Source: Macrostomum hystrix (lineage: Eukaryota > Animalia > Platyhelminthes). Taken from it: 64,000 nt of DNA. Below are positions 1-64,000 of this stretch, one piece after another (positions within the stretch are counted from its first letter, which is position 1; every line of letters starts with the position of its first letter). The notes below the pieces were generated by a model. The model saw nothing but the letters and a program-made list of their open reading frames with translations. It was not told the origin of the DNA and did not search any database. The DNA is taken from the NCBI GenBank assembly GCA_950097015.1, contig CATNEN010000025.1, positions 3,906,001 to 3,970,000 of the forward strand, read 5' to 3'. Both the position numbers and the translations under genes were made by a program.

Positions 1-3000
1 TTGGGTGGGAGATTAGATTCGACTCATTGGGTGGGAGATTAGACTCGAATCAATGGTGGGAGATTGGACTCGACTCATTGGGTGGGAGATTAGACTCGAC
101 TCATTGGGTGGGAGATTAGATTCGAATCAATGGTGGGAGATTAGACTCGACTCATTGGGTGGGAGATTAGACTCGACTCATTGGGTGGGAGATTAGACTC
201 GACTCATTGGTAGGAGATAAGATTCGAATCATTGGGTGGGAGATTAGACTCGAATCAATGGTGGGAGATTGGACTCGACTCATTGGGTGGGAGATTAGAC
301 TCGACTCATTGGGTGGGAGATTGGACTCGACTCATTGGGTGGGAGATTAGACTCGACTCATTGGTGGGAGATTAGACTCGACTCATTGGGTGGGAGATTA
401 GATTCGACTCATTGGGTGGGAGATTAGACTCGACTCATTGGTGGGAGATAAGATTCGACTCATTGGATGGGAGATTAGACTCGGCTCATTGGTGGGAGAT
501 AAGATTCGACTCATTGGATGGGAGATTAGACTCGACTCATTGGGTGGGAGATTAGACTCGGCTCATTGGTGGGAGATAAGATTCGACTCATTGGATGGGA
601 GATTAGACTCGACTCATTGAGTGGGAGATTAGACTCGACTCATTGGGTGGGAGATTAGACTCGACTCATTGGGTGGGAGATTAGATTCGACTCATTGGGT
701 GGGAGATTAGACTCGACTCATTGGGTGGGAGATTAGACTCGACTCATTGGGTGAGAGATTAGACTCGACTCATTGGTGGGAGATAAGATTCGACTCATTG
801 GATGGGAGATTAGACTCGACTCATTGGGTGGGAGATTAGACTCGACTCATTGGGTGGGAGATTAGACTCGAATCATTGGATGGGAGATTAGACTCGACTC
901 ATTGGGTGGGAGATTAGACTCGACTCATTGGGTGGGAGATTAGACTCGACTCATTGGGTGGGAGATTAGACTCGAATCATTGGATGGGAGATTACACTCG
1001 ACTCATTGGGTGGGAGATTAGACTCGACTCATTGGATGGGAGATTAGACTCGACTCATGGGGTGGGAGATTAGACTCGACTCATTGGGTGGGAGATTAGA
1101 CTCGACTCATTGGGTGGGAGATTAGACTCGACTCATTGGGTGGGAGATTAGACTCGACTCATTGGGTGGGAGATTAGACTCGACTCATTGGGTGGGAGAT
1201 TAGATTCGACTCATTGGATGGGAGATTAGACTCGACTCATTGGGTGGGAGATAAGATTCGACTCATTGGGTGGGGGATTAGACTCGACTCATTGGGTGGG
1301 AGATTAGACTCGACTCATTGGGTGGGAGATTAGACTCGACTGATTGGGTGAGAGATTAGACTCGACTCATTGGGTGGGAGATTAGACTCGACTCATTGGG
1401 TGGGAGATTAGACTCGACTCATTGGGTGGGAGATTAGACTCGACTCATTGGGTGGGAGATTAGATTCGACTCATTGGGTGGGAGATTAGACTCGAATCAT
1501 TGGGTGGGGGATTAGACTCGACTCATTGGGTGGGAGATTGGACTCGACTCATTGGGTGGGAGATTAGACTCGAATCAATGGTGGGAGATTGGACTCGACT
1601 CATTGGATGGGAGATTAGACTCGACTCATTGGGTGGGAGATTGGACTCGACTCATTGGATGGGAGATTAGACTCGACTCATTGGGTGGGAGATTAGACTC
1701 GACTCATTGGGTGGGAGATTAGACTCGACTCATTGGGTGCGAGATTAGATTCGAATCAATGGTGGGAGATTAGACTCGACTCATTGGGTGGGAGATTAGA
1801 TTCGACTCATTGGGTGGGAGATAGACTCGACTCATTGGGTGGGAGATTAGATTCGACTCATTGGGTGGGAGATTAGACTCGAATCAATGGTGGGAGATTG
1901 GACTCGACTCATTGGGTGGGAGATTAGACTCGACTCATTGGGTGGGAGATTAGATTCGAATCAATGGTGGGAGATTAGACTCGACTCATTGGGTGGGAGA
2001 TTAGACTCGACTCATTGGGTGGGAGATTAGACTCGACTCATTGGTAGGAGATAAGATTCGAATCATTGGGTGGGAGATTAGACTCGAATCAATGGTGGGA
2101 GATTGGACTCGACTCATTGGGTGGGAGATTAGACTCGACTCATTGGGTGGGAGATTGGACTCGACTCATTGGGTGGGAGATTAGACTCGACTCATTGGTG
2201 GGAGATTAGACTCGACTCATTGGGTGGGAGATTAGATTCGACTCATTGGGTGGGAGATTAGACTCGACTCATTGGTGGGAGATAAGATTCGACTCATTGG
2301 ATGGGAGATTAGACTCGGCTCATTGGTGGGAGATAAGATTCGACTCATTGGATGGGAGATTAGACTCGACTCATTGGGTGGGAGATTAGACTCGGCTCAT
2401 TGGTGGGAGATAAGATTCGACTCATTGGATGGGAGATTAGACTCGACTCATTGAGTGGGAGATTAGACTCGACTCATTGGGTGGGAGATTAGACTCGACT
2501 CATTGGGTGGGGGATTAGACTCGACTCATTGGTGGGAGATAAGATTCGACTCATTGGGTGGGAGATTAGACTCGACTCATTGGGTGGGAGATTAGATTCG
2601 ACTCATTGGGTGGGAGATTAGACTCGACTCATTGGGTGGGAGATTAGACTCGACTCATTGGGTGAGAGATTAGACTCGACTCATTGGTGGGAGATAAGAT
2701 TCGACTCATTGGATGGGAGATTAGACTCGACTCATTGGGTGGGAGATTAGACTCGACTCATTGGGTGGGAGATTAGACTCGAATCATTGGATGGGAGATT
2801 AGACTCGACTCATTGGGTGGGAGATTAGACTCGACTCATTGGGTGGGAGATTAGACTCGACTCATTGGGTGGGAGATTAGACTCGAATCATTGGATGGGA
2901 GATTAGACTCGACTCATTGGGTGGGAGATTAGACTCGACTCATTGGATGGGAGATTAGACTCGACTCATGGGGTGGGAGATTAGACTCGACTCATTGGGT

Positions 3001-6000
3001 GGGAGATTAGACTCGAATCATTGGATGGGAGATTAGACTCGACTCATGGGGTGGGAGATTAGACTCGACTCATTGGTGGGAGATTAGATTTGAATCATTG
3101 GTGGGAGATTAGACTCGACTCATTGGGTGGGAGATTAGACTCAACTCATTGGGTGGGAGATTAGACTCAACTCATTGGGTGGGGGGATTAGACTCGACTC
3201 ATTGGTGGGAGATAAGATTCGACTCATTGGATGGGAGATTAGACTCGACTCATTGGGTGGGAGATTAGACTCGACTCATTGGTGGGAGATTAGACTCAAC
3301 TCATTGGGTGGGAGATTAGACTCGACTCATTGAGTGGGAGATTAGACTCGACTCATTGGTGGGAGATTAGACTCAACTCATTGGGTGGGAGATTAGACTC
3401 GACTCATTGAGTGGGAGATTAGACTCGACTCATTGGGTGGGAGATTAGACTCGACTCATTGGGTGGGGGATTAGACTCGACTCATTGGTGGGAGATAAGA
3501 TTCGACTCATTGGGTGGGAGATTAGACTCGACTCATTGGGTGGGAGATTAGACTCGACTCATTGGGTGGGAGATTAGACTCGACTCATTGGGTGGGAGAT
3601 TAGACTCGACTCATTGGGTGGGAGATTAGACTCGACTCATTGGTGGGAGATAAGATTCGACTCATTGGATGGGAGATTAGACTCGACTCATTGGGTGGGA
3701 GATAAGATTCGACTCATTGGATGGGAGATAGACTCGACTCATTGGGTGGGAGATTAGAAGTCGACTCATTGGTGGGAGATTAGACTTCGACTCATTGGAT
3801 GGGAGATTAGACGTCGACTCATTGGGTGGGAGATTAGACTCGACTCATTGGGTGGGAGATTAGATTCGACTCATTGGGTGGGGGATTAGACTCGACTCAT
3901 TGGTGGGAGATAAGATTCGACTCATTGGGTGGGGAGATTAGACTCGACTCATTGGTGGGAGATAAGATTCGACTCATTGGGTGGGAGATTAGACTCGACT
4001 CATTGGGTGGGAGATTAGACTCGAATCATTGGGTGGGAGGATTAGACTCGACTCATTGGGTGGGAGATTGGACTCGACTCATTGGGTGGGAGATTAGACT
4101 CGAATCAATGGTGGAGATTGGACTCGACTCATTGGATGGGAGATTAGACTCGACTCATTGGGTGGGAGATTGGACTCGACTCATTGGATGGGAGATTAGA
4201 CTCGACTCATTGGGTGGGAGATTAGACTCGACTCATTGGGTGGGAGATTAGACTCGACTCATTGGGTGCGAGATTAGATTCGAATCAATGGTGGGAGATT
4301 AGACTCGACTCATTGGGTGGGAGATTAGATTCGACTCATTGGGTGGGAGATAGACTCGACTCATTGGGTGGGAGATTAGATTCGACTCATTGGATGGGAG
4401 ATTAGACTCGACTCATTGGGTGGGAGATTAGACTCGACTCATTGGGTGGGAGATTAGATTCGACTCATTGGGTGGGAGATTAGACTCGACTCATTGGGTG
4501 GGAGATTAGATTCGACTCATTGGGTGGGAGATTAGACTCGACTCATTGGGTGGGAGATTAGACTCGACTCATTGGGTGAGAGATTAGACTCGACTCATTG
4601 GTGGGAGATAAGATTCGACTCATTGGATGGGAGATTAGACTCGACTCATTGGGTGGGAGATTAGACTCGACTCATTGGGTGGGAGATTAGACTCGAATCA
4701 TTGGATGGGAGATTAGACTCGACTCATTGGGTGGGAGATTAGACTCGACTCATTGGGTGGGAGATTAGACTCGACTCATTGGGTGGGAGATTAGACTCGA
4801 ATCATTGGATGGGAGATTAGACTCGACTCATTGGGTGGGAGATTAGACTCGACTCATTGGATGGGAGATTAGACTCGACTCATGGGGTGGGAGATTAGAC
4901 TCGACTCATTGGGTGGGAGATTAGACTCGACTCATTGGGTGGGAGATTAGACTCGACTCATTGGGTGGGAGATTAGACTCGACTCATTGGGTGGGAGATT
5001 AGACTCGACTCATTGGGTGGGAGATTAGATTCGACTCATTGGATGGGAGATTAGACTCGACTCATTGGGTGGGAGATAAGATTCGACTCATTGGGTGGGG
5101 GATTAGACTCGACTCATTGGGTGGGAGATTAGACTCGACTCATTGGGTGGGAGATTAGACTCGACTGATTGGGTGAGAGATTAGACTCGACTCATTGGGT
5201 GGGAGATTAGACTCGACTCATTGGGTGGGAGATTAGACTCGACTCATTGGGTGGGAGATTAGACTCGACTCATTGGGTGGGAGATTAGATTCGACTCATT
5301 GGGTGGGAGATTAGACTCGAATCATTGGGTGGGGGATTAGACTCGACTCATTGGGTGGGAGATTGGACTCGACTCATTGGGTGGGAGATTAGACTCGAAT
5401 CAATGGTGGGAGATTGGACTCGACTCATTGGATGGGAGATTAGACTCGACTCATTGGGTGGGAGATTGGACTCGACTCATTGGATGGGAGATTAGACTCG
5501 ACTCATTGGGTGGGAGATTAGACTCGACTCATTGGGTGGGAGATTAGACTCGACTCATTGGGTGCGAGATTAGATTCGAATCAATGGTGGGAGATTAGAC
5601 TCGACTCATTGGGTGGGAGATTAGATTCGACTCATTGGGTGGGAGATAGACTCGACTCATTGGGTGGGAGATTAGATTCGACTCATTGGGTGGGAGATTA
5701 GACTCGAATCAATGGTGGGAGATTGGACTCGACTCATTGGGTGGGAGATTAGACTCGACTCATTGGGTGGGAGATTAGATTCGAATCAATGGTGGGAGAT
5801 TAGACTCGACTCATTGGGTGGGAGATTAGACTCGACTCATTGGGTGGGAGATTAGACTCGACTCATTGGTAGGAGATAAGATTCGAATCATTGGGTGGGA
5901 GATTAGACTCGAATCAATGGTGGGAGATTGGACTCGACTCATTGGGTGGGAGATTAGACTCGACTCATTGGGTGGGAGATTGGACTCGACTCATTGGGTG

Positions 6001-9000
6001 GGAGATTAGACTCGACTCATTGGTGGGAGATTAGACTCGACTCATTGGGTGGGAGATTAGATTCGACTCATTGGGTGGGAGATTAGACTCGACTCATTGG
6101 TGGGAGATAAGATTCGACTCATTGGATGGGAGATTAGACTCGGCTCATTGGTGGGAGATAAGATTCGACTCATTGGATGGGAGATTAGACTCGACTCATT
6201 GGGTGGGAGATTAGACTCGGCTCATTGGTGGGAGATAAGATTCGACTCATTGGATGGGAGATTAGACTCGACTCATTGAGTGGGAGATTAGACTCGACTC
6301 ATTGGGTGGGAGATTAGACTCGACTCATTGGGTGGGGGATTAGACTCGACTCATTGGTGGGAGATAAGATTCGACTCATTGGGTGGGAGATTAGACTCGA
6401 CTCATTGGGTGGGAGATTAGATTCGACTCATTGGGTGGGAGATTAGACTCGACTCATTGGGTGGGAGATTAGACTCGACTCATTGGGTGAGAGATTAGAC
6501 TCGACTCATTGGTGGGAGATAAGATTCGACTCATTGGATGGGAGATTAGACTCGACTCATTGGGTGGGAGATTAGACTCGACTCATTGGGTGGGAGATTA
6601 GACTCGAATCATTGGATGGGAGATTAGACTCGACTCATTGGGTGGGAGATTAGACTCGACTCATTGGGTGGGAGATTAGACTCGACTCATTGGGTGGGAG
6701 ATTAGACTCGAATCATTGGATGGGAGATTAGACTCGACTCATTGGGTGGGAGATTAGACTCGACTCATTGGATGGGAGATTAGACTCGACTCATGGGGTG
6801 GGAGATTAGACTCGACTCATTGGGTGGGAGATTAGACTCGAATCATTGGATGGGAGATTAGACTCGACTCATTGGGTGGGAGATAGACTCGACTCATTGG
6901 GTGGGAGATTAGATTCGACTCATTGGGTGGGAGATTAGACTCGAATCAATGGTGGGAGATTGGACTCGACTCATTGGGTGGGAGATTAGACTCGACTCAT
7001 TGGGTGGGAGATTAGATTCGAATCAATGGTGGGAGATTAGACTCGACTCATTGGGTGGGAGATTAGACTCGACTCATTGGGTGGGAGATTAGACTCGACT
7101 CATTGGTAGGAGATAAGATTCGAATCATTGGGTGGGAGATTAGACTCGAATCAATGGTGGGAGATTGGACTCGACTCATTGGGTGGGAGATTAGACTCGA
7201 CTCATTGGGTGGGAGATTGGACTCGACTCATTGGGTGGGAGATTAGACTCGACTCATTGGTGGGAGATTAGACTCGACTCATTGGGTGGGAGATTAGATT
7301 CGACTCATTGGGTGGGAGATTAGACTCGACTCATTGGTGGGAGATAAGATTCGACTCATTGGATGGGAGATTAGACTCGGCTCATTGGTGGGAGATAAGA
7401 TTCGACTCATTGGATGGGAGATTAGACTCGACTCATTGGGTGGGAGATTAGACTCGGCTCATTGGTGGGAGATAAGATTCGACTCATTGGATGGGAGATT
7501 AGACTCGACTCATTGAGTGGGAGATTAGACTCGACTCATTGGGTGGGAGATTAGACTCGACTCATTGGGTGGGAGATTAGATTCGACTCATTGGGTGGGA
7601 GATTAGACTCGACTCATTGGGTGGGAGATTAGACTCGACTCATTGGGTGAGAGATTAGACTCGACTCATTGGTGGGAGATAAGATTCGACTCATTGGATG
7701 GGAGATTAGACTCGACTCATTGGGTGGGAGATTAGACTCGACTCATTGGGTGGGAGATTAGACTCGAATCATTGGATGGGAGATTAGACTCGACTCATTG
7801 GGTGGGAGATTAGACTCGACTCATTGGGTGGGAGATTAGACTCGACTCATTGGGTGGGAGATTAGACTCGAATCATTGGATGGGAGATTACACTCGACTC
7901 ATTGGGTGGGAGATTAGACTCGACTCATTGGATGGGAGATTAGACTCGACTCATGGGGTGGGAGATTAGACTCGACTCATTGGGTGGGAGATTAGACTCG
8001 ACTCATTGGGTGGGAGATTAGACTCGACTCATTGGGTGGGAGATTAGACTCGACTCATTGGGTGGGAGATTAGACTCGACTCATTGGGTGGGAGATTAGA
8101 TTCGACTCATTGGATGGGAGATTAGACTCGACTCATTGGGTGGGAGATAAGATTCGACTCATTGGGTGGGGGATTAGACTCGACTCATTGGGTGGGAGAT
8201 TAGACTCGACTCATTGGGTGGGAGATTAGACTCGACTGATTGGGTGAGAGATTAGACTCGACTCATTGGGTGGGAGATTAGACTCGACTCATTGGGTGGG
8301 AGATTAGACTCGACTCATTGGGTGGGAGATTAGACTCGACTCATTGGGTGGGAGATTAGATTCGACTCATTGGGTGGGAGATTAGACTCGAATCATTGGG
8401 TGGGGGATTAGACTCGACTCATTGGGTGGGAGATTGGACTCGACTCATTGGGTGGGAGATTAGACTCGAATCAATGGTGGGAGATTGGACTCGACTCATT
8501 GGATGGGAGATTAGACTCGACTCATTGGGTGGGAGATTGGACTCGACTCATTGGATGGGAGATTAGACTCGACTCATTGGGTGGGAGATTAGACTCGACT
8601 CATTGGGTGGGAGATTAGACTCGACTCATTGGGTGCGAGATTAGATTCGAATCAATGGTGGGAGATTAGACTCGACTCATTGGGTGGGAGATTAGATTCG
8701 ACTCATTGGGTGGGAGATAGACTCGACTCATTGGGTGGGAGATTAGATTCGACTCATTGGGTGGGAGATTAGACTCGAATCAATGGTGGGAGATTGGACT
8801 CGACTCATTGGGTGGGAGATTAGACTCGACTCATTGGGTGGGAGATTAGATTCGAATCAATGGTGGGAGATTAGACTCGACTCATTGGGTGGGAGATTAG
8901 ACTCGACTCATTGGGTGGGAGATTAGACTCGACTCATTGGTAGGAGATAAGATTCGAATCATTGGGTGGGAGATTAGACTCGAATCAATGGTGGGAGATT

Positions 9001-12000
9001 GGACTCGACTCATTGGGTGGGAGATTAGACTCGACTCATTGGGTGGGAGATTGGACTCGACTCATTGGGTGGGAGATTAGACTCGACTCATTGGTGGGAG
9101 ATTAGACTCGACTCATTGGGTGGGAGATTAGATTCGACTCATTGGGTGGGAGATTAGACTCGACTCATTGGTGGGAGATAAGATTCGACTCATTGGATGG
9201 GAGATTAGACTCGGCTCATTGGTGGGAGATAAGATTCGACTCATTGGATGGGAGATTAGACTCGACTCATTGGGTGGGAGATTAGACTCGGCTCATTGGT
9301 GGGAGATAAGATTCGACTCATTGGATGGGAGATTAGACTCGACTCATTGAGTGGGAGATTAGACTCGACTCATTGGGTGGGAGATTAGACTCGACTCATT
9401 GGGTGGGGGATTAGACTCGACTCATTGGTGGGAGATAAGATTCGACTCATTGGGTGGGAGATTAGACTCGACTCATTGGGTGGGAGATTAGATTCGACTC
9501 ATTGGGTGGGAGATTAGACTCGACTCATTGGGTGGGAGATTAGACTCGACTCATTGGGTGAGAGATTAGACTCGACTCATTGGTGGGAGATAAGATTCGA
9601 CTCATTGGATGGGAGATTAGACTCGACTCATTGGGTGGGAGATTAGACTCGACTCATTGGGTGGGAGATTAGACTCGAATCATTGGATGGGAGATTAGAC
9701 TCGACTCATTGGGTGGGAGATTAGACTCGACTCATTGGGTGGGAGATTAGACTCGACTCATTGGGTGGGAGATTAGACTCGAATCATTGGATGGGAGATT
9801 AGACTCGACTCATTGGGTGGGAGATTAGACTCGACTCATTGGATGGGAGATTAGACTCGACTCATGGGGTGGGAGATTAGACTCGACTCATTGGGTGGGA
9901 GATTAGACTCGAATCATTGGATGGGAGATTAGACTCGACTCATGGGGTGGGAGATTAGACTCGACTCATTGGGTGGGAGATTAGACTCGACTCATTGGTG
10001 GGAGATTAGATTTGAATCATTGGTGGGAGATTAGACTCGACTCATTGGGTGGGAGATTAGACTCAACTCATTGGGTGGGAGATTAGACTCAACTCATTGG
10101 GTGGGGGGATTAGACTCGACTCATTGGTGGGAGATAAGATTCGACTCATTGGATGGGAGATTAGACTCGACTCATTGGGTGGGAGATTAGACTCGACTCA
10201 TTGGTGGGAGATTAGACTCAACTCATTGGGTGGGAGATTAGACTCGACTCATTGAGTGGGAGATTAGACTCGACTCATTGGTGGGAGATTAGACTCAACT
10301 CATTGGGTGGGAGATTAGACTCGACTCATTGAGTGGGAGATTAGACTCGACTCATTGGGTGGGAGATTAGACTCGACTCATTGGGTGGGGGATTAGACTC
10401 GACTCATTGGTGGGAGATAAGATTCGACTCATTGGGTGGGAGATTAGACTCGACTCATTGGGTGGGAGATTAGACTCGACTCATTGGGTGGGAGATTAGA
10501 CTCGACTCATTGGTGGGAGATAAGATTCGACTCATTGGATGGGAGATTAGACTCGGCTCATTGGTGGGAGATAAGATTCGACTCATTGGATGGGAGATTA
10601 GACTCGACTCATTGGGTGGGAGATTAGACTCGGCTCATTGGTGGGAGATAAGATTCGACTCATTGGATGGGAGATTAAAGTCGACTCATTGAGTGGGAGA
10701 TTAGACTCGACTCATTGGGTGGGAGATTAGACTCGACTCATTGGGTGGGGGATTAGACTCGACTCATTGGTGGGAGATAAGATTCGACTCATTGGGTGGG
10801 GGATTAGACTCGACTCATTGGTGGGAGATAAGATTCGACTCATTGGGTGGGAGATTAGACTCGACTCATTGGGTGGGAGATTAGACTCGAATCATTGGGT
10901 GGGGGATTAGACTCGACTCATTGGGTGGGAGATTGGACTCGACTCATTGGGTGGGAGATTAGACTCGAATCAATGGTGGGAGATTGGACTCGACTCATTG
11001 GATGGGAGATTAGACTCGACTCATTGGGTGGGAGATTGGACTCGACTCATTGGATGGGAGATTAGACTCGACTCATTGGGTGGGAGATTAGACTCGACTC
11101 ATTGGGTGGGAGATTAGACTCGACTCATTGGGTGCGAGATTAGATTCGAATCAATGGTGGGAGATTAGACTCGACTCATTGGGTGGGAGATTAGATTCGA
11201 CTCATTGGGTGGGAGATAGACTCGACTCATTGGGTGGGAGATTAGATTCGACTCATTGGATGGGAGATTAGACTCGACTCATTGGGTGGGAGATTAGACT
11301 CGACTCATTGGGTGGGAGATTAGACTCGAATCATTGGATGGGAGATTAGACTCGACTCATTGGGTGGGAGATTAGACTCGAATCATTGGATGGGAGATTA
11401 GACTCGGCTCATTGGTGGGAGATAAGATTCGACTCATTGGATGGGAGATTAGACTCGACTCATTGGGTGGGAGATTAGACTCGGCTCATTGGTGGGAGAT
11501 AAGATTCGACTCATTGGATGGGAGATTAGAGTCGACTCATTGAGTGGGAGATTAGATTCGAATCAATGGTGGGAGATTAGACTCGACTCATTGGGTGGGG
11601 GATTAGACTCGACTCATTGGTGGGAGATAAGATTCGACTCATTGGGTGGGAGATTAGACTCGACTCATTGGGTGGGAGATTAGACTCGAATCATTGGGTG
11701 GGGGATTAGACTCGACTCATTGGGTGGGAGATTGGACTCGACTCATTGGGTGGGAGATTAGACTCGAATCAATGGTGGGAGATTGGACTCGACTCATTGG
11801 ATGGGAGATTAGACTCGACTCATTGGGTGGGAGATTGGACTCGACTCATTGGATGGGAGATTAGACTCGACTCATTGGGTGGGAGATTAGACTCGACTCA
11901 TTGGGTGGGAGATTAGACTCGACTCATTGGGTGCGAGATTAGATTCGAATCAATGGTGGGAGATTAGACTCGACTCATTGGGTGGGAGATTAGATTCGAC

Positions 12001-15000
12001 TCATTGGGTGGGAGATAGACTCGACTCATTGGGTGGGAGATTAGATTCGACTCATTGGGTGGGAGATTAGACTCGAATCAATGGTGGGAGATTGGACTCG
12101 ACTCATTGGGTGGGAGATTAGACTCGACTCATTGGGTGGGAGATTAGATTCGAATCAATGGTGGGAGATTAGACTCGACTCATTGGGTGGGAGATTAGAC
12201 TCGACTCATTGGGTGGGGGATTAGACTCGACTCATTGGTGGGAGATAAGATTCGACTCATTGAATGGGAGATTAGACTCGACTCATTGGGTGGGAGATTA
12301 GACTCGACTCATTGGGTGGGAGATTAGACTCGACTCATTGGGTGGGAGATTAGACTCGACTCATTGGGTGGGAGATTAGACTCGACTCATTGGTGGGAGA
12401 TAAGATTCGACTCATTGGATGGGAGATTAGACTCGACTCATTGGGTGGGAGATTAGACTCGACTCATTGGGTGGGAGATTAGACTCGACTCATTGGGTGG
12501 GAGATTAGACTCGACTCATTGGGTGGGAGATTAGACTCGACTCATTGGGTGGGAGATTAGACTCGACTCATTGGGTGGGAGATTAGACTCGACTCATTGG
12601 GTGGGGGATTAGACTCGACTCATTGGGTGGGAGATTAGACTCGACTCATTGGTGGGAGATTAGATTCGACTCATTGGATGGGAGATTAGACTCGACTCAT
12701 TGGGTGGGAGATTAGACTCGACTCATTGGGTGGGGGATTAGACTCGACTCATTGGTGGGAGATAAGATTCGACTCATTGGATGGGAGATTAGACTCGACT
12801 CATTGGGTGGGAGATTAGACTCGACTCATTGGGTGGGAGATTAGACTCGAATCATTGGATGGGAGATTAGACTCGACTCATTGGGTGGGAGATTAGACTC
12901 GAATCATTGGATGGGAGATTAGACTCGACTCATGGGGTGGGAGATTAGACTCGACTCATTGGGTGGGAGATTAGACTCGAATCATTGGATGGGAGATTAG
13001 ACTCGACTCATGGGGTGGGAGATTAGACTCGACTCATTGGGTGGGAGATTAGACTCGACTCATTGGTGGGAGATTAGATTCGAATCATTGGTGGGAGATT
13101 AGACTCGACTCATTGGGTGGGAGATTAGACTCGACTCATTGGGTGGGAGATTAGACTCAACTCATTGGGTGGGGGATTAGACTCGACTCATTGGTGGGAG
13201 ATAAGATTCGACTCATTGGATGGGAGATTAGACTCGACTCATTGGGTGGGAGATTAGACTCGACTCATTGGTTGGAGATTAGACTCAACTCATTGGGTGG
13301 GAGATTAGACTCGACTCATTGAGTGGGAGATTAGACTCGACTCATTGGTGGGAGATTAGACTCAACTCATTGGGTGGGAGATTAGACTCGACTCATTGAG
13401 TGGGAGATTAGACTCGACTCATTGGGTGGGAGATTAGACTCGACTCATTGGGTGGGGGATTAGACTCGACTCATTGGTGGGAGATAAGATTCGACTCATT
13501 GGATGGGAGATTAGACTCGACTCATTGGGTGGGAGATTAGACTCGACTCATTGGGTGGGAGATTAGACTCGACTCATTGGGTGGGAGATTAGACTCGACT
13601 CATTGGGTGGGAGATTAGACTCGACTCATTGGGTGGGAGATTAGACTCGACTCATTGGGTGGGGGATTAGACTCGACTCATTGGGTGGGAGATTAGACTC
13701 GACTCATTGGTGGGAGATTAGATTCGACTCATTGGATGGGAGATTAGACTCGACTCATTGGGTGGGAGATTAGACTCGACTCATTGGGTGGGGGATTAGA
13801 CTCGACTCATTGGTGGGAGATAAGATTCGACTCATTGGATGGGAGATTAGACTCGACTCATTGGGTGGGAGATTAGACTCGACTCATTGGTGGGAGATAA
13901 GATTCGACTCATTGGGTGGGAGATTAGACTCGACTCATTGGTGGGAGATAAGATTCGACTCATTGGATGGGAGATTAGACTCGGCTCATTGGTGGGAGAT
14001 AAGATTCGACTCATTGGATGGGAGATTAGACTCGACTCATTGGGTGGGAGATTAGACTCGGCTCATTGGTGGGAGATAAGATTCGACTCATTGGATGGGA
14101 GATTAGAGTCGACTCATTGAGTGGGAGATTAGACTCGACTCATTGGGTGGGAGATTAGACTCGACTCATTGGGTGGGGGATTAGACTCGACTCATTGGTG
14201 GGAGATAAGATTCGACTCATTGGGTGGGAGATTAGACTCGACTCATTGGGTGGGAGATTAGACTCGAATCATTGGGTGGGGGATTAGACTCGACTCATTG
14301 GGTGGGAGATTGGACTCGACTCATTGGGTGGGAGATTAGACTCGAATCAATGGTGGGAGATTGGACTCGACTCATTGGATGGGAGATTAGACTCGACTCA
14401 TTGGGTGGGAGATTGGACTCGACTCATTGGATGGGAGATTAGACTCGACTCATTGGGTGGGAGATTAGACTCGACTCATTGGGTGGGAGATTAGACTCGA
14501 CTCATTGGGTGCGAGATTAGATTCGAATCAATGGTGGGAGATTAGACTCGACTCATTGGGTGGGAGATTAGACTCGAATCATTGGATGGGAGATTAGACT
14601 CGACTCATGGGGTGGGAGATTAGACTCGACTCATTGGGTGGGAGATTAGACTCGAATCATTGGATGGGAGATTAGACTCGACTCATGGGGTGGGAGATTA
14701 GACTCGACTCATTGGGTGGGAGATTAGACTCGACTCATTGGTGGGAGATTAGATTCGAATCATTGGTGGGAGATTAGACTCGACTCATTGGGTGGGAGAT
14801 TAGACTCGACTCATTGGGTGGGAGATTAGACTCAACTCATTGGGTGGGGGATTAGACTCGACTCATTGGTGGGAGATAAGATTCGACTCATTGGATGGGA
14901 GATTAGACTCGACTCATTGGGTGGGAGATTAGACTCGACTCATTGGTTGGAGATTAGACTCAACTCATTGGGTGGGAGATTAGACTCGACTCATTGAGTG

Positions 15001-18000
15001 GGAGATTAGACTCGACTCATTGGTGGGAGATTAGACTCAACTCATTGGGTGGGAGATTAGACTCGACTCATTGAGTGGGAGATTAGACTCGACTAATTGG
15101 GTGGGAGATTAGACTCGACTCATTGGGTGGGGGATTAGACTCGACTCATTGGTGGGAGATAAGATTCGACTCATTGGATGGGAGATTAGACTCGACTCAT
15201 TGGGTGGGAGATTAGACTCGACTCATTGGGTGGGAGATTAGACTCGACTCATTGGGTGGGAGATTAGACTCGACTCATTGGGTGGGAGATTAGACTCGAC
15301 TCATTGGGTGGGAGATTAGACTCGACTCATTGGGTGGGGGATTAGACTCGACTCATTGGGTGGGAGATTAGACTCGACTCATTGGTGGGAGATTAGATTC
15401 GACTCATTGGATGGGAGATTAGACTCGGCTCATTGGTGGGAGATAAGATTCGACTCATTGGATGGGAGATTAGACTCGACTCATTGGGTGGGAGATTAGA
15501 CTCGGCTCATTGGTGGGAGATAAGATTCGACTCATTGGATGGGAGATTAGAGTCGACTCATTGAGTGGGAGATTAGACTCGACTCATTGGGTGGGAGATT
15601 AGACTCGACTCATTGGGTGGGGGATTAGACTCGACTCATTGGTGGGAGATAAGATTCGACTCATTGGGTGGGAGATTAGACTCGACTCATTGGGTGGGAG
15701 ATTAGACTCGAATCATTGGGTGGGGGATTAGACTCGACTCATTGGGTGGGAGATTGGACTCGACTCATTGGGTGGGAGATTAGACTCGAATCAATGGTGG
15801 GAGATTGGACTCGACTCATTGGATGGGAGATTAGACTCGACTCATTGGGTGGGAGATTGGACTCGACTCATTGGATGGGAGATTAGACTCGACTCATTGG
15901 GTGGGAGATTAGACTCGACTCATTGGGTGGGGGATTAGACTCGACTCATTGGTGGGAGATAAGATTCGACTCATTGGATGGGAGATTAGACTCGACTCAT
16001 TGGGTGGGAGATTAGACTCGACTCATTGGTGGGAGATAAGATTCGACTCATTGGGTGGGAGATTAGACTCGACTCATTGGTGGGAGATAAGATTCGACTC
16101 ATTGGATGGGAGATTAGACTCGGCTCATTGGTGGGAGATAAGATTCGACTCATTGGATGGGAGATTAGACTCGACTCATTGGGTGGGAGATTAGACTCGG
16201 CTCATTGGTGGGAGATAAGACTCGACTCATTGGGTGGGAGATTAGACTCGACTCATTGGTGGGAGATAAGATTCGACTCATTGGTGGGAGATAAGATTCG
16301 ACTCATTGGATGGGAGATTAGATTCGACTCATTGGGTGGGAGATTAGACTCGAATCAATGGTGGGAGATTGGACTCGACTCATTGGGTGGGAGATTAGAC
16401 TCGACTCATTGGGTGGGAGATTAGATTCGAATCAATGGTGGGAGATTAGACTCGACTCATTGGGTGGGAGATTAGACTCGACTCATTGGGTGGGGGATTA
16501 GACTCGACTCATTGGTGGGAGATAAGATTCGACTCATTGAATGGGAGATTAGACTCGACTCATTGGGTGGGAGATTAGACTCGACTCATTGGGTGGGAGA
16601 TTAGACTCGACTCATTGGGTGGGAGATTAGACTCGACTCATTGGGTGGGAGATTAGACTCGACTCATTGGTGGGAGATAAGATTCGACTCATTGGATGGG
16701 AGATTAGACTCGACTCATTGGGTGGGAGATTAGACTCGACTCATTGGGTGGGAGATTAGACTCGACTCATTGGGTGGGAGATTAGACTCGACTCATTGGG
16801 TGGGAGATTAGACTCGACTCATTGGGTGGGAGATTAGACTCGACTCATTGGGTGGGAGATTAGACTCGACTCATTGGGTGGGGGATTAGACTCGACTCAT
16901 TGGGTGGGAGATTAGACTCGACTCATTGGTGGGAGATTAGATTCGACTCATTGGATGGGAGATTAGACTCGACTCATTGGGTGGGAGATTAGACTCGACT
17001 CATTGGGTGGGGGATTAGACTCGACTCATTGGTGGGAGATAAGATTCGACTCATTGGATGGGAGATTAGACTCGACTCATTGGGTGGGAGATTAGACTCG
17101 ACTCATTGGGTGGGAGATTAGACTCGAATCATTGGATGGGAGATTAGACTCGACTCATTGGGTGGGAGATTAGACTCGACTCATTGGATGGGAGATTAGA
17201 CTCGACTCATGGGGTGGGAGATTAGACTCGACTCATTGGGTGGGAGATTAGACTCGAATCATTGGATGGGAGATTAGACTCGACTCATGGGGTGGGAGAT
17301 TAGACTCGACTCATTGGGTGGGCGATTAGACTCGACTCATTGGTGGGAGATTAGATTCGAATCATTGGTGGGAGATTAGACTCGACTCATTGGGTGGGAG
17401 ATTAGACTCGACTCATTGGGTGGGAGATTAGACTCAACTCATTGGGTGGGGGATTAGACTCGACTCATTGGTGGGAGATAAGATTCGACTCATTGGATGG
17501 GAGATTAGACTCGACTCATTGGGTGGGAGATTAGACTCGACTCATTGGTTGGAGATTAGACTCAACTCATTGGGTGGGAGATTAGACTCGACTCATTGAG
17601 TGGGAGATTAGACTCGACTCATTGGTGGGAGATTAGACTCAACTCATTGGGTGGGAGATTAGACTCGACTCATTGAGTGGGAGATTAGACTCGACTCATT
17701 GGGTGGGAGATTAGACTCGACTCATTGGGTGGGGGATTAGACTCGACTCATTGGTGGGAGATAAGATTCGACTCATTGGATGGGAGATTAGACTCGACTC
17801 ATTGGGTGGGAGATTAGACTCGACTCATTGGGTGGGAGATTAGACTCGACTCATTGGGTGGGAGATTAGACTCGACTCATTGGGTGGGAGATTAGACTCG
17901 ACTCATTGGGTGGGAGATTAGACTCGACTCATTGGGTGGGGGATTAGACTCGACTCATTGGGTGGGAGATTAGACTCGACTCATTGGTGGGAGATTAGAT

Positions 18001-21000
18001 TCGACTCATTGGATGGGAGATTAGACTCGACTCATTGGGTGGGAGATTAGACTCGACTCATTGGGTGGGGGATTAGACTCGACTCATTGGTGGGAGATAA
18101 GATTCGACTCATTGGATGGGAGATTAGACTCGACTCATTGGGTGGGAGATTAGACTCGACTCATTGGTGGGAGATAAGATTCGACTCATTGGGTGGGAGA
18201 TTAGACTCGACTCATTGGTGGGAGATAAGATTCGACTCATTGGATGGGAGATTAGACTCGGCTCATTGGTGGGAGATAAGATTCGACTCATTGGATGGGA
18301 GATTAGACTCGACTCATTGGGTGGGAGATTAGACTCGGCTCATTGGTGGGAGATAAGATTCGACTCATTGGATGGGAGATTAGAGTCGACTCATTGAGTG
18401 GGAGATTAGACTCGACTCATTGGGTGGGAGATTAGACTCGACTCATTGGGTGGGGGATTAGACTCGACTCATTGGTGGGAGATAAGATTCGACTCATTGG
18501 GTGGGAGATTAGACTCGACTCATTGGGTGGGAGATTAGACTCGAATCATTGGGTGGGGGATTAGACTCGACTCATTGGGTGGGAGATTGGACTCGACTCA
18601 TTGGGTGGGAGATTAGACTCGAATCAATGGTGGGAGATTGGACTCGACTCATTGGATGGGAGATTAGACTCGACTCATTGGGTGGGAGATTGGACTCGAC
18701 TCATTGGATGGGAGATTAGACTCGACTCATTGGGTGGGAGATTAGACTCGACTCATTGGGTGGGAGATTAGACTCGACTCATTGGGTGCGAGATTAGATT
18801 CGAATCAATGGTGGGAGATTAGACTCGACTCATTGGGTGGGAGATTAGACTCGAATCATTGGATGGGAGATTAGACTCGACTCATGGGGTGGGAGATTAG
18901 ACTCGACTCATTGGGTGGGAGATTAGACTCGAATCATTGGATGGGAGATTAGACTCGACTCATGGGGTGGGAGATTAGACTCGACTCATTGGGTGGGAGA
19001 TTAGACTCGACTCATTGGTGGGAGATTAGATTCGAATCATTGGTGGGAGATTAGACTCGACTCATTGGGTGGGAGATTAGACTCGACTCATTGGGTGGGA
19101 GATTAGACTCAACTCATTGGGTGGGGGATTAGACTCGACTCATTGGTGGGAGATAAGATTCGACTCATTGGATGGGAGATTAGACTCGACTCATTGGGTG
19201 GGAGATTAGACTCGACTCATTGGTTGGAGATTAGACTCAACTCATTGGGTGGGAGATTAGACTCGACTCATTGAGTGGGAGATTAGACTCGACTCATTGG
19301 TGGGAGATTAGACTCAACTCATTGGGTGGGAGATTAGACTCGACTCATTGAGTGGGAGATTAGACTCGACTAATTGGGTGGGAGATTAGACTCGACTCAT
19401 TGGGTGGGGGATTAGACTCGACTCATTGGTGGGAGATAAGATTCGACTCATTGGATGGGAGATTAGACTCGACTCATTGGGTGGGAGATTAGACTCGACT
19501 CATTGGGTGGGAGATTAGACTCGACTCATTGGGTGGGAGATTAGACTCGACTCATTGGGTGGGAGATTAGACTCGACTCATTGGGTGGGAGATTAGACTC
19601 GACTCATTGGGTGGGGGATTAGACTCGACTCATTGGGTGGGAGATTAGACTCGACTCATTGGTGGGAGATTAGATTCGACTCATTGGATGGGAGATTAGA
19701 CTCGGCTCATTGGTGGGAGATAAGATTCGACTCATTGGATGGGAGATTAGACTCGACTCATTGGGTGGGAGATTAGACTCGGCTCATTGGTGGGAGATAA
19801 GATTCGACTCATTGGATGGGAGATTAGAGTCGACTCATTGAGTGGGAGATTAGACTCGACTCATTGGGTGGGAGATTAGACTCGACTCATTGGGTGGGGG
19901 ATTAGACTCGACTCATTGGTGGGAGATAAGATTCGACTCATTGGGTGGGAGATTAGACTCGACTCATTGGGTGGGAGATTAGACTCGAATCATTGGGTGG
20001 GGGATTAGACTCGACTCATTGGGTGGGAGATTGGACTCGACTCATTGGGTGGGAGATTAGACTCGAATCAATGGTGGGAGATTGGACTCGACTCATTGGA
20101 TGGGAGATTAGACTCGACTCATTGGGTGGGAGATTGGACTCGACTCATTGGATGGGAGATTAGACTCGACTCATTGGGTGGGAGATTAGACTCGACTCAT
20201 TGGGTGGGGGATTAGACTCGACTCATTGGTGGGAGATAAGATTCGACTCATTGGATGGGAGATTAGACTCGACTCATTGGGTGGGAGATTAGACTCGACT
20301 CATTGGTGGGAGATAAGATTCGACTCATTGGGTGGGAGATTAGACTCGACTCATTGGTGGGAGATAAGATTCGACTCATTGGATGGGAGATTAGACTCGG
20401 CTCATTGGTGGGAGATAAGATTCGACTCATTGGATGGGAGATTAGACTCGACTCATTGGGTGGGAGATTAGACTCGGCTCATTGGTGGGAGATAAGATTC
20501 GACTCATTGGATGGGAGATTAGAGTCGACTCATTGAGTGGGAGATTAGACTCGACTCATTGGGTGGGAGATTAGACTCGACTCATTGGGTGGGGGATTAG
20601 ACTCGACTCATTGGTGGGAGATAAGATTCGACTCATTGGGTGGGAGATTAGACTCGACTCATTGGGTGGGAGATTAGACTCGAATCATTGGGTGGGGGAT
20701 TAGACTCGACTCATTGGGTGGGAGATTGGACTCGACTCATTGGGTGGGAGATTAGACTCGAATCAATGGTGGGAGATTGGACTCGACTCATTGGATGGGA
20801 GATTAGACTCGACTCATTGGGTGGGAGATTGGACTCGACTCATTGGATGGGAGATTAGACTCGACTCATTGGGTGGGAGATTAGACTCGACTCATTGGGT
20901 GGGAGATTAGACTCGACTCATTGGGTGCGAGATTAGATTCGAATCAATGGTGGGAGATTAGACTCGACTCATTGGGTGGGAGATTAGACTCGACTCATTG

Positions 21001-24000
21001 GGTGGGAGATTAGACTCGACTCATTGGGTGCGAGATTAGATTCGAATCAATGGTGGGAGATTAGACTCGACTCATTGGGTGGGAGATTAGATTCGACTCA
21101 TTGGGTGGGAGATAGACTCGACTCATTGGGTGGGAGATTAGATTCGACTCATTGGGTGGGAGATTAGACTCGAATCAATGGTGGGAGATTGGACTCGACT
21201 CATTGGGTGGGAGATTAGACTCGACTCATTGGGTGGGAGATTAGATTCGAATCAATGGTGGGAGATTAGACTCGACTCATTGGGTGGGAGATTAGACTCG
21301 ACTCATTGGGTGGGAGATTAGACTCGACTCATTGGTGGGAGATAAGATTCGACTCATTGGATGGGAGATTAGACTCGACTCATTGAGTGGGAGATTAGAC
21401 TCGACTCATTGGGTGGGAGATTAGACTCGACTCATTGGGTGGGGGATTAGACTCGACTCATTGGTGGGAGATAAGATTCGACTCATTGGGTGGGAGATTA
21501 GACTCGACTCATTGGGTGGGAGATTAGATTCGACTCATTGGGTGGGAGATTAGACTCGACTCATTGGGTGGGAGATTAGACTCGACTCATTGGGTGGGAG
21601 ATTAGACTCGACTCATTGGTGGGAGATAAGATTCGACTCATTGGATGGGAGATTAGACTCGACTCATTGGGTGGGAGATTAGACTCGACTCATTGGGTGG
21701 GAGATTAGACTCGACTCATTGGGTGGGAGATTAGACTCGAATCATTGGATGGGAGATTAGATTCGACTCATTGGGTGGGAGATTAGACTCGACTCATTGG
21801 GTGGGAGATTAGACTCGACTCATTGGGTGGGAGATTAGACTCGAATCATTGGATGGGAGATTAGACTCGACTCATTGGGTGGGAGATTAGACTCGAATCA
21901 TTGGATGGGAGATTAGACTCGACTCATGGGGTGGGAGATTAGACTCGACTCATTGGGTGGGAGATTAGACTCGAATCATTGGATGGGAGATTAGACTCGA
22001 CTCATGGGGTGGGAGATTAGACTCGACTCATTGGGTGGGAGATTAGACTCGACTCATTGGTGGGAGATTAGATTCGAATCATTGGTGGGAGATTAGACTC
22101 GACTCATTGGGTGGGAGATTAGACTCGACTCATTGGGTGGGAGATTAGACTCAACTCATTGGGTGGGGGATTAGACTCGACTCATTGGTGGGAGATAAGA
22201 TTCGACTCATTGGATGGGAGATTAGACTCGACTCATTGGGTGGGAGATTAGACTCGACTCATTGGTTGGAGATTAGACTCAACTCATTGGGTGGGAGATT
22301 AGACTCGACTCATTGAGTGGGAGATTAGACTCGACTCATTGGTGGGAGATTAGACTCAACTCATTGGGTGGGAGATTAGACTCGACTCATTGAGTGGGAG
22401 ATTAGACTCGACTAATTGGGTGGGAGATTAGACTCGACTCATTGGGTGGGGGATTAGACTCGACTCATTGGTGGGAGATAAGATTCGACTCATTGGATGG
22501 GAGATTAGACTCGACTCATTGGGTGGGAGATTAGACTCGACTCATTGGGTGGGAGATTAGACTCGACTCATTGGTGGGAGATAAGATTCGACTCATTGGA
22601 TGGGAGATTAGACTCGACTCATTGGGTGGGAGATTAGACTCGACTCATTGGGTGGGAGATTAGACTCGACTCATTGGTGGGAGATAAGATTCGACTCATT
22701 GGATGGGAGATTAGACTCGACTCATTGGTGGGAGATAAGATTCGACTCATTGGATGGGAGATTAGACTCGACTCATTGGGTGGGAGATTAGACTCGACTC
22801 ATTGGGTGGGAGATTAGACTCGACTCATTGGGTGGGAGATTAGACTCGACTCATTGGGTGGGAGATTAGACTCGACTCATTGGGTGGGAGATTAGACTCG
22901 ACTCATTGGGTGGGAGATTAGACTCGACTCATTGGGTGGGGGATTAGACTCGACTCATTGGGTGGGAGATTAGACTCGACTCATTGGTGGGAGATTAGAT
23001 TCGACTCATTGGATGGGAGATTAGACTCGACTCATTGGGTGGGAGATTAGACTCGACTCATTGGGTGGGGGATTAGACTCGACTCATTGGTGGGAGATAA
23101 GATTCGACTCATTGGATGGGAGATTAGACTCGACTCATTGGGTGGGAGATTAGACTCGACTCATTGGGTGGGAGATTAGACTCGAATCATTGGATGGGAG
23201 ATTAGACTCGACTCATTGGGTGGGAGATTAGACTCGAATCATTGGATGGGAGATTAGACTCGACTCATGGGGTGGGAGATTAGACTCGACTCATTGGGTG
23301 GGAGATTAGACTCGAATCATTGGATGGGAGATTAGACTCGACTCATGGGGTGGGAGATTAGACTCGACTCATTGGGTGGGAGATTAGACTCGACTCATTG
23401 GTGGGAGATTAGATTCGAATCATTGGTGGGAGATTAGACTCGACTCATTGGGTGGGAGATTAGACTCGACTCATTGGGTGGGAGATTAGACTCAACTCAT
23501 TGGGTGGGGGATTAGACTCGACTCATTGGTGGGAGATAAGATTCGACTCATTGGATGGGAGATTAGACTCGACTCATTGGGTGGGAGATTAGACTCGACT
23601 CATTGGTTGGAGATTAGACTCAACTCATTGGGTGGGAGATTAGACTCGACTCATTGAGTGGGAGATTAGACTCGACTCATTGGTGGGAGATTAGACTCAA
23701 CTCATTGGGTGGGAGATTAGACTCGACTCATTGAGTGGGAGATTAGACTCGACTAATTGGGTGGGAGATTAGACTCGACTCATTGGGTGGGGGATTAGAC
23801 TCGACTCATTGGTGGGAGATAAGATTCGACTCATTGGATGGGAGATTAGACTCGACTCATTGGGTGGGAGATTAGACTCGACTCATTGGGTGGGAGATTA
23901 GACTCGACTCATTGGGTGGGAGATTAGACTCGACTCATTGGGTGGGAGATTAGACTCGACTCATTGGGTGGGAGATTAGACTCGACTCATTGGGTGGGGA

Positions 24001-25838
24001 TTAGACTCGACTCATTGGGTGGGAGATTAGACTCGACTCATTGGTGGGAGATTAGATTCGACTCATTGGATGGGAGATTAGACTCGACTCATTGGGTGGG
24101 AGATTAGACTCGACTCATTGGGTGGGGGATTAGACTCGACTCATTGGTGGGAGATAAGATTCGACTCATTGGATGGGAGATTAGACTCGACTCATTGGGT
24201 GGGAGATTAGACTCGACTCATTGGTGGGAGATAAGATTCGACTCATTGGATGGGAGATTAGACTCGACTCATTGGTGGGAGATAAGATTCGACTCATTGG
24301 ATGGGAGATTAGACTCGGCTCATTGGTGGGAGATTAGACTCGACTCATTGGGTGGGAGATTAGATTCGACTCATTGGGTGGGAGATTAGACTCGACTCAT
24401 TGGGTGGGAGATTAGACTCGACTCATTGGGTGGGAGATTAGACTCGACTCATTGAGTGGGAGATAAGATTCGACTCATTGGATGGGAGATTAGACTCGAC
24501 TCATTGGGTGGGGGATTAGACTCGACTCATTGGTGGGAGATTAGACTCGACTCATTGGGTGGGAGATTAGACTCGACTCATTGGGTGGGAGATTAGACTC
24601 GACTCATTGGGTGGGGGATTAGACTCGACTCATTGGGTGGGAGATTAGACTCGAATCATTGGTGGGAGATTAGACTCGACTCATTGAGTGGGAGATTAGA
24701 CTCGACTCATTGGGTGGGAGATTAGACTCGACTCATTGGGTGGGAGATAAGACTTGACTCATTGGGTGGGGGATTAGACTCGACTCATTGGTGGGAGATA
24801 AGATTCGACTCATTGGATGGGAGATTAGACTCGACTCATTGGGTGGGAGATTAGACTCGACTCATTGGGTGGGAGATTAGACTCGACTCATTGGGTGGGA
24901 GATTAGACTCGACTCATTGGGTGGGAGATTAGACTCGACTCATTGGGTGGGAGATTAGACTCGACTCATTGGGTGGGAGATTAGACTCGACTCATTGGGT
25001 GGGGGATTAGACTCGACTCATTGGTGGGAGATAAGATTCGACTCATTGGATGGGAGATTAGACTCGACTCATTGGGTGGGAGATTAGACTCGACTCATTG
25101 GGTGGGGGATTAGACTCGACTCATTGGTGGGAGATAAGATTCGACTCATTGGATGGGAGATTAGACTCGATTCATTGGGTGGGAGATTAGACTCGACTCA
25201 TTGGTGGGAGATAAGATTCGACTCATTGGATGGGAGATTAGACTCGACTCATTGGGTGGGAGATTAGACTCGAATCATTGGATGGAGATAAGATTCGACT
25301 CATTGGATGGGAGATTAGACTCGACTCATTGGGTGGGAGATTAGACTCGACTCATTGGGTGGGAGATTAGACTCGATTCATTGGGTGGGAGATTAGACTC
25401 GACTCATTGGGTGGGAGATTAGACTCGACTCATTGGGTGGGAGATTAGACTCGACTCATTGGGTGGGGGATTAGACTCGACTCATTGGGTGGGGGATTAG
25501 ACTCGACTCATTGGTGGGAGATAAGATTCGACTCATTGGATGGGAGATTAGACTCGACTCATTGGGTGGGAGATTAGACTCGACTCATTGGGTGGGGGAT
25601 TAGACTCGACTCATTGGTGGGAGATAAGATTCGACTCATTGGATGGGAGATTAGACTCGACTCATTGGGTGGGAGATTAGACTCGAATCATTGGATGGAG
25701 ATAAGATTCGACTCATTGGATGGGAGATTAGACTCGACTCATTGGATGGGAGATAAGATTCGACTCATTGGGTGGGAGATTAGACTCGACTCATTGGGTG
25801 GGAGATTAGACTCGAATCATTGGATGGGAGATAAGATT
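1..25838 (+). repeat. Satellite DNA array, 26-bp monomer TTGGGTGGGAGATTAGACTCGACTCA (25-bp variants), with higher-order repeats; open at the window start
   Basis: About 1000 head-to-tail monomers. Variant-monomer cassettes recur at 438/2272/6097/7334/9168 and 13810/15949/18087/20226. The array ends abruptly at ~25838 into AT-rich unique DNA. Confidence 0.99.
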
Positions 25839-27091
25839 TAATTATGATTAATTGGGGAATAATAAACTTTGATTTGAGTGGAAAACCTGTGTAAAAAATC
25901 AAGAGAGAATCAAGCCAATCATAGGCCAATTTCATCCGAAATCGATTGTTTCTGTCTGAAAGAAGAGAAAGTTTTGTCAAGAGGAAAAACGGACAATGCG
26001 TGTTATTATTTAAAAAGCAGATAACCTTTTAGTTGGATAGACAGTCGAATATTGTTTTACATTACAGCCTACCTAAAGTTAGCAGATAAAAAATCGAGAA
26101 AAATAGTATGATAAAATGCTCAGAAACAAAATAGTTACTCGCAGAAACTGACCAACCTCGATTATAGCCAGTGCAATGCGGGACAGGACAATCGATAAAT
26201 TCACTGATTAATTCGTGATTCTTAATCATCAATAACTAGTCCAAATCAGAATAGTTTTTTAAAGCTCTAAAATATGCTCGTTGAAAGAAAGCCATCTACA
26301 TACGCTTATTAGTAGTATGCTTGTAAGCAAAAAAAGCACAGAAAAAAGGAAACGCGAGTAAAAAAAGAGATTATTGTGGAATATGACATGGCATCAGTAA
26401 GTATGTTGAACATTGTGCTTAGAGATGTTTAGACGGATGGACAGACAAACTGTCTTATATAAATAAGCATAAGATTCAGGAAATACTATGGACAACAAAA
26501 ATTCTGACAAAAAACGTCAATTTGCGAATTTGCGAATGAGTTCAAGTGCTGCATCAGTTTGTTATGCTGCAAATTTATCTTGTTAGCACCCAAAGAAACA
26601 ATTAAGGGTAGATAGAAAGTAAATTAATTGAAGGAAATATCATACTTGAATGAATGTTATATTCTGCAGTGGCTGGGGTCGTCATAGTTCAAGTAGCCAA
26701 GTAAAATCAAGTAGAAAGACCTCTTTCTCCCCTGGGGTGTTTCAAATGCCCGCTGCCTACTTAATGATGGCTCCCAAACGGAATGACCGATGACCGTGAA
26801 AGTCCACCATATGGATCAAAATTTTCCACCCTTTAGGAAAATTTAACCCTAATGTGCTGGATTTTCATGACGATCGGTTTAATATTTTCTCCCGGGTCTT
26901 TCTACTGTTAGTAATTTATCATAAAAAAGTCTATATCTATCAGATAAGCTTTTCGCTTATCTTGAGTCCATCGCTATTTTAGTAACTTAAGAAAAAAACA
27001 TGCACCGAAACAAGCTGCGTTTCGGGTTTGACTGCCCAGTGGGAATGGCATAAAGGCCGTTGGAAATGTATCATTAAGTGCGTCAGATCAG

Positions 27092-27262
27092 TCAGATATC
27101 GACAACCATCTTCTTATGAATCTCCAATCCGCCGACAAGTGCGCTGAATTCTTCAAACGAAATTTTTCCATCGCCGTCCTTGTCAGCGAAAATGATGGTC
27201 TTGTCCACAATCTGCTGCAGCTGCGCGTCCTTAAGATTGTTGCCAACCATCATCTTCAGAAC
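27092..27262 (-). CDS. PPP3R1: Calcineurin subunit B, coding exon 3 ([22 protein letters not shown]...[13 protein letters not shown]...KKMVVDI*)
   Basis: CAG acceptor; EF-hand 4; TGA at 27092-27094. Spliced product is 168 aa. Confidence 0.96.
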
Positions 27263-27376
27263 CTGACGGGCATTCAGTTAATAAAACTATACTTATAAAC
27301 TGACATTCCTACTATTAGAAGAGTACTTAAGGCAATTAGGGTATTACTGGCTACAAGCATTAAGTCCATGTCTCAC

Positions 27377-27511
27377 CGTAAACAGCTCGCCGTTGCTAAT
27401 GTAACCATCGTTGTCAATGTCATAGATTTTGAAAGCGAATCGCATTTTAGCCTCCTTGTTGCCGCGCACAGAGAATTGAGACACGCCGTCTATGAACTCT
27501 TTGAAGTCCAC
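27377..27511 (-). CDS. PPP3R1: Calcineurin subunit B, coding exon 2 ([15 protein letters not shown]...[13 protein letters not shown])
   Basis: CAG acceptor, 45 codons, phase 0, GTGAG donor; contains EF-hand 3 [12 protein letters not shown]. Confidence 0.97.
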
Positions 27512-27620
27512 CTGCGCCAGGATAGACAAGTCAATTGTCCATTGAGATCTCTAATATGAGATGAGCTGACCTGAATTGTACTTCTTCTAACTAGCTATTA
27601 TCCAAAGCCTTTTGGTTGTT

Positions 27621-28880
27621 ACTGTCCGTCGGTTATGACCAAATGTCCACAGGTTATACTCACTGTCCGTCGGTTATGACCAACTGTCCACAGGTTATAC
27701 CCACTGTCCGTCGGTTATGACCAACTGTCCACAGGTTATGACCAACTGTCCACAGGTTATACCCACTGTCCGTCGGTTATGACCAACTGTCCCTCGGTTA
27801 TGACCAACTGTCCCTCGGTTATGACCAACTGTCCACAAGTTATACCCACTGTCCGTCGGTTATGACCAACTGTCAACAGGTTATACTCACTGTCCGTCGG
27901 TTATGACCAAATGTCCGTCGGTAATGACCAAATGTCCACAGGTTATACTCACTGTCCGTCGGTTATGACCAAATGTCCACAGGTTATACCCACTGTTCCT
28001 CGGTTATGACCAACTGTCCACAGGTTATACCCACTGTCCCTCGGTTATGACCAAATGTCCACAGGTTATACCCACTGTTCCTCGGTTATGACCAACTGTC
28101 AACAGGTTATACTCACTGTCCGTCGGTTATGACCAAATGTCCGTCGGTAATGACCAAATGTCCACAGGTTATACTCACTGTCCGTCGGTTATGACCAAAT
28201 GTCCACAGGTTATACCCACTGTTCCTCGGTTATGACCAACTGTCCACAGGTTATACCCACTGTCCCTCGGTTATGACCAAATGTCCACAGGTTATACCCA
28301 CTGTTCCTCGGTTATGACCAACTGTCAACAGGTTATACTCACTGTCCGTCGGTTATGACCAAATGTCCGTCGGTAATGACCAAATGTCCACAGGTTATAC
28401 TCACTGTCCGTCGGTTATGACCAAATGTCCACAGGTTATACCCACTGTTCCTCGGTTATGACCAACTGTCCACAGGTTATACCCACTGTCCCTCGGTTAT
28501 GACCAAATGTCCACAGGTTATACCCACTGTTCCTCGGTTATGACCAACTGTCCACAGGTTATACCCACTGTCCCTCGGTTATGACCAACTGTCCACAGGT
28601 TATACCCACTGTCCGTCGGTTATGACCAACTGTCCACAGGTTATACCCACTGTCCGTCGGTTATGACCAACTGTCCACAGGTTATACCCACTGTCCGTCG
28701 GTTATGACCAACTGTCCACAGGTTATACCCACTGTCCCTCGGTTATGACCAACTGTCCACAGGTTATACCCACTGTCCCTCGGTTATGACCAACTGTCCA
28801 CAGGTTATACCCACTGTCCCTCGGTTATGACCAACTTTCCACAGGTTATACTCACTGTCCGTCGGTTATGACCCACTGTC
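27621..28880. repeat. Minisatellite in calcineurin B intron 1; ~41-bp unit of two related 20-21-bp subunits (CCACTGTCCGTCGGTTATGA + CCAACTGTCCACAGGTTATAC)
   Basis: About 30 tandem copies read directly, with a longer-period block repeated at ~27.87-28.5 kb. Confidence 0.97.
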
Positions 28881-28982
28881 TATCTATCAAATATAGCCAA
28901 CTGTAAGAAGAATTATTTTCATTCTCTTGCTACCATGGTGACTGAATAGTACGATAAGAATTAAGCAGTCACTAAAGCACAC

Positions 28983-29183
28983 CTCTCCATTGTGATCTGT
29001 GTCGAAGATTTCAATAACCCGTTGCACCAGCGGATTCTGCTGCAGTTCAGGCAGCGACATGAACTCGTCCACTGACAGGCTGCCGGAGCCATCGAGATCC
29101 AGCTTCTTGAAGCGCTTGCCTAGTCGTTTCAGCTCTTCCACATCGAATGTGGTGCACATGTCAACTGGCAGTGTGTTGCCCAT
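28983..29183 (-). CDS. PPP3R1: Calcineurin subunit B, coding exon 1 (MGNTLP...DTDHNGE)
   Basis: Translation [63 protein letters not shown] matches calcineurin B; Gly2 myristoylation site; 67 codons; GT donor at 28982. Confidence 0.97.
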
Positions 29184-30181
29184 TTTAGATGTTTAAAAAT
29201 AGCTATCAACTGAATGCTGCTGCTGTAGTGACAAATCAGAATGAATATGGGGGAAATAATATAGCCAATGAGAATGGTACTTAAAAAAATTAAATTCAAT
29301 CAGATGGAAGGACATCTAGGCCATATGACCTTGCTTGCATAAATAAATGTACTATAGTTAGTAATTTTTCCATTGACAAAGTAATTACATTTTGTAAATA
29401 TAAGCAACTATTAGCTTTTTTCTTTGTTGTCCTTTCTTTTTTAACAAATAGGTTCATAAGTTCTTAATTGTAAGCTTTGCTTTTCAGATGGTAGCTTAAT
29501 ATGTTAAAATACACTAACCTAGCTGAGCCAGATGTAGCCAGTGGGACATCCACAGCCTTTTACATCCAAAGGTTAGGTTCTATATTTACATAGTTATTTA
29601 GTATTTTACTGGGGTGAGCCCACACCCTATACTCAGGAAGGTGTCCCACATAAATTTTGCCCTTGAAAATATGTTTAGGCAAACAAATCTTCCTAAAAAG
29701 TAGTTTACTTATGTATAGGGCAACAATAACTCTGCATACAAGTCTGTACAAAAGGAATACAAAAGGAATTAGGAGTCATTTTCTGAGACAAAATCTGTGT
29801 CTTTGTGTAAATTAAAACTTAGTATTTATAAATGGTCCAATAATTTAATAATTAGATATAGGCCAGCATAGAATTCAATAACTAATGATTCAGTTGAACT
29901 GAATGAAGCAGCAAATTGTTATAACAATAAATGCTAAACAACACTCAAAGCACAGAGAAATAATCACTAGCTATTATATATTAGATGTCACCTACTAGAA
30001 ACCATGGCTAAAAAGTAGGATTTTAAAAGGTTACATTTAAAACAAAGGACAAATGATTATTTCTGTTTTAATATATACTACAATGCTAATAGATGCAAGT
30101 AGCATGAAAATACTACTTAAATATTTTTATAACCTAGGTCTAATAAGATTAATACATATATAATAATGTAGATGAGAAAAC

Positions 30182-30588
30182 AGCAATCTTGCAGTTCCGC
30201 ACGTTTAATTATTTTAATTTCAATTGTATTTAATTTAATTTTATTAATCATGTGAAGGCACATGGGATGGGCCTATGTCAAGGCCAGACTGCAGTCCATG
30301 CACGGAACATCAAAGGCGCTATTCGAAACACACCTAGAAGAGTTTCTCTGGCGCTGGTGCTTCCAGCGGAAGATCTTCGGGAATCTTCTATTCTGGGTGG
30401 CTCACTACTACCCCGTGTAATTGGTGCAGCTTTGCTAGTCGCTGACTCTGACTCTGAGGTTTCCAGCATGTGTCTGACTGTCTCTTGTTGTTTCCTGTTG
30501 CATTGCATTGCATTCCGTTGTCGTTATGTTGCCGTGTGAAACGATTTAAAATAAAAAATAATTAAACGTGCGGATCTGCAAGATTGCC
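30182..30588 (+). mobile_element. Non-autonomous Merlin (IS1595-like) DNA transposon with a transposase C-terminal remnant
   Basis: ~35-bp TIRs (A/G)GCAATCTTGCAG(T/A)TCCGCACGTTTAATTATTTT; degenerate 8-bp TSD GAGAAAAC/GAGAAGCC. An internal frame reads AYVKARLQSMHGTSKALFETHLEEFLWRWCFQRKIFGNLLFWVAHYYPV*, like the Merlin/ISXO2 C-terminus (HG.S......L.EF.WR). Confidence 0.8.
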
Positions 30589-32141
30589 GAGAAGCCTACT
30601 ATTTAGTCAGGCTTAATTGCCTGACGATAGTCAATATCAAAATAAATAATAATGCTCATCTAAATAAAAAAGTTCGTCTCAAGCTCAGAAAGATTACCAA
30701 TAAGTGACGTAATAAGCAATGAACTTATGAACTAACATAAATAATTCGAAAGAAATATCGCATTAATCATATTTCTAAAGGGAAAGGTAACTAAACGCCA
30801 TAAAATTTTTGTATCGAAGTAATTTGAAAATAACAACAAGCAAATCGTACGAAACTCGCGCCTCATTGCTTGTTTCCAATAGTTTATATTCTTAGGTGTA
30901 GAAAAATAAAGAACTAATTGTAGCAGCCGATTTTTTATGAAAATAAAAATTTAAGCTTTCTTTTTTGTTTAAAAATTAAACTCCAACTGCTCTCTATGTC
31001 GTTATTTAAATATGTAAAATAGTTTCACGATATCAATTAAAATTTTATTGCTTACAACTACTACTGTTGAAAAATATATTTGGTTTCTACGTATTTTTTA
31101 TAAATCACATGTTAAAACGATGTTAATTGTCAAACCATTTGCTAATCCGATTCAGTGACGACCAAATTCTAGACGGATTCTAGACTAAATTGGCTACAAG
31201 TAGTTGTAGCCAATTTATACTTGCTGCAACATTTAGAGACGTCTAAAGCTGATACAACTGTTTCTGGAATTTCGTAGCTCGACGCATTCTCAGTTGTTAA
31301 AAAAATAACTTCGGTCAACAAAATGTATGAGCTAGAGCTCATACATGTTAGACTGCGATGATTGGTTTAAGTTGCGTTGCAGCAAGCAGTTCACAGCTTG
31401 TTGCTTTACTAAAATATCAATTTTATTCAAAGCGACTAGTTGCTCAATACAGCAGTCACACGAACTACCGATTCAGCGATTCATTGATTTTTAGATGAGA
31501 AACCTAACGTTTTATTCAACTGTAGGGCTCTAAAGGTAACCAGTTTTGTAGTACGTTGGCAAAATTGAAAATCGATCATTGGAATCGGACGATAGTCTTG
31601 CCGAACTTAAAAAATGCATCGGATAGATCTTAAACGCCTGCCCTTTGTGCATGCATTGGCAGGAGCAATTGATAGGCATCGCGTACGCTCGTATATAAAT
31701 AACAAACCACAATTAATCGATAGAAGTTTTTATAAAAAACTATGTATACACATGTAAAATCATGGAAATACAAACTGAGCAACGTTAATGGATACAAAGA
31801 TTTATGAGTATGAAAGAAAGAAGTAGTAAACAAAAGTATAGCATTAAAATAGCTTAAATATTATAATATTAGAAAACTAGATTCAAATAGTTTAGTTCTT
31901 TGCACATAGATAAATTCAGCAGAACGATTGTTACAGTAGAATAAGTTTTGCTTGTATAGCACCATAAAATTTTAATTTTTTATTCAAGCATGATCAAGCA
32001 TGAGACAAGTATTAACAACAGAGAAAAACACAACAAAGGCAGCAGAAAAAGACCAAGATTGTTAAAAATATATAAATAATGGGGTAAAATAAAAATAAGA
32101 GTATAGCAGACATTGCATTGGTGCGGTGGATGAGAAAGGAC

Positions 32142-32427
32142 TCAAGTGAACAAGTCCGGAGCAGCCACAAGGCAGTCCAACAGACCCGCTGAGTCTGCAC
32201 TGCTGCGCCCGCAGTCCGCATCGATTGAACTTGTCCCATTAACTGTCGCCGTTGCCGTAGCTATGCTTGAAGCCTTTGACTTCACCGCAATACCATGTAC
32301 TCTAGCCAGATGGACGCGCAAATTTGAGCCGGAGATAAGCGCAGCCGGACAGAGGCTGCACGGGTGCCGCAGGGCCGCAGTATGAACGGCCGCATGCGCT
32401 GATCGATGCTCGCGGCGGCAGAATCGC
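32142..32427 (-). CDS. C2H2 zinc-finger protein, last coding exon
   Basis: CAG acceptor in phase 2 completes CPVCDK|RFCRREHRSAHAAVH; next finger CSLCPAALISGSNLRVHLARVH; TGA at 32142-32144. Confidence 0.88.
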
Positions 32428-32806
32428 CTGCGAGATGGGGTGGCGTTCATAGCTGCCTTCTTTTGTTTGGAAAGATACCAAAACAGTTCTGAAGGAATTA
32501 AATGCTGATAGCAAAATATCAATAGAGCATTTTAGGGTTAGGGTAGGGGGTCGAATGATGTAAACTGATTTTAAAACGTTTTTGAACCGAAATCGCGGTC
32601 CGTATTTGACATGTAGGCTAAAAAATTCTAAAGCGTCAAAAATTATTTTCCCTTCTTAAAACAACCAACTGGAATGCTGCACTTAGCGGAGTTGAGACAC
32701 TTTCGACCCAAAACGGCGGCTCATCATACGAGCCGTATTTCATCGAGCCAGTTTATGACAGGAGTTATAAAGGAGTTCTACTTGTCAATAGACCACAACA
32801 ACTTAC

Positions 32807-33125
32807 TTATCGCACACGGGACATGCCAAGGGTCGCTCGTGCCTGGGCGCATGTCGCGCCAACCTATGCCTTTGAAGGTCTTCGTTTCGAGCGAATCGGA
32901 GACCCGGACAGTCGCTGCAGGCGAATGTCGGCTTGGCGTGACGGCTGCGCCGGTGGGCAGACAGAGCGCTGGCGCTTAGAAAGGCGGCGTCGCATTCGGA
33001 ACAGGCGTGACTGCGCGGTAGGCTCGCCAGCTCCCGGTGGCCGTGGCAGCTGTCCAGATGCCGCTGGAGACCGCCGCGTTGACGATAAGCCGAGTCACAG
33101 AAGTTGCACTGGAATGGCGCGGCGC
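32807..33125 (-). CDS. C2H2 zinc-finger protein, internal exon (not in the ORF track)
   Basis: Manual translation: AAPFQCNFCDSAYRQRGGLQRHLDSCHGHRELASLPRSHACSECDAAFLSASALSAHRRSRHAKPTFACSDCPGLRFARNEDLQRHRLARHAPRHERPLACPVCDK. CAG acceptor phase 1, GTAAG donor phase 2, 319 bp. Confidence 0.92.
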
Positions 33126-33672
33126 CTGCAGTAAATTGAAGTGGGACGGATAATTAAGCTTTACTATTTATTTACTTATTTACTTTACTTTTACTTTTTG
33201 TTATTAATATTTTGCGCACGCCACCAACGGGTGCTGATTTATATTTTTTTATTAAATATTTATCGCGGGGAAGTTAAAAAATAGTCATAAACAAGGAAGA
33301 GCAGAACTAATCGCTAGGAAAATTAAAATTAAGCCAAAAGGAGAGAAGTGTAGTATCACACCCGCCAATAAATTGTTCTATGGAAAAGGCTCTTTTCCTG
33401 CTAATCTTCTATATAAGTAGAAGATAACGCATGGCTTTTAGGGTTGTATTCGTACGAGTATAAATCCCGAGAGCCGAAGGCTGTCGAAGAATGATTAAAG
33501 AATGATTTTAACTAATTTTAACAACCCGTAAAAAGACATGCATCATCTCACTTAAATTCCGTGAATTCCGTGGATTTAACCTAATAAATCCCGGAAGATG
33601 CGACAGTTTGATTTAACTTCTGTTTAAATTTGAGCAGGCAGTGCTACGAGTCCAACTAAACTTAAGCAAGAA

Positions 33673-34075
33673 GTGGACCTCGTTTTTAACTTTTTGGCCC
33701 TTACTGCACAATCCTTTCTCATAGGGAATTCTCGGTCTTATAGATCACAATGTTTCGACTTCGATAAAGGCTCCTCGGGTTGCATTATTTTCGAAGAGCT
33801 GACGAATACTCGAGAGATTTTCCAACCAGCGTACATTCGACATTCGGTTTGGAACGGATGAGCTCCAGTACGTGGCGGCCTGGCAAGATTCGGCCACCCA
33901 TTCGACGTTTGAATAATAGTCAAGAGAAGAAATTGTACTATCATGCAATCGTTCTTCGCCACCCCCTTCCATTCAGCGCCCCTATCGCACTGGAGGATCT
34001 TGGAGATCCTTACCTCATGCCAGACGGGGCCCTTCTTAAGTACATCATTGAGACATGGTTCAGTGACGTCAAGTG
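33673..34075 (+). pseudogene. 5' part of an orphan, frameshifted ORF cut by the CACTG element
   Basis: Reads ...LYYHAIVLRHPLPFSAPIALEDLGDPYLMPDGALLKYIIETWFSDVK and continues in frame at 44777 once the insertion is removed. Confidence 0.5.
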
Positions 34076-35649
34076 CACTGTAAATTATAAGTAGCCGCAA
34101 GAGTGGCCGGATGTACCTGATATGGAAGTGGCCGAAAGTAAAATATTTTTGCAAGATTTTAATAATGTAAAATATATTCCAAGGACCATCTTCTTAGTGT
34201 TTAAACACTTTCTATGCCCTGGAAACTCAATATTACGATTGACTGCATACGACATGTGACAATAGTTAATAATTGTGGCCGGTTGTCAATATATGATCTG
34301 AATGTCATGCATTTGAAAGTTTAAGTGATGCAAATTCATACTTCCTTTGATTAGAAAACAAATGATGTAAATCTTCAAAGGCGAGAAATTTAGCGGTGTG
34401 ACAGAGCACAAAAATCTTTGTTGTGGCCGAAAGGCAGCCAATAATTTTGATATACTTACTTTGATTTAAAATACATTATTTATCTGCGTATTGAATTCAG
34501 ATTCCGCCCTCATTTTTTTCACCATTGGTTAGTTTTTTATTGTCTGCTTTGTCATTCGACTCTTTTCTGCTCTGCTCTACTGCATTGTTTTGTACGAGTA
34601 TTTTGCAATTAAATCGTTTGTTGACTTCAGTTACTTCTTCTACATACCTTTTCTTCACTTTGTGTTCTTCATTTCTATCGTATTGGCCTCAGTTTATTGA
34701 CCTTGCTTAGACTTTTAGAGTACGGCGCATTTGATTCATTTCTCAAAAAAATTGTAATTGGTGGCAAATTATTGTGCATGCATTTCGCTATTATGTTATA
34801 TTTGTAGGAAGATATTAAATTTGGTCCTTATCCATGCTGTTTTGGTTCTTTTTGTCTTGCTATGCTATTGACATTCTCAGTGATTTTTGTTTTTATTTAA
34901 TTGTTTCTATTTGTTGTTGACTTATATTGCCTAGCTTATTATCGTATTAGACCTGACTTTCATTTAATTGTCTAATAATTGTCGTCGAAGAGCTGACGAA
35001 TACTCGAGAGATTTTCCAACCAGCGTACATTCGACATTCGGTTTGGAACGGATGAGCTCCAGTACGTGGCGGTGTGTTTAATTGTCTAATATTATAGTCT
35101 AATGTTTAATTGTTTATTTGTCTAATTGCTTAATATTGATAGCAATATAAATGTAATTCGATAGAATCTAAGCAATACATTTATTTTTTTTTGTATTGAC
35201 CTAGGCTTACAACATTGTATGCCTAGTATATTGTACATTGTGAAATCATTTTTATTATCCATTCTAAGTATGTTTTCAACTATTATTTCATATAAATACT
35301 TTTTCTTACACTAATAACAACAATAAAATGGCACCCGAATTGTATCTTTTCTTGTCAAAGATCACAAAAAATGCATGTGAGTAATTCTCACGGAATGCAC
35401 GGTATTTATAAGAGAAGTGTCTCCAGCCGATTCTGTCTGTTTAATAAAAAAAAGAAGCTGCTTTTTGCAACCTAAAATATTTTTAAACAGTTTTTATGCA
35501 TAATTTTATCAAGCTTTGTTAAAATTATTGAGTTCTAATATAAATTTCAGTTGACTGAAATGTGACATTTTATCGGAATACACGTGTCTCTTACTGCGAA
35601 GACTCAATTTATTGCATGCTTTCTTGGAGCACACTAAGCACTAGACGAA

Positions 35650-38600
35650 ATGAGTAATAGAGAGAAACAATCAAAGCGTGGCGGTGAGAGCCGCCATCCA
35701 GACCTTGACAGGAGCTGGCGTATCGCGATCGCGCTCGGCGAGTCCGAGTTCGCCCGAGAAAGCCGGCAGTTCAAAATCCGCCAAGTCATCAAGGAGCATT
35801 AAGCCCACACCCCAGCCAGCAGGCAGCGCGGTCGTAACTCGACAACGCGCCTTGTTACTCAGTGCTTCAGCCGAACGGGCGTTCAAGATTGAGCCGAACC
35901 CTGCCAGTGCTAAACGTTGCCATCAAGAGGGAGGATGATGCCTCGGCGCCGCGCGCTAAGGGGCATATACGAGTCCAGGCTGACGCCCCCCTGGCCAGCC
36001 CTCTCTCTATAGGTCCAGATGAAGAATACCCTGATGCTGTTATGGTGGACATAACACAGGAGATCTCTCGTGTCAGTACAGGCACCAGTAAGATGCCTGT
36101 TGCTAGCGAGTCAGTGGCTACATCTTTAACACCTGGCCGGTTGGACGACCGAATATCCACGGAGTTTAGACTCCGGGCTGAGGGCAAAGAAATGCGAGAG
36201 GAGGCCAGGGCTATTACAGCTGCCGTTATGCGCAATAACGAATTCGACGTCAGGACGGACGGAGGATTTGCGCGGCATGCTAGCCGACTACGAACAAGAT
36301 CTAAATCACCAGAACGACATCATGCGCCGTCAGCTGGAGAATATAGAAAAGGGTTTCAGCTCCTGCCCTCCCACTTCTGAGGAGCAGGAGCGGATAGATC
36401 TGGAAATGGCCGTGGCCGCTTCACTCAATGAACAGGCCAGGCAAGATTTGTTAGGCCTTTACCCAGCGCGTAAATTCGGCGATAAGTGCATCTGGCTGTC
36501 AGGCGTCGTGGATTTCGACTTCACTCCACTGGCCGATGGTGTAACGGCTACCTTTCTAAGCCGTGTTAGCAACAACACGTGGGTAGATGGAGGCAAGGTA
36601 ACGCTTACGCCCGCCGGTGTACCTCAGATCTCCAGCGAGATCCGTCTTAACAGGCCAGATGGGGTGCCCATCATCCACCAGGTCCAAGCCCTATGGACAC
36701 AGAACAACGCAAGAAACAGGACTTTGCTTTATAATATAGCAAGGGATCCTGCTAGGCCCAACGGATCTGTGCGCCCTGAGGAATGGTCTGATTATTGTAG
36801 TGAGCCGTAGCTTAGGTGGCTCCCTTTTCCCGGCACTGAGTGGCTGTCCGGCCCGCCCTCTCTGGCGTTGTCTGGTCTGCTCTCTTTGTCCTCCCTTTCT
36901 CACGGCAGCGCTTGCACTTAGAGTGTGTTTTCTCTCCCCCAGGGATGAGTCATCACCTCTTTGTCCCGCGCTGGCCAGTCCCTTTCTTTGTGTGCACGTT
37001 TGTCTGCACTCAGTCAGCGCATGATTCTCCTCATGTGACTGGCCTCTCTCTTTGTCTCCTAAAGTGCACGTAAACATGTTTACTGCACTTGGGGCTTTGA
37101 TTATAGGACAGGAGCCTACGTAGGAGTGACGTTTCTGGCGCCACTGACGTCAGTTGCTATTTTTAGAAACCACGTGATTTCATCACGTGTTTTCTAACTA
37201 TGCACTGACCCTATGGGAGGCCCCTGCCTATAAAAGAAAGGCCCCGCTCCTCTGGTTCTCTATCCCTTGTTTAAACCTTCTCTTGATAACCGTCGTTCTT
37301 AACTTGTTCACTGTGCCATCAGTGTCTAAGTTTCCTACTTCAGTCTCTGCATGTGACTGCACGTAAGCTCAGTTCTGGCTAAGTCCCGAAACTAACTTAG
37401 CCTTCCACCCCACCATCCGAGCTACGCAGGACACTGACAGCCTGTAATTGCAACTGGAACTCTGCACTGTGTGCTTCTCGAGACTTTGTGACTTCGTTTC
37501 TTTCGGGCCAAGGATCCTTCACCTCACCGAAGGCAGAAGTCCTGACGCCCTGGTGGCAGCGCTACTACTACACTACCTGATATTCTTGGACTTCATATTG
37601 GAGTCCGCCGGATCCTCATTGTTAACAGGACGACCGGTACAACATTATACAGATAATGGTGAAATATCAAGCCGCAAGGTGAACGGCAAGCTGGCTGCTC
37701 ACGGTGAAGCTCACAACACCTGGCTTAATTCACTAACCGGCAGCATGTCGATGTCGGATAAGATAAGTCGGATAAGCCGATGTCGGCTTCTACACGCTAG
37801 CATGGACATTATTTTTCAACGCTTATAATCTCCTGATAACAGTTCGCAACATAGCGCCCCCGCCTGCTGTTCCGCCTCAATTGCATTGGCTGGATATGTC
37901 CATCGCTTTTGCGCCTGCCGCTGCCGGTGTTCTAGTACCTGGCACACTCATCTTCTACCGAGACCAGGGCAACTTTACTCCTGATGAATGGCTTGTTCTG
38001 AGCTGCATCTCGGCTGGCCTACCCGGTGTCGGCTCCCCTGGCATGGTGGCTCCTCTGCCCGCTGGCATTCCGCCTGGAGCTACTCATCCCTACACGCATT
38101 TCATCACCTCGCAGCCAATCACTATATGGGGCGTTGTAGGATCACACCAGCCTGCCGGCATCCTAGCAGCAATCAAGTCTCTGGCCAACACCAACAGGTC
38201 TGACGACGCCGACATGATAAGAGGCTTTTATCGAGCCGGGAGCATCTGCTTCGGCCAAGGACATAATGCAGCAGCTGCAGCACCCAATGTTGTGTCTCGG
38301 CATTATGTCGACTCTTTCTTCAAGACGCGCACCACCGTGCCTTGTCCTTCTGGCCCTAGCCTTGCCAGTCTGTACTTTCACTTCAGGCGGGCAGATAACA
38401 ACCCGCGCCCACCGGTTTCTGAAATAGCTACTCTGTCTCAATCCAGCCCAGGAGAGGTTTACAGTTATGGGTTGCAGTTAGCCGTTACTCTCACTTTGAG
38501 TTTCAGCTCCTTGCTTCACAACTTTAATATCACAGGCCGCAACCTAAGCACCATCTTTTTTGGTGCTCAGCTGGAAATAATCTAAGTTTTTATCGGGCAA

Positions 38601-39683
38601 CACATTTTCACGCGCCCGCCGGAAGCCAGTTCGCCTCTGTTCGTCGGCATTCATCGCTAAGAACTTGTACCTCCGCTTCGGCTTGACTATGTGGCAAGAC
38701 GCGTTCGTATGCGCCAATTGGTGCCACTTATCCCTCGGCCCGCCTGCCATCAATAACCCGCACGACTAATGGTATGATATGTATAACCATAAGATTCCGT
38801 ACCAGTTCCAGCCCCTTGCTGGCTTCGAGCTTCATCGGGCTGTGCCATATGAGTGGGCTATCGGCCTCGGCAAGGTAGAGGCGGACATCACTTCTGACTA
38901 CGTAGTCTTTGGTGCTGGTGTCATGAATCCCACCGGCATGCACACCAATTATGGCTCTGACAATTACGCTAAGCGCGCTGTGTCACCACTCTGGTCTAAG
39001 CTAGAGCTGTACGGCTATCAAGTCATTAATGCGCTCAACCAATATTACAACGCTAACGTGGCTATTGTGATAACTCAGTACCAGTTTCCGCATAACCGCT
39101 CGGCCTCACACGTTGCCGGCGCATATGTTGCTGCACCGCCACTAGGAGCTTCTGCTGTTATTGCCGTTACGCCGTTTCTCAATCCGGCTACTTTGCTCAG
39201 TGCCAGCAATGCCAACCATTTCATATGTCTCCTTCGATTACTACGGCCAACATGATCCCAGGCCTGTCAGCCTTCTTGTTAAGTATGATCGGCGGTAAGA
39301 AAGACTGGAATCTATCAGGCGCTGTATCCCTCGACTTTCATGCCCTGCTGCATCGCGCCTTACAACATGGACTTCGGCCTAGCTGCGCTGGTGCGTCCGG
39401 AGCCCCCTGTCTGCTGAGGCTCACGGGCAAGTTGGCCAAGATGTGCTTCGAGCTCACCGCGACAAAGTGGCTGGCGAAGTGGCTAAAGCCATTGATGCTG
39501 TCAAGCGTGTGTACTGGAGACAAGCACGTTGCGCGAGAGCAGCTGGATGCACGTGCTGCGGCGAGCGCTCAAGCAGTTGACAATGCAGTCAACGCCGCCA
39601 TACGCGTAGCCAATCAAGCGGCGGGTGAGGCTACTGCTGCGCCCCCTGTTCCAGGCAGCGCTCAGGCCACAGCTTTAAACTAG
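35650..39683 (+). pseudogene. Endogenous toti-like dsRNA virus ORF1 (capsid/Gag-like, Pro/Ala-rich), degraded and interrupted by an LTR-like insert
   Basis: Chain of overlapping plus-strand, intronless, GC-richer ORF pieces (35862, 36268, 37448, 37776-38585, 38779, 39225) joined by frameshifts and stops. Ala/Pro/Gly-rich C-terminus; ends at a slippery site directly upstream of an RdRp. Capsid identity is inferred from position. Confidence 0.65.
36796..37433 (+). mobile_element. LTR-like insertion with a Pol II promoter, inside viral ORF1
   Basis: Starts TGTAGTGAGCCGTAGC and ends GCTACGCAGGACA. CT-rich, non-coding. AP-1 TGAGTCA 36946, CRE TGACGTCA 37145, MEF2-like CTATTTTTAG 37157, E-boxes CACGTG 37171/37184, TATAAAAG 37229. 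No clean TSD found. Confidence 0.55.
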
Positions 39684-39729
39684 GCTGTGCACGCTTGACC
39701 GGGCAGTACAGCAACTGTTGTCTGCTTGG
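39674..39729 (+). promoter_or_regulatory. -1 programmed ribosomal frameshift signal (U UUA AAC) plus predicted H-type pseudoknot
   Basis: GCT TTA AAC TAG: heptamer 39674-80 in X_XXY_YYZ phase just before the ORF1 stop. Stem1 GCTGTGC 39684-90 / GTACAGC 39706-12; stem2 CCGGGCA 39699-705 / TGCTTGG 39723-29. The -1 frame is open to 40027. Confidence 0.75.
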
Positions 39730-41232
39730 GTTCGAGGCTGATCGTAACTGTTTATTTGGCGACAGTCTCATAGCGTGTCTTAACTCTTTTACTCATCTCC
39801 AAATCAAAACTGACTCACGTTTTTTGCGGTCTAATTTCTGTTGCTTTTTTGTCGTGTCGTGCATGATATTGCTTCCGCTGTACCGTATTCTACTTTATTT
39901 TTTATGCCTCAAACATTTACTCCAGTTTTCTGCCCAGGTTTTAACATACATTATTCATTTGCTTTCCCCCATCAATGCACACGTGATCACCTGCTGGCTG
40001 TCGAGTTGGAATATCAACGAGGCATGATACCTCAAGACCTGTACGACGTATGGTTTCGAATTAAATTAAATCGAATGTGACTGATTTTGGCTCTAGATCA
40101 ATGCTGTACTGGGACGTGCGCTAAGATTTTCTAGTTAGGCGATTTTCAATGCAGCTCTGTTAACGAGTATTTGCCGTCTGGTGTCACTGCCGATGACTTG
40201 CTAAATGACGGGTTGCCGCTCAAGCGTTGTTGCCGTGGTTGCTACCACCTGGATTGGAGGCCTGGCTTGCCCGGCCATCTGTTGGAGCGGTGTTTCGACT
40301 TTGTAGATGATGCTAATAGGACTATGACTTCCATGCGTGCTAGCCATTTGATTGATTGTGCCCGAAATTTAGGTAAAGCAGAACTATGGGAGTCATCTTT
40401 GTCCTCAGTGCTGAGTGTTTTGCCTGTTGGGTCGCTAGATCACACGGTCGCCACGTGTCTACTGTTCGCCGTCAGCGTTTTTGAGAATTGGCGACGCTAC
40501 AGCGAGCTGATGAGGCGCGATGCAGCGTGTTGTATCACCGTAGATGGCTTCGCAAAGTACACAAAAGCAATATCAGTTGCCATGCGCCGTACCCAACGTT
40601 GGGTGGATGGTTCACCGATGAGCGTATCGAGCGTTGCTATCTGTGCGTATCTGGAAATGGCTACTGGCAGGAACCGCACCCTGACTGATTGGGATGCCGA
40701 AATTAAGAAAAGGTGCCACGACGTACGCGTCATTTTAGATTTACTTGATGACGGCGATTATCATCGGAGGCTTGAAGATGCTGTTAGTGCGCACTCGCGA
40801 GTTGATACCTGGCCGAGTCCACGACATCACTACAAGGAGTACGTCGCCACTAGATACCTACATATAGCGTCTGGATCGAGCTGCGGCGCTAAAGCTCACA
40901 GTTCTGATGGCAAGCAGCACGTTTCATCTCAATAAGCGTGGGCTTTTTGAGTGCTTGCCCGCTGCCGACATTTTGACCTGGCTTGACCTGGAGCCTCTGC
41001 TGCTGTCTATCGGCAGTGAGAAAGGTGAAACTGGCAAATCACGCGAAATCCTCGCTTCTAACATTGTAGCCTACGTCATTATGGACTACACTTTGCTCGG
41101 CATAGAACCTAAGTTTCATAACATCTCAGGCGTTAAGTTAGGCCTCGGCAGCTACGACGAGTGCGCCGCTATGAGGCACCGATTGCTTAACATCTGTTTA
41201 GAAGGAATAGAAAGTATGATGATCGATTATGC
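39674..41232 (+). pseudogene. Endogenous toti-like virus RNA-dependent RNA polymerase, truncated at motif A
   Basis: Recognisable Totiviridae/Ghabrivirales (RdRP_4-type) motifs in order: YLEMATGRNRTLTDWDAEIKKR, YVATRYLHIASGSS, LNKRGLFE, EKGETGKSREILA..Y..L...E, then MMIDY (start of the DYxDFNSQH motif), after which viral sequence stops. Two internal stops and two frameshifts. Confidence 0.85.
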
Positions 41233-41376
41233 CGCTTCGCTCGCCTCGTGACCATTATATGCGACCTGACTTTCTGACCATAGAATGCGCATTATAAAGC
41301 TATTATCTTATACGTTAACTCCACTTGCGCCAAATCGCATAGCGAAATCTCGAATGCCATAGACAAATATTCAGTA

Positions 41377-42209
41377 CAGGGCCCGATTTCATAAAAAACC
41401 TACAAGCGACAAGTGACAATTGGACAAGTTACAAGCAACAAGCGACAAGTGACAACGATTTCGGTTTCATAAACCGAAGCTCGCCCTTCGTGTTAAAAAA
41501 TAGATCGTGTCTGGTGTCTATGGGCAAACTGTGAGAAATCGATCCATTTTTGTGGAGACACTTGTGTTGCCTCCTTAGTCTATGGTCCAAAGCCAAACTC
41601 CCGGCGGAACTCGAAAATCTGGTTCACTTTTTAAAGCTACGTTATCATTCTATCACAGTATACTAAATATTCTCTGATCGCAAGTCATTATATTTTTATA
41701 AAGTGTTCTTACTGTTTGATTATGAAGGAGAAAGAGGCTGCCAAGAAATAATAGGTCCAATTATTTGCAGCAAGTTCTCCACGTGATCAGTTCGGAGTCT
41801 AAAACGCTCAGAAAAGTAAAAGCCTTGGGGCTGGAAATTAATACGTTCCTTGAATGTCCTTGGAAATTGTCTAGCCAGCATTGCCAACTCCTCTTTATCT
41901 TCCGTGTCGGACATGGCGAAAGCAAATATAGTAGAAGTTTGCGATCTGTGTTACAAGTGTCCCAACCACTTGTCAAACTCGGATGAATAAAAGAGCCGAT
42001 TCTGCGCAGAAGCAACTGATTCAGCAAATATCTATGGTCAAAACCCCGAGAAAAGCGCTTTTAATTTGTCGAATTTTACTTGTCACTTGTAACTTGTAAC
42101 TTGTCGAATTGACAACTTGTAGGTCATGTTTATGAAACGCATTAATTTACGGAATTGTCACTTGTCAGTTGTAATTTGTCGGACAAGTGCTTTATGAAAT
42201 CGGGCCCTG
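41377..42209 (-). mobile_element. Internally deleted PIF/Harbinger element
   Basis: Perfect 19-bp TIR CAGGGCCCGATTTCATAAA; ACAAGTGACAA/ACTTGT subterminal repeats. Minus ORF 41720-41914 (RTFKERINF...FSERFRLRTDHVENLLQIIGP) resembles the Harbinger transposase N-terminus. TSD unclear. Confidence 0.75.
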
Positions 42210-42288
42210 AAAGTCATTTAAGGCACACAAACGCTAGCAAGACTAGACTAGAATGTATGATTGACACTAAGTTCGCAGTGCGCAGCGC

Positions 42289-42639
42289 TTTTTACTTAAT
42301 TGCAGGGGGGCCTGGGGCACTTGACGCACAAGCGCAGGAACGGCATGCCCCCAGGCCGGCGAACTAGGCGGGAGTCGCCCATCGCGCCATCTGGACCCCT
42401 GGACACAGGCACCTCACACACAGCCGCAAGCCAAGCGGGGAAGGGGGCGGCAGCCGGAGTGCCTCTCATCCCAGGCCCGCACACGCACAGAGCTGACCAA
42501 ACCAGGGAGGACTTACATGCCTGAAGGGTAGGGACGAGAGGACCAAGCCACGCGCGCAGAAACCTCGCCGCTCAGAGCACGCATGGCTGGTGCACACCCG
42601 CCCCACCCCCCATACAACGCCTCACACCCGGCCCAACGC
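42289..42639 (-). mobile_element. Short GC-rich retroposon (SINE or 5'-truncated LINE 3' end)
   Basis: Exact 13-bp flanking duplication CAGTGCGCAGCGC (42276-88 / 42640-52); A-rich tail on the minus strand (TAAGTAAAAA). Confidence 0.65.
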
Positions 42640-42804
42640 CAGTGCGCAGCGCATTCGAGCCAAGACGTTATCAGCACTCAAAACTTAGTGTTATACGCAT
42701 TGTAAAATGCGAATTAGGTCTCTGACTTTTGGCCATAGACATCCATTTACTGCACGATTTTTTATTTTCATCGGAAAAAATCGAAGGACTGCCATAGACA
42801 TACG

Positions 42805-43080
42805 AATGCTGACATCTGTAAAGTGACTGGCCACAAGCAAGTGAAGACAGTAGAACGATATCTGCAATTCGGAAGCAGACGAACGTCCGAGATGCGGGCT
42901 ATGTGCAACTCATTGCACTCATCGCTTCATGAAGCCAATGCTTCGAACGGCCCCGATCGATTGAAGATGTGTCAGCCAGCGGAGCACGATGTTTCGAACA
43001 GTGGTAGTTCGACCGAGCCTCGGACATGTTATCTTCAATCTCAACTTCAATGGAAACGTGAGTGGGTGCACCTTTAATTT
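42805..43080 (+). pseudogene. Crypton-type tyrosine recombinase C-terminal fragment
   Basis: ADICKVTGHKQVKTVERY contains the TGH...Y catalytic end of YR/DUF3504 proteins. Confidence 0.6.
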
Positions 43081-43224
43081 AACGAAATGATTGCAGCTGC
43101 ACAATAGCAAATGATTTGACATCAATAAGATCTTAAAATTACGAGCTATTTCGATACTGACGAAAGTACAAGTAATTAATGTGTTATATCGTTGTCCTGT
43201 TGAATTTTTAATAGAAATATACGC

Positions 43225-43850
43225 ACTGAAGAGATGTCACAGAGCAGGGCATTCTTGGTGATTCTAATCCTAAGCAACTGCTGTACACTGTCATCTTTAC
43301 GCTAGGCAAGGCTTTTGGCTTGCGTGGTGGTAGAGAACTACATGAACTGGAGTTTCAGAAGCAAATTAAAATGGGATTTGACGCAGGAGAGGAATCTTTA
43401 CTATTTAATGAGGCGACGGTCACCAAGACTTGCCAATGTGGCCTGAAGACTTATAACAGACCTTTAAAGACTGGAAAGATATTCCTCACTATTGATCATC
43501 GGTTCTGCACCGTGTGTCTCTACAATAAATATAGCGAAAGAAGACCGCAGGAATGTACCAAATCATGTCTGTTTCTTAACTGGTTTCGCAGTGAGGAGGC
43601 TGTAAAGAAGGGTAAATGGTACCAGAATCAAGCGGTCGGCCGACATACAATCGACCAAGTTGTCAAGAGTCTAACTGCTAGTCTACCTGTACCTACTGGA
43701 GGACGCTACACTAACCAGACGCTAAAAAAACGTGCGCAACAACCTTGCGAGACGCAGGCCTTGAACGAGCTGAAATTGGTCGAATAACCGGTCACTCGTC
43801 AAATGCTCTGGAGCGCTACATCGGTTCGTCCAAGGACACTATTGAATGAA
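43225..43850 (+). pseudogene. Crypton (DUF3504/ZMYM-KCTD1-like) tyrosine recombinase remnant
   Basis: QGILGDSNPKQLLYTVIFTLGKAFGLRGGRELHEL...FCTVCLYNKY..RRP...WYQNQAVGRHTI...RYTNQTL, then frameshifted ITGHSSNALERY. Confidence 0.8.
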
Positions 43851-44774
43851 AATCTTCAATTAACGTCGAAAAATAGAATGCGTCAAGCTCAATTGTTATC
43901 CGTTCTATTGTTATGTTAAAAATATACGAGTGAATTTTCGCGTTCCTGAAGAAATATAATAATATAGCTGTTCAGCTGTTCTAATATACTAGCGAGCCCA
44001 TTATCTATATAATGGTCCTGCTAGCGAGCCCATTATACAGATAATGCGCCAGTGATACTTCGGTTTGACCATAGACAAGACCATTCCCTAAAAATAAGCG
44101 GACCAATATACGAGCTTTTTGGCGCAAGTGGAGTTTATATGTCGCTTCATTTCAGGCATATTGGACTATTTCTTTTACTCTGTGATAAATATACTAAGCA
44201 GGGATTGCATTGCCATATTCGTTTTTTATTAATCTTAATACTTTTAATACAATAGTTTCATTTCTTCGATGTCCCCCACTTTGCTATGTCCTAGGGGCGA
44301 CGATCATTCTGTGGATTTCAGAATCGGTTGAAATGACTTGTGAAGTAATATTCAAGTACCTTTATGTCATTTTGTTGGAAGTTTTGAATACAAGTTTCAT
44401 TTTTTATCTATGCCATTGCTTTAAAGTTATACGATACGCTCGTATACAATAAAAATTTGGAATGGTATTTTTTATTTTATAGACATTTTGCTAAGTGAAT
44501 CTAGACTTCTAAGCTATGTCAAAGCAAAATTTTAATTTGTAGAGCCTATTGAAATTAAATTTAATGAGCTTCAAAAGACGAAGACGAAGCTGGTCCAGAA
44601 GCTGGTCCGCGAGTGATTTATCATCCATAATTTCTGAAGCTGTTAAATATGGTACATAAAGTGGCCCCTTTTGGCCACTCTTTGTGGCCCGGATTAGGAC
44701 ACTTTCGGCCCCTCTCGGCCCCTCTCGGCCTATTTACAACCGGCCTCCACTTCGGCCACTTATATTTAACAGTG

Positions 44775-44885
44775 TGTGCCATTCTAGGGATCAAGATTGA
44801 AGCCGCAGTCAATGGCTACAACATACCGTCCATCCGTGCGCTGTTGAACAACCTGCATGGAATGGATATCCTGTCCTATCTCTAA
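44775..44885 (+). pseudogene. 3' part of the orphan ORF split by the CACTG element
   Basis: CAILGIKIEAAVNGYNIPSIRALLNNLHGMDILSYL*, in frame with ...WFSDVK at 34073 after removing the element and one TSD copy. Confidence 0.55.
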
Positions 44886-45692
44886 GTATTGGCAAGGGCT
44901 ATGCCTGCGTCAGTTAAGTGTTGTCTTGTTAGGTAGAAGCAATCTAATGCATAAATTATGCAAATTGCCGAAGGTAGCTTAAAACTACCAAGAGGTTCTG
45001 GAAGCACGCTTTTTAAGCATTGATAATTAGCACCAGTTTAGAGCAGGCTGAAACCATCGTGCGCGCCTTTCTAACCGTTCTGCTAGCACCTAGCCTACAT
45101 GACATTTATGTTGCTCTTGCAGATGGCAACCATGATGCGCCGCTGGCCGTAATTCGTTCCTTCGTTACGGGTAATCAGCCTATCGAAGAGACTGAGCTCC
45201 AGCTCCGCAATTAGCCAAACTTTCAGCGCCAAGACAAGACCCTTATAAGATCATTACCGTTCTGGCAATGGGTCGAGAGATTTTGTCCTCACTTATGAAT
45301 AGAAAAGCTTGTGAACTTAAAAAACTTTTCCGATATACTTTCGTATATATGAGCAATATGAGCAACGCACAGCATCAGTTTCGACTCTTTGAGTTAGCAT
45401 GCGCTAGACAGAATCAAAATTAACATCAAAATCAATACCTCGAGTTTAAATTTAAGAATAAATTCTCGTTACTTTAGAAACACCTCATACAACTAAATAA
45501 CTCGTATTTTTTTTTTAATTTGCAGTGCAATACTTCAAATCTTTTCATTATCTGTTTCATCAATTCTGCTGCAAACAACAGCACTTATCGTTTGACTTTT
45601 GCTAGATTTACATACCATTTTTGCGACGCACAAGAATGAAATCTGAATGATTTTTAAATGACTGTTTCATGGTGTTATTATATATATATTAC

Positions 45693-45991
45693 TGTGGCGG
45701 TCAAGGGCAATTGCACTCTGTGGCAGCCAATTGCAAGCTGCTCTACCCGCCGACTTTTCACACCACCCCACGTCTGCACGCGGCCAACCCCGGGGGTTAG
45801 GGGTGGGCGCCACTCCTCCCCGGTGTGGCGTGTTTGGGCGGAGTGACCTTGACTTTTTACCGCTTGTTTACGCGCTGGCCATATAAGACGGTTTGCGTGC
45901 GCCTCCTTCTGTTTTATCCTTTTCCGCGTATCGCTTTGCTCTCCGCAAATATACACTTCGCACGCAGTAGCTAGCTGCCTGCTTCATTACA
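45693..45991 (+). mobile_element. Possible solo LTR
   Basis: TGT...TTACA ends; GC-rich island in AT-rich DNA; CATATAAG TATA-like box; no TSD found. Confidence 0.3.
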
Positions 45992-46439
45992 ATCTATTTA
46001 AAATTAAAATTAGAACTAATTTTCTAATGTCCGAAAATCACACAATGTTCTCGAATAGCACTTTCAACCATAATAATGATAATTTGCTAATTTATACGCT
46101 CGTATTAATATTTAAATTTATTATTTCTTATAAATTCTTGTATGTATGAGCTAATTTGCATATTTTATATAAAGCTGTTGCGTGCTGAAGTGTTTCCACA
46201 CTGATTTTATATTCGATTTTATAATTTGCACATTTCATGTCAATGTATTACGAAACTATAATGTGATTTTAATAGTTAATAAAAAATTTTACCTAATTTG
46301 GCTGCAGTAAAAAATATATAAATCTCGCAGTGCATTAAACTTAAAAGGACGGGAAATAAAAAGGCTAACAAAATTGCAACTTAAGCATTTTAGATCATAT
46401 ATACTTTATTCTTATTTGATGCTTGAAATATTTTAATTT

Positions 46440-46704
46440 AACAATACAAATACAGGACATCATTCTGAATAAGACGACATATGATAAGTATGGATTTGAA
46501 GTATAGGAGTATCCATGGTAGCATTTTACAGGACTTTCCGAAATATGCACAATTTGCTGTCCTAAATTTGGACCATAAAGTTCGGATCTTTGATTTCGGA
46601 CCTTCAAAAAATACAGACCTTCTAGGATCCTCTATTTTGATGCTCCAGACCTTTGAATTCGGACCCCTTCCGGAACTTATTTCGGACCTTTAGGATTTAC
46701 TGTG
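46440..46704. mobile_element. Right-end remnant of a CACTG-type element
   Basis: Clustered CGGACC/GGACC subterminal repeats ending TTTACTGTG|TA, like the 47664 end; left end not found. Confidence 0.5.
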
Positions 46705-46721
46705 TATTTAAGATTCGCCCT

Positions 46722-48767
46722 ATGGTGAAGTGTGAACTCAATTATGTAAACAGTCTCCTAGCCCTCCAATCTGACTCCATACCATTAAACCATTTAATGT
46801 CACCAATACGCTCCAATAACGAGAGTGAAAATGAAAATCTCGAGAACATTGATACACTGTAAATCATAAGGGTGCGCATGGGGTCCGTTTTGTCAAAACG
46901 GACCCTGGGGTCCGAAATATATGTTTTTACTTCGCACCTCTCACACATACAGTAGCACATAAATGTTATGTGCAATGGCTTAAAATGCATCTTAAGTGAA
47001 GGTAACGCTTGTTTCTCAGTCTTTTATACTAATGTAAACTTCATGCAATGTCCAAGAACTGCGTATGAACTGATTACATAGTTTCCATTTTATTTTCACT
47101 ATTCTTCAATGAAAATTTTCATTTAATGCTTACAAGGTAAAACGAAAAATAAACAATTGGCATAAAAGATTATTATAACGTTTCTTTTGTTGTACTGTGC
47201 CTGTGTGTTTCGAGACTTTGATCCGTACGCAGTTGACAATTTAAAAAGCAACGTGCTCTCATCACCGTGCCGTGTTTTATAGTTAACTCTGCTATAAGTT
47301 TCAGATTTTCGGCCTTGCGTAGCTGTATAATTGTAGCAATCATCGTGATAATGTAGTTAAATTTTGTATAGTACAAAATTAGTAATATAATTGCAAACAT
47401 CATTATCTTCGCAATTGCCAATACCTGATTAGCAAAGCCTGCAGATTGCTGCCTCCTGCAACTCGTTTTTGGGAAATAGTATTCGCCTTTTTCGTTTTTT
47501 CCTTTTGGCGGGTTCTTTCTGTATAATAAAAAGGAGCGTGAGCGACCTGAAAAAAGTGGACCTTTTTCGGACCTCCTTGAAAAACCGGACCCCTATGGGT
47601 CCCTATATAGCGACGGTCCGGACCCTCGTCGGACCCTTTTTCGGACCTTTTTAAAATTACAGTGTATCATCTATCAACTCCTGAGCGAAGTGGATATCGA
47701 CTTGTTCCCCGGGGAGCCCTCAACAATTCCAAAACCCACAGTGACTGAATCCTAGCCAACAAAATGAGTCGCCTCCCGAGCCGAGTTATTAGCAGAGCCT
47801 GCCCTGAAGAAAATTGCATTTGAAAAGACCACAAGGAATTGTATACTGAAAACTTAGTCCGAGACAGCAGTCAAGGTGCCAGTCAGTGTATCAGTGTCAC
47901 CCTGCCGGAGCGTCACCCTCCCGGAGCAAGGTCCAGCATGGAGCTATCTGCCTTGCAACTGCTCTGGCCCATCGCGCCTTGACCCTCAAGGCAGCCACAG
48001 CCACAGCAGCCGTCACCCAACATTACAAGATAGCCAACCTGCCCTTAACTCCCTGCCAAGCCAAGGAGGAATCGAAGATTATATGACCCGGCCACAGGAA
48101 CTTCTTCCCCAACAAAGACTCAGCACTCAGCAGCAGCATCCTCAACGAGCCAGCAGTCAAATGAGCCCCATCCCTCTGTGAGCAACATACTCCAAAAGCT
48201 GAAGAAATTCTACCGCCCAAAACCGATCTCACCTCTGCTCATGGACAGCGAATCTGACAAAGACTCTGCCCCCCTGTCCGGAACTGCCAAAATAGAAGAT
48301 CCCAGATCTCAGAAACATCTTGACCAAGCCGTGCGCATCGTCAATCGTTGGAGATCCCGCCTTGCCGGTCACCATGCCTGCAGACCACCGCCGCCCCAGC
48401 AGCGAGACATCGGTGCCAATATCAGCGACGCCCTGAGCTCGATTCCACAGGAACAACACGAGCATTACTTTGGCTAATCAAGCGGATGGAGACCTTCCAT
48501 CTTCGCGTGCCCTACCTAAATCTGGAGCAGTCTCTGCCGGATCGTGACCAAGGGCGCATAGTCCTAACGGAATTGATGGACTGCTATTTAACGGAGCAAG
48601 GTATCGCAGTCTGGCAACAAGCCACCACCCACCCACTCCGAGATGCCAGGAGAGGCATGTATGTATGTTTCTACCCATTCCTGCGCCAGGAGATACGTCG
48701 TATTGGCAACCAAGTTGGCTGGCCAGACATCGACAAGTTACCCGAGGAATTTGGCTTTCAACAGTGA
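46722..48767 (+). pseudogene. Degraded orphan coding region(s), probably TE-borne
   Basis: Frameshifted plus-strand protein-like pieces, ending ...LTELMDCYLTEQGIAVWQQATTHPLRDARRGMYVCFYPFLRQEIRRIGNQVGWPDIDKLPEEFGFQQ*. No family recognised. Confidence 0.35.
46855..47664. mobile_element. 810-bp CACTG-ended (CMC-EnSpm-like) non-autonomous element
   Basis: TA|CACTGTAA...TTACAGTG|TA with GGACC/GGTCC subterminal repeats. Removal restores the frame ENLENID|IIYQLLSEVDIDLFPGEP. Confidence 0.85.
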
Positions 48768-49056
48768 ATAGCTTATGAACTTTGTGACTATGAACATTAT
48801 CTGCATTTTAAATGTTTTATCCACTCTGTTTTGCATTGCTCATTTACTCATTTGCTCTGTTTATTAAAATCTCACGCGAATGCATGCTAATTTTCTTGTT
48901 TAATTTTAATAAGTAGGAAAGCCCGTTGAGGCAGCCAATAATTAGGATCTTTGCTGCCTTTGTGTATTAAATATACACAAACAAATTTAATTCTCGCCAC
49001 TTTTCTTCCTCACGTGCTAGCTACTTATCGTAATATTCACGCAATGTAACGATATA

Positions 49057-50298
49057 CACTCAGCAACATTTAAAACGCAACACTCTAACTAGAAGAAAAA
49101 TCAACTCACTCAGAAGAGTCAAAGTGCATAGTCTATGGTTCAAATCGAGCTTCAGAAACGCGTGTAGCCTCCTCTCGCAAGTAACAGGGCGTTGACTCGA
49201 CGTGGCATTCCCAGAACAAGGCGTCGAAAAAAGTCCTGGGGAATTTCCTGCCACGCGTTAGCAACAGCGTTTCGCAGTTCAGCGACTGTCTGCGGCGGAT
49301 TCTGCCGTTGAACACTCCGCTTGATAAAGGCCCAGACATGTTCAATTGGGTTCATATCAGGGGATCTCTAAGGCCACCGAAGATGTAGTTTGCAGTTTGC
49401 GACGCCACCAAAGTGGTTGTTAACAAAAGGGAGCAGATGCGTCTGCAGCAAACGAGCGTACTCATCGCCGTTCACGTTTGCGTCTAAGAAAACCAGCTGG
49501 GTCCTGCCTCGCATTGAAATCCCTGCCCACACGTGTACGGAGGGTCCCTGCCCATCGCAGCTTTGCACGTGCTGCTGCAGAAGCTCTTGCCGTGGCTCAC
49601 GCCAGACGCGAATTCGACCATCACTGCGAAAAAGACGAAACCGACTCTCGTCTGTAAAGATAACGCGCTGCCACTGTCCTTGCCGCCAGTGCGCCCGCTG
49701 CATGGCCCACAGTTCCCTGTTAGCGACATGTGCAGGACTCAGGCGCGGCCTCCTCCGCATTTTTCTTGACCGCAATCCTGCAGCGTGAATCCTGCGGCGA
49801 ATCGTCTGCGCGCTGAGAACGTTGCCTCTGCGGCTTCTCTCTGCCCACATCAATCGCAGGAGTGTGGCAGGCAGTGTGGGGTTTCCACGCACTATTCTCA
49901 GCAGGCGTCGATCTGCCCTCGCTGTTGTACTGCGAAGTTGGTGAAGCACCGTACCTTTTCTCGCGTGAGCCACGCTTCCAGTGGCTCTGCTCTTCTGTAG
50001 CAGACGTAAAACTGTTGAAGGCGACCTCCCGAAGTGGTTCGCAACTGTTCGAAGAGTACAACCTGCTTCCAACATTCCGACTGCTCGCCATCTTTCCGCG
50101 TCTGTCATCTGTTGAACCATTCTCTCAGCTGGATCACTCTGTCTGAAAACAAACCATAGTCATCGCCCTGTTACTTGCGAGAGGAGGCTACACGCGTTTC
50201 TGAAGCTCGATTTGAACCATAGACTATGCGCTTTGACTCTTCTGGGTGAGTTGATTTTTCTTCTAGTTAGAGTGTTGCGTTTTAAATGTTGCTGAGTG
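49057..50298 (-). mobile_element. Tc1-family DNA transposon, full length but inactivated
   Basis: ~135-bp TIRs starting CACTCAGCAACATTTAAAACGC; TA TSD on both sides; encodes a Tc1 transposase. Confidence 0.95.
49152..50120 (-). pseudogene. Tc1 transposase pseudogene
   Basis: HTH N-terminus, VIFTDESRF, SVHVWAGIS, WP..SPDMNPIEHVW. A deletion/frameshift near 49370 removes the second catalytic Asp (QDDNA motif). Confidence 0.92.
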
Positions 50299-50391
50299 TA
50301 TACCGATTTTTTTCGGCAGCAATTGCGTAAGCTGAAGCCGCGTAGCGGCTGAAGCTTAGTAGAGCAATTGCTGCCGAAAAAAATCGGTATA
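50299..50391. repeat. Nested palindrome/hairpin upstream of the Crypton recombinase
   Basis: Perfect 28-bp arms TATACCGATTTTTTTCGGCAGCAATTGC (50299-326 / 50364-391) around TAAGCT/AGCTTA and AGCCGC-GTA-GCGGCT. Confidence 0.9.
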
Positions 50392-50636
50392 TGTCATTAT
50401 TGTACCCTTTTGACTTCCCTTGTCTATGGCCCAGACATAGTGCGGATGCTGAGTATGAAATGCGATTGTTGCCGGAATGTTGCCGGAGAGCAAATTTAGT
50501 CGCTCTCTAAATGAAAGGGTTGTAGAGATAATTAATCGTTTATGGCAAATTTAAAGGACAGTGAAGACAGCTAGCCTGGCTGCCATGAGTTAATTCTCAA
50601 GTTGATTTTGAGCTTGAATTAATTCTCCTATTCGGA

Positions 50637-52058
50637 GTGCAAATAGGAAAAGTAGCTATGATTCACTACGCAAACATTCCTGGCGGAGAAATATGTGGAC
50701 TCTCCACGGACGAGTTGGCTTTTGTCACCCGAGAGTCGAGCACGCGCTACGTTCTGGAGATGGACAACCTGGATGCGTCGTCCAGTTCCAACGGGCTGCC
50801 TGAGCTACGTAGCGAAGATCTGGAAATGTTGGACCGACTTGAGAGTGACTCAGTGCCGAAATCGACCGAGACGCAACGGAAGCTTCACGTGGCAAGGTTC
50901 CGACAGTTCCTCAACGAGAAGGGGCTCTGCCAGGAGTTTGAGCGTGTTCCGGATCGATTTTTGAACGATTATCTGAGGCTTTTCTATTCATCTCTTCGAA
51001 AGCAGGATGGAACTTACTATGCGCCAAAGTCTCTCATCTGTTTTCGTGCGGCTATTCAACGCCACCTGCAATCCCCGTCCGTTAATCGCCAGGTGAAGCC
51101 TTCAAGCGTTGCAATGGCGTTCTTGTCGCCATGGTGAAAATGTACATGGAAGGACACGTCGAGAAGGTAGACAAATACGAAGCTATTTCCGAGGACGACA
51201 TGCAAACAATTCGCGCATACTTTGACCGAACGTCCCTTCGTAAACTGCAGGACGAAAACATTTTCAACGTTCTGCTCCATTTCGCACTGCGAGGCCGAGA
51301 AAATCTGAGAGAGTTGACACCTGGATGTTTTGAGATAGTGTCAGAAGGAGGTACGGAGTTTGTACGCGTCGCTGTCGCCATGCTGTCGAAAAATGTTAAA
51401 GCGTCGTTGAACGAGAAGGCATTCAAGGATCTCAAGTTAGCTCGGATGTACAGCGTGCAAGACAAAACTGTTTGTCCCGTCGAAGCCTTTAAAATGTACG
51501 TCTCTCAACTACCGAATGGATGTGAGGTGTTGTTCCCAAGGCTCAATAAGTCTGGCTTCTCAGCCTGCCAACGACTCGGCAAAGATTCACTTGGAGACTT
51601 CATGAAGAATCTGAGTGCGTGTCTGGCTCTGCAGCGGAAGTACACCAACCATTGTGTGCGAGTAACCACGGTGAGTAAAGATCGCATGGCCTACTCACTT
51701 CAGTAAAACTGTAAGAATACTGTCTTACCCAACTGCTGAAACTTAGGTGAACTGTTTGGCCAAGGCCGGTTTCGATAATCAAGCGATTACACTAATGACG
51801 GGACACAAGAATTCGAGCTCAGTGGATGTATACAAGCGGCGAGACATGGACTGTGTGGCCCGAATGAGCGCTTGTCTGGCTGCCTATGGGTCCAAAGTCA
51901 CCAAGATTGACGACGATGCGGAATCCACCATCGAAAGTGTGACAACTGGGTCTGATAGAGGCGAGCTGATGAAAGCACCCGAGGGCGGCCAAGACCTGCC
52001 GAGAAGCCTCTGTGGTGGTCAGTTCCACAACTGCACATTCAACTTTTACGGAAAGTAA
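50637..52058 (+). pseudogene. Crypton tyrosine recombinase gene with one intron (51671-51746) and one frameshift (~51105)
   Basis: Catalytic set ALRGRENL, NHCVRVT, TGH, DVY; N-terminal FYSSLRKQDGTYYAPKSL...RAAIQRHL; phase-0 GTGAGT...TTAG intron joins RVTT|VNCLAKAG. Confidence 0.9.
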
Positions 52059-52629
52059 AACAATTGATTCGATCGGTTTGTTCTTAAGAACTTTTTGTGA
52101 CTATGAAACACTTTCGCCGTGTTGCTATTGTTGTTCCTTGTTTTGATAGCCAAATACATTCGTCTGAAATCCGGCAACAATCGAAAAAAGCCGACAAACA
52201 ATTAAATTGTTACCGCAAGTATGGATGCTGGAAACCATAGACAAAAGGGTACAATACTCTTTGTTGTATGCGCTCACTCAAGCAAGACATGCATCCACCC
52301 CAATTTCGGAGGAAATTCCTTCCCCATAGAGGAAAGAAAATGAGATTGCGAAGGACTTTCACCAGACAACTTTGATCCATCCTGATACGCCCCACGAACT
52401 GTGTGCCACAGATCAGTGACCTTAGCCCTTGTGCCAGCAGCAGTAAATTCCTCTCTCATTATTAGTAGCTAGTGTCTTGCTGCTCAGGCATTAGCGCTAC
52501 CTTAGGTATAACCCAAACTGCGTGGAAAATAACTATCCCCACCCTCATAACTTGTTACCACCCCCCAACTCAGCTCACCAACCCTAAATCCAACAAATAG
52601 AGAGAGAGCTGAGAGGTCTGCTACATTTA

Positions 52630-52830
52630 GTTCCCATTTTTGGCACTACTTTTACAGTAATATTGGCACTAGTGGGCACAAAACTTTGGCACTATATGGC
52701 ATCTAAGCAGTGCCAGATTTTGGCGCATAGTGCCAGGCTAGTGCCTTACATTTTTGGCAATATGGCAAACCAAATTTTGGCACTATTGAACCCCCAAATA
52801 AGGCACTATTTGGGGGCTAAAAGTTTTCTG
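52630..52830. mobile_element. Remnant of a TIR-transposon end with GGCACT/AGTGCC subterminal repeats
   Basis: About 8 copies of TGGCACT in both orientations; no complete element. Confidence 0.4.
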
Positions 52831-53569
52831 TTTCGGCTTAGAGATCCTTAATATCACAATCAAATGCAGTGAGATATGTCGAGACCATCTCAGTATACCA
52901 AGAGTTTGGCAAAGGAGAATAGTGGGGTGCGCAATTAGATGTCTAAAATATGCCCTCGCACTGCCGCAGTCTGCACTCTTCTAACAGCCTTTACTAAATC
53001 ATACATAGATAATTTTTTTACTTCTTCCACCAGCTTAGTTTTTTTAATCCCACTATATGTAGCATTTTGAAAAGCAACAAAATATATCAACCTTCTTTTG
53101 AAACAACTAAAGTTAAATGTGACTTTATGTTTTCATATATAACATAATTGTGCTCTACCGTGAAATTTTGTCTACTGGAGGGAAAAGATTATAACACAGG
53201 ATTATATATAAATGTGTAGCCTTTGTAGTGTAACATAAAAAAGGAAGAATGGGTCAGATTAGTAACTAGACATTTTATTGCTTAGTTAAATGCCTTTAAT
53301 TAAAAGAACAACAACATTGTTTATATTGTGAACTCTAAAAAGCTAATCTTAAAAATTAACAAATCCCAAATCTAAAGGGATTATCAAAACTATAATCATG
53401 TGAATTAATAAAGCCTGAATCTTAGGTATTGAAAATTATTTAGCCCTAGAGACAAAAACAACCTATAGAATCTGTTATCCTAATAACTTTTAGATAATAT
53501 AAATAATATACAAGTGAATACATATAGCTACTTAGGATAAACATAGGAAAAAATTTCATCCTTTCTCAC

Positions 53570-53873
53570 CATTGTGCAGTAACATATGCTTGGCCAGAGC
53601 TGATGCTGAAGACAGTGTTTGGGCACATACTCCACAGCTAGTGCGCTCATTGCCCAGATGAGTCCGACTCATATGCTTGCTTAAGCCAGCCTGATTAGCA
53701 AACTTAGAGCCACACAGAGCACAGTTAACTGGCTTGTAAATTGTACCATGGATTTTTGAAGATCCGACAGTGGGAAAACTTTGATATTGAAATGTAGCCA
53801 GTTGAACACTAGTATGTATGATCTGAACAGGCATTAGAGGTGGCTCATCATCTTCTTCAAACATTGCTTTTTG
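53570..53873 (-). CDS. C2H2 zinc-finger protein, upstream exon (two fingers)
   Basis: CALCGSKFANQAGLSKHMSRTH and CGVCAQTLSSASALAKHMLLH. TTTTCAG acceptor at 53874; GTGAG donor in phase 1 after CAC AAT G, matching the 33125 exon to give the linker HNG|AAPFQC. Start may be ATG 53864 or lie further upstream. Confidence 0.85.
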
Positions 53874-54876
53874 CTGAAAAATAAGTTTTAAAGTAGCTAG
53901 AATGATATAGCATTACTAAGAACAATATGCTTAGATAGTATGTTGCATTATTGAAAAAATGGCCAGAAATAATTGTGTGCAACACACACTCTTGTTTTGG
54001 CTATTATTGAACTCTGCAACATACTATGCAATATACAATTGTACAATGAAAAGCAATTATATCCCCCTACATTTTATTAGGCCCCTATTGTTGTCTTTAT
54101 TGTCTTTAAGCAGTTTGTTCCACTGATTTCAGTGCAAGCTATATTAGAGAACTCAAGATATGGAGACTAGATATAGTAAACATAAGTTCCCATAACCATA
54201 TCCATGGTTATATTGGTTATCTGTCACTTCCTATAGCCCTATCCTTAGAAATAACAAAACTCTATCCAAAACCAATGCCCCAAAATAAAAATCCTAAGCC
54301 AATCTATTTAAAAATGGGGTAGCAAAGCAGTCAATTGTACAGATAAAAATGTATGCTTCAGCTTGGCCAGAAAGGCACAGTTTGATATATAAACTCATTT
54401 AAGTTTATCTGGCAATAACTGTAGTTTGTCTAAAATATTAGTTTCTACCATTGAAAATGAAAGAGCATCAAATATACACAAACAAAACACTAATAGCAAG
54501 CATTCTAGGTAGTTATTAACTTAGTTACAATATTAAACTAATTCACAGCAGATAATAATAATAATCAGTAATGATAACACCACAAGTAAACAAAACTAAA
54601 TAGTATTGAATGGAAATGGACAAAATTTGGTCTACATCTGCATGTCAATGTTCTTTGGATTAATATGACATTAAATTAGTAATCAACTTTGGCATTGTTA
54701 TCAACTGATTGTGTTGTGCTGCTTGCTTTCAAGTTACACTTAAAACTGATTGTATAATAGCTATTGTTTCACGTTGGATCGCTTTACTTGTGCTAGCTAT
54801 TAAGGGTGGCTTTTAGTAGGTGGGAACAGGAATAATGCAGAAAACAATTCTGGACAAGTCTAGCTATGTGGAATGG

Positions 54877-55321
54877 GGTACCTGGACACTTTGTCATCTT
54901 ACAACTTTGTCATCCAGATGACCATCTGTCCAATATCTCAGAGGGTAGATGACGAAAAGACTTAGACTTGTGGACACTTTGTCATCTATAAAACAAAATT
55001 TTTTAAAGTTAGAACAGAACCACCCCTCCCCACCCCTCCTCACATCGTGTAGGCACCTATCTTTCAACTCTTATATTGTAATCAGTTTTGACACCTCTTT
55101 TTGACAAATAGAGTGTGAAGTGTGTTCACACCTCTGCCCCACCACCCCACCCTCACTTTATTGATGACAAACTTGATTGCTTGTTATTAGTAGATGACGA
55201 ACTGACCAAACTTTAAAGCATGCCAATTGGCTGGATAACGAAGTGTCCTACCATCCAAGTGGATGACAAAGTTGTAAGATGACGAAGTTGTAGGCCTAAG
55301 ATGACAAAGTGTCTAGGATCC
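54877..55321. mobile_element. MITE with 9-bp TSD (MULE/Mutator-like)
   Basis: TIR GGTACCTGGACACTTTGTCATC vs GGATCCTAGACACTTTGTCATC; exact TSD GTGGAATGG (54868-76 / 55322-30); GATGAC(A/G)AA subterminal repeats. Confidence 0.85.
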
Positions 55322-56264
55322 GTGGAATGGAAACACACATGGATTTAAGTTAAATAACATGAATTAATGGCCTTAGCTGATCATTAGCAAATGCAAACAA
55401 TAAATCAGAGGTATAATTTTAGCCTGCATTGGTTTTACAAGTATAGGTAATTGGGCCCAGACAGGCGACAGTTGGGCCTGATATTATTTGATAAGTACGT
55501 TGCTCGCGAGTATAGAACACCATAGTAAAAATAAATTGAAAAAACAATGGGATTTTTAAGTGGTGTGAAAAATCTTTGCCAATCGGAGTCTATGGATTTC
55601 TTAATGATAATTAGCAATAGAGTAAATTATTCAATTATTACTAGGCCCTATGATAATTGGTTACCTAGTTTGTTTAGAAAAAATATTACTGAGCTAGGTA
55701 AAGACAGCATGACAGAACCATAATCAAGTAGTAACATTGATATCGGAGCAATGAGTTGTGGATTTAAGTGGTTGCATTCTAAATGCATGATAATACATTC
55801 TCAATGCGTGAAAATAAATTTCATTGATACGATTCAAGCATGATACTAGATTTTCGAGGACACAAACACATTTTGATTAAATTAAATAATGAAGCAAAAG
55901 AAAACTTGAATGCATCGCGCCATTTTTTCGTTTTTCGTTTTCATACTAAAATAGTCTCCTACTTCGACTTTCACACAGATTGATCACGGTATGACGAAGA
56001 CAAGACGAGTTCGAGTGCAGACAAGTTCATTCGGTTGAGGCTGTTAATATTGTTTATTTGACGATAGAGACCAATATAGCGAATGAGTGTAGCGGCAAGG
56101 GGGACAAGCAATTATTATACGTCATCCTGGCGGTAGGCTGTTGGCGGCAATGGCTAGAGCAACACATATTCAGACGAACGACTGAGGTAGAAAATAAACC
56201 TTAACGACTTCTTGTGGGTCTACAGGCTAAGCTAATTCTGGATTCAAGTATGACTGCTGACTGC

Positions 56265-56335
56265 TCGCCAATGCCAATGCCAATGCCAAATAGCCGCCAA
56301 GCTATTTACGCGTGACGCAGGGGCGGAAAAAACAG
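56265..56335. promoter_or_regulatory. Candidate promoter between the divergent zinc-finger and TENT5 genes
   Basis: Three tandem CCAAT boxes (GCCAAT x3), GCGTGACGC and GGGGCGGAA in a CpG-containing patch. Confidence 0.3.
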
Positions 56336-57654
56336 CAATTTGAACTTATTTAAATATGAATAATTTCTCGGAAAATACGTATATGCTAAATTTAACAAAA
56401 GACGATTAATACATACGGATTGAATGCATACACTATCAGTAATTCTTAAATGCCATTCAAAATAAATAAATACATACTAAGATGATTCAGAAATACACTG
56501 ATATAATATAAATATTTCACTAAACCTAATCCGTCACAACGGGAAGGTTATAGTTCATGCAACTCACACCTCATAATCATATGTCATGGGCATCAATATG
56601 TAAAAATATTTGCAAAAGTAATTAATAATTAGATTAGCCTTCTTAAGTTTATCACACAACGCACTGGGAAAAAATTCTACCAATCATTTAATTGTCAGAC
56701 TCCATCTCATCATCTCAGTGTCTTTAGCAGCAAGAGACAAATGAATGATATTAATTCAATGACTAAAAGGTAAGTTTATTATGAATCTGCATAATTGTGT
56801 GCTGGAAAAAATTGACACAAAAGACATGCTTAGAGATGATATGAATAAAGATTGAGGAAGCCCGGGTGTCGTGACCGCGCATTAATCTCTTATTTTTTCA
56901 TGCAACCTAGATGGCAAGAGCTGGTCCATCTCTCACTCAGATCTCAAACCACTGGGGCAAACGCACTGCAAGCAAGTCCAAAAAGGGGACCGCGGGTGGC
57001 TTTGAAGCTTTGCACAGCACGCAATGCACCATGGCATGCTGAGGGGGCTTAAAACGCTGACGACTTATCAAGTGGAGGCATGGGCCAATCTAAGCTGTGT
57101 TCATGGCATCGGCAGCCCTGTTTCATGCGGTCTTTCAGAAAATCTTCATTCTGAAACAGACAAGCTGCTGACTTGATGCAATGGGAAAAGAAATCTTGAT
57201 ATTTACGCACGCGGGGCCTAAGGGAGAGAGACAGCTGGCGGATATTTTCTGTCTCACCCACACCTTGGTCCCTTAGTCCTACTTTCTTCCCCCCCTCCGC
57301 CCACACAAGGTATGAATGTGAGCAGATACCTCAGCAGAGATCTTCATCAGCATGGCTCTCCAACACTGGGTGGTGCGGGGTGGCCGCTGCAGAGATCCCA
57401 ATTAACTGCATGGCTATTTCACGGGTTCGCCAAAAAGCTAGGAGAGCTGTGATTGGTCAGCGAGTCTACTAGAATAAAAAAAGTCCCCCGTGGAGGTACG
57501 CATAAGACAAGAGGGCAATAAAGGTACTATTTAGAAATATTGAGGCCGATGCAGACAAGACAGACGGAGAAGGACAAGTGTAGTAAGGACATTCGCAGAC
57601 AGACAGGAGTGACAAGCTGAGAACGGGAGAGATTGAAACCTCACCATCCAGACA

Positions 57655-57994
57655 ATGAGCGACAGTGGTGTTGATACTAGCGGTCGGATCAATGATCAGG
57701 ACGATGTGGAAGTTGACGCTGAAGACGACAGCGGCCTCGACAAACTTGACGCTAGTCTTGACAGACGGCGATACAGCATACTGCGTCGAGACCAGCTTCG
57801 AAGGCTACACGAGCTGCTCCGGCGACAAGTAACGCTTCGCGGCCGTCCGCAGCCGTCTGGCTTGGGCTCCAGGAGCCCTGTGCTGCGACTACAGCTCAGC
57901 GACCTGCTGCGACGGCTGCGCGCTCGTCTGTCGAGTGCCGGCGTGCCTGTGCGAGATGTACGCCTCAATGGAAGCAGCGCCAGCTTCGTCATTG
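57655..57994 (+). CDS. TENT5: Terminal nucleotidyltransferase 5 (FAM46) exon 1
   Basis: ...VRDVRLNGSSASFVI is the FAM46 signature; GTGAGT donor in phase 1. Confidence 0.93.
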
Positions 57995-59729
57995 GTGAGT
58001 GCAGAGCTTGCAAGCTTGTAGCCAAGTGCTTAGAGCCTGAGACTTCTCACCGAAAGCTCCGGAGTTTGAATCTTTTAGCCCGACCGGGAAGCTATTTGTG
58101 TCCCTAATTCAGTCCACAGACTGAACAGCTGTACGCAGCCTTTGGAACTTATCTCATGTTCGTCGCCAAATCCTTCGTCGATTAAAAAACTTTCTCATGA
58201 TGCATTTGATTACTATCCCTGTTCTTCTTAAAGCTCTTTTTGTAATCGTAACGAGTAAATTCTCGCTTACAGCTATATAAAAGGTTGAAAATTGAATTAT
58301 TCCTCACCTCGATTGGTTATTATTCTGCACGTGATGTCTGCATCCACAACAAAACTGTAGAAGTATGCAATTCAAATATTCGTATTTATAATACAGACAA
58401 TCACTGAGTTGAATAATCATAATAGAACTGGGGGTATTATCATGGGATTGATGAAATCTGAAATTGATATCAAAGCTTAGCTTCACTGCTGGTATACTAA
58501 AATGTACGCTCGGATTTACCATCGTACTATGTATTGTCATTCCCAGTTGATTGACTCTATAGAACTGCTCATTTTCGCAGCACGCAATCATGAGCATGCA
58601 AAGCACCTCCACAATGGGAATGAACTTATTGAAAACCAGCATTCACAAGCAACTATCGGTAGCACTATAAACTATAAACTATATACTATCGGTGGCAGTA
58701 AAATTAGCAGCAGCATTAGCTAGTTTGTGGGTGTATAGTGACCACAGCCCAGTCCATGGACTGAACAGCAAAACTACAGGATGTGCGGCGTATTAGCTGC
58801 GAATGTGAAAGATCATCGTCATTAACATTAGGTAATAGTTTCATGGGTTAATCATAAATTTCATCACTGATTCGATGCTTAAAAACCCTGTAAAAGGCGT
58901 CATTTGCTAAAGTTACGTGAATTTTGTTTCTTTGTATGCTCTTCAACAAGCTTCTTACTCGACTCTGCAAAGAACCGTGAGGTTGCTTTTGCCACAGAGT
59001 CTAAGCAGTTTTCCTTGCTATTTTCCTCGACATTTTTAGATTTGCGCACCGCCACAAAAACTGTTACCGCAGCCGCACGCTGTGAGAAACTCAGTCGGGA
59101 CTCTGAGCTCCGCAATCGATCGAAATTGTTCGCGCAAAATAGACTCAATATATAGCTACATTCCCCCCTGCGCGAACTCAAGAACACCTGGTGCCACTAG
59201 GTGGAATTTGCCGCGACGCTGGGATGGGTTTCAAGTTAATTGTCTTCTTCAGTTTAGCCGATGACTCGCCTGTCCCTCGACGTCTCCATGCTCAGTGGGT
59301 TTTTACTCGCAGGCGGGTCATTGTGTGAGGACTGCACTGCTATTACATTTTTGAGCGTTTATTTTTAGATGCTGATTAATGGTGGTCGCTTTCTTACGTG
59401 CACATTTTCTGAAAACGAAAGATTGCTGGTTGCTTTGGACTGACTGATCCGCTGAGTCCAGGAATCGGGTAAAGAACTTTGTCATTCACGGTAGTGGGTA
59501 AAAAACTCACGGCCTGATTCCCATAACAGGAGTTCCCAAAATCTGACAGCTGCAGACAGATCCTGTTTGATTAGTACTTCTGAGGAGGAATTTTCTGCAT
59601 CTTTTCTTGCCACTGTTTCTATCCGACATGTGTTCTCTCACTGACCAATAACTCTGGGGAATTCTCTTAGAAGGTAAGCAGTGGTCGGCAGGATCCGGCT
59701 CACGGATCAGATACGGCTCATGAATCTCC

Positions 59730-60620
59730 CGTCCCATCTCTAACCTGTTTCATCTCTCCCATGTCTCATCTCTCCCGTTTCTCATCTCTCCCGTGTCTAA
59801 TCTCTCCCGTGTCCCATCTCTCCCGTGTCTCATCTCTCCCGTTTCTCATCTCTCCCGTGTCCCATCTCTCCCGTGTCCCATCTCTCCCGTGTCTCATCTC
59901 TCCGGTGTCTCATCTCTCCCGTGTCCCATCTCTCCCGTGTCCCATCTCTCCCGTGTCCCATCTCTCCCGTGTCTCATCTCTCCCGTGTCCCATCTCTCCC
60001 GTGTCCCATCTCTCCCGTGTCCCATCTCTCCCGTGTCTCATCTCTCCGGTGTCTCATCTCTCCCGTGTCCCATCTCTCCCGTGTCTCATCTCTCCCGTGT
60101 CTCATCTCTCCCGTATCTCATCTCTCCCGTTTCTCATCTCTCCCGTGTCCCATCTCTCCCGTGTCCCATCTCTCCCGTGTCTAATCTCTCCCGTGTCCCA
60201 TCTCTCCCGTGTCCCATCTCTCCCGTGTCTCATCTCTCCCGTGTCCCATCTCTCCCGTGTCCCATCTCTCTCGTGTCTCATCTCTCCCGTGTCTAATCTC
60301 TCTCGTGTCTCATCTCTCCCGTGTCTTATCTCTCCCGTATCTCATCTCTCCTGTGTCTCATCTCTCCTGTGTCTTATTTCTCCCGTATCTCATCTCTCCA
60401 GTGTCTTATCTCTCCCGTATCTCATCTCTCCTGTGTCTTATCTCTCCCGTGTCCCATCTCTCCCGTGTCCCATCTCTCCCGTGTCTCATCTCTCCCGTGT
60501 CCCATCTCTCCCGTGTCCCATCTCTCTCGTGTCTCATCTCTCCCGTGTCTAATCTCTCTCGTATCTCATCTCTCGCGTGTCTTATCTCTCCCGTGTACCA
60601 TCTCTCCCGTATCTCATCTT
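59730..60620. repeat. 16-bp minisatellite (CATCTCTCCCGTGTCC) in the TENT5 intron
   Basis: About 55 tandem copies, degenerating at the right end. Confidence 0.97.
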
Positions 60621-61009
60621 CCACGCTCGCATGCCTCATGTCTTCCCTGTCTTATCTTTCATTTCTCATTCAAAGGACTTTTTAACCAACAACCCTGCTT
60701 AGGTCGGAAAGAACCAACTGTTTAAAAAGACGAATAAATTTGACAAATGGACAAATATTGCTCCGTTTCTCTGCAGCCACTCAACGCATTCGTGTCATTC
60801 TTGTGTGCCTCGCTGCTGAGGAATCCTCTTCAAAGACCAGGGCGGGGCCAGAGCAGCCTGTAAAACTGACTCGAGAATGCTGTTCTGTACAGTTTAAGCC
60901 AAAGGCTTTTCCCATCACTTCTGCGCAAGAGTCAAGCAGGTGAAGGGCTTCCGCCTTTCGGGTTCACGTGGATGTCAAAATTTCCTCCTTCGAACTATGT
61001 GGAAGATAA

Positions 61010-61160
61010 CATCATGTACTGATACTCCTATCTTAATGACACCTAGTGATACTCCTACATCAATCACGTCTAGTGGCACATCTACCTTAATGGCATCTAG
61101 TGATACTCCTAACCTCAATCACATCTAGTGGCACATCTACCTTAATGACATCTTCTACCC
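61010..61160. repeat. Short degenerate tandem repeat (GATACTCCT / TCTAGTGGCACATCTACCTTAATG)
   Basis: 2-3 imperfect copies near the TENT5 exon 2 acceptor. Confidence 0.55.
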
Positions 61161-61222
61161 CAGTGTCTTCATTCTAAAAGCCTCCTAGATCTCCCCGATA
61201 ACCTGTTCCTGTTGCCTTCCAG

Positions 61223-62325
61223 GTTCGCAGCCGGGTCAGTGCTACAACGACCTCGACCTGCTGTTCAGCGTCAACCTAAGCTCGCCGTCGACCTTGGACA
61301 CAATCAAATCGGCGGTTCTTGATTGCCTGAGACACTACCTACCTGGGACTGACCAGCTGAAGCCGTCAATGGAGTCGTACATTCGCAAACTGGTCCGCGT
61401 TCTGGACTCAGACCGTTGGTCCCTAATTAGCCTCGGCAGCGGCGACTTCGATATTAGCGACTCCGACGGCGACGAAGACGTCGATAGCGTGTCGACTGTC
61501 GAGCTGAAATTTGTCGACCAAATGCGACGCCAGTTCGAATTTACAGTTGACAGCTTCCAGATCGTGCTGAACAGCATCGACGAAGGCAAGGATGAAGAAA
61601 GCGACGACTGCCGCCCTAGGCGAGTCCTGGCCGAGTCAGTTTCCGGCTGTTTCGCCGAAGCCGCCGGCCATCTGGCGCGTCGCGAGATTTGCACCAGCCG
61701 GCCGGAGGAGATCCGCGGCGGCGGCCTGCTGACGTACTGCCGCCTGCTGGCCGAAGGCTACCGTCCAGCTCCGGGCATCGAGCCAGCCAGCCTAGAGAAG
61801 TACATGTGCTCCAGGTTCTTCATCGACTTCCCGGATCCGGCTAGCCAGCTGGGAAAGATTCGGTCCTACCTGTCGGCGCATTTCCCCAGCCGGGCCAGCA
61901 CGGGCCAGTCGGACAAACGGCTGGGCTACCTCGGCATCCTGCGCTCGGTTGTCCAGAGTTCCACGATCTGCCTGATGCAGCGAGAGAGGCACAGCATCCT
62001 GCGCCTCATCAGCCTGCTGGCCGAGGAGATTCGCCACGCTCAAAGCTCTGTCAGCCTGGAGCCCTTTAGCTCAGGCGCTGGCGGTTGGCGCGCCGAGCAG
62101 ATTGTCTATGGCACAACCCACTTTCCCTGGGAGCTGTTAGCCTCACTGCAGCAGCATCAGCAACAGCAGCAGCAGCAGCGGCAGAGGCGCGGTGGAGCCA
62201 GTCGGCGCAGTAGGCCTCTGTTGGGCTGCATTTTGTCTACCAGCAGTGGTCACGTGGCTTTCAACTGCCTGGCTTCGTTGGCCATTTTCCGAAAAGCCGA
62301 AGTGAAGCCAGTGGGCTCGGAATGA
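61223..62325 (+). CDS. TENT5: Terminal nucleotidyltransferase 5 (FAM46) exon 2
   Basis: TTCCAG acceptor, phase 1. YNDLDLLF catalytic Asp pair, DRWSLISL, VELKFVDQMRRQFEFTVDSFQI, IRGGGLLTYCRLL, KYMCSRFFIDFPD. Spliced product ~480 aa. Confidence 0.95.
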
Positions 62326-62424
62326 TAGCAACTGTTGGCTCATTGTGGCTGAGCACCAATGGAACTTGAAAAACTTTGTTTTAAATAGGGAAATAGGGTC
62401 GGGTTAAGCAGGAGTCTATGCAAG

Positions 62425-62740
62425 AATCGAAGCAGAAGCCTTAGCGAGAATCGAAGCAGAAGCCTTAGCGAGAATCGAAGCAGAAGCCTTAGCGAGAATC
62501 GAAGCAGAAGCATTAACCAGAATTGAAGCAGACTCCATAGCGAGAATCGAAGCAGACGCCTTAACCAGAATCGAAACAGAAGTCTTAGCGAGAATCGAAG
62601 CGGAAGCCCTAACCAGGCTTTGGTTGACATTGAGTGCTGGTTGTGGTTGAGATTGAGTACTTGCTTTGGTTGAGATTGTGTAGCTTTGGTTGAGATTGTG
62701 TAGCTTTGGTTGAGATTGAGTACTGGCTTAGATTGAGACT
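62425..62740. repeat. 24-bp tandem repeat (AGAATCGAAGCAGAAGCCTTAGCG, ~8 copies) followed by 20-bp GCTTTGGTTGAGATTGTGTA repeats
   Basis: Read directly downstream of the TENT5 stop codon. Confidence 0.85.
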
Positions 62741-63184
62741 GAAAGCGGTTTTTTGTTGTTTCAGTTCTGCGCAGCGCTCAGCATACTATGCCCCTCTGTT
62801 ATATAGTACAGATCGCAAATCACCACTTATTGACAGTATTTTCCTCACCCGAAGATCACACTGTTATTTTATAACGAAAATCTAAAACTAAATTTTCCTT
62901 GGTGTTGCTTTTGTATGAAACTTTGTCCTGAATAGTGATTTGAGCACTGAATCGATGTAAAAAGGAGCTAGACTTGTGATTATTTTAGACGGCTTTAAAA
63001 TAGAGCAGTTTGATTGTATTTTCGTCAGTATTTTACTAAATTCCTAAATAATCCAGCAATTCAGCACCTCTTTGACTGTTCAATGGGTGAAAAAATATAT
63101 GAAATTCCTAGCTTCTTAAACTATCAGTAGAGCTACCAAGGGAGGGAATACCCTCCTGCAGTTATTTGTGCTGCACCTGAACGG

Positions 63185-63950
63185 AGCAACGCAAGCTCAC
63201 AAAACTCATGAACACGCGTCAACTTTTTGTTGCGCATCTTCTGAAACAAGAATCACGTCGCCAGCCCTTCAGATCGTCGAGATATTCAATGGTTCTGGCC
63301 GAAGGTCAGATCTTTCCCTTAAGAGCTAGTGCATTTCCTACACTCGTATATACTGCGCCTCAGTACCGCATTGCCAGGCCTTCAAACTTTATCAGCATGT
63401 CACCTGAATGTTCCTGCATCATCTCCGACATTTTTTGTTTACTGACCTTTATCTAGACGGAGCTGCTGGACCTTCAAAAAGTGGCACCAGTCAAATATTG
63501 ACACCCTGATGCAAATTTCTTCCATTTCGCTGATCAAGCTTCAATATGGGACAAAGCTCAACCACAGGACACTCGCCTAGTCTGTCAACTAACCAGTCAC
63601 CGCCCTGAAGCCGCCGGCAGAGTGCCTACAGCTGGCTATGGAGTCCCTTAGGCGAATTTTTCTAGTTTCTCAGATGAAGCCTCGATATTAGCCTAAACTT
63701 AACCAAAACTTGTCGAAGGTCCAGCAGGTCTGTCTAGATAAAGGTGAGTAGCCTGGCAATGCGGCACTTGGACGCAGTGTATACGAGTGTAGGAAATGCA
63801 CTGGCTCTTAAGGGAAAAATCTGACCTTCGGCCAGAACCATTGAATATCTCGACGATCTGAAGGGCTGGCGACTTGATTCTTGTTTCAGAAGATGCGCAA
63901 CAAAAATTTGGCCCGTGTTCTTGAGTTTCGTGTGCTTGCGTTTCTCTGTT
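63185..63950. repeat. Long imperfect inverted repeat (~250-bp arms, ~235-bp spacer); possible foldback/long-TIR element
   Basis: 63185-63480 is the reverse complement of 63715-63950 apart from a ~60-bp extra block in the left arm; the same peptide appears on opposite strands in the ORF track. Confidence 0.85.
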
Positions 63951-64000
63951 AACGGAGATGACTTAATATTCATTACTTACAACTGATAAAAAAACGAAAA

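Follow-up and report, generated by a model that had tools for sequence, protein, structure and literature searches.

Totivirus-derived sequence between DNA-transposon repeats has been described in Scheffersomyces yeasts, where the STORM array, a domesticated and expressed four-ORF array that has moved between species, lies between YEET (Tc1/mariner) repeats and was proposed to be transposon cargo; an adjacent transposase pseudogene is present and no target duplication was recovered (PMC13756089). For animals, the sections of Tan et al. 2021 on which we draw report that 160 of 281 Pack-TIRs (56.9%) captured sequence from less than 15 kb away, that only four (1.4%) were multicopy, and that single-copy Pack-TIRs mostly arose by transposition-independent gap filling (PMC8277862). 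According to the portion of PMC5497376 used here, the enrichment of EVEs in Aedes concerns LTR-rich piRNA clusters and does not extend to DNA transposons. One cluster of planthopper toti-like EVEs (ToEVEs) adjoins a piggyBac element (PMC10636211). In the EnSpm/CACTA (CMCT) group of DNA transposons, the DDE transposase bears C(2)C and H(3-4)H motifs and is encoded by the element itself or by an autonomous partner.

In the window, by which we mean the whole 64-kb stretch of DNA that was analysed, our data support a CACTG-type non-autonomous element around a toti-like EVE (Table 1). The two ends of this element are complementary at 27 of 35 bases, or 31 of 40 over a longer span, and they are the best of the 2220 CACTG/CAGTG pairs beyond base 26000, the runner-up reaching 22/35. 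A 22-nt end pattern occurs at exactly two places in the window, which are the ends of the element, and was found 0 times in 100 shuffles. Similarity between the left and right arms is limited to about 40 bp. The motif GGCC is present four times in the first 400 bp and eight times in the last 200 bp of the element, compared to 3.1 per kb in the region from 26 to 64 kb, and the clusters at both ends point inward. Thus, the CACTG element with its imperfect terminal inverted repeats of about 40 bp and its subterminal GGCC repeats, as proposed in the first-pass annotation, was confirmed, and so was the lack of a transposase between the arms: 30 six-frame translations covering the non-viral interior contained no match to a transposase family, and DUF3504 was their sole strong match.

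Table 1. Features of the CACTG-type element and its surroundings (positions in the window)
Position	Strand	Feature	Basis or remark
34074..34075	+	Left 2-bp target duplication (TG)	Sequence
34076..34115	+	Left terminal inverted repeat (CACTG...), then GGCC repeats up to about 34430	
34985..35072	+	88-bp copy of outside left flank 33791-33878, 100% identical	Cis filler
35650..36795	+	Probable 5' part of viral ORF1	G+C rise from about 0.26 to 0.5-0.6, broken ORFs
36796..37439	+	644-bp LTR-like insert inside viral region	TG...CA, imperfect terminal inverted repeat, TATA-like box
37440..39683	+	Toti-like capsid region, several frames	Homology at 38148-38561 and 38680-39072
39940..41233	+	N-terminal half of toti-like RdRp	2 in-frame stops, 1 frameshift near 40900
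41319..44133	.	Nested element, 18-bp perfect inverted repeat (41317-41334/44118-44135)	Flanks TTAA/TTTA
41377..42209	.	833-bp element, 19-bp perfect terminal inverted repeats	End pattern
42289..42639	-	G+C-rich retroposon 3' fragment, short A tail	13-bp target duplication (42276-42288, 42640-42652)
43230..43787	+	Crypton-type tyrosine recombinase fragment	DUF3504, E 4.3e-14
44663..44774	-	Right end: 8 GGCC repeats and terminal inverted repeat (...CAGTG)	
44775..44776	+	Right 2-bp target duplication (TG)	
46855..47664	.	Second element, cargo-free, 810-bp CACTGTAA	TA/TA duplication

The termini fit the CAC..GTG type with terminal inverted repeats, as in EnSpm/CACTA (CMCT group), and subterminal repeat arrays of this type are present. 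The duplication TG/TG lies inside the CMCT range of 2-5 bp, unlike the canonical 3 bp of plant and fungal EnSpm; in animal EnSpm elements the target duplication is 2 bp. A duplication of 3-9 bp was rejected, since none was found at the element ends. The TG duplication is indeed there on both sides, but it is weak evidence by itself, since 149 of 2220 random pairs have a 2-bp duplication. It was also claimed earlier that excision restores an ORF and that the boundaries are therefore firm. The flank frames are in phase after excision, with 102 open codons on the left and 35 on the right, but this is at chance level: 10.6% of 20000 random position pairs match this result and, with the left side fixed, 49% of random pairs leave at least 35 codons on both sides. 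Moreover, no homologue of the flank was found in Pfam, PDB sequences, Atlas features, viral contigs or our own capsid/RdRp profiles. A word-indexed protein search with the flank was blank as well, which says little, because it missed both RdRp pieces, the relatives of which were found by the full HMMER search. The flank stop density (5/126 and 5/135 codons in the frames read) is near random and therefore useless for dating anything.

Part of the interior was initially described as a 5.6-kb RNA-virus genome. The toti-like capsid and RdRp are real: the RdRp piece matches Pfam RdRP_4 (E 8.9e-5), has 82 relatives at E<=0.001 (HMMER) and lies downstream of the capsid on the same strand, as in toti-like viruses. 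Such viruses match both the capsid and the RdRp pieces, with Murri virus among the closest named, at only 30-45% identity to any relative compared. However, RdRp homology stops at 41233, at motif A (profile positions 20-454 of 977), and the C-terminal halves of nine relatives gave nothing better than E 0.64 in the window, so the set of RdRp motifs A, B and C/GDD of a complete toti-like genome is not present. Further, the 5.6 kb include the 644-bp LTR-like insert, and therefore about 4.9 kb are viral. Homology shows viral identity just for 38148-39072, the span of the capsid profile matches, and for the RdRp piece; the capsid profiles include one row (P0037 N-terminus) unrelated to the rest, which merely dilutes them. 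The region preceding the LTR-like insert is probably viral, with a best match of iE 0.046 that is not significant, and the 5' viral junction was placed solely by the shift in G+C. No close relative of the RdRp pieces was detected in viral or metagenome contigs, a PDB search with the RdRp piece gave no match, and an Atlas search with the capsid piece (best score 0.78) was uninformative. In a FastTree RdRp tree with 67 rows, the fragment has a long branch and groups with a second long branch, and we claim no placement. The virus is a decayed, 3'-truncated fossil and not a genome. It is incapable of encoding a working polymerase, and its predicted function, if any, would be that of a small-RNA source.

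Four insertions besides the 88-bp filler are nested in the element. No target duplication was found at the TG...CA ends of the putative LTR-like insert. The element with TTAA/TTTA flanks is presumably piggyBac-like. Crypton and retroposon remnants, both noticed at first reading, were recovered. Of the Harbinger remnant noticed along with them, the inverted-repeat element stands, but its label is based on the end pattern alone, and neither a target duplication nor a Pfam match was found for this 833-bp candidate, which we take to be Harbinger-like. Rfam and tRNA scans gave nothing significant. Once all inserts are removed, a non-autonomous element of 2209 bp remains.

The 88-bp filler sits 1194 bp from its source flank and is bracketed by 15-bp direct repeats (34963-34977 and 35077-35091). 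It is a signature of gap filling in cis and shows the copying of nearby DNA into a TIR element that is typical for single-copy Pack-TIRs, and this does not cover the virus. With an exact copy of the outside flank lying inside it, the element thus takes up foreign DNA where it sits. The filler is younger than the decayed virus and thus shows a habit of the locus, not the viral route. The locus is repeat-dense, is located 8 kb away from a 25-kb satellite, and harbours the cargo-free 810-bp element 2 kb from the main element. This neighbour, with 11 GGTCC/GGACC repeats in its 810 bp, belongs to a different family of a related superfamily, and its ends match at 15/35 only, so that imperfect ends are normal here. 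A second copy of the main element was not found in the window, and its end pattern had no matches in metagenome contigs, where this host would rarely occur.

Based on these observations, we consider it probable that a resident transposase-less CACTG element took up viral cDNA in place, after inserting. In line with this are the 88-bp flank copy, the four nested inserts, the 2209-bp remainder, the cargo-free neighbour, the repeat-dense surroundings near a satellite, the Pack-TIR and Aedes EVE data cited above, and the finding that the zones around the two viral junctions share no direct repeat of more than 7 bp. In the order that we infer, a non-autonomous EnSpm-like element of about 2.2 kb would have inserted at a TG site. 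The reverse transcriptase of a host retroelement would have produced viral cDNA, about 4.9 kb of which then entered the AT-rich interior of the element, probably patched into a DNA break, without target duplication and with internal sequence replaced or interrupted. Later the interior would have gone on absorbing DNA, namely the LTR-like piece within the virus, the TTAA-type element with its nested elements and, most recently, the flank copy. However, the viral insertion has no date relative to the last transposition, and intact ends with a duplication are equally expected after a later 7-kb jump. Such a jump is the core of another reading, in which the element captured the virus elsewhere and an EnSpm-type transposase, acting in trans, then brought the 7-kb composite to this site. 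The element would thus rank as an animal Pack-CACTA whose cargo is a dsRNA-virus fossil. We regard this reading as unlikely, although the intact ends, subterminal repeats and duplication would fit, the 810-bp neighbour indicates activity of the superfamily in this genome, Pack-CACTA mobilisation is established in plants according to the part of PMC6379663 cited here, and the yeast array is a proposed parallel (PMC13756089). The flank copy and the nested inserts point to remodelling after insertion, no second copy was found in the window or in searchable collections, which would rarely include this host, and the multicopy share reported in the cited sections of PMC8277862 is small; on this internal evidence, landing of the virus in a resident element is favoured over cargo. 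That share stems largely from short, old vertebrate elements and may not apply to an invertebrate whose elements are active. It is likewise unlikely that an animal CACTG-type family has taken up the greater part of a dsRNA-virus genome and is spreading it as cargo in multiple copies that have clean ends and target duplications.

The arms share so little sequence, and the ends are so imperfect, that a resident EVE flanked by two insertions of the same family, with the inner ends lost, has to be considered. Plant Pack-CACTA elements arise by fusion of neighbouring elements, a comparable route. STORM is a similarly eroded multi-repeat bracket (PMC13756089). Given the single duplication common to both sides, the whole block would have had to move once afterwards; a single insertion fits TG/TG, the ends of the cargo-free neighbour are worse still, and neither inner ends nor extra copies of the end pattern were found in the window with up to 3 mismatches allowed, which makes this origin improbable. 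Very improbable is a chance pairing of the ends or an assembly artefact, with the virus merely lying in a repeat graveyard. The frequency of 2-bp duplications among random pairs and the chance-level ORF would be compatible with it, and an exact 88-bp copy could in principle be a mis-assembly, but the end pair leads all others by 5 bases, the pattern is absent from the shuffles, GGCC clusters point inward at both ends, and a second, independent element nearby shares the end type and also has a 2-bp duplication.

If the virus landed in place, as is likely, the locus is a further non-retroviral EVE in a graveyard of repeats; its nesting is unusual, but it does not represent a new mobile element. 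Its value is then modest: it documents a toti-like lineage that has not been sampled so far and clearly illustrates how a TIR element takes in DNA through repair. Were the composite present in several copies, it would show, with clean boundaries, the amplification of a fossil RNA virus by a cut-and-paste transposon in an animal. True cargo would mean that a DNA transposon can serve as a route by which non-retroviral virus fossils are amplified and relocated, small-RNA clusters being one possible destination. STORM/YEET (PMC13756089) partly overtakes the earlier statement that no such cargo is known to have been described; it is the one precedent that we found, and no duplication was recovered for it. 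New here are the exact copy of the element's own flank inside it and the four other nested insertions.

Like STORM/YEET, the locus has totivirus-derived capsid and RdRp sequence bracketed by DNA-transposon terminal repeats (PMC13756089). It differs from STORM in being one decayed, truncated fossil in an animal genome, with CACTG ends, a clean 2-bp duplication and no transposase; copies were searched within the 64-kb window and gave no evidence of movement. With EnSpm/CACTA and CMCT elements it shares CAC...GTG ends, subterminal repeats and a duplication within 2-5 bp, while the duplication is 3 bp in fungal EnSpm (PMC12730594) and the ends here read CACTG, not CACTA, with no transposase to place the element. 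Compared to single-copy animal Pack-TIRs, as presented in the cited sections of PMC8277862, it is likewise a non-autonomous TIR element that contains foreign DNA, has captured sequence in cis from a near flank and shows short microhomology at the filler junction. Unlike in those elements, the main insert is 4.9 kb long and of RNA-virus origin, so that its formation required either reverse transcription or a pre-existing EVE that served as template. Finally, arthropod toti-like EVEs, among which sandfly and Caligus proteins served as comparators, resemble it, since in the planthopper ToEVEs Murri-virus-like capsid and RdRp fragments are also fixed among transposons (PMC10636211), but here a single DNA transposon encloses them between its two ends.

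The DNA transposon enclosing the toti-like virus fossil (main element, 34076-44774) starts with CACTG at 34076 and ends with CAGTG at 44774, with TG directly outside each terminus. Over 35 bases its ends agree at 27, the highest value among the 2220 CACTG/CAGTG pairs beyond base 26000 (the runner-up reaches 22), and over 40 bases they agree at 31. A 22-nt end pattern (up to 3 mismatches) matches only these two ends in the window and nothing in 100 shuffles. The background density of GGCC is 3.1 per kb, whereas the initial 400 bp of the element hold four copies and the final 200 bp eight. The 2-bp duplication is weak by itself, since it is present in 149 of the 2220 pairs. Chance pairing of the ends, or an artefact, is very improbable. 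A second element shares 10 of its first 11 bases with the left end of the main element, and the existence of two such elements makes the end type credible. Animal EnSpm elements have 2-bp duplications; our literature search found no paper supporting this. In the CMCT group, CA..TG ends occur with duplications of 2-5 bp, the fungal EnSpm duplication being given as 3 bp (PMC12730594), and Repbase classes non-autonomous elements via ends and duplication length (PMC4455052). We call the main element EnSpm-like, a putative rather than a proven member of EnSpm.

The first-pass annotation took the boundaries as firm because excision restores an ORF. The frames are indeed in phase, with 102 open codons at the left and 35 at the right. 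However, 10.6% of 20000 random position pairs perform as well, at least 35 codons on both sides are found in 23% of random pairs (49% with the left side fixed), and protein and domain homology searches revealed no homologue. The flank ORF contributes nothing to the boundary evidence. The interrupted flanks (33560-34075 and 44777-45340) show moderately high G+C and coding-like stretches with no identifiable homologue. They may be the decayed remains of a gene from another virus or mobile element.

The virus is toti-like, as had been claimed, but not a complete genome: RdRp homology (profile positions 20-454 of 977) stops at motif A, at 41233. ORF 40868-41248 matches Pfam RdRP_4 at the curated cut-off (E 8.9e-5), and ORF 40135-40932 has 82 cluster representatives at E<=0.001, of which 15 of 17 scanned carry RdRP_4 and 6 of 20 looked up have names. 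Named relatives are Murri virus RdRp, Hangzhou paraphaenocladius impensus totivirus 1 and Mute swan feces associated toti-like virus 2, as well as one sandfly and two Caligus proteins from genomes; Murri virus is treated among mosquito totiviruses (PMC9324324). Profiles of the relatives' upstream ORFs match 38148-38561 (iE 4e-11) and 38680-39072 (iE 6e-16), which places the capsid before the RdRp. Motifs B and GDD are located beyond motif A in the 6 relatives checked, and queries with the RdRp C-terminal half from 9 relatives gave a best match in the window of only E 0.64. Since the relatives' contigs measure 6.4-7.4 kb and their RdRp ORFs 1045-1066 aa, about a quarter to a third of a genome, at its 3' end, is probably missing. 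Over 697 codons, the homologous parts have 3 stops, and there are frameshifts as well. No significant homology (best iE 0.046) was found for 35650-36795, 37448-37825 and 39096-39680, which are called viral by G+C content and continuity only. The RdRp tree gave the fossil no settled position.

Six-frame translation of the non-viral interior (30 translations) revealed no transposase family, in agreement with the initial reading, and the retroposon and Crypton-type remnants that it reported were recovered. Both lie in the block 3' of the virus, the former as the 3' end of a retroposon with a 13-bp duplication and the latter as a fragment of a DUF3504 recombinase; the block also contains an 833-bp element whose perfect repeats are 19 bp long. 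The block may represent a Crypton that inserted into a tiny element of the TTAA type, or else a recombinase element whose ends are inverted. The short motif CCATAGAC is repeated in it at 41357, 42733, 42792 and 44069. The LTR-like insert may be the end of a retroelement cDNA that was captured, or may have arisen by recombination. An 88-bp stretch absent from the first-pass annotation (34985-35072) is 100% identical to the outside left flank (33791-33878). A pair of 15-bp direct repeats encloses it, and short local additions are present. Minus all inserts, the main element measures 2209 bp. The animal-like gene content of the window consists of the TENT5/FAM46-type nucleotidyltransferase, the Tc1-type transposase and C2H2 zinc fingers; TENT5 is linked to animals.

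Features inside and around the main element (window positions)
Feature	Positions	Length	Strand	Details
26-bp satellite array	1-25838	~25.8 kb		copies ~93% alike
41-bp array	27621-28880
Inverted-repeat element	30183-30587			33 bp at 97%
C2H2 zinc-finger ORF pieces	32142-33153		minus
LTR-like insert	36796-37439	644 bp		breaks viral 5' region; no target duplication
Block 3' of virus	41319-44133	2.8 kb		18-bp perfect inverted repeat ends, TTAA/TTTA flanks
Second CACTGTAA-ended element	46855-47664	810 bp		TA/TA duplication, GGTCC/GGACC subterminal repeats, no cargo seen
Tc1/mariner-type element	49050-50305			~148-bp inverted repeats (97%); transposase ORF 49368-50159
Second DUF3504/QRICH1-like recombinase remnant	50589-51706			two frames, weak Pfam matches
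TENT5/FAM46-type nucleotidyltransferase gene	57637-62325			at least 2 exons; PF07984
16-bp array	59731-60619
Inverted-repeat element	63180-63950			200 bp at 92%

It had been left undecided whether the transposon carried the virus as cargo or was resident when the virus landed. We prefer the resident element, and the simplest history is a fairly probable one: a small element would have resided at the locus, viral cDNA would have been patched into it at a break, and further insertions would have nested afterwards. Non-retroviral EVEs require reverse transcription. This favours the in-place history, as do the flank copy in situ, the pattern described by Tan et al. and the setting of EVEs in Aedes. 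The flank copy could enter only with the element at this site, and therefore this copy absorbs DNA in place; such a copy is the signature that Tan et al. give for single-copy animal Pack-TIRs (PMC8277862). According to the same source, 56.9% of 281 animal Pack-TIRs captured from within 15 kb and most single-copy ones are ascribed to transposition-independent gap filling, but these figures, the multicopy share of 1.4% included, come mostly from other genome kinds, which counts against the in-place history. In Aedes, non-retroviral EVEs are described in LTR-rich piRNA clusters, with DNA transposons not in excess (PMC5497376).

Also against the in-place history, the 88-bp flank copy entered after the virus and hence dates nothing, and a later jump would fit the intact ends equally well. 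We consider mobilisation of the fossil as cargo rather unlikely, given that only four of the 281 animal Pack-TIRs (1.4%) are multicopy (PMC8277862), and multicopy viral cargo carried by a CACTA-type element is likewise doubtful. A bracket of two elements around the virus is quite improbable. The nesting of a truncated toti-like EVE in a non-autonomous EnSpm-like element is real, and most likely it formed in place.

Cargo of this type was initially thought to be undescribed, but there is a direct precedent in yeast. In Scheffersomyces, the totivirus-derived array STORM is flanked by Tc1/mariner-type repeats and was proposed as cargo of transposon-associated transfer, with the duplication not recovered in that account (PMC13756089). 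It is the single direct precedent found for an RNA-virus fossil in a DNA transposon. For animals, the main texts of open-licence papers yielded no description of a CACTA-type element that carries such a fossil in multiple copies. In a planthopper, a piggyBac element is described between toti-like EVEs (PMC10636211).

Follow-up and report, generated by a model that had tools for sequence, protein, structure and literature searches.

How did a double-stranded RNA (dsRNA) virus come to lie in a flatworm chromosome, and why does the viral sequence begin directly behind a sequence identical to part of a Macrostomum spliced leader (SL)? These questions are raised by a locus in the window, the whole 64-kb stretch of Macrostomum hystrix DNA analysed here, whose features are compiled in Table 1.

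Table 1. Features of the viral copy and its borders, in window coordinates.
Feature	Position	Strand	Remark or basis
Host spliced leader (SL) relic	35586..35618	+	last 33 nt of the 44-nt SL known from Macrostomum lignano
31-nt leader, SL to first ATG	35619..35649	+	sequence; origin viral or host
ORF1, capsid (PArp/Gag-like)	35650..39683	+	profile of relatives; putative start codon
Solo LTR	36796..37644	.	849 nt, TG...CA ends
-1 slippery heptamer U UUA AAC	39674..39680	+	in frame with ORF1, immediately ahead of its stop
ORF2, RdRp 5' half	39681..41236	+	~520 codons, cut inside motif A
3' junction and host flank	41237..41376	.	bridging contigs, shared-word comparison of flanks

With near certainty the locus is a decayed chromosomal copy of a toti-like dsRNA virus, that is, an endogenous virus. 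ORF1, frameshift site and RdRp follow each other on the + strand and were integrated as one piece; host genes and transposons neighbour the copy and its frames are disabled. A first-pass annotation made from the sequence alone had proposed this toti-like order and an undescribed invertebrate virus of the Ghabrivirales, integrated in one piece in an animal genome, which profiles and contigs support. Its description as near-complete and starting at 35650 has to be revised: without an insert of 853 nt the copy measures 4,762 nt (35619–41233) versus 6.4–8.1 kb in related genomes, it lacks the 5' leader, matches to the RdRp profile cover only positions 29–466 of 988 (E 2e-41 and 5e-31), and the element begins further 5', where the SL relic adjoins. 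The copy amounts to about two-thirds of a genome and comprises the whole capsid ORF, the UUUAAAC -1 slippery site at the ORF stop and the first half of the RdRp.

ORF2 is interrupted by two in-frame stops and changes frame at least twice. All RdRp peptides quoted in the first-pass annotation were recovered on the + strand in the order given there, and the gene is indeed cut inside motif A with loss of GDD: homology ends at 41233–41236, tblastn matches end at 41233 and the alignment to the RdRp of Murri virus ends at residue 514 of 1038. No second half of the RdRp was found in 26000–64000 by RdRp profile, and an ORF-like stretch at 44790–45270, considered as the missing part, gave no RdRp profile match. 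In a Pfam scan of 12 pieces one passed a cut-off; RdRP_4, the family predicted beforehand, matched the piece 40868–41248 at the cut-off (E 8.9e-05, 22 bits). For the piece 40135–40932 we found 82 relatives at E≤1e-3, and RdRP_4 was present in 38 of the 42 scanned. A word-based protein search with 40868–41248 and a PDB sequence search gave no match, and a single-sequence fold of the RdRp piece reached a pLDDT of 36, yielding no usable model.

At the border between the two ORFs the -1 frame is open from 39629 to 40027. Among the 15 related genomes compared, 8 show an X XXY YYZ heptamer in frame at most 12 nt from the ORF1 stop, with ORF2 in the -1 frame, and the heptamer of L010 is the same as that of the window. 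Judged by these motifs, the virus probably made a capsid and a capsid-RdRp protein by -1 frameshifting. A downstream fold, a candidate frameshift stimulator, showed a z of -2.9 over 90 nt but of -1.0 over 80 nt, and the pseudoknot score downstream of the heptamer was equalled by 15 of 200 shuffles.

Without the LTR, ORF1 comprises 3.18 kb or ~1,059 codons, not the ~3.4 kb estimated at first, and this length fits the relatives. The ORF is interrupted by stops, changes frame several times and is split by the LTR. A profile of ORF1 from 11 relatives matched 37878–38567 and 38677–39108 strongly (E 8e-17 and 3e-10) and 36367–36780 weakly but collinearly (E 0.15), and no homologue was detected for the first ~240 codons. 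Using tblastn, matches were obtained with the PArp of SpFV1 (E 6e-09) and with persimmon latent virus (E 1e-04). A word-based protein search with 36130–36807 gave no match, and one with the ORF1 alignment found only two close relatives. By hhalign an ORF1 piece aligns at 96% to residues 404–631 of ORF1 of Hubei toti-like virus 10. The structural model of the latter (mean pLDDT 47.6, core 70–90) matches the L-BC capsid (E 1.7e-05, Z 11.4, rmsd 5.3, 379 aligned), and its top 9 VIA rows are all dsRNA-virus capsids, L-BC/L-A being matched. ORF1 of the window is thereby predicted, indirectly via Hubei toti-like virus 10, to have the L-A Gag capsid fold.

The closest named relatives are Murri virus, Hubei toti-like virus 10 (Spicivirus shi) and the proline-alanine-rich-protein (PArp) viruses (Spiciviridae, Ghabrivirales), at ~25–42% identity. 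In FastTree trees with query-selected references and unnamed outgroups each RdRp piece groups with the first two (support 0.87, 0.83), sister taxa differing between the pieces, and the wider clade with SpFV1/CiTV1 received a support of 0.92 and 0.95. NCBI classes Murri virus under unclassified Orthototiviridae. The exogenous relative that the first-pass annotation proposed to search for was found neither in the viral contigs nor in the metagenome contigs searched. Spiciviridae and their kin, which further include Aedes alboannulatus/camptorhynchus toti-like virus 1, Spissistilus festinus virus 1, Circulifer tenellus virus 1 and persimmon latent virus, have a homologous ORF1 (PArp) and RdRp in common with the copy, and likewise an ORF1 of ~800–1,150 aa, the -1 heptamer at its stop and ORF2 in -1. 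In contrast to them the copy shows a long terminal branch, is integrated and broken, lacks the 5' leader and the C-terminal RdRp half, resides in a free-living flatworm and carries a host SL. The sequence comparisons support the view that the fossil represents an undescribed invertebrate virus of the Ghabrivirales, probably from a Spiciviridae-like group.

Toti-like endogenous viral elements (EVEs) in animals and SL-flanked RNA-virus EVEs in dinoflagellates are known already. According to PMC10636211, planthopper ToEVEs are germ-line copies of the same broad group that are polymorphic in populations, and NlToEVE14 was co-opted, whereas the window copy shows no sign of protein-level selection. 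RdRp-like genes in the Sergentomyia, Caligus and Pomphorhynchus genomes are toti-like EVEs of the same broad group as well; unlike such EVEs, the window copy is one long ORF1-frameshift-RdRp piece with an SL. The flatworm viruses SmedTV (planarian tricladiviruses) and tapeworm SsTV2, likened to the copy here by description and not by sequence, are exogenous two-ORF viruses described as vertically transmitted, with no SL reported in the accessible parts of the sources. According to PMC7305300, the best match of the vertically transmitted SsTV2 is Hubei toti-like virus 10, so the viral group infects flatworms. SmedTV is PMCV/LbTV-like and uses a +1 frameshift at a UUU_C slippery site (bioRxiv 10.1101/551184); with its -1 heptamer, the window copy lacks this trait of the tricladiviruses. 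In the literature we found no Macrostomum totivirus or toti-like virus; a Macrostomum paper touching on endogenous viral sequence and genome assembly excluded EVEs, and, judged by titles and the beginnings of abstracts, no publication describing this locus was found.

To compare the locus with independent material, contigs of three public sequencing runs (X1, X2 and X3; X2 is DNA-like, and all four runs compared come from one study) were used. An assembly chimera or contaminating viral RNA lacking a chromosomal locus is extremely improbable in view of this comparison, although the window's own reads lay outside it and common substitutions and gaps separate the window from all three runs. Separate contigs join virus and host on both sides: at the 3' side those of X1 and X2 (reaching 41658 and 41293), at the 5' side, from host flank to SL relic, those of X1 and X3. 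The junctions, for which the first-pass annotation had asked support from long reads, are hence bridged by contigs of public runs. Moreover a host LTR with its target duplication lies inside the disabled frames, and the copy is present in X2 at single-copy genomic depth like its flanks (80.2–80.9 over 37771–41073, equal to one contig; flank contigs 62.6–71.7). No second copy at ≥90% identity was seen among the X2 contigs compared, after a filter that omits some records; a lost or more diverged parent copy elsewhere is possible. At the 3' junction there is no poly(A), and the flanks on both sides of the viral copy show no target duplication, their longest common word being 7 nt. The original 3' end of the copy may have been lost; an inverted-repeat element (41377–42209) adjoins the 3' flank.

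The solo LTR is flanked by a 4-bp target duplication (36792–36795 and 37645–37648). It is skipped by contigs of X1 and X2, both of its junctions are bridged in X3, and its depth in X2 is ~4,000–8,000 versus 81 at the locus. The LTR entered ORF1 after viral integration and is polymorphic. Besides the LTR insertion and frame changes, decay is visible as 3 stops in 945 supported codons, from which a total decay of ~3% (0.6–9%) follows; it was presumably neutral. Among the differences listed, at least 13 of them in the viral region, eight lie in supported frames and are distributed 2/3/3 over codon positions 1/2/3. Domestication as a protein is ruled out by the stops, the frame changes and the LTR within the frames. 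Read-through transcription probably still yields non-coding RNA from the locus.

The SL relic is identical in 33 of 33 nt to the published M. lignano SL (PMC5173321), lies in sense to the viral plus strand, adjoins the copy on its 5' side and stops exactly at the SL splice boundary. The first 11 SL nt are missing and the next bases are CT instead of GTAAG, the donor of the M. lignano SL gene (PMC8629364). With an incomplete SL and no GT donor, the relic does not have the make-up of an SL RNA gene. The identity to the M. lignano SL points to a Macrostomum host. It is the one SL match in the 64-kb window, none occurred in 100 shuffles, and an Rfam scan of 26000–64000 gave no match, SL included. 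A depth spike and many divergent contig 3' ends are found at the relic. Contigs bridge the SL-virus joint with only 21–29 nt of the SL, which is under the 31-letter bridging rule applied. Both the fused host SL and the nature of the insert as a polymorphic solo LTR had escaped the first-pass annotation.

The 31-nt leader is unique in X2 contigs, sitting in one unbranched contig of 4,906 nt. For 35619–36366 no homologue was found by the ORF1 profile of relatives (a neighbouring piece reached a probability of 0.5%), which leaves the exact start of the viral sequence unfixed. In ten related genomes with likely full 5' ends the first ORF1 ATG is located at nt 334–991 in nine and at nt 34 in one; the relic occupies the place of their 330–990-nt 5' leader, which is missing here. 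Collinear profile matches set position 397 at nt 36780 and position 570 at 38151, that is, 173 profile positions over ~172 LTR-free codons. Extrapolated profile position 1 falls near nt 35620, and the SL therefore sits just before the whole ORF1. GC content rises from 0.30 in the 5' flank to 0.55 downstream, the coding level being reached right after 35650. Since the SL match is exact at the splice boundary, the template was likely an SL-bearing RNA, and the SL was in all likelihood joined at the RNA or cDNA stage.

As the best reading, held tentatively and at somewhat less than an even chance, we favour host trans-splicing of the SL onto the plus-strand RNA of an infecting spicivirus-like dsRNA virus, followed by retroposition. 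The SL would have replaced the viral 5' leader of several hundred nt at an acceptor just upstream of ORF1; a host retroelement would then have copied the capped, SL-bearing RNA into DNA that integrated in the germ line, the 3' third being lost or never captured. The replacement step would need the viral RNA to reach the nucleus. Against this stands the general view that totivirus replication takes place inside capsids in the cytoplasm and thus apart from the spliceosome. The poly(A) and target duplication of retroposition are both absent, 35619–36366 is without homologue, and the SL joint is bridged by a short stretch of SL. In favour of trans-splicing are the complete sense identity up to the exact splice boundary without SL intron, the whole ORF1 directly after it, the failure to see a second X2 copy at ≥90%, the presence of SsTV2 in a flatworm, and the nuclear localization of RNA of a planarian toti-like virus (bioRxiv 10.1101/551184), albeit one from another clade with +1 frameshifting. 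Dinoflagellates offer further precedents: dinoRNAV EVEs and a Symbiodinium RNA virus bear dinoSL at or near the 5' end, read as retroposition of SL-bearing viral RNA (PMC10235124, PMC9651163), for which PMC9651163 gives a model; the host SL is present on the exogenous virus, and for 6 of the 26 EVEs an SL lies no more than 500 bp away (PMC10235124). Those are +ssRNA viruses with an SL within 500–2,000 bp, whereas here a dsRNA virus of an animal has it 31 nt before ORF1. No SL pattern was found in viral contigs, and the failure to find an exogenous relative leaves this reading without a living SL-bearing example.

The same SL could have been acquired in two steps, which we regard as rather less probable: the virus integrated elsewhere, its Pol II transcript was trans-spliced like a host gene, and the SL-capped RNA was retroposed here. 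A nuclear phase of the virus is then not needed. In M. lignano ~30% of the genes receive the SL by trans-splicing (PMC8629364), flatworm genomes commonly contain retroposed mobile elements with a partial SL (597 loci, PMC12582326), and toti-like EVEs can be transcribed and spliced (PMC10636211). However, a chance acceptor 31 nt ahead of ORF1, though possible, would not be expected, and given a decay of ~3% (0.6–9%) a surviving parent copy should be at least 90% close; that none was seen in X2 weighs weakly, because of the filter. Also unlikely is a template switch or ligation, in which a retroelement reverse transcriptase jumped from viral RNA to the 5' end of an unrelated RNA, a host mRNA or retroelement transcript capped with the SL, the cDNA being capped by the SL and a few host bases with the virus never spliced. 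SL-capped RNAs are very abundant, as the depth spike indicates, and the leader and first ~240 codons lack homologues. One contig each in X1 and X3 tracks the window as far as 35630, through the SL and up to 12 nt beyond it, and then diverges, mismatches being invisible, but with thousands of SL-mRNA junctions a loose match of 12 nt may arise by chance. Such a switch requires a landing point only tens of bases from the SL boundary and from the ORF1 start alike, and the GC content right after 35650 as well as the ORF1 length speak against it. Very improbable is an unrelated SL, either an older relic beside the landing site or an SL RNA gene struck by an SL-targeting retroelement. Such elements exist in nematodes and trypanosomes, and non-gene genomic SL sequences occur in X2 on 8–10 contigs with differing flanks. 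Yet sense adjacency within ~30 nt of the only SL in 64 kb is very unlikely by chance, and the first 11 SL nt, the upstream flank of the other X2 SL copies and a GT donor are missing.

The copy extends Spiciviridae-like viruses to a free-living flatworm model, for which one survey lists only a nyamivirus, and its host is fixed by integration, whereas metagenomic viruses of this group are usually without known host. Reports on SL together with RNA-virus EVEs included none on animals in our literature search, nor did we find the combination of a toti-like EVE with an SL. The fused SL records the RNA state at reverse transcription and is a rare clue to germ-line entry of cytoplasmic RNA viruses. 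If the virus itself received the SL by splicing, nuclear trans-splicing would serve an animal dsRNA virus for capping. That a Macrostomum dsRNA virus routinely passes its plus strand through the nucleus, where the spliceosome swaps the long 5' leader for a capped SL, is doubtful; if true, its capsid/RdRp mRNA would be host-like, the locus would preserve the first sign that an animal RNA virus captured an SL, and flatworms should still harbour relatives bearing one. With its polymorphic LTR and low decay, the locus is datable across Macrostomum lines.

The RdRp motif peptides quoted in the first-pass annotation were all recovered on the plus strand in the quoted order, and the Pfam family RdRP_4 proposed there was matched by 40868–41248 with an E-value at the cut-off (8.9e-05; 12 natural pieces scanned). 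A search with 40135–40932 returned 82 relatives at E<=1e-3, most of about 1,000 aa, and RdRP_4 was present in 38 of the 42 that were scanned. A profile of 51 full-length relatives matched 39946–41233, corresponding to positions 29–466 of 988. RdRp matches stop at 41233–41236, which agrees with the proposed cut inside motif A, and half of the RdRp is therefore missing; the profile found no other match within 26000–64000. From the end of the spliced-leader (SL) relic to the cut the element measures 5,615 nt, or 4,762 nt without the 853-nt insert. Compared with 6.4–8.1 kb in related genomes this is about two-thirds, so that the description as near-complete had to be given up. An ORF-like stretch at 44790–45270, with about 50% GC within AT-rich DNA, matched neither the RdRp nor the ORF1 profile.

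A profile of the relatives' ORF1 product, a proline-alanine-rich protein (PArp), matched 38770–39252 (E 8e-17), 37776–38582 (E 3e-10) and, weakly yet in register, 36367–36780 (E 0.15; 938 pieces searched). To our knowledge PArp is not recognised as a conventional capsid. The ORF1 model of Hubei toti-like virus 10, with a mean pLDDT of 47.6 and unreliable residues 1–246 and 677–920, resembles the yeast L-BC and L-A capsids (E 1.7e-05, Z 11.4, rmsd 5.3, 379 aligned). Since the ORF1 piece from the window aligns to residues 404–631 of this protein, we infer that the ORF1 of the element would likewise be a capsid. ORF1 ends with U UUA AAC plus stop while the -1 frame is open, and such a heptamer is found at the ORF1 stop in 8 of 15 related genomes examined. 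For Hubei toti-like virus 10 itself, the PArp-family ORF1 (L001:886–3645 on its genome) is predicted to adopt an L-A/L-BC Gag capsid fold over residues ~249–680.

The named relatives comprise Murri virus, mute swan faeces toti-like virus 2 and Hangzhou Paraphaenocladius totivirus 1; copies in the genomes of Sergentomyia, Caligus and Pomphorhynchus belong here too. Among the first 20 matches looked up, 13 were Logan proteins and one more had 'hypothetical' JGI members only. In the genomes of a sand fly, a sea louse and an acanthocephalan, RdRp-like genes from this virus group carry the annotation 'hypothetical protein' (P0002, P0004, P0037, P0067) and are likely further endogenous viral elements (EVEs). 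The related genomes compared include Hubei toti-like virus 10, Aedes toti-like virus 1, persimmon latent virus, Spissistilus festinus virus 1 (SpFV1) and Circulifer tenellus virus 1. Hubei toti-like virus 10 and SpFV1 are Spicivirus species, whereas NCBI lists Murri virus under unclassified Orthototiviridae. Trees were built with each RdRp piece as its own row, leaving out rows covering <60% of columns and with unnamed outgroups; both pieces grouped with Hubei toti-like virus 10 and Murri virus (support 0.87 and 0.83), with long branches and unstable sisters. We describe the element as Spiciviridae-like and do not call it a member.

The stretch was present, whole or in part, in five of the seven sequencing runs listed, under two species labels; contigs were compared for four runs, all from one study. 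In the DNA-like run X2 one unbranched contig of 4,906 nt covers 35590–41293 at a depth of 80.9, the flank contigs having 62.6–71.7. The 3' junction is crossed by a contig of run X1 (37644 to 41658), and contigs of X1 and run X3 extend from flanking host DNA (35043) into the SL relic. Contigs that bridge the joint between leader and virus include only 21–29 leader bases. The element is endogenous. Its insert is 849 nt long, has TG...CA ends, is accompanied by a 4-bp duplication and is multi-copy in X2. Contigs of X1 and X2 skip the insert, whereas those of X3 contain it; it is a polymorphic solo LTR of younger age than the viral element. Decay is about 3% (0.6–9%), based on three stops in 945 homology-supported codons, and the eight allele differences listed show no third-position bias. 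Another X1 contig joins at 37737 with 255+ unrelated letters ahead of the join; this may represent a splice variant, a further copy or a chance join.

At 35586–35618 the depth rises to a spike and numerous contigs have loose ends; the segment is identical to the M. lignano SL over 33 of its 44 nt, counted from the 3' end (PMC5173321). The match occurs once in the window and in 0 of 100 shuffles. SL RNA genes go on with a GTAAG donor (PMC8629364); an SL gene at this site was ruled out, as CT follows instead and the first 11 nt of the SL are missing. By this match, the host is likely M. lignano or a species close to it, and the template of the element likely bore an SL. GC content rises from 0.30 to 0.55 across the relic. 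Extrapolation of the collinear ORF1 profile puts the ORF1 start near 35620, and the first ATG of the element lies 31 nt past the SL (nt 334–991 in nine of ten related genomes), thus the SL occupies the expected place of the viral 5' leader. The viral start cannot be assigned to an exact base, because the ORF1 profile search found no homologue for 35619–36366, which, as expected, would fit the disordered N-terminus of the relative's ORF1 model.

Because the SL boundary is exact and lies just before ORF1, we tentatively favor that the host spliceosome would have joined the SL to the plus strand of an infecting virus, using an acceptor just ahead of ORF1, and that a retroelement enzyme would then have copied the SL-bearing viral RNA and integrated the copy. 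Direct splicing onto the virus is favored by the lack of a second copy at >=90% in X2 contigs, by the nuclear location of RNA from a planarian toti-like virus (bioRxiv 10.1101/551184), by dinoflagellates, in which an RNA virus bears an SL and EVEs are flanked by SLs (PMC10235124, PMC9651163), and by a vertically transmitted tapeworm virus of the same group (PMC7305300). It is disfavored by the failure to find a living relative in viral or metagenome contigs, or a poly(A) or target duplication at the element. Totiviruses generally replicate in the cytoplasm, which likewise speaks against it.

Flatworm genomes commonly contain retroposed elements with a partial SL (PMC12582326), and an earlier integrated, transcribed copy may, though this is doubtful, have been the source of the SL-bearing RNA in a two-step route. 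A template switch onto host SL RNA appears unlikely; in its favor, X1 and X3 each have one contig that tracks the window as far as 35630 (the SL and at most 12 nt more) before passing into another sequence. The shared segment of these diverging contigs (35619–35630) could mark a template-switch donor or be due to chance. Chance adjacency of the SL relic, or targeting of an SL gene, is very improbable, and an artefact is hardly conceivable.

An automated guess of run type returned DNA for all four runs. X1 and X3 look like cDNA, since many different sequences come after the SL and a repeat reaches a depth of 42,890 in X2 versus 194 in X1; X1 depth is 17–29 over the element and 3–5 over the farther 5' flank. 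If they are cDNA, there is a hint of RNA spanning host DNA near 35040, the element and sequence beyond 41658, and its source would therefore be the locus and not free virus.

Toti-like EVEs of animals, one of them co-opted, are already known (PMC10636211), as are SL-flanked RNA-virus EVEs of dinoflagellates. A flatworm virome survey that set EVEs aside gives one M. lignano virus, a nyamivirus (PMC9241645), and one supplement of PMC10101049 has no Macrostomum entry. Our search of the openly accessible literature turned up no description of the element, and none of an SL attached to an RNA virus of animals or to an EVE of such a virus.

The neighborhood comprises a C2H2 zinc-finger gene, DUF3504 and Tc1-like transposons and a TENT5-like gene. 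The upstream exons of the C2H2 gene were not located, so the element could be inside this gene or ahead of it. The second copy of the 95-nt direct repeat coincides with the X1 depth step. The EF-hand gene may encode a calcineurin B.

Features surrounding the element (window positions)
Feature	Position	Strand	Remark
26-bp satellite	1–25836		~1,000 copies, 91% matches, strong G skew
EF-hand gene	27100–29180	-	intron-containing
41-bp tandem array	27621–28880		inside EF-hand gene
C2H2 zinc-finger exons	32142–33153	-	
Direct repeat, 95 nt	33784–33878 and 34978–35072		97% alike
Inverted-repeat element	41377–42209		19-nt perfect ends, 7-nt internal repeats; one X2 contig skips it
DUF3504 (Crypton-like)	43230–43787		
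Tc1-like transposase	49368–50159		
QRICH1-domain remnant	50589–51706		
TENT5/FAM46-type nucleotidyltransferase gene	57637–62325	+	PF07984
16-bp array	59731–60619		between TENT5/FAM46-type exons
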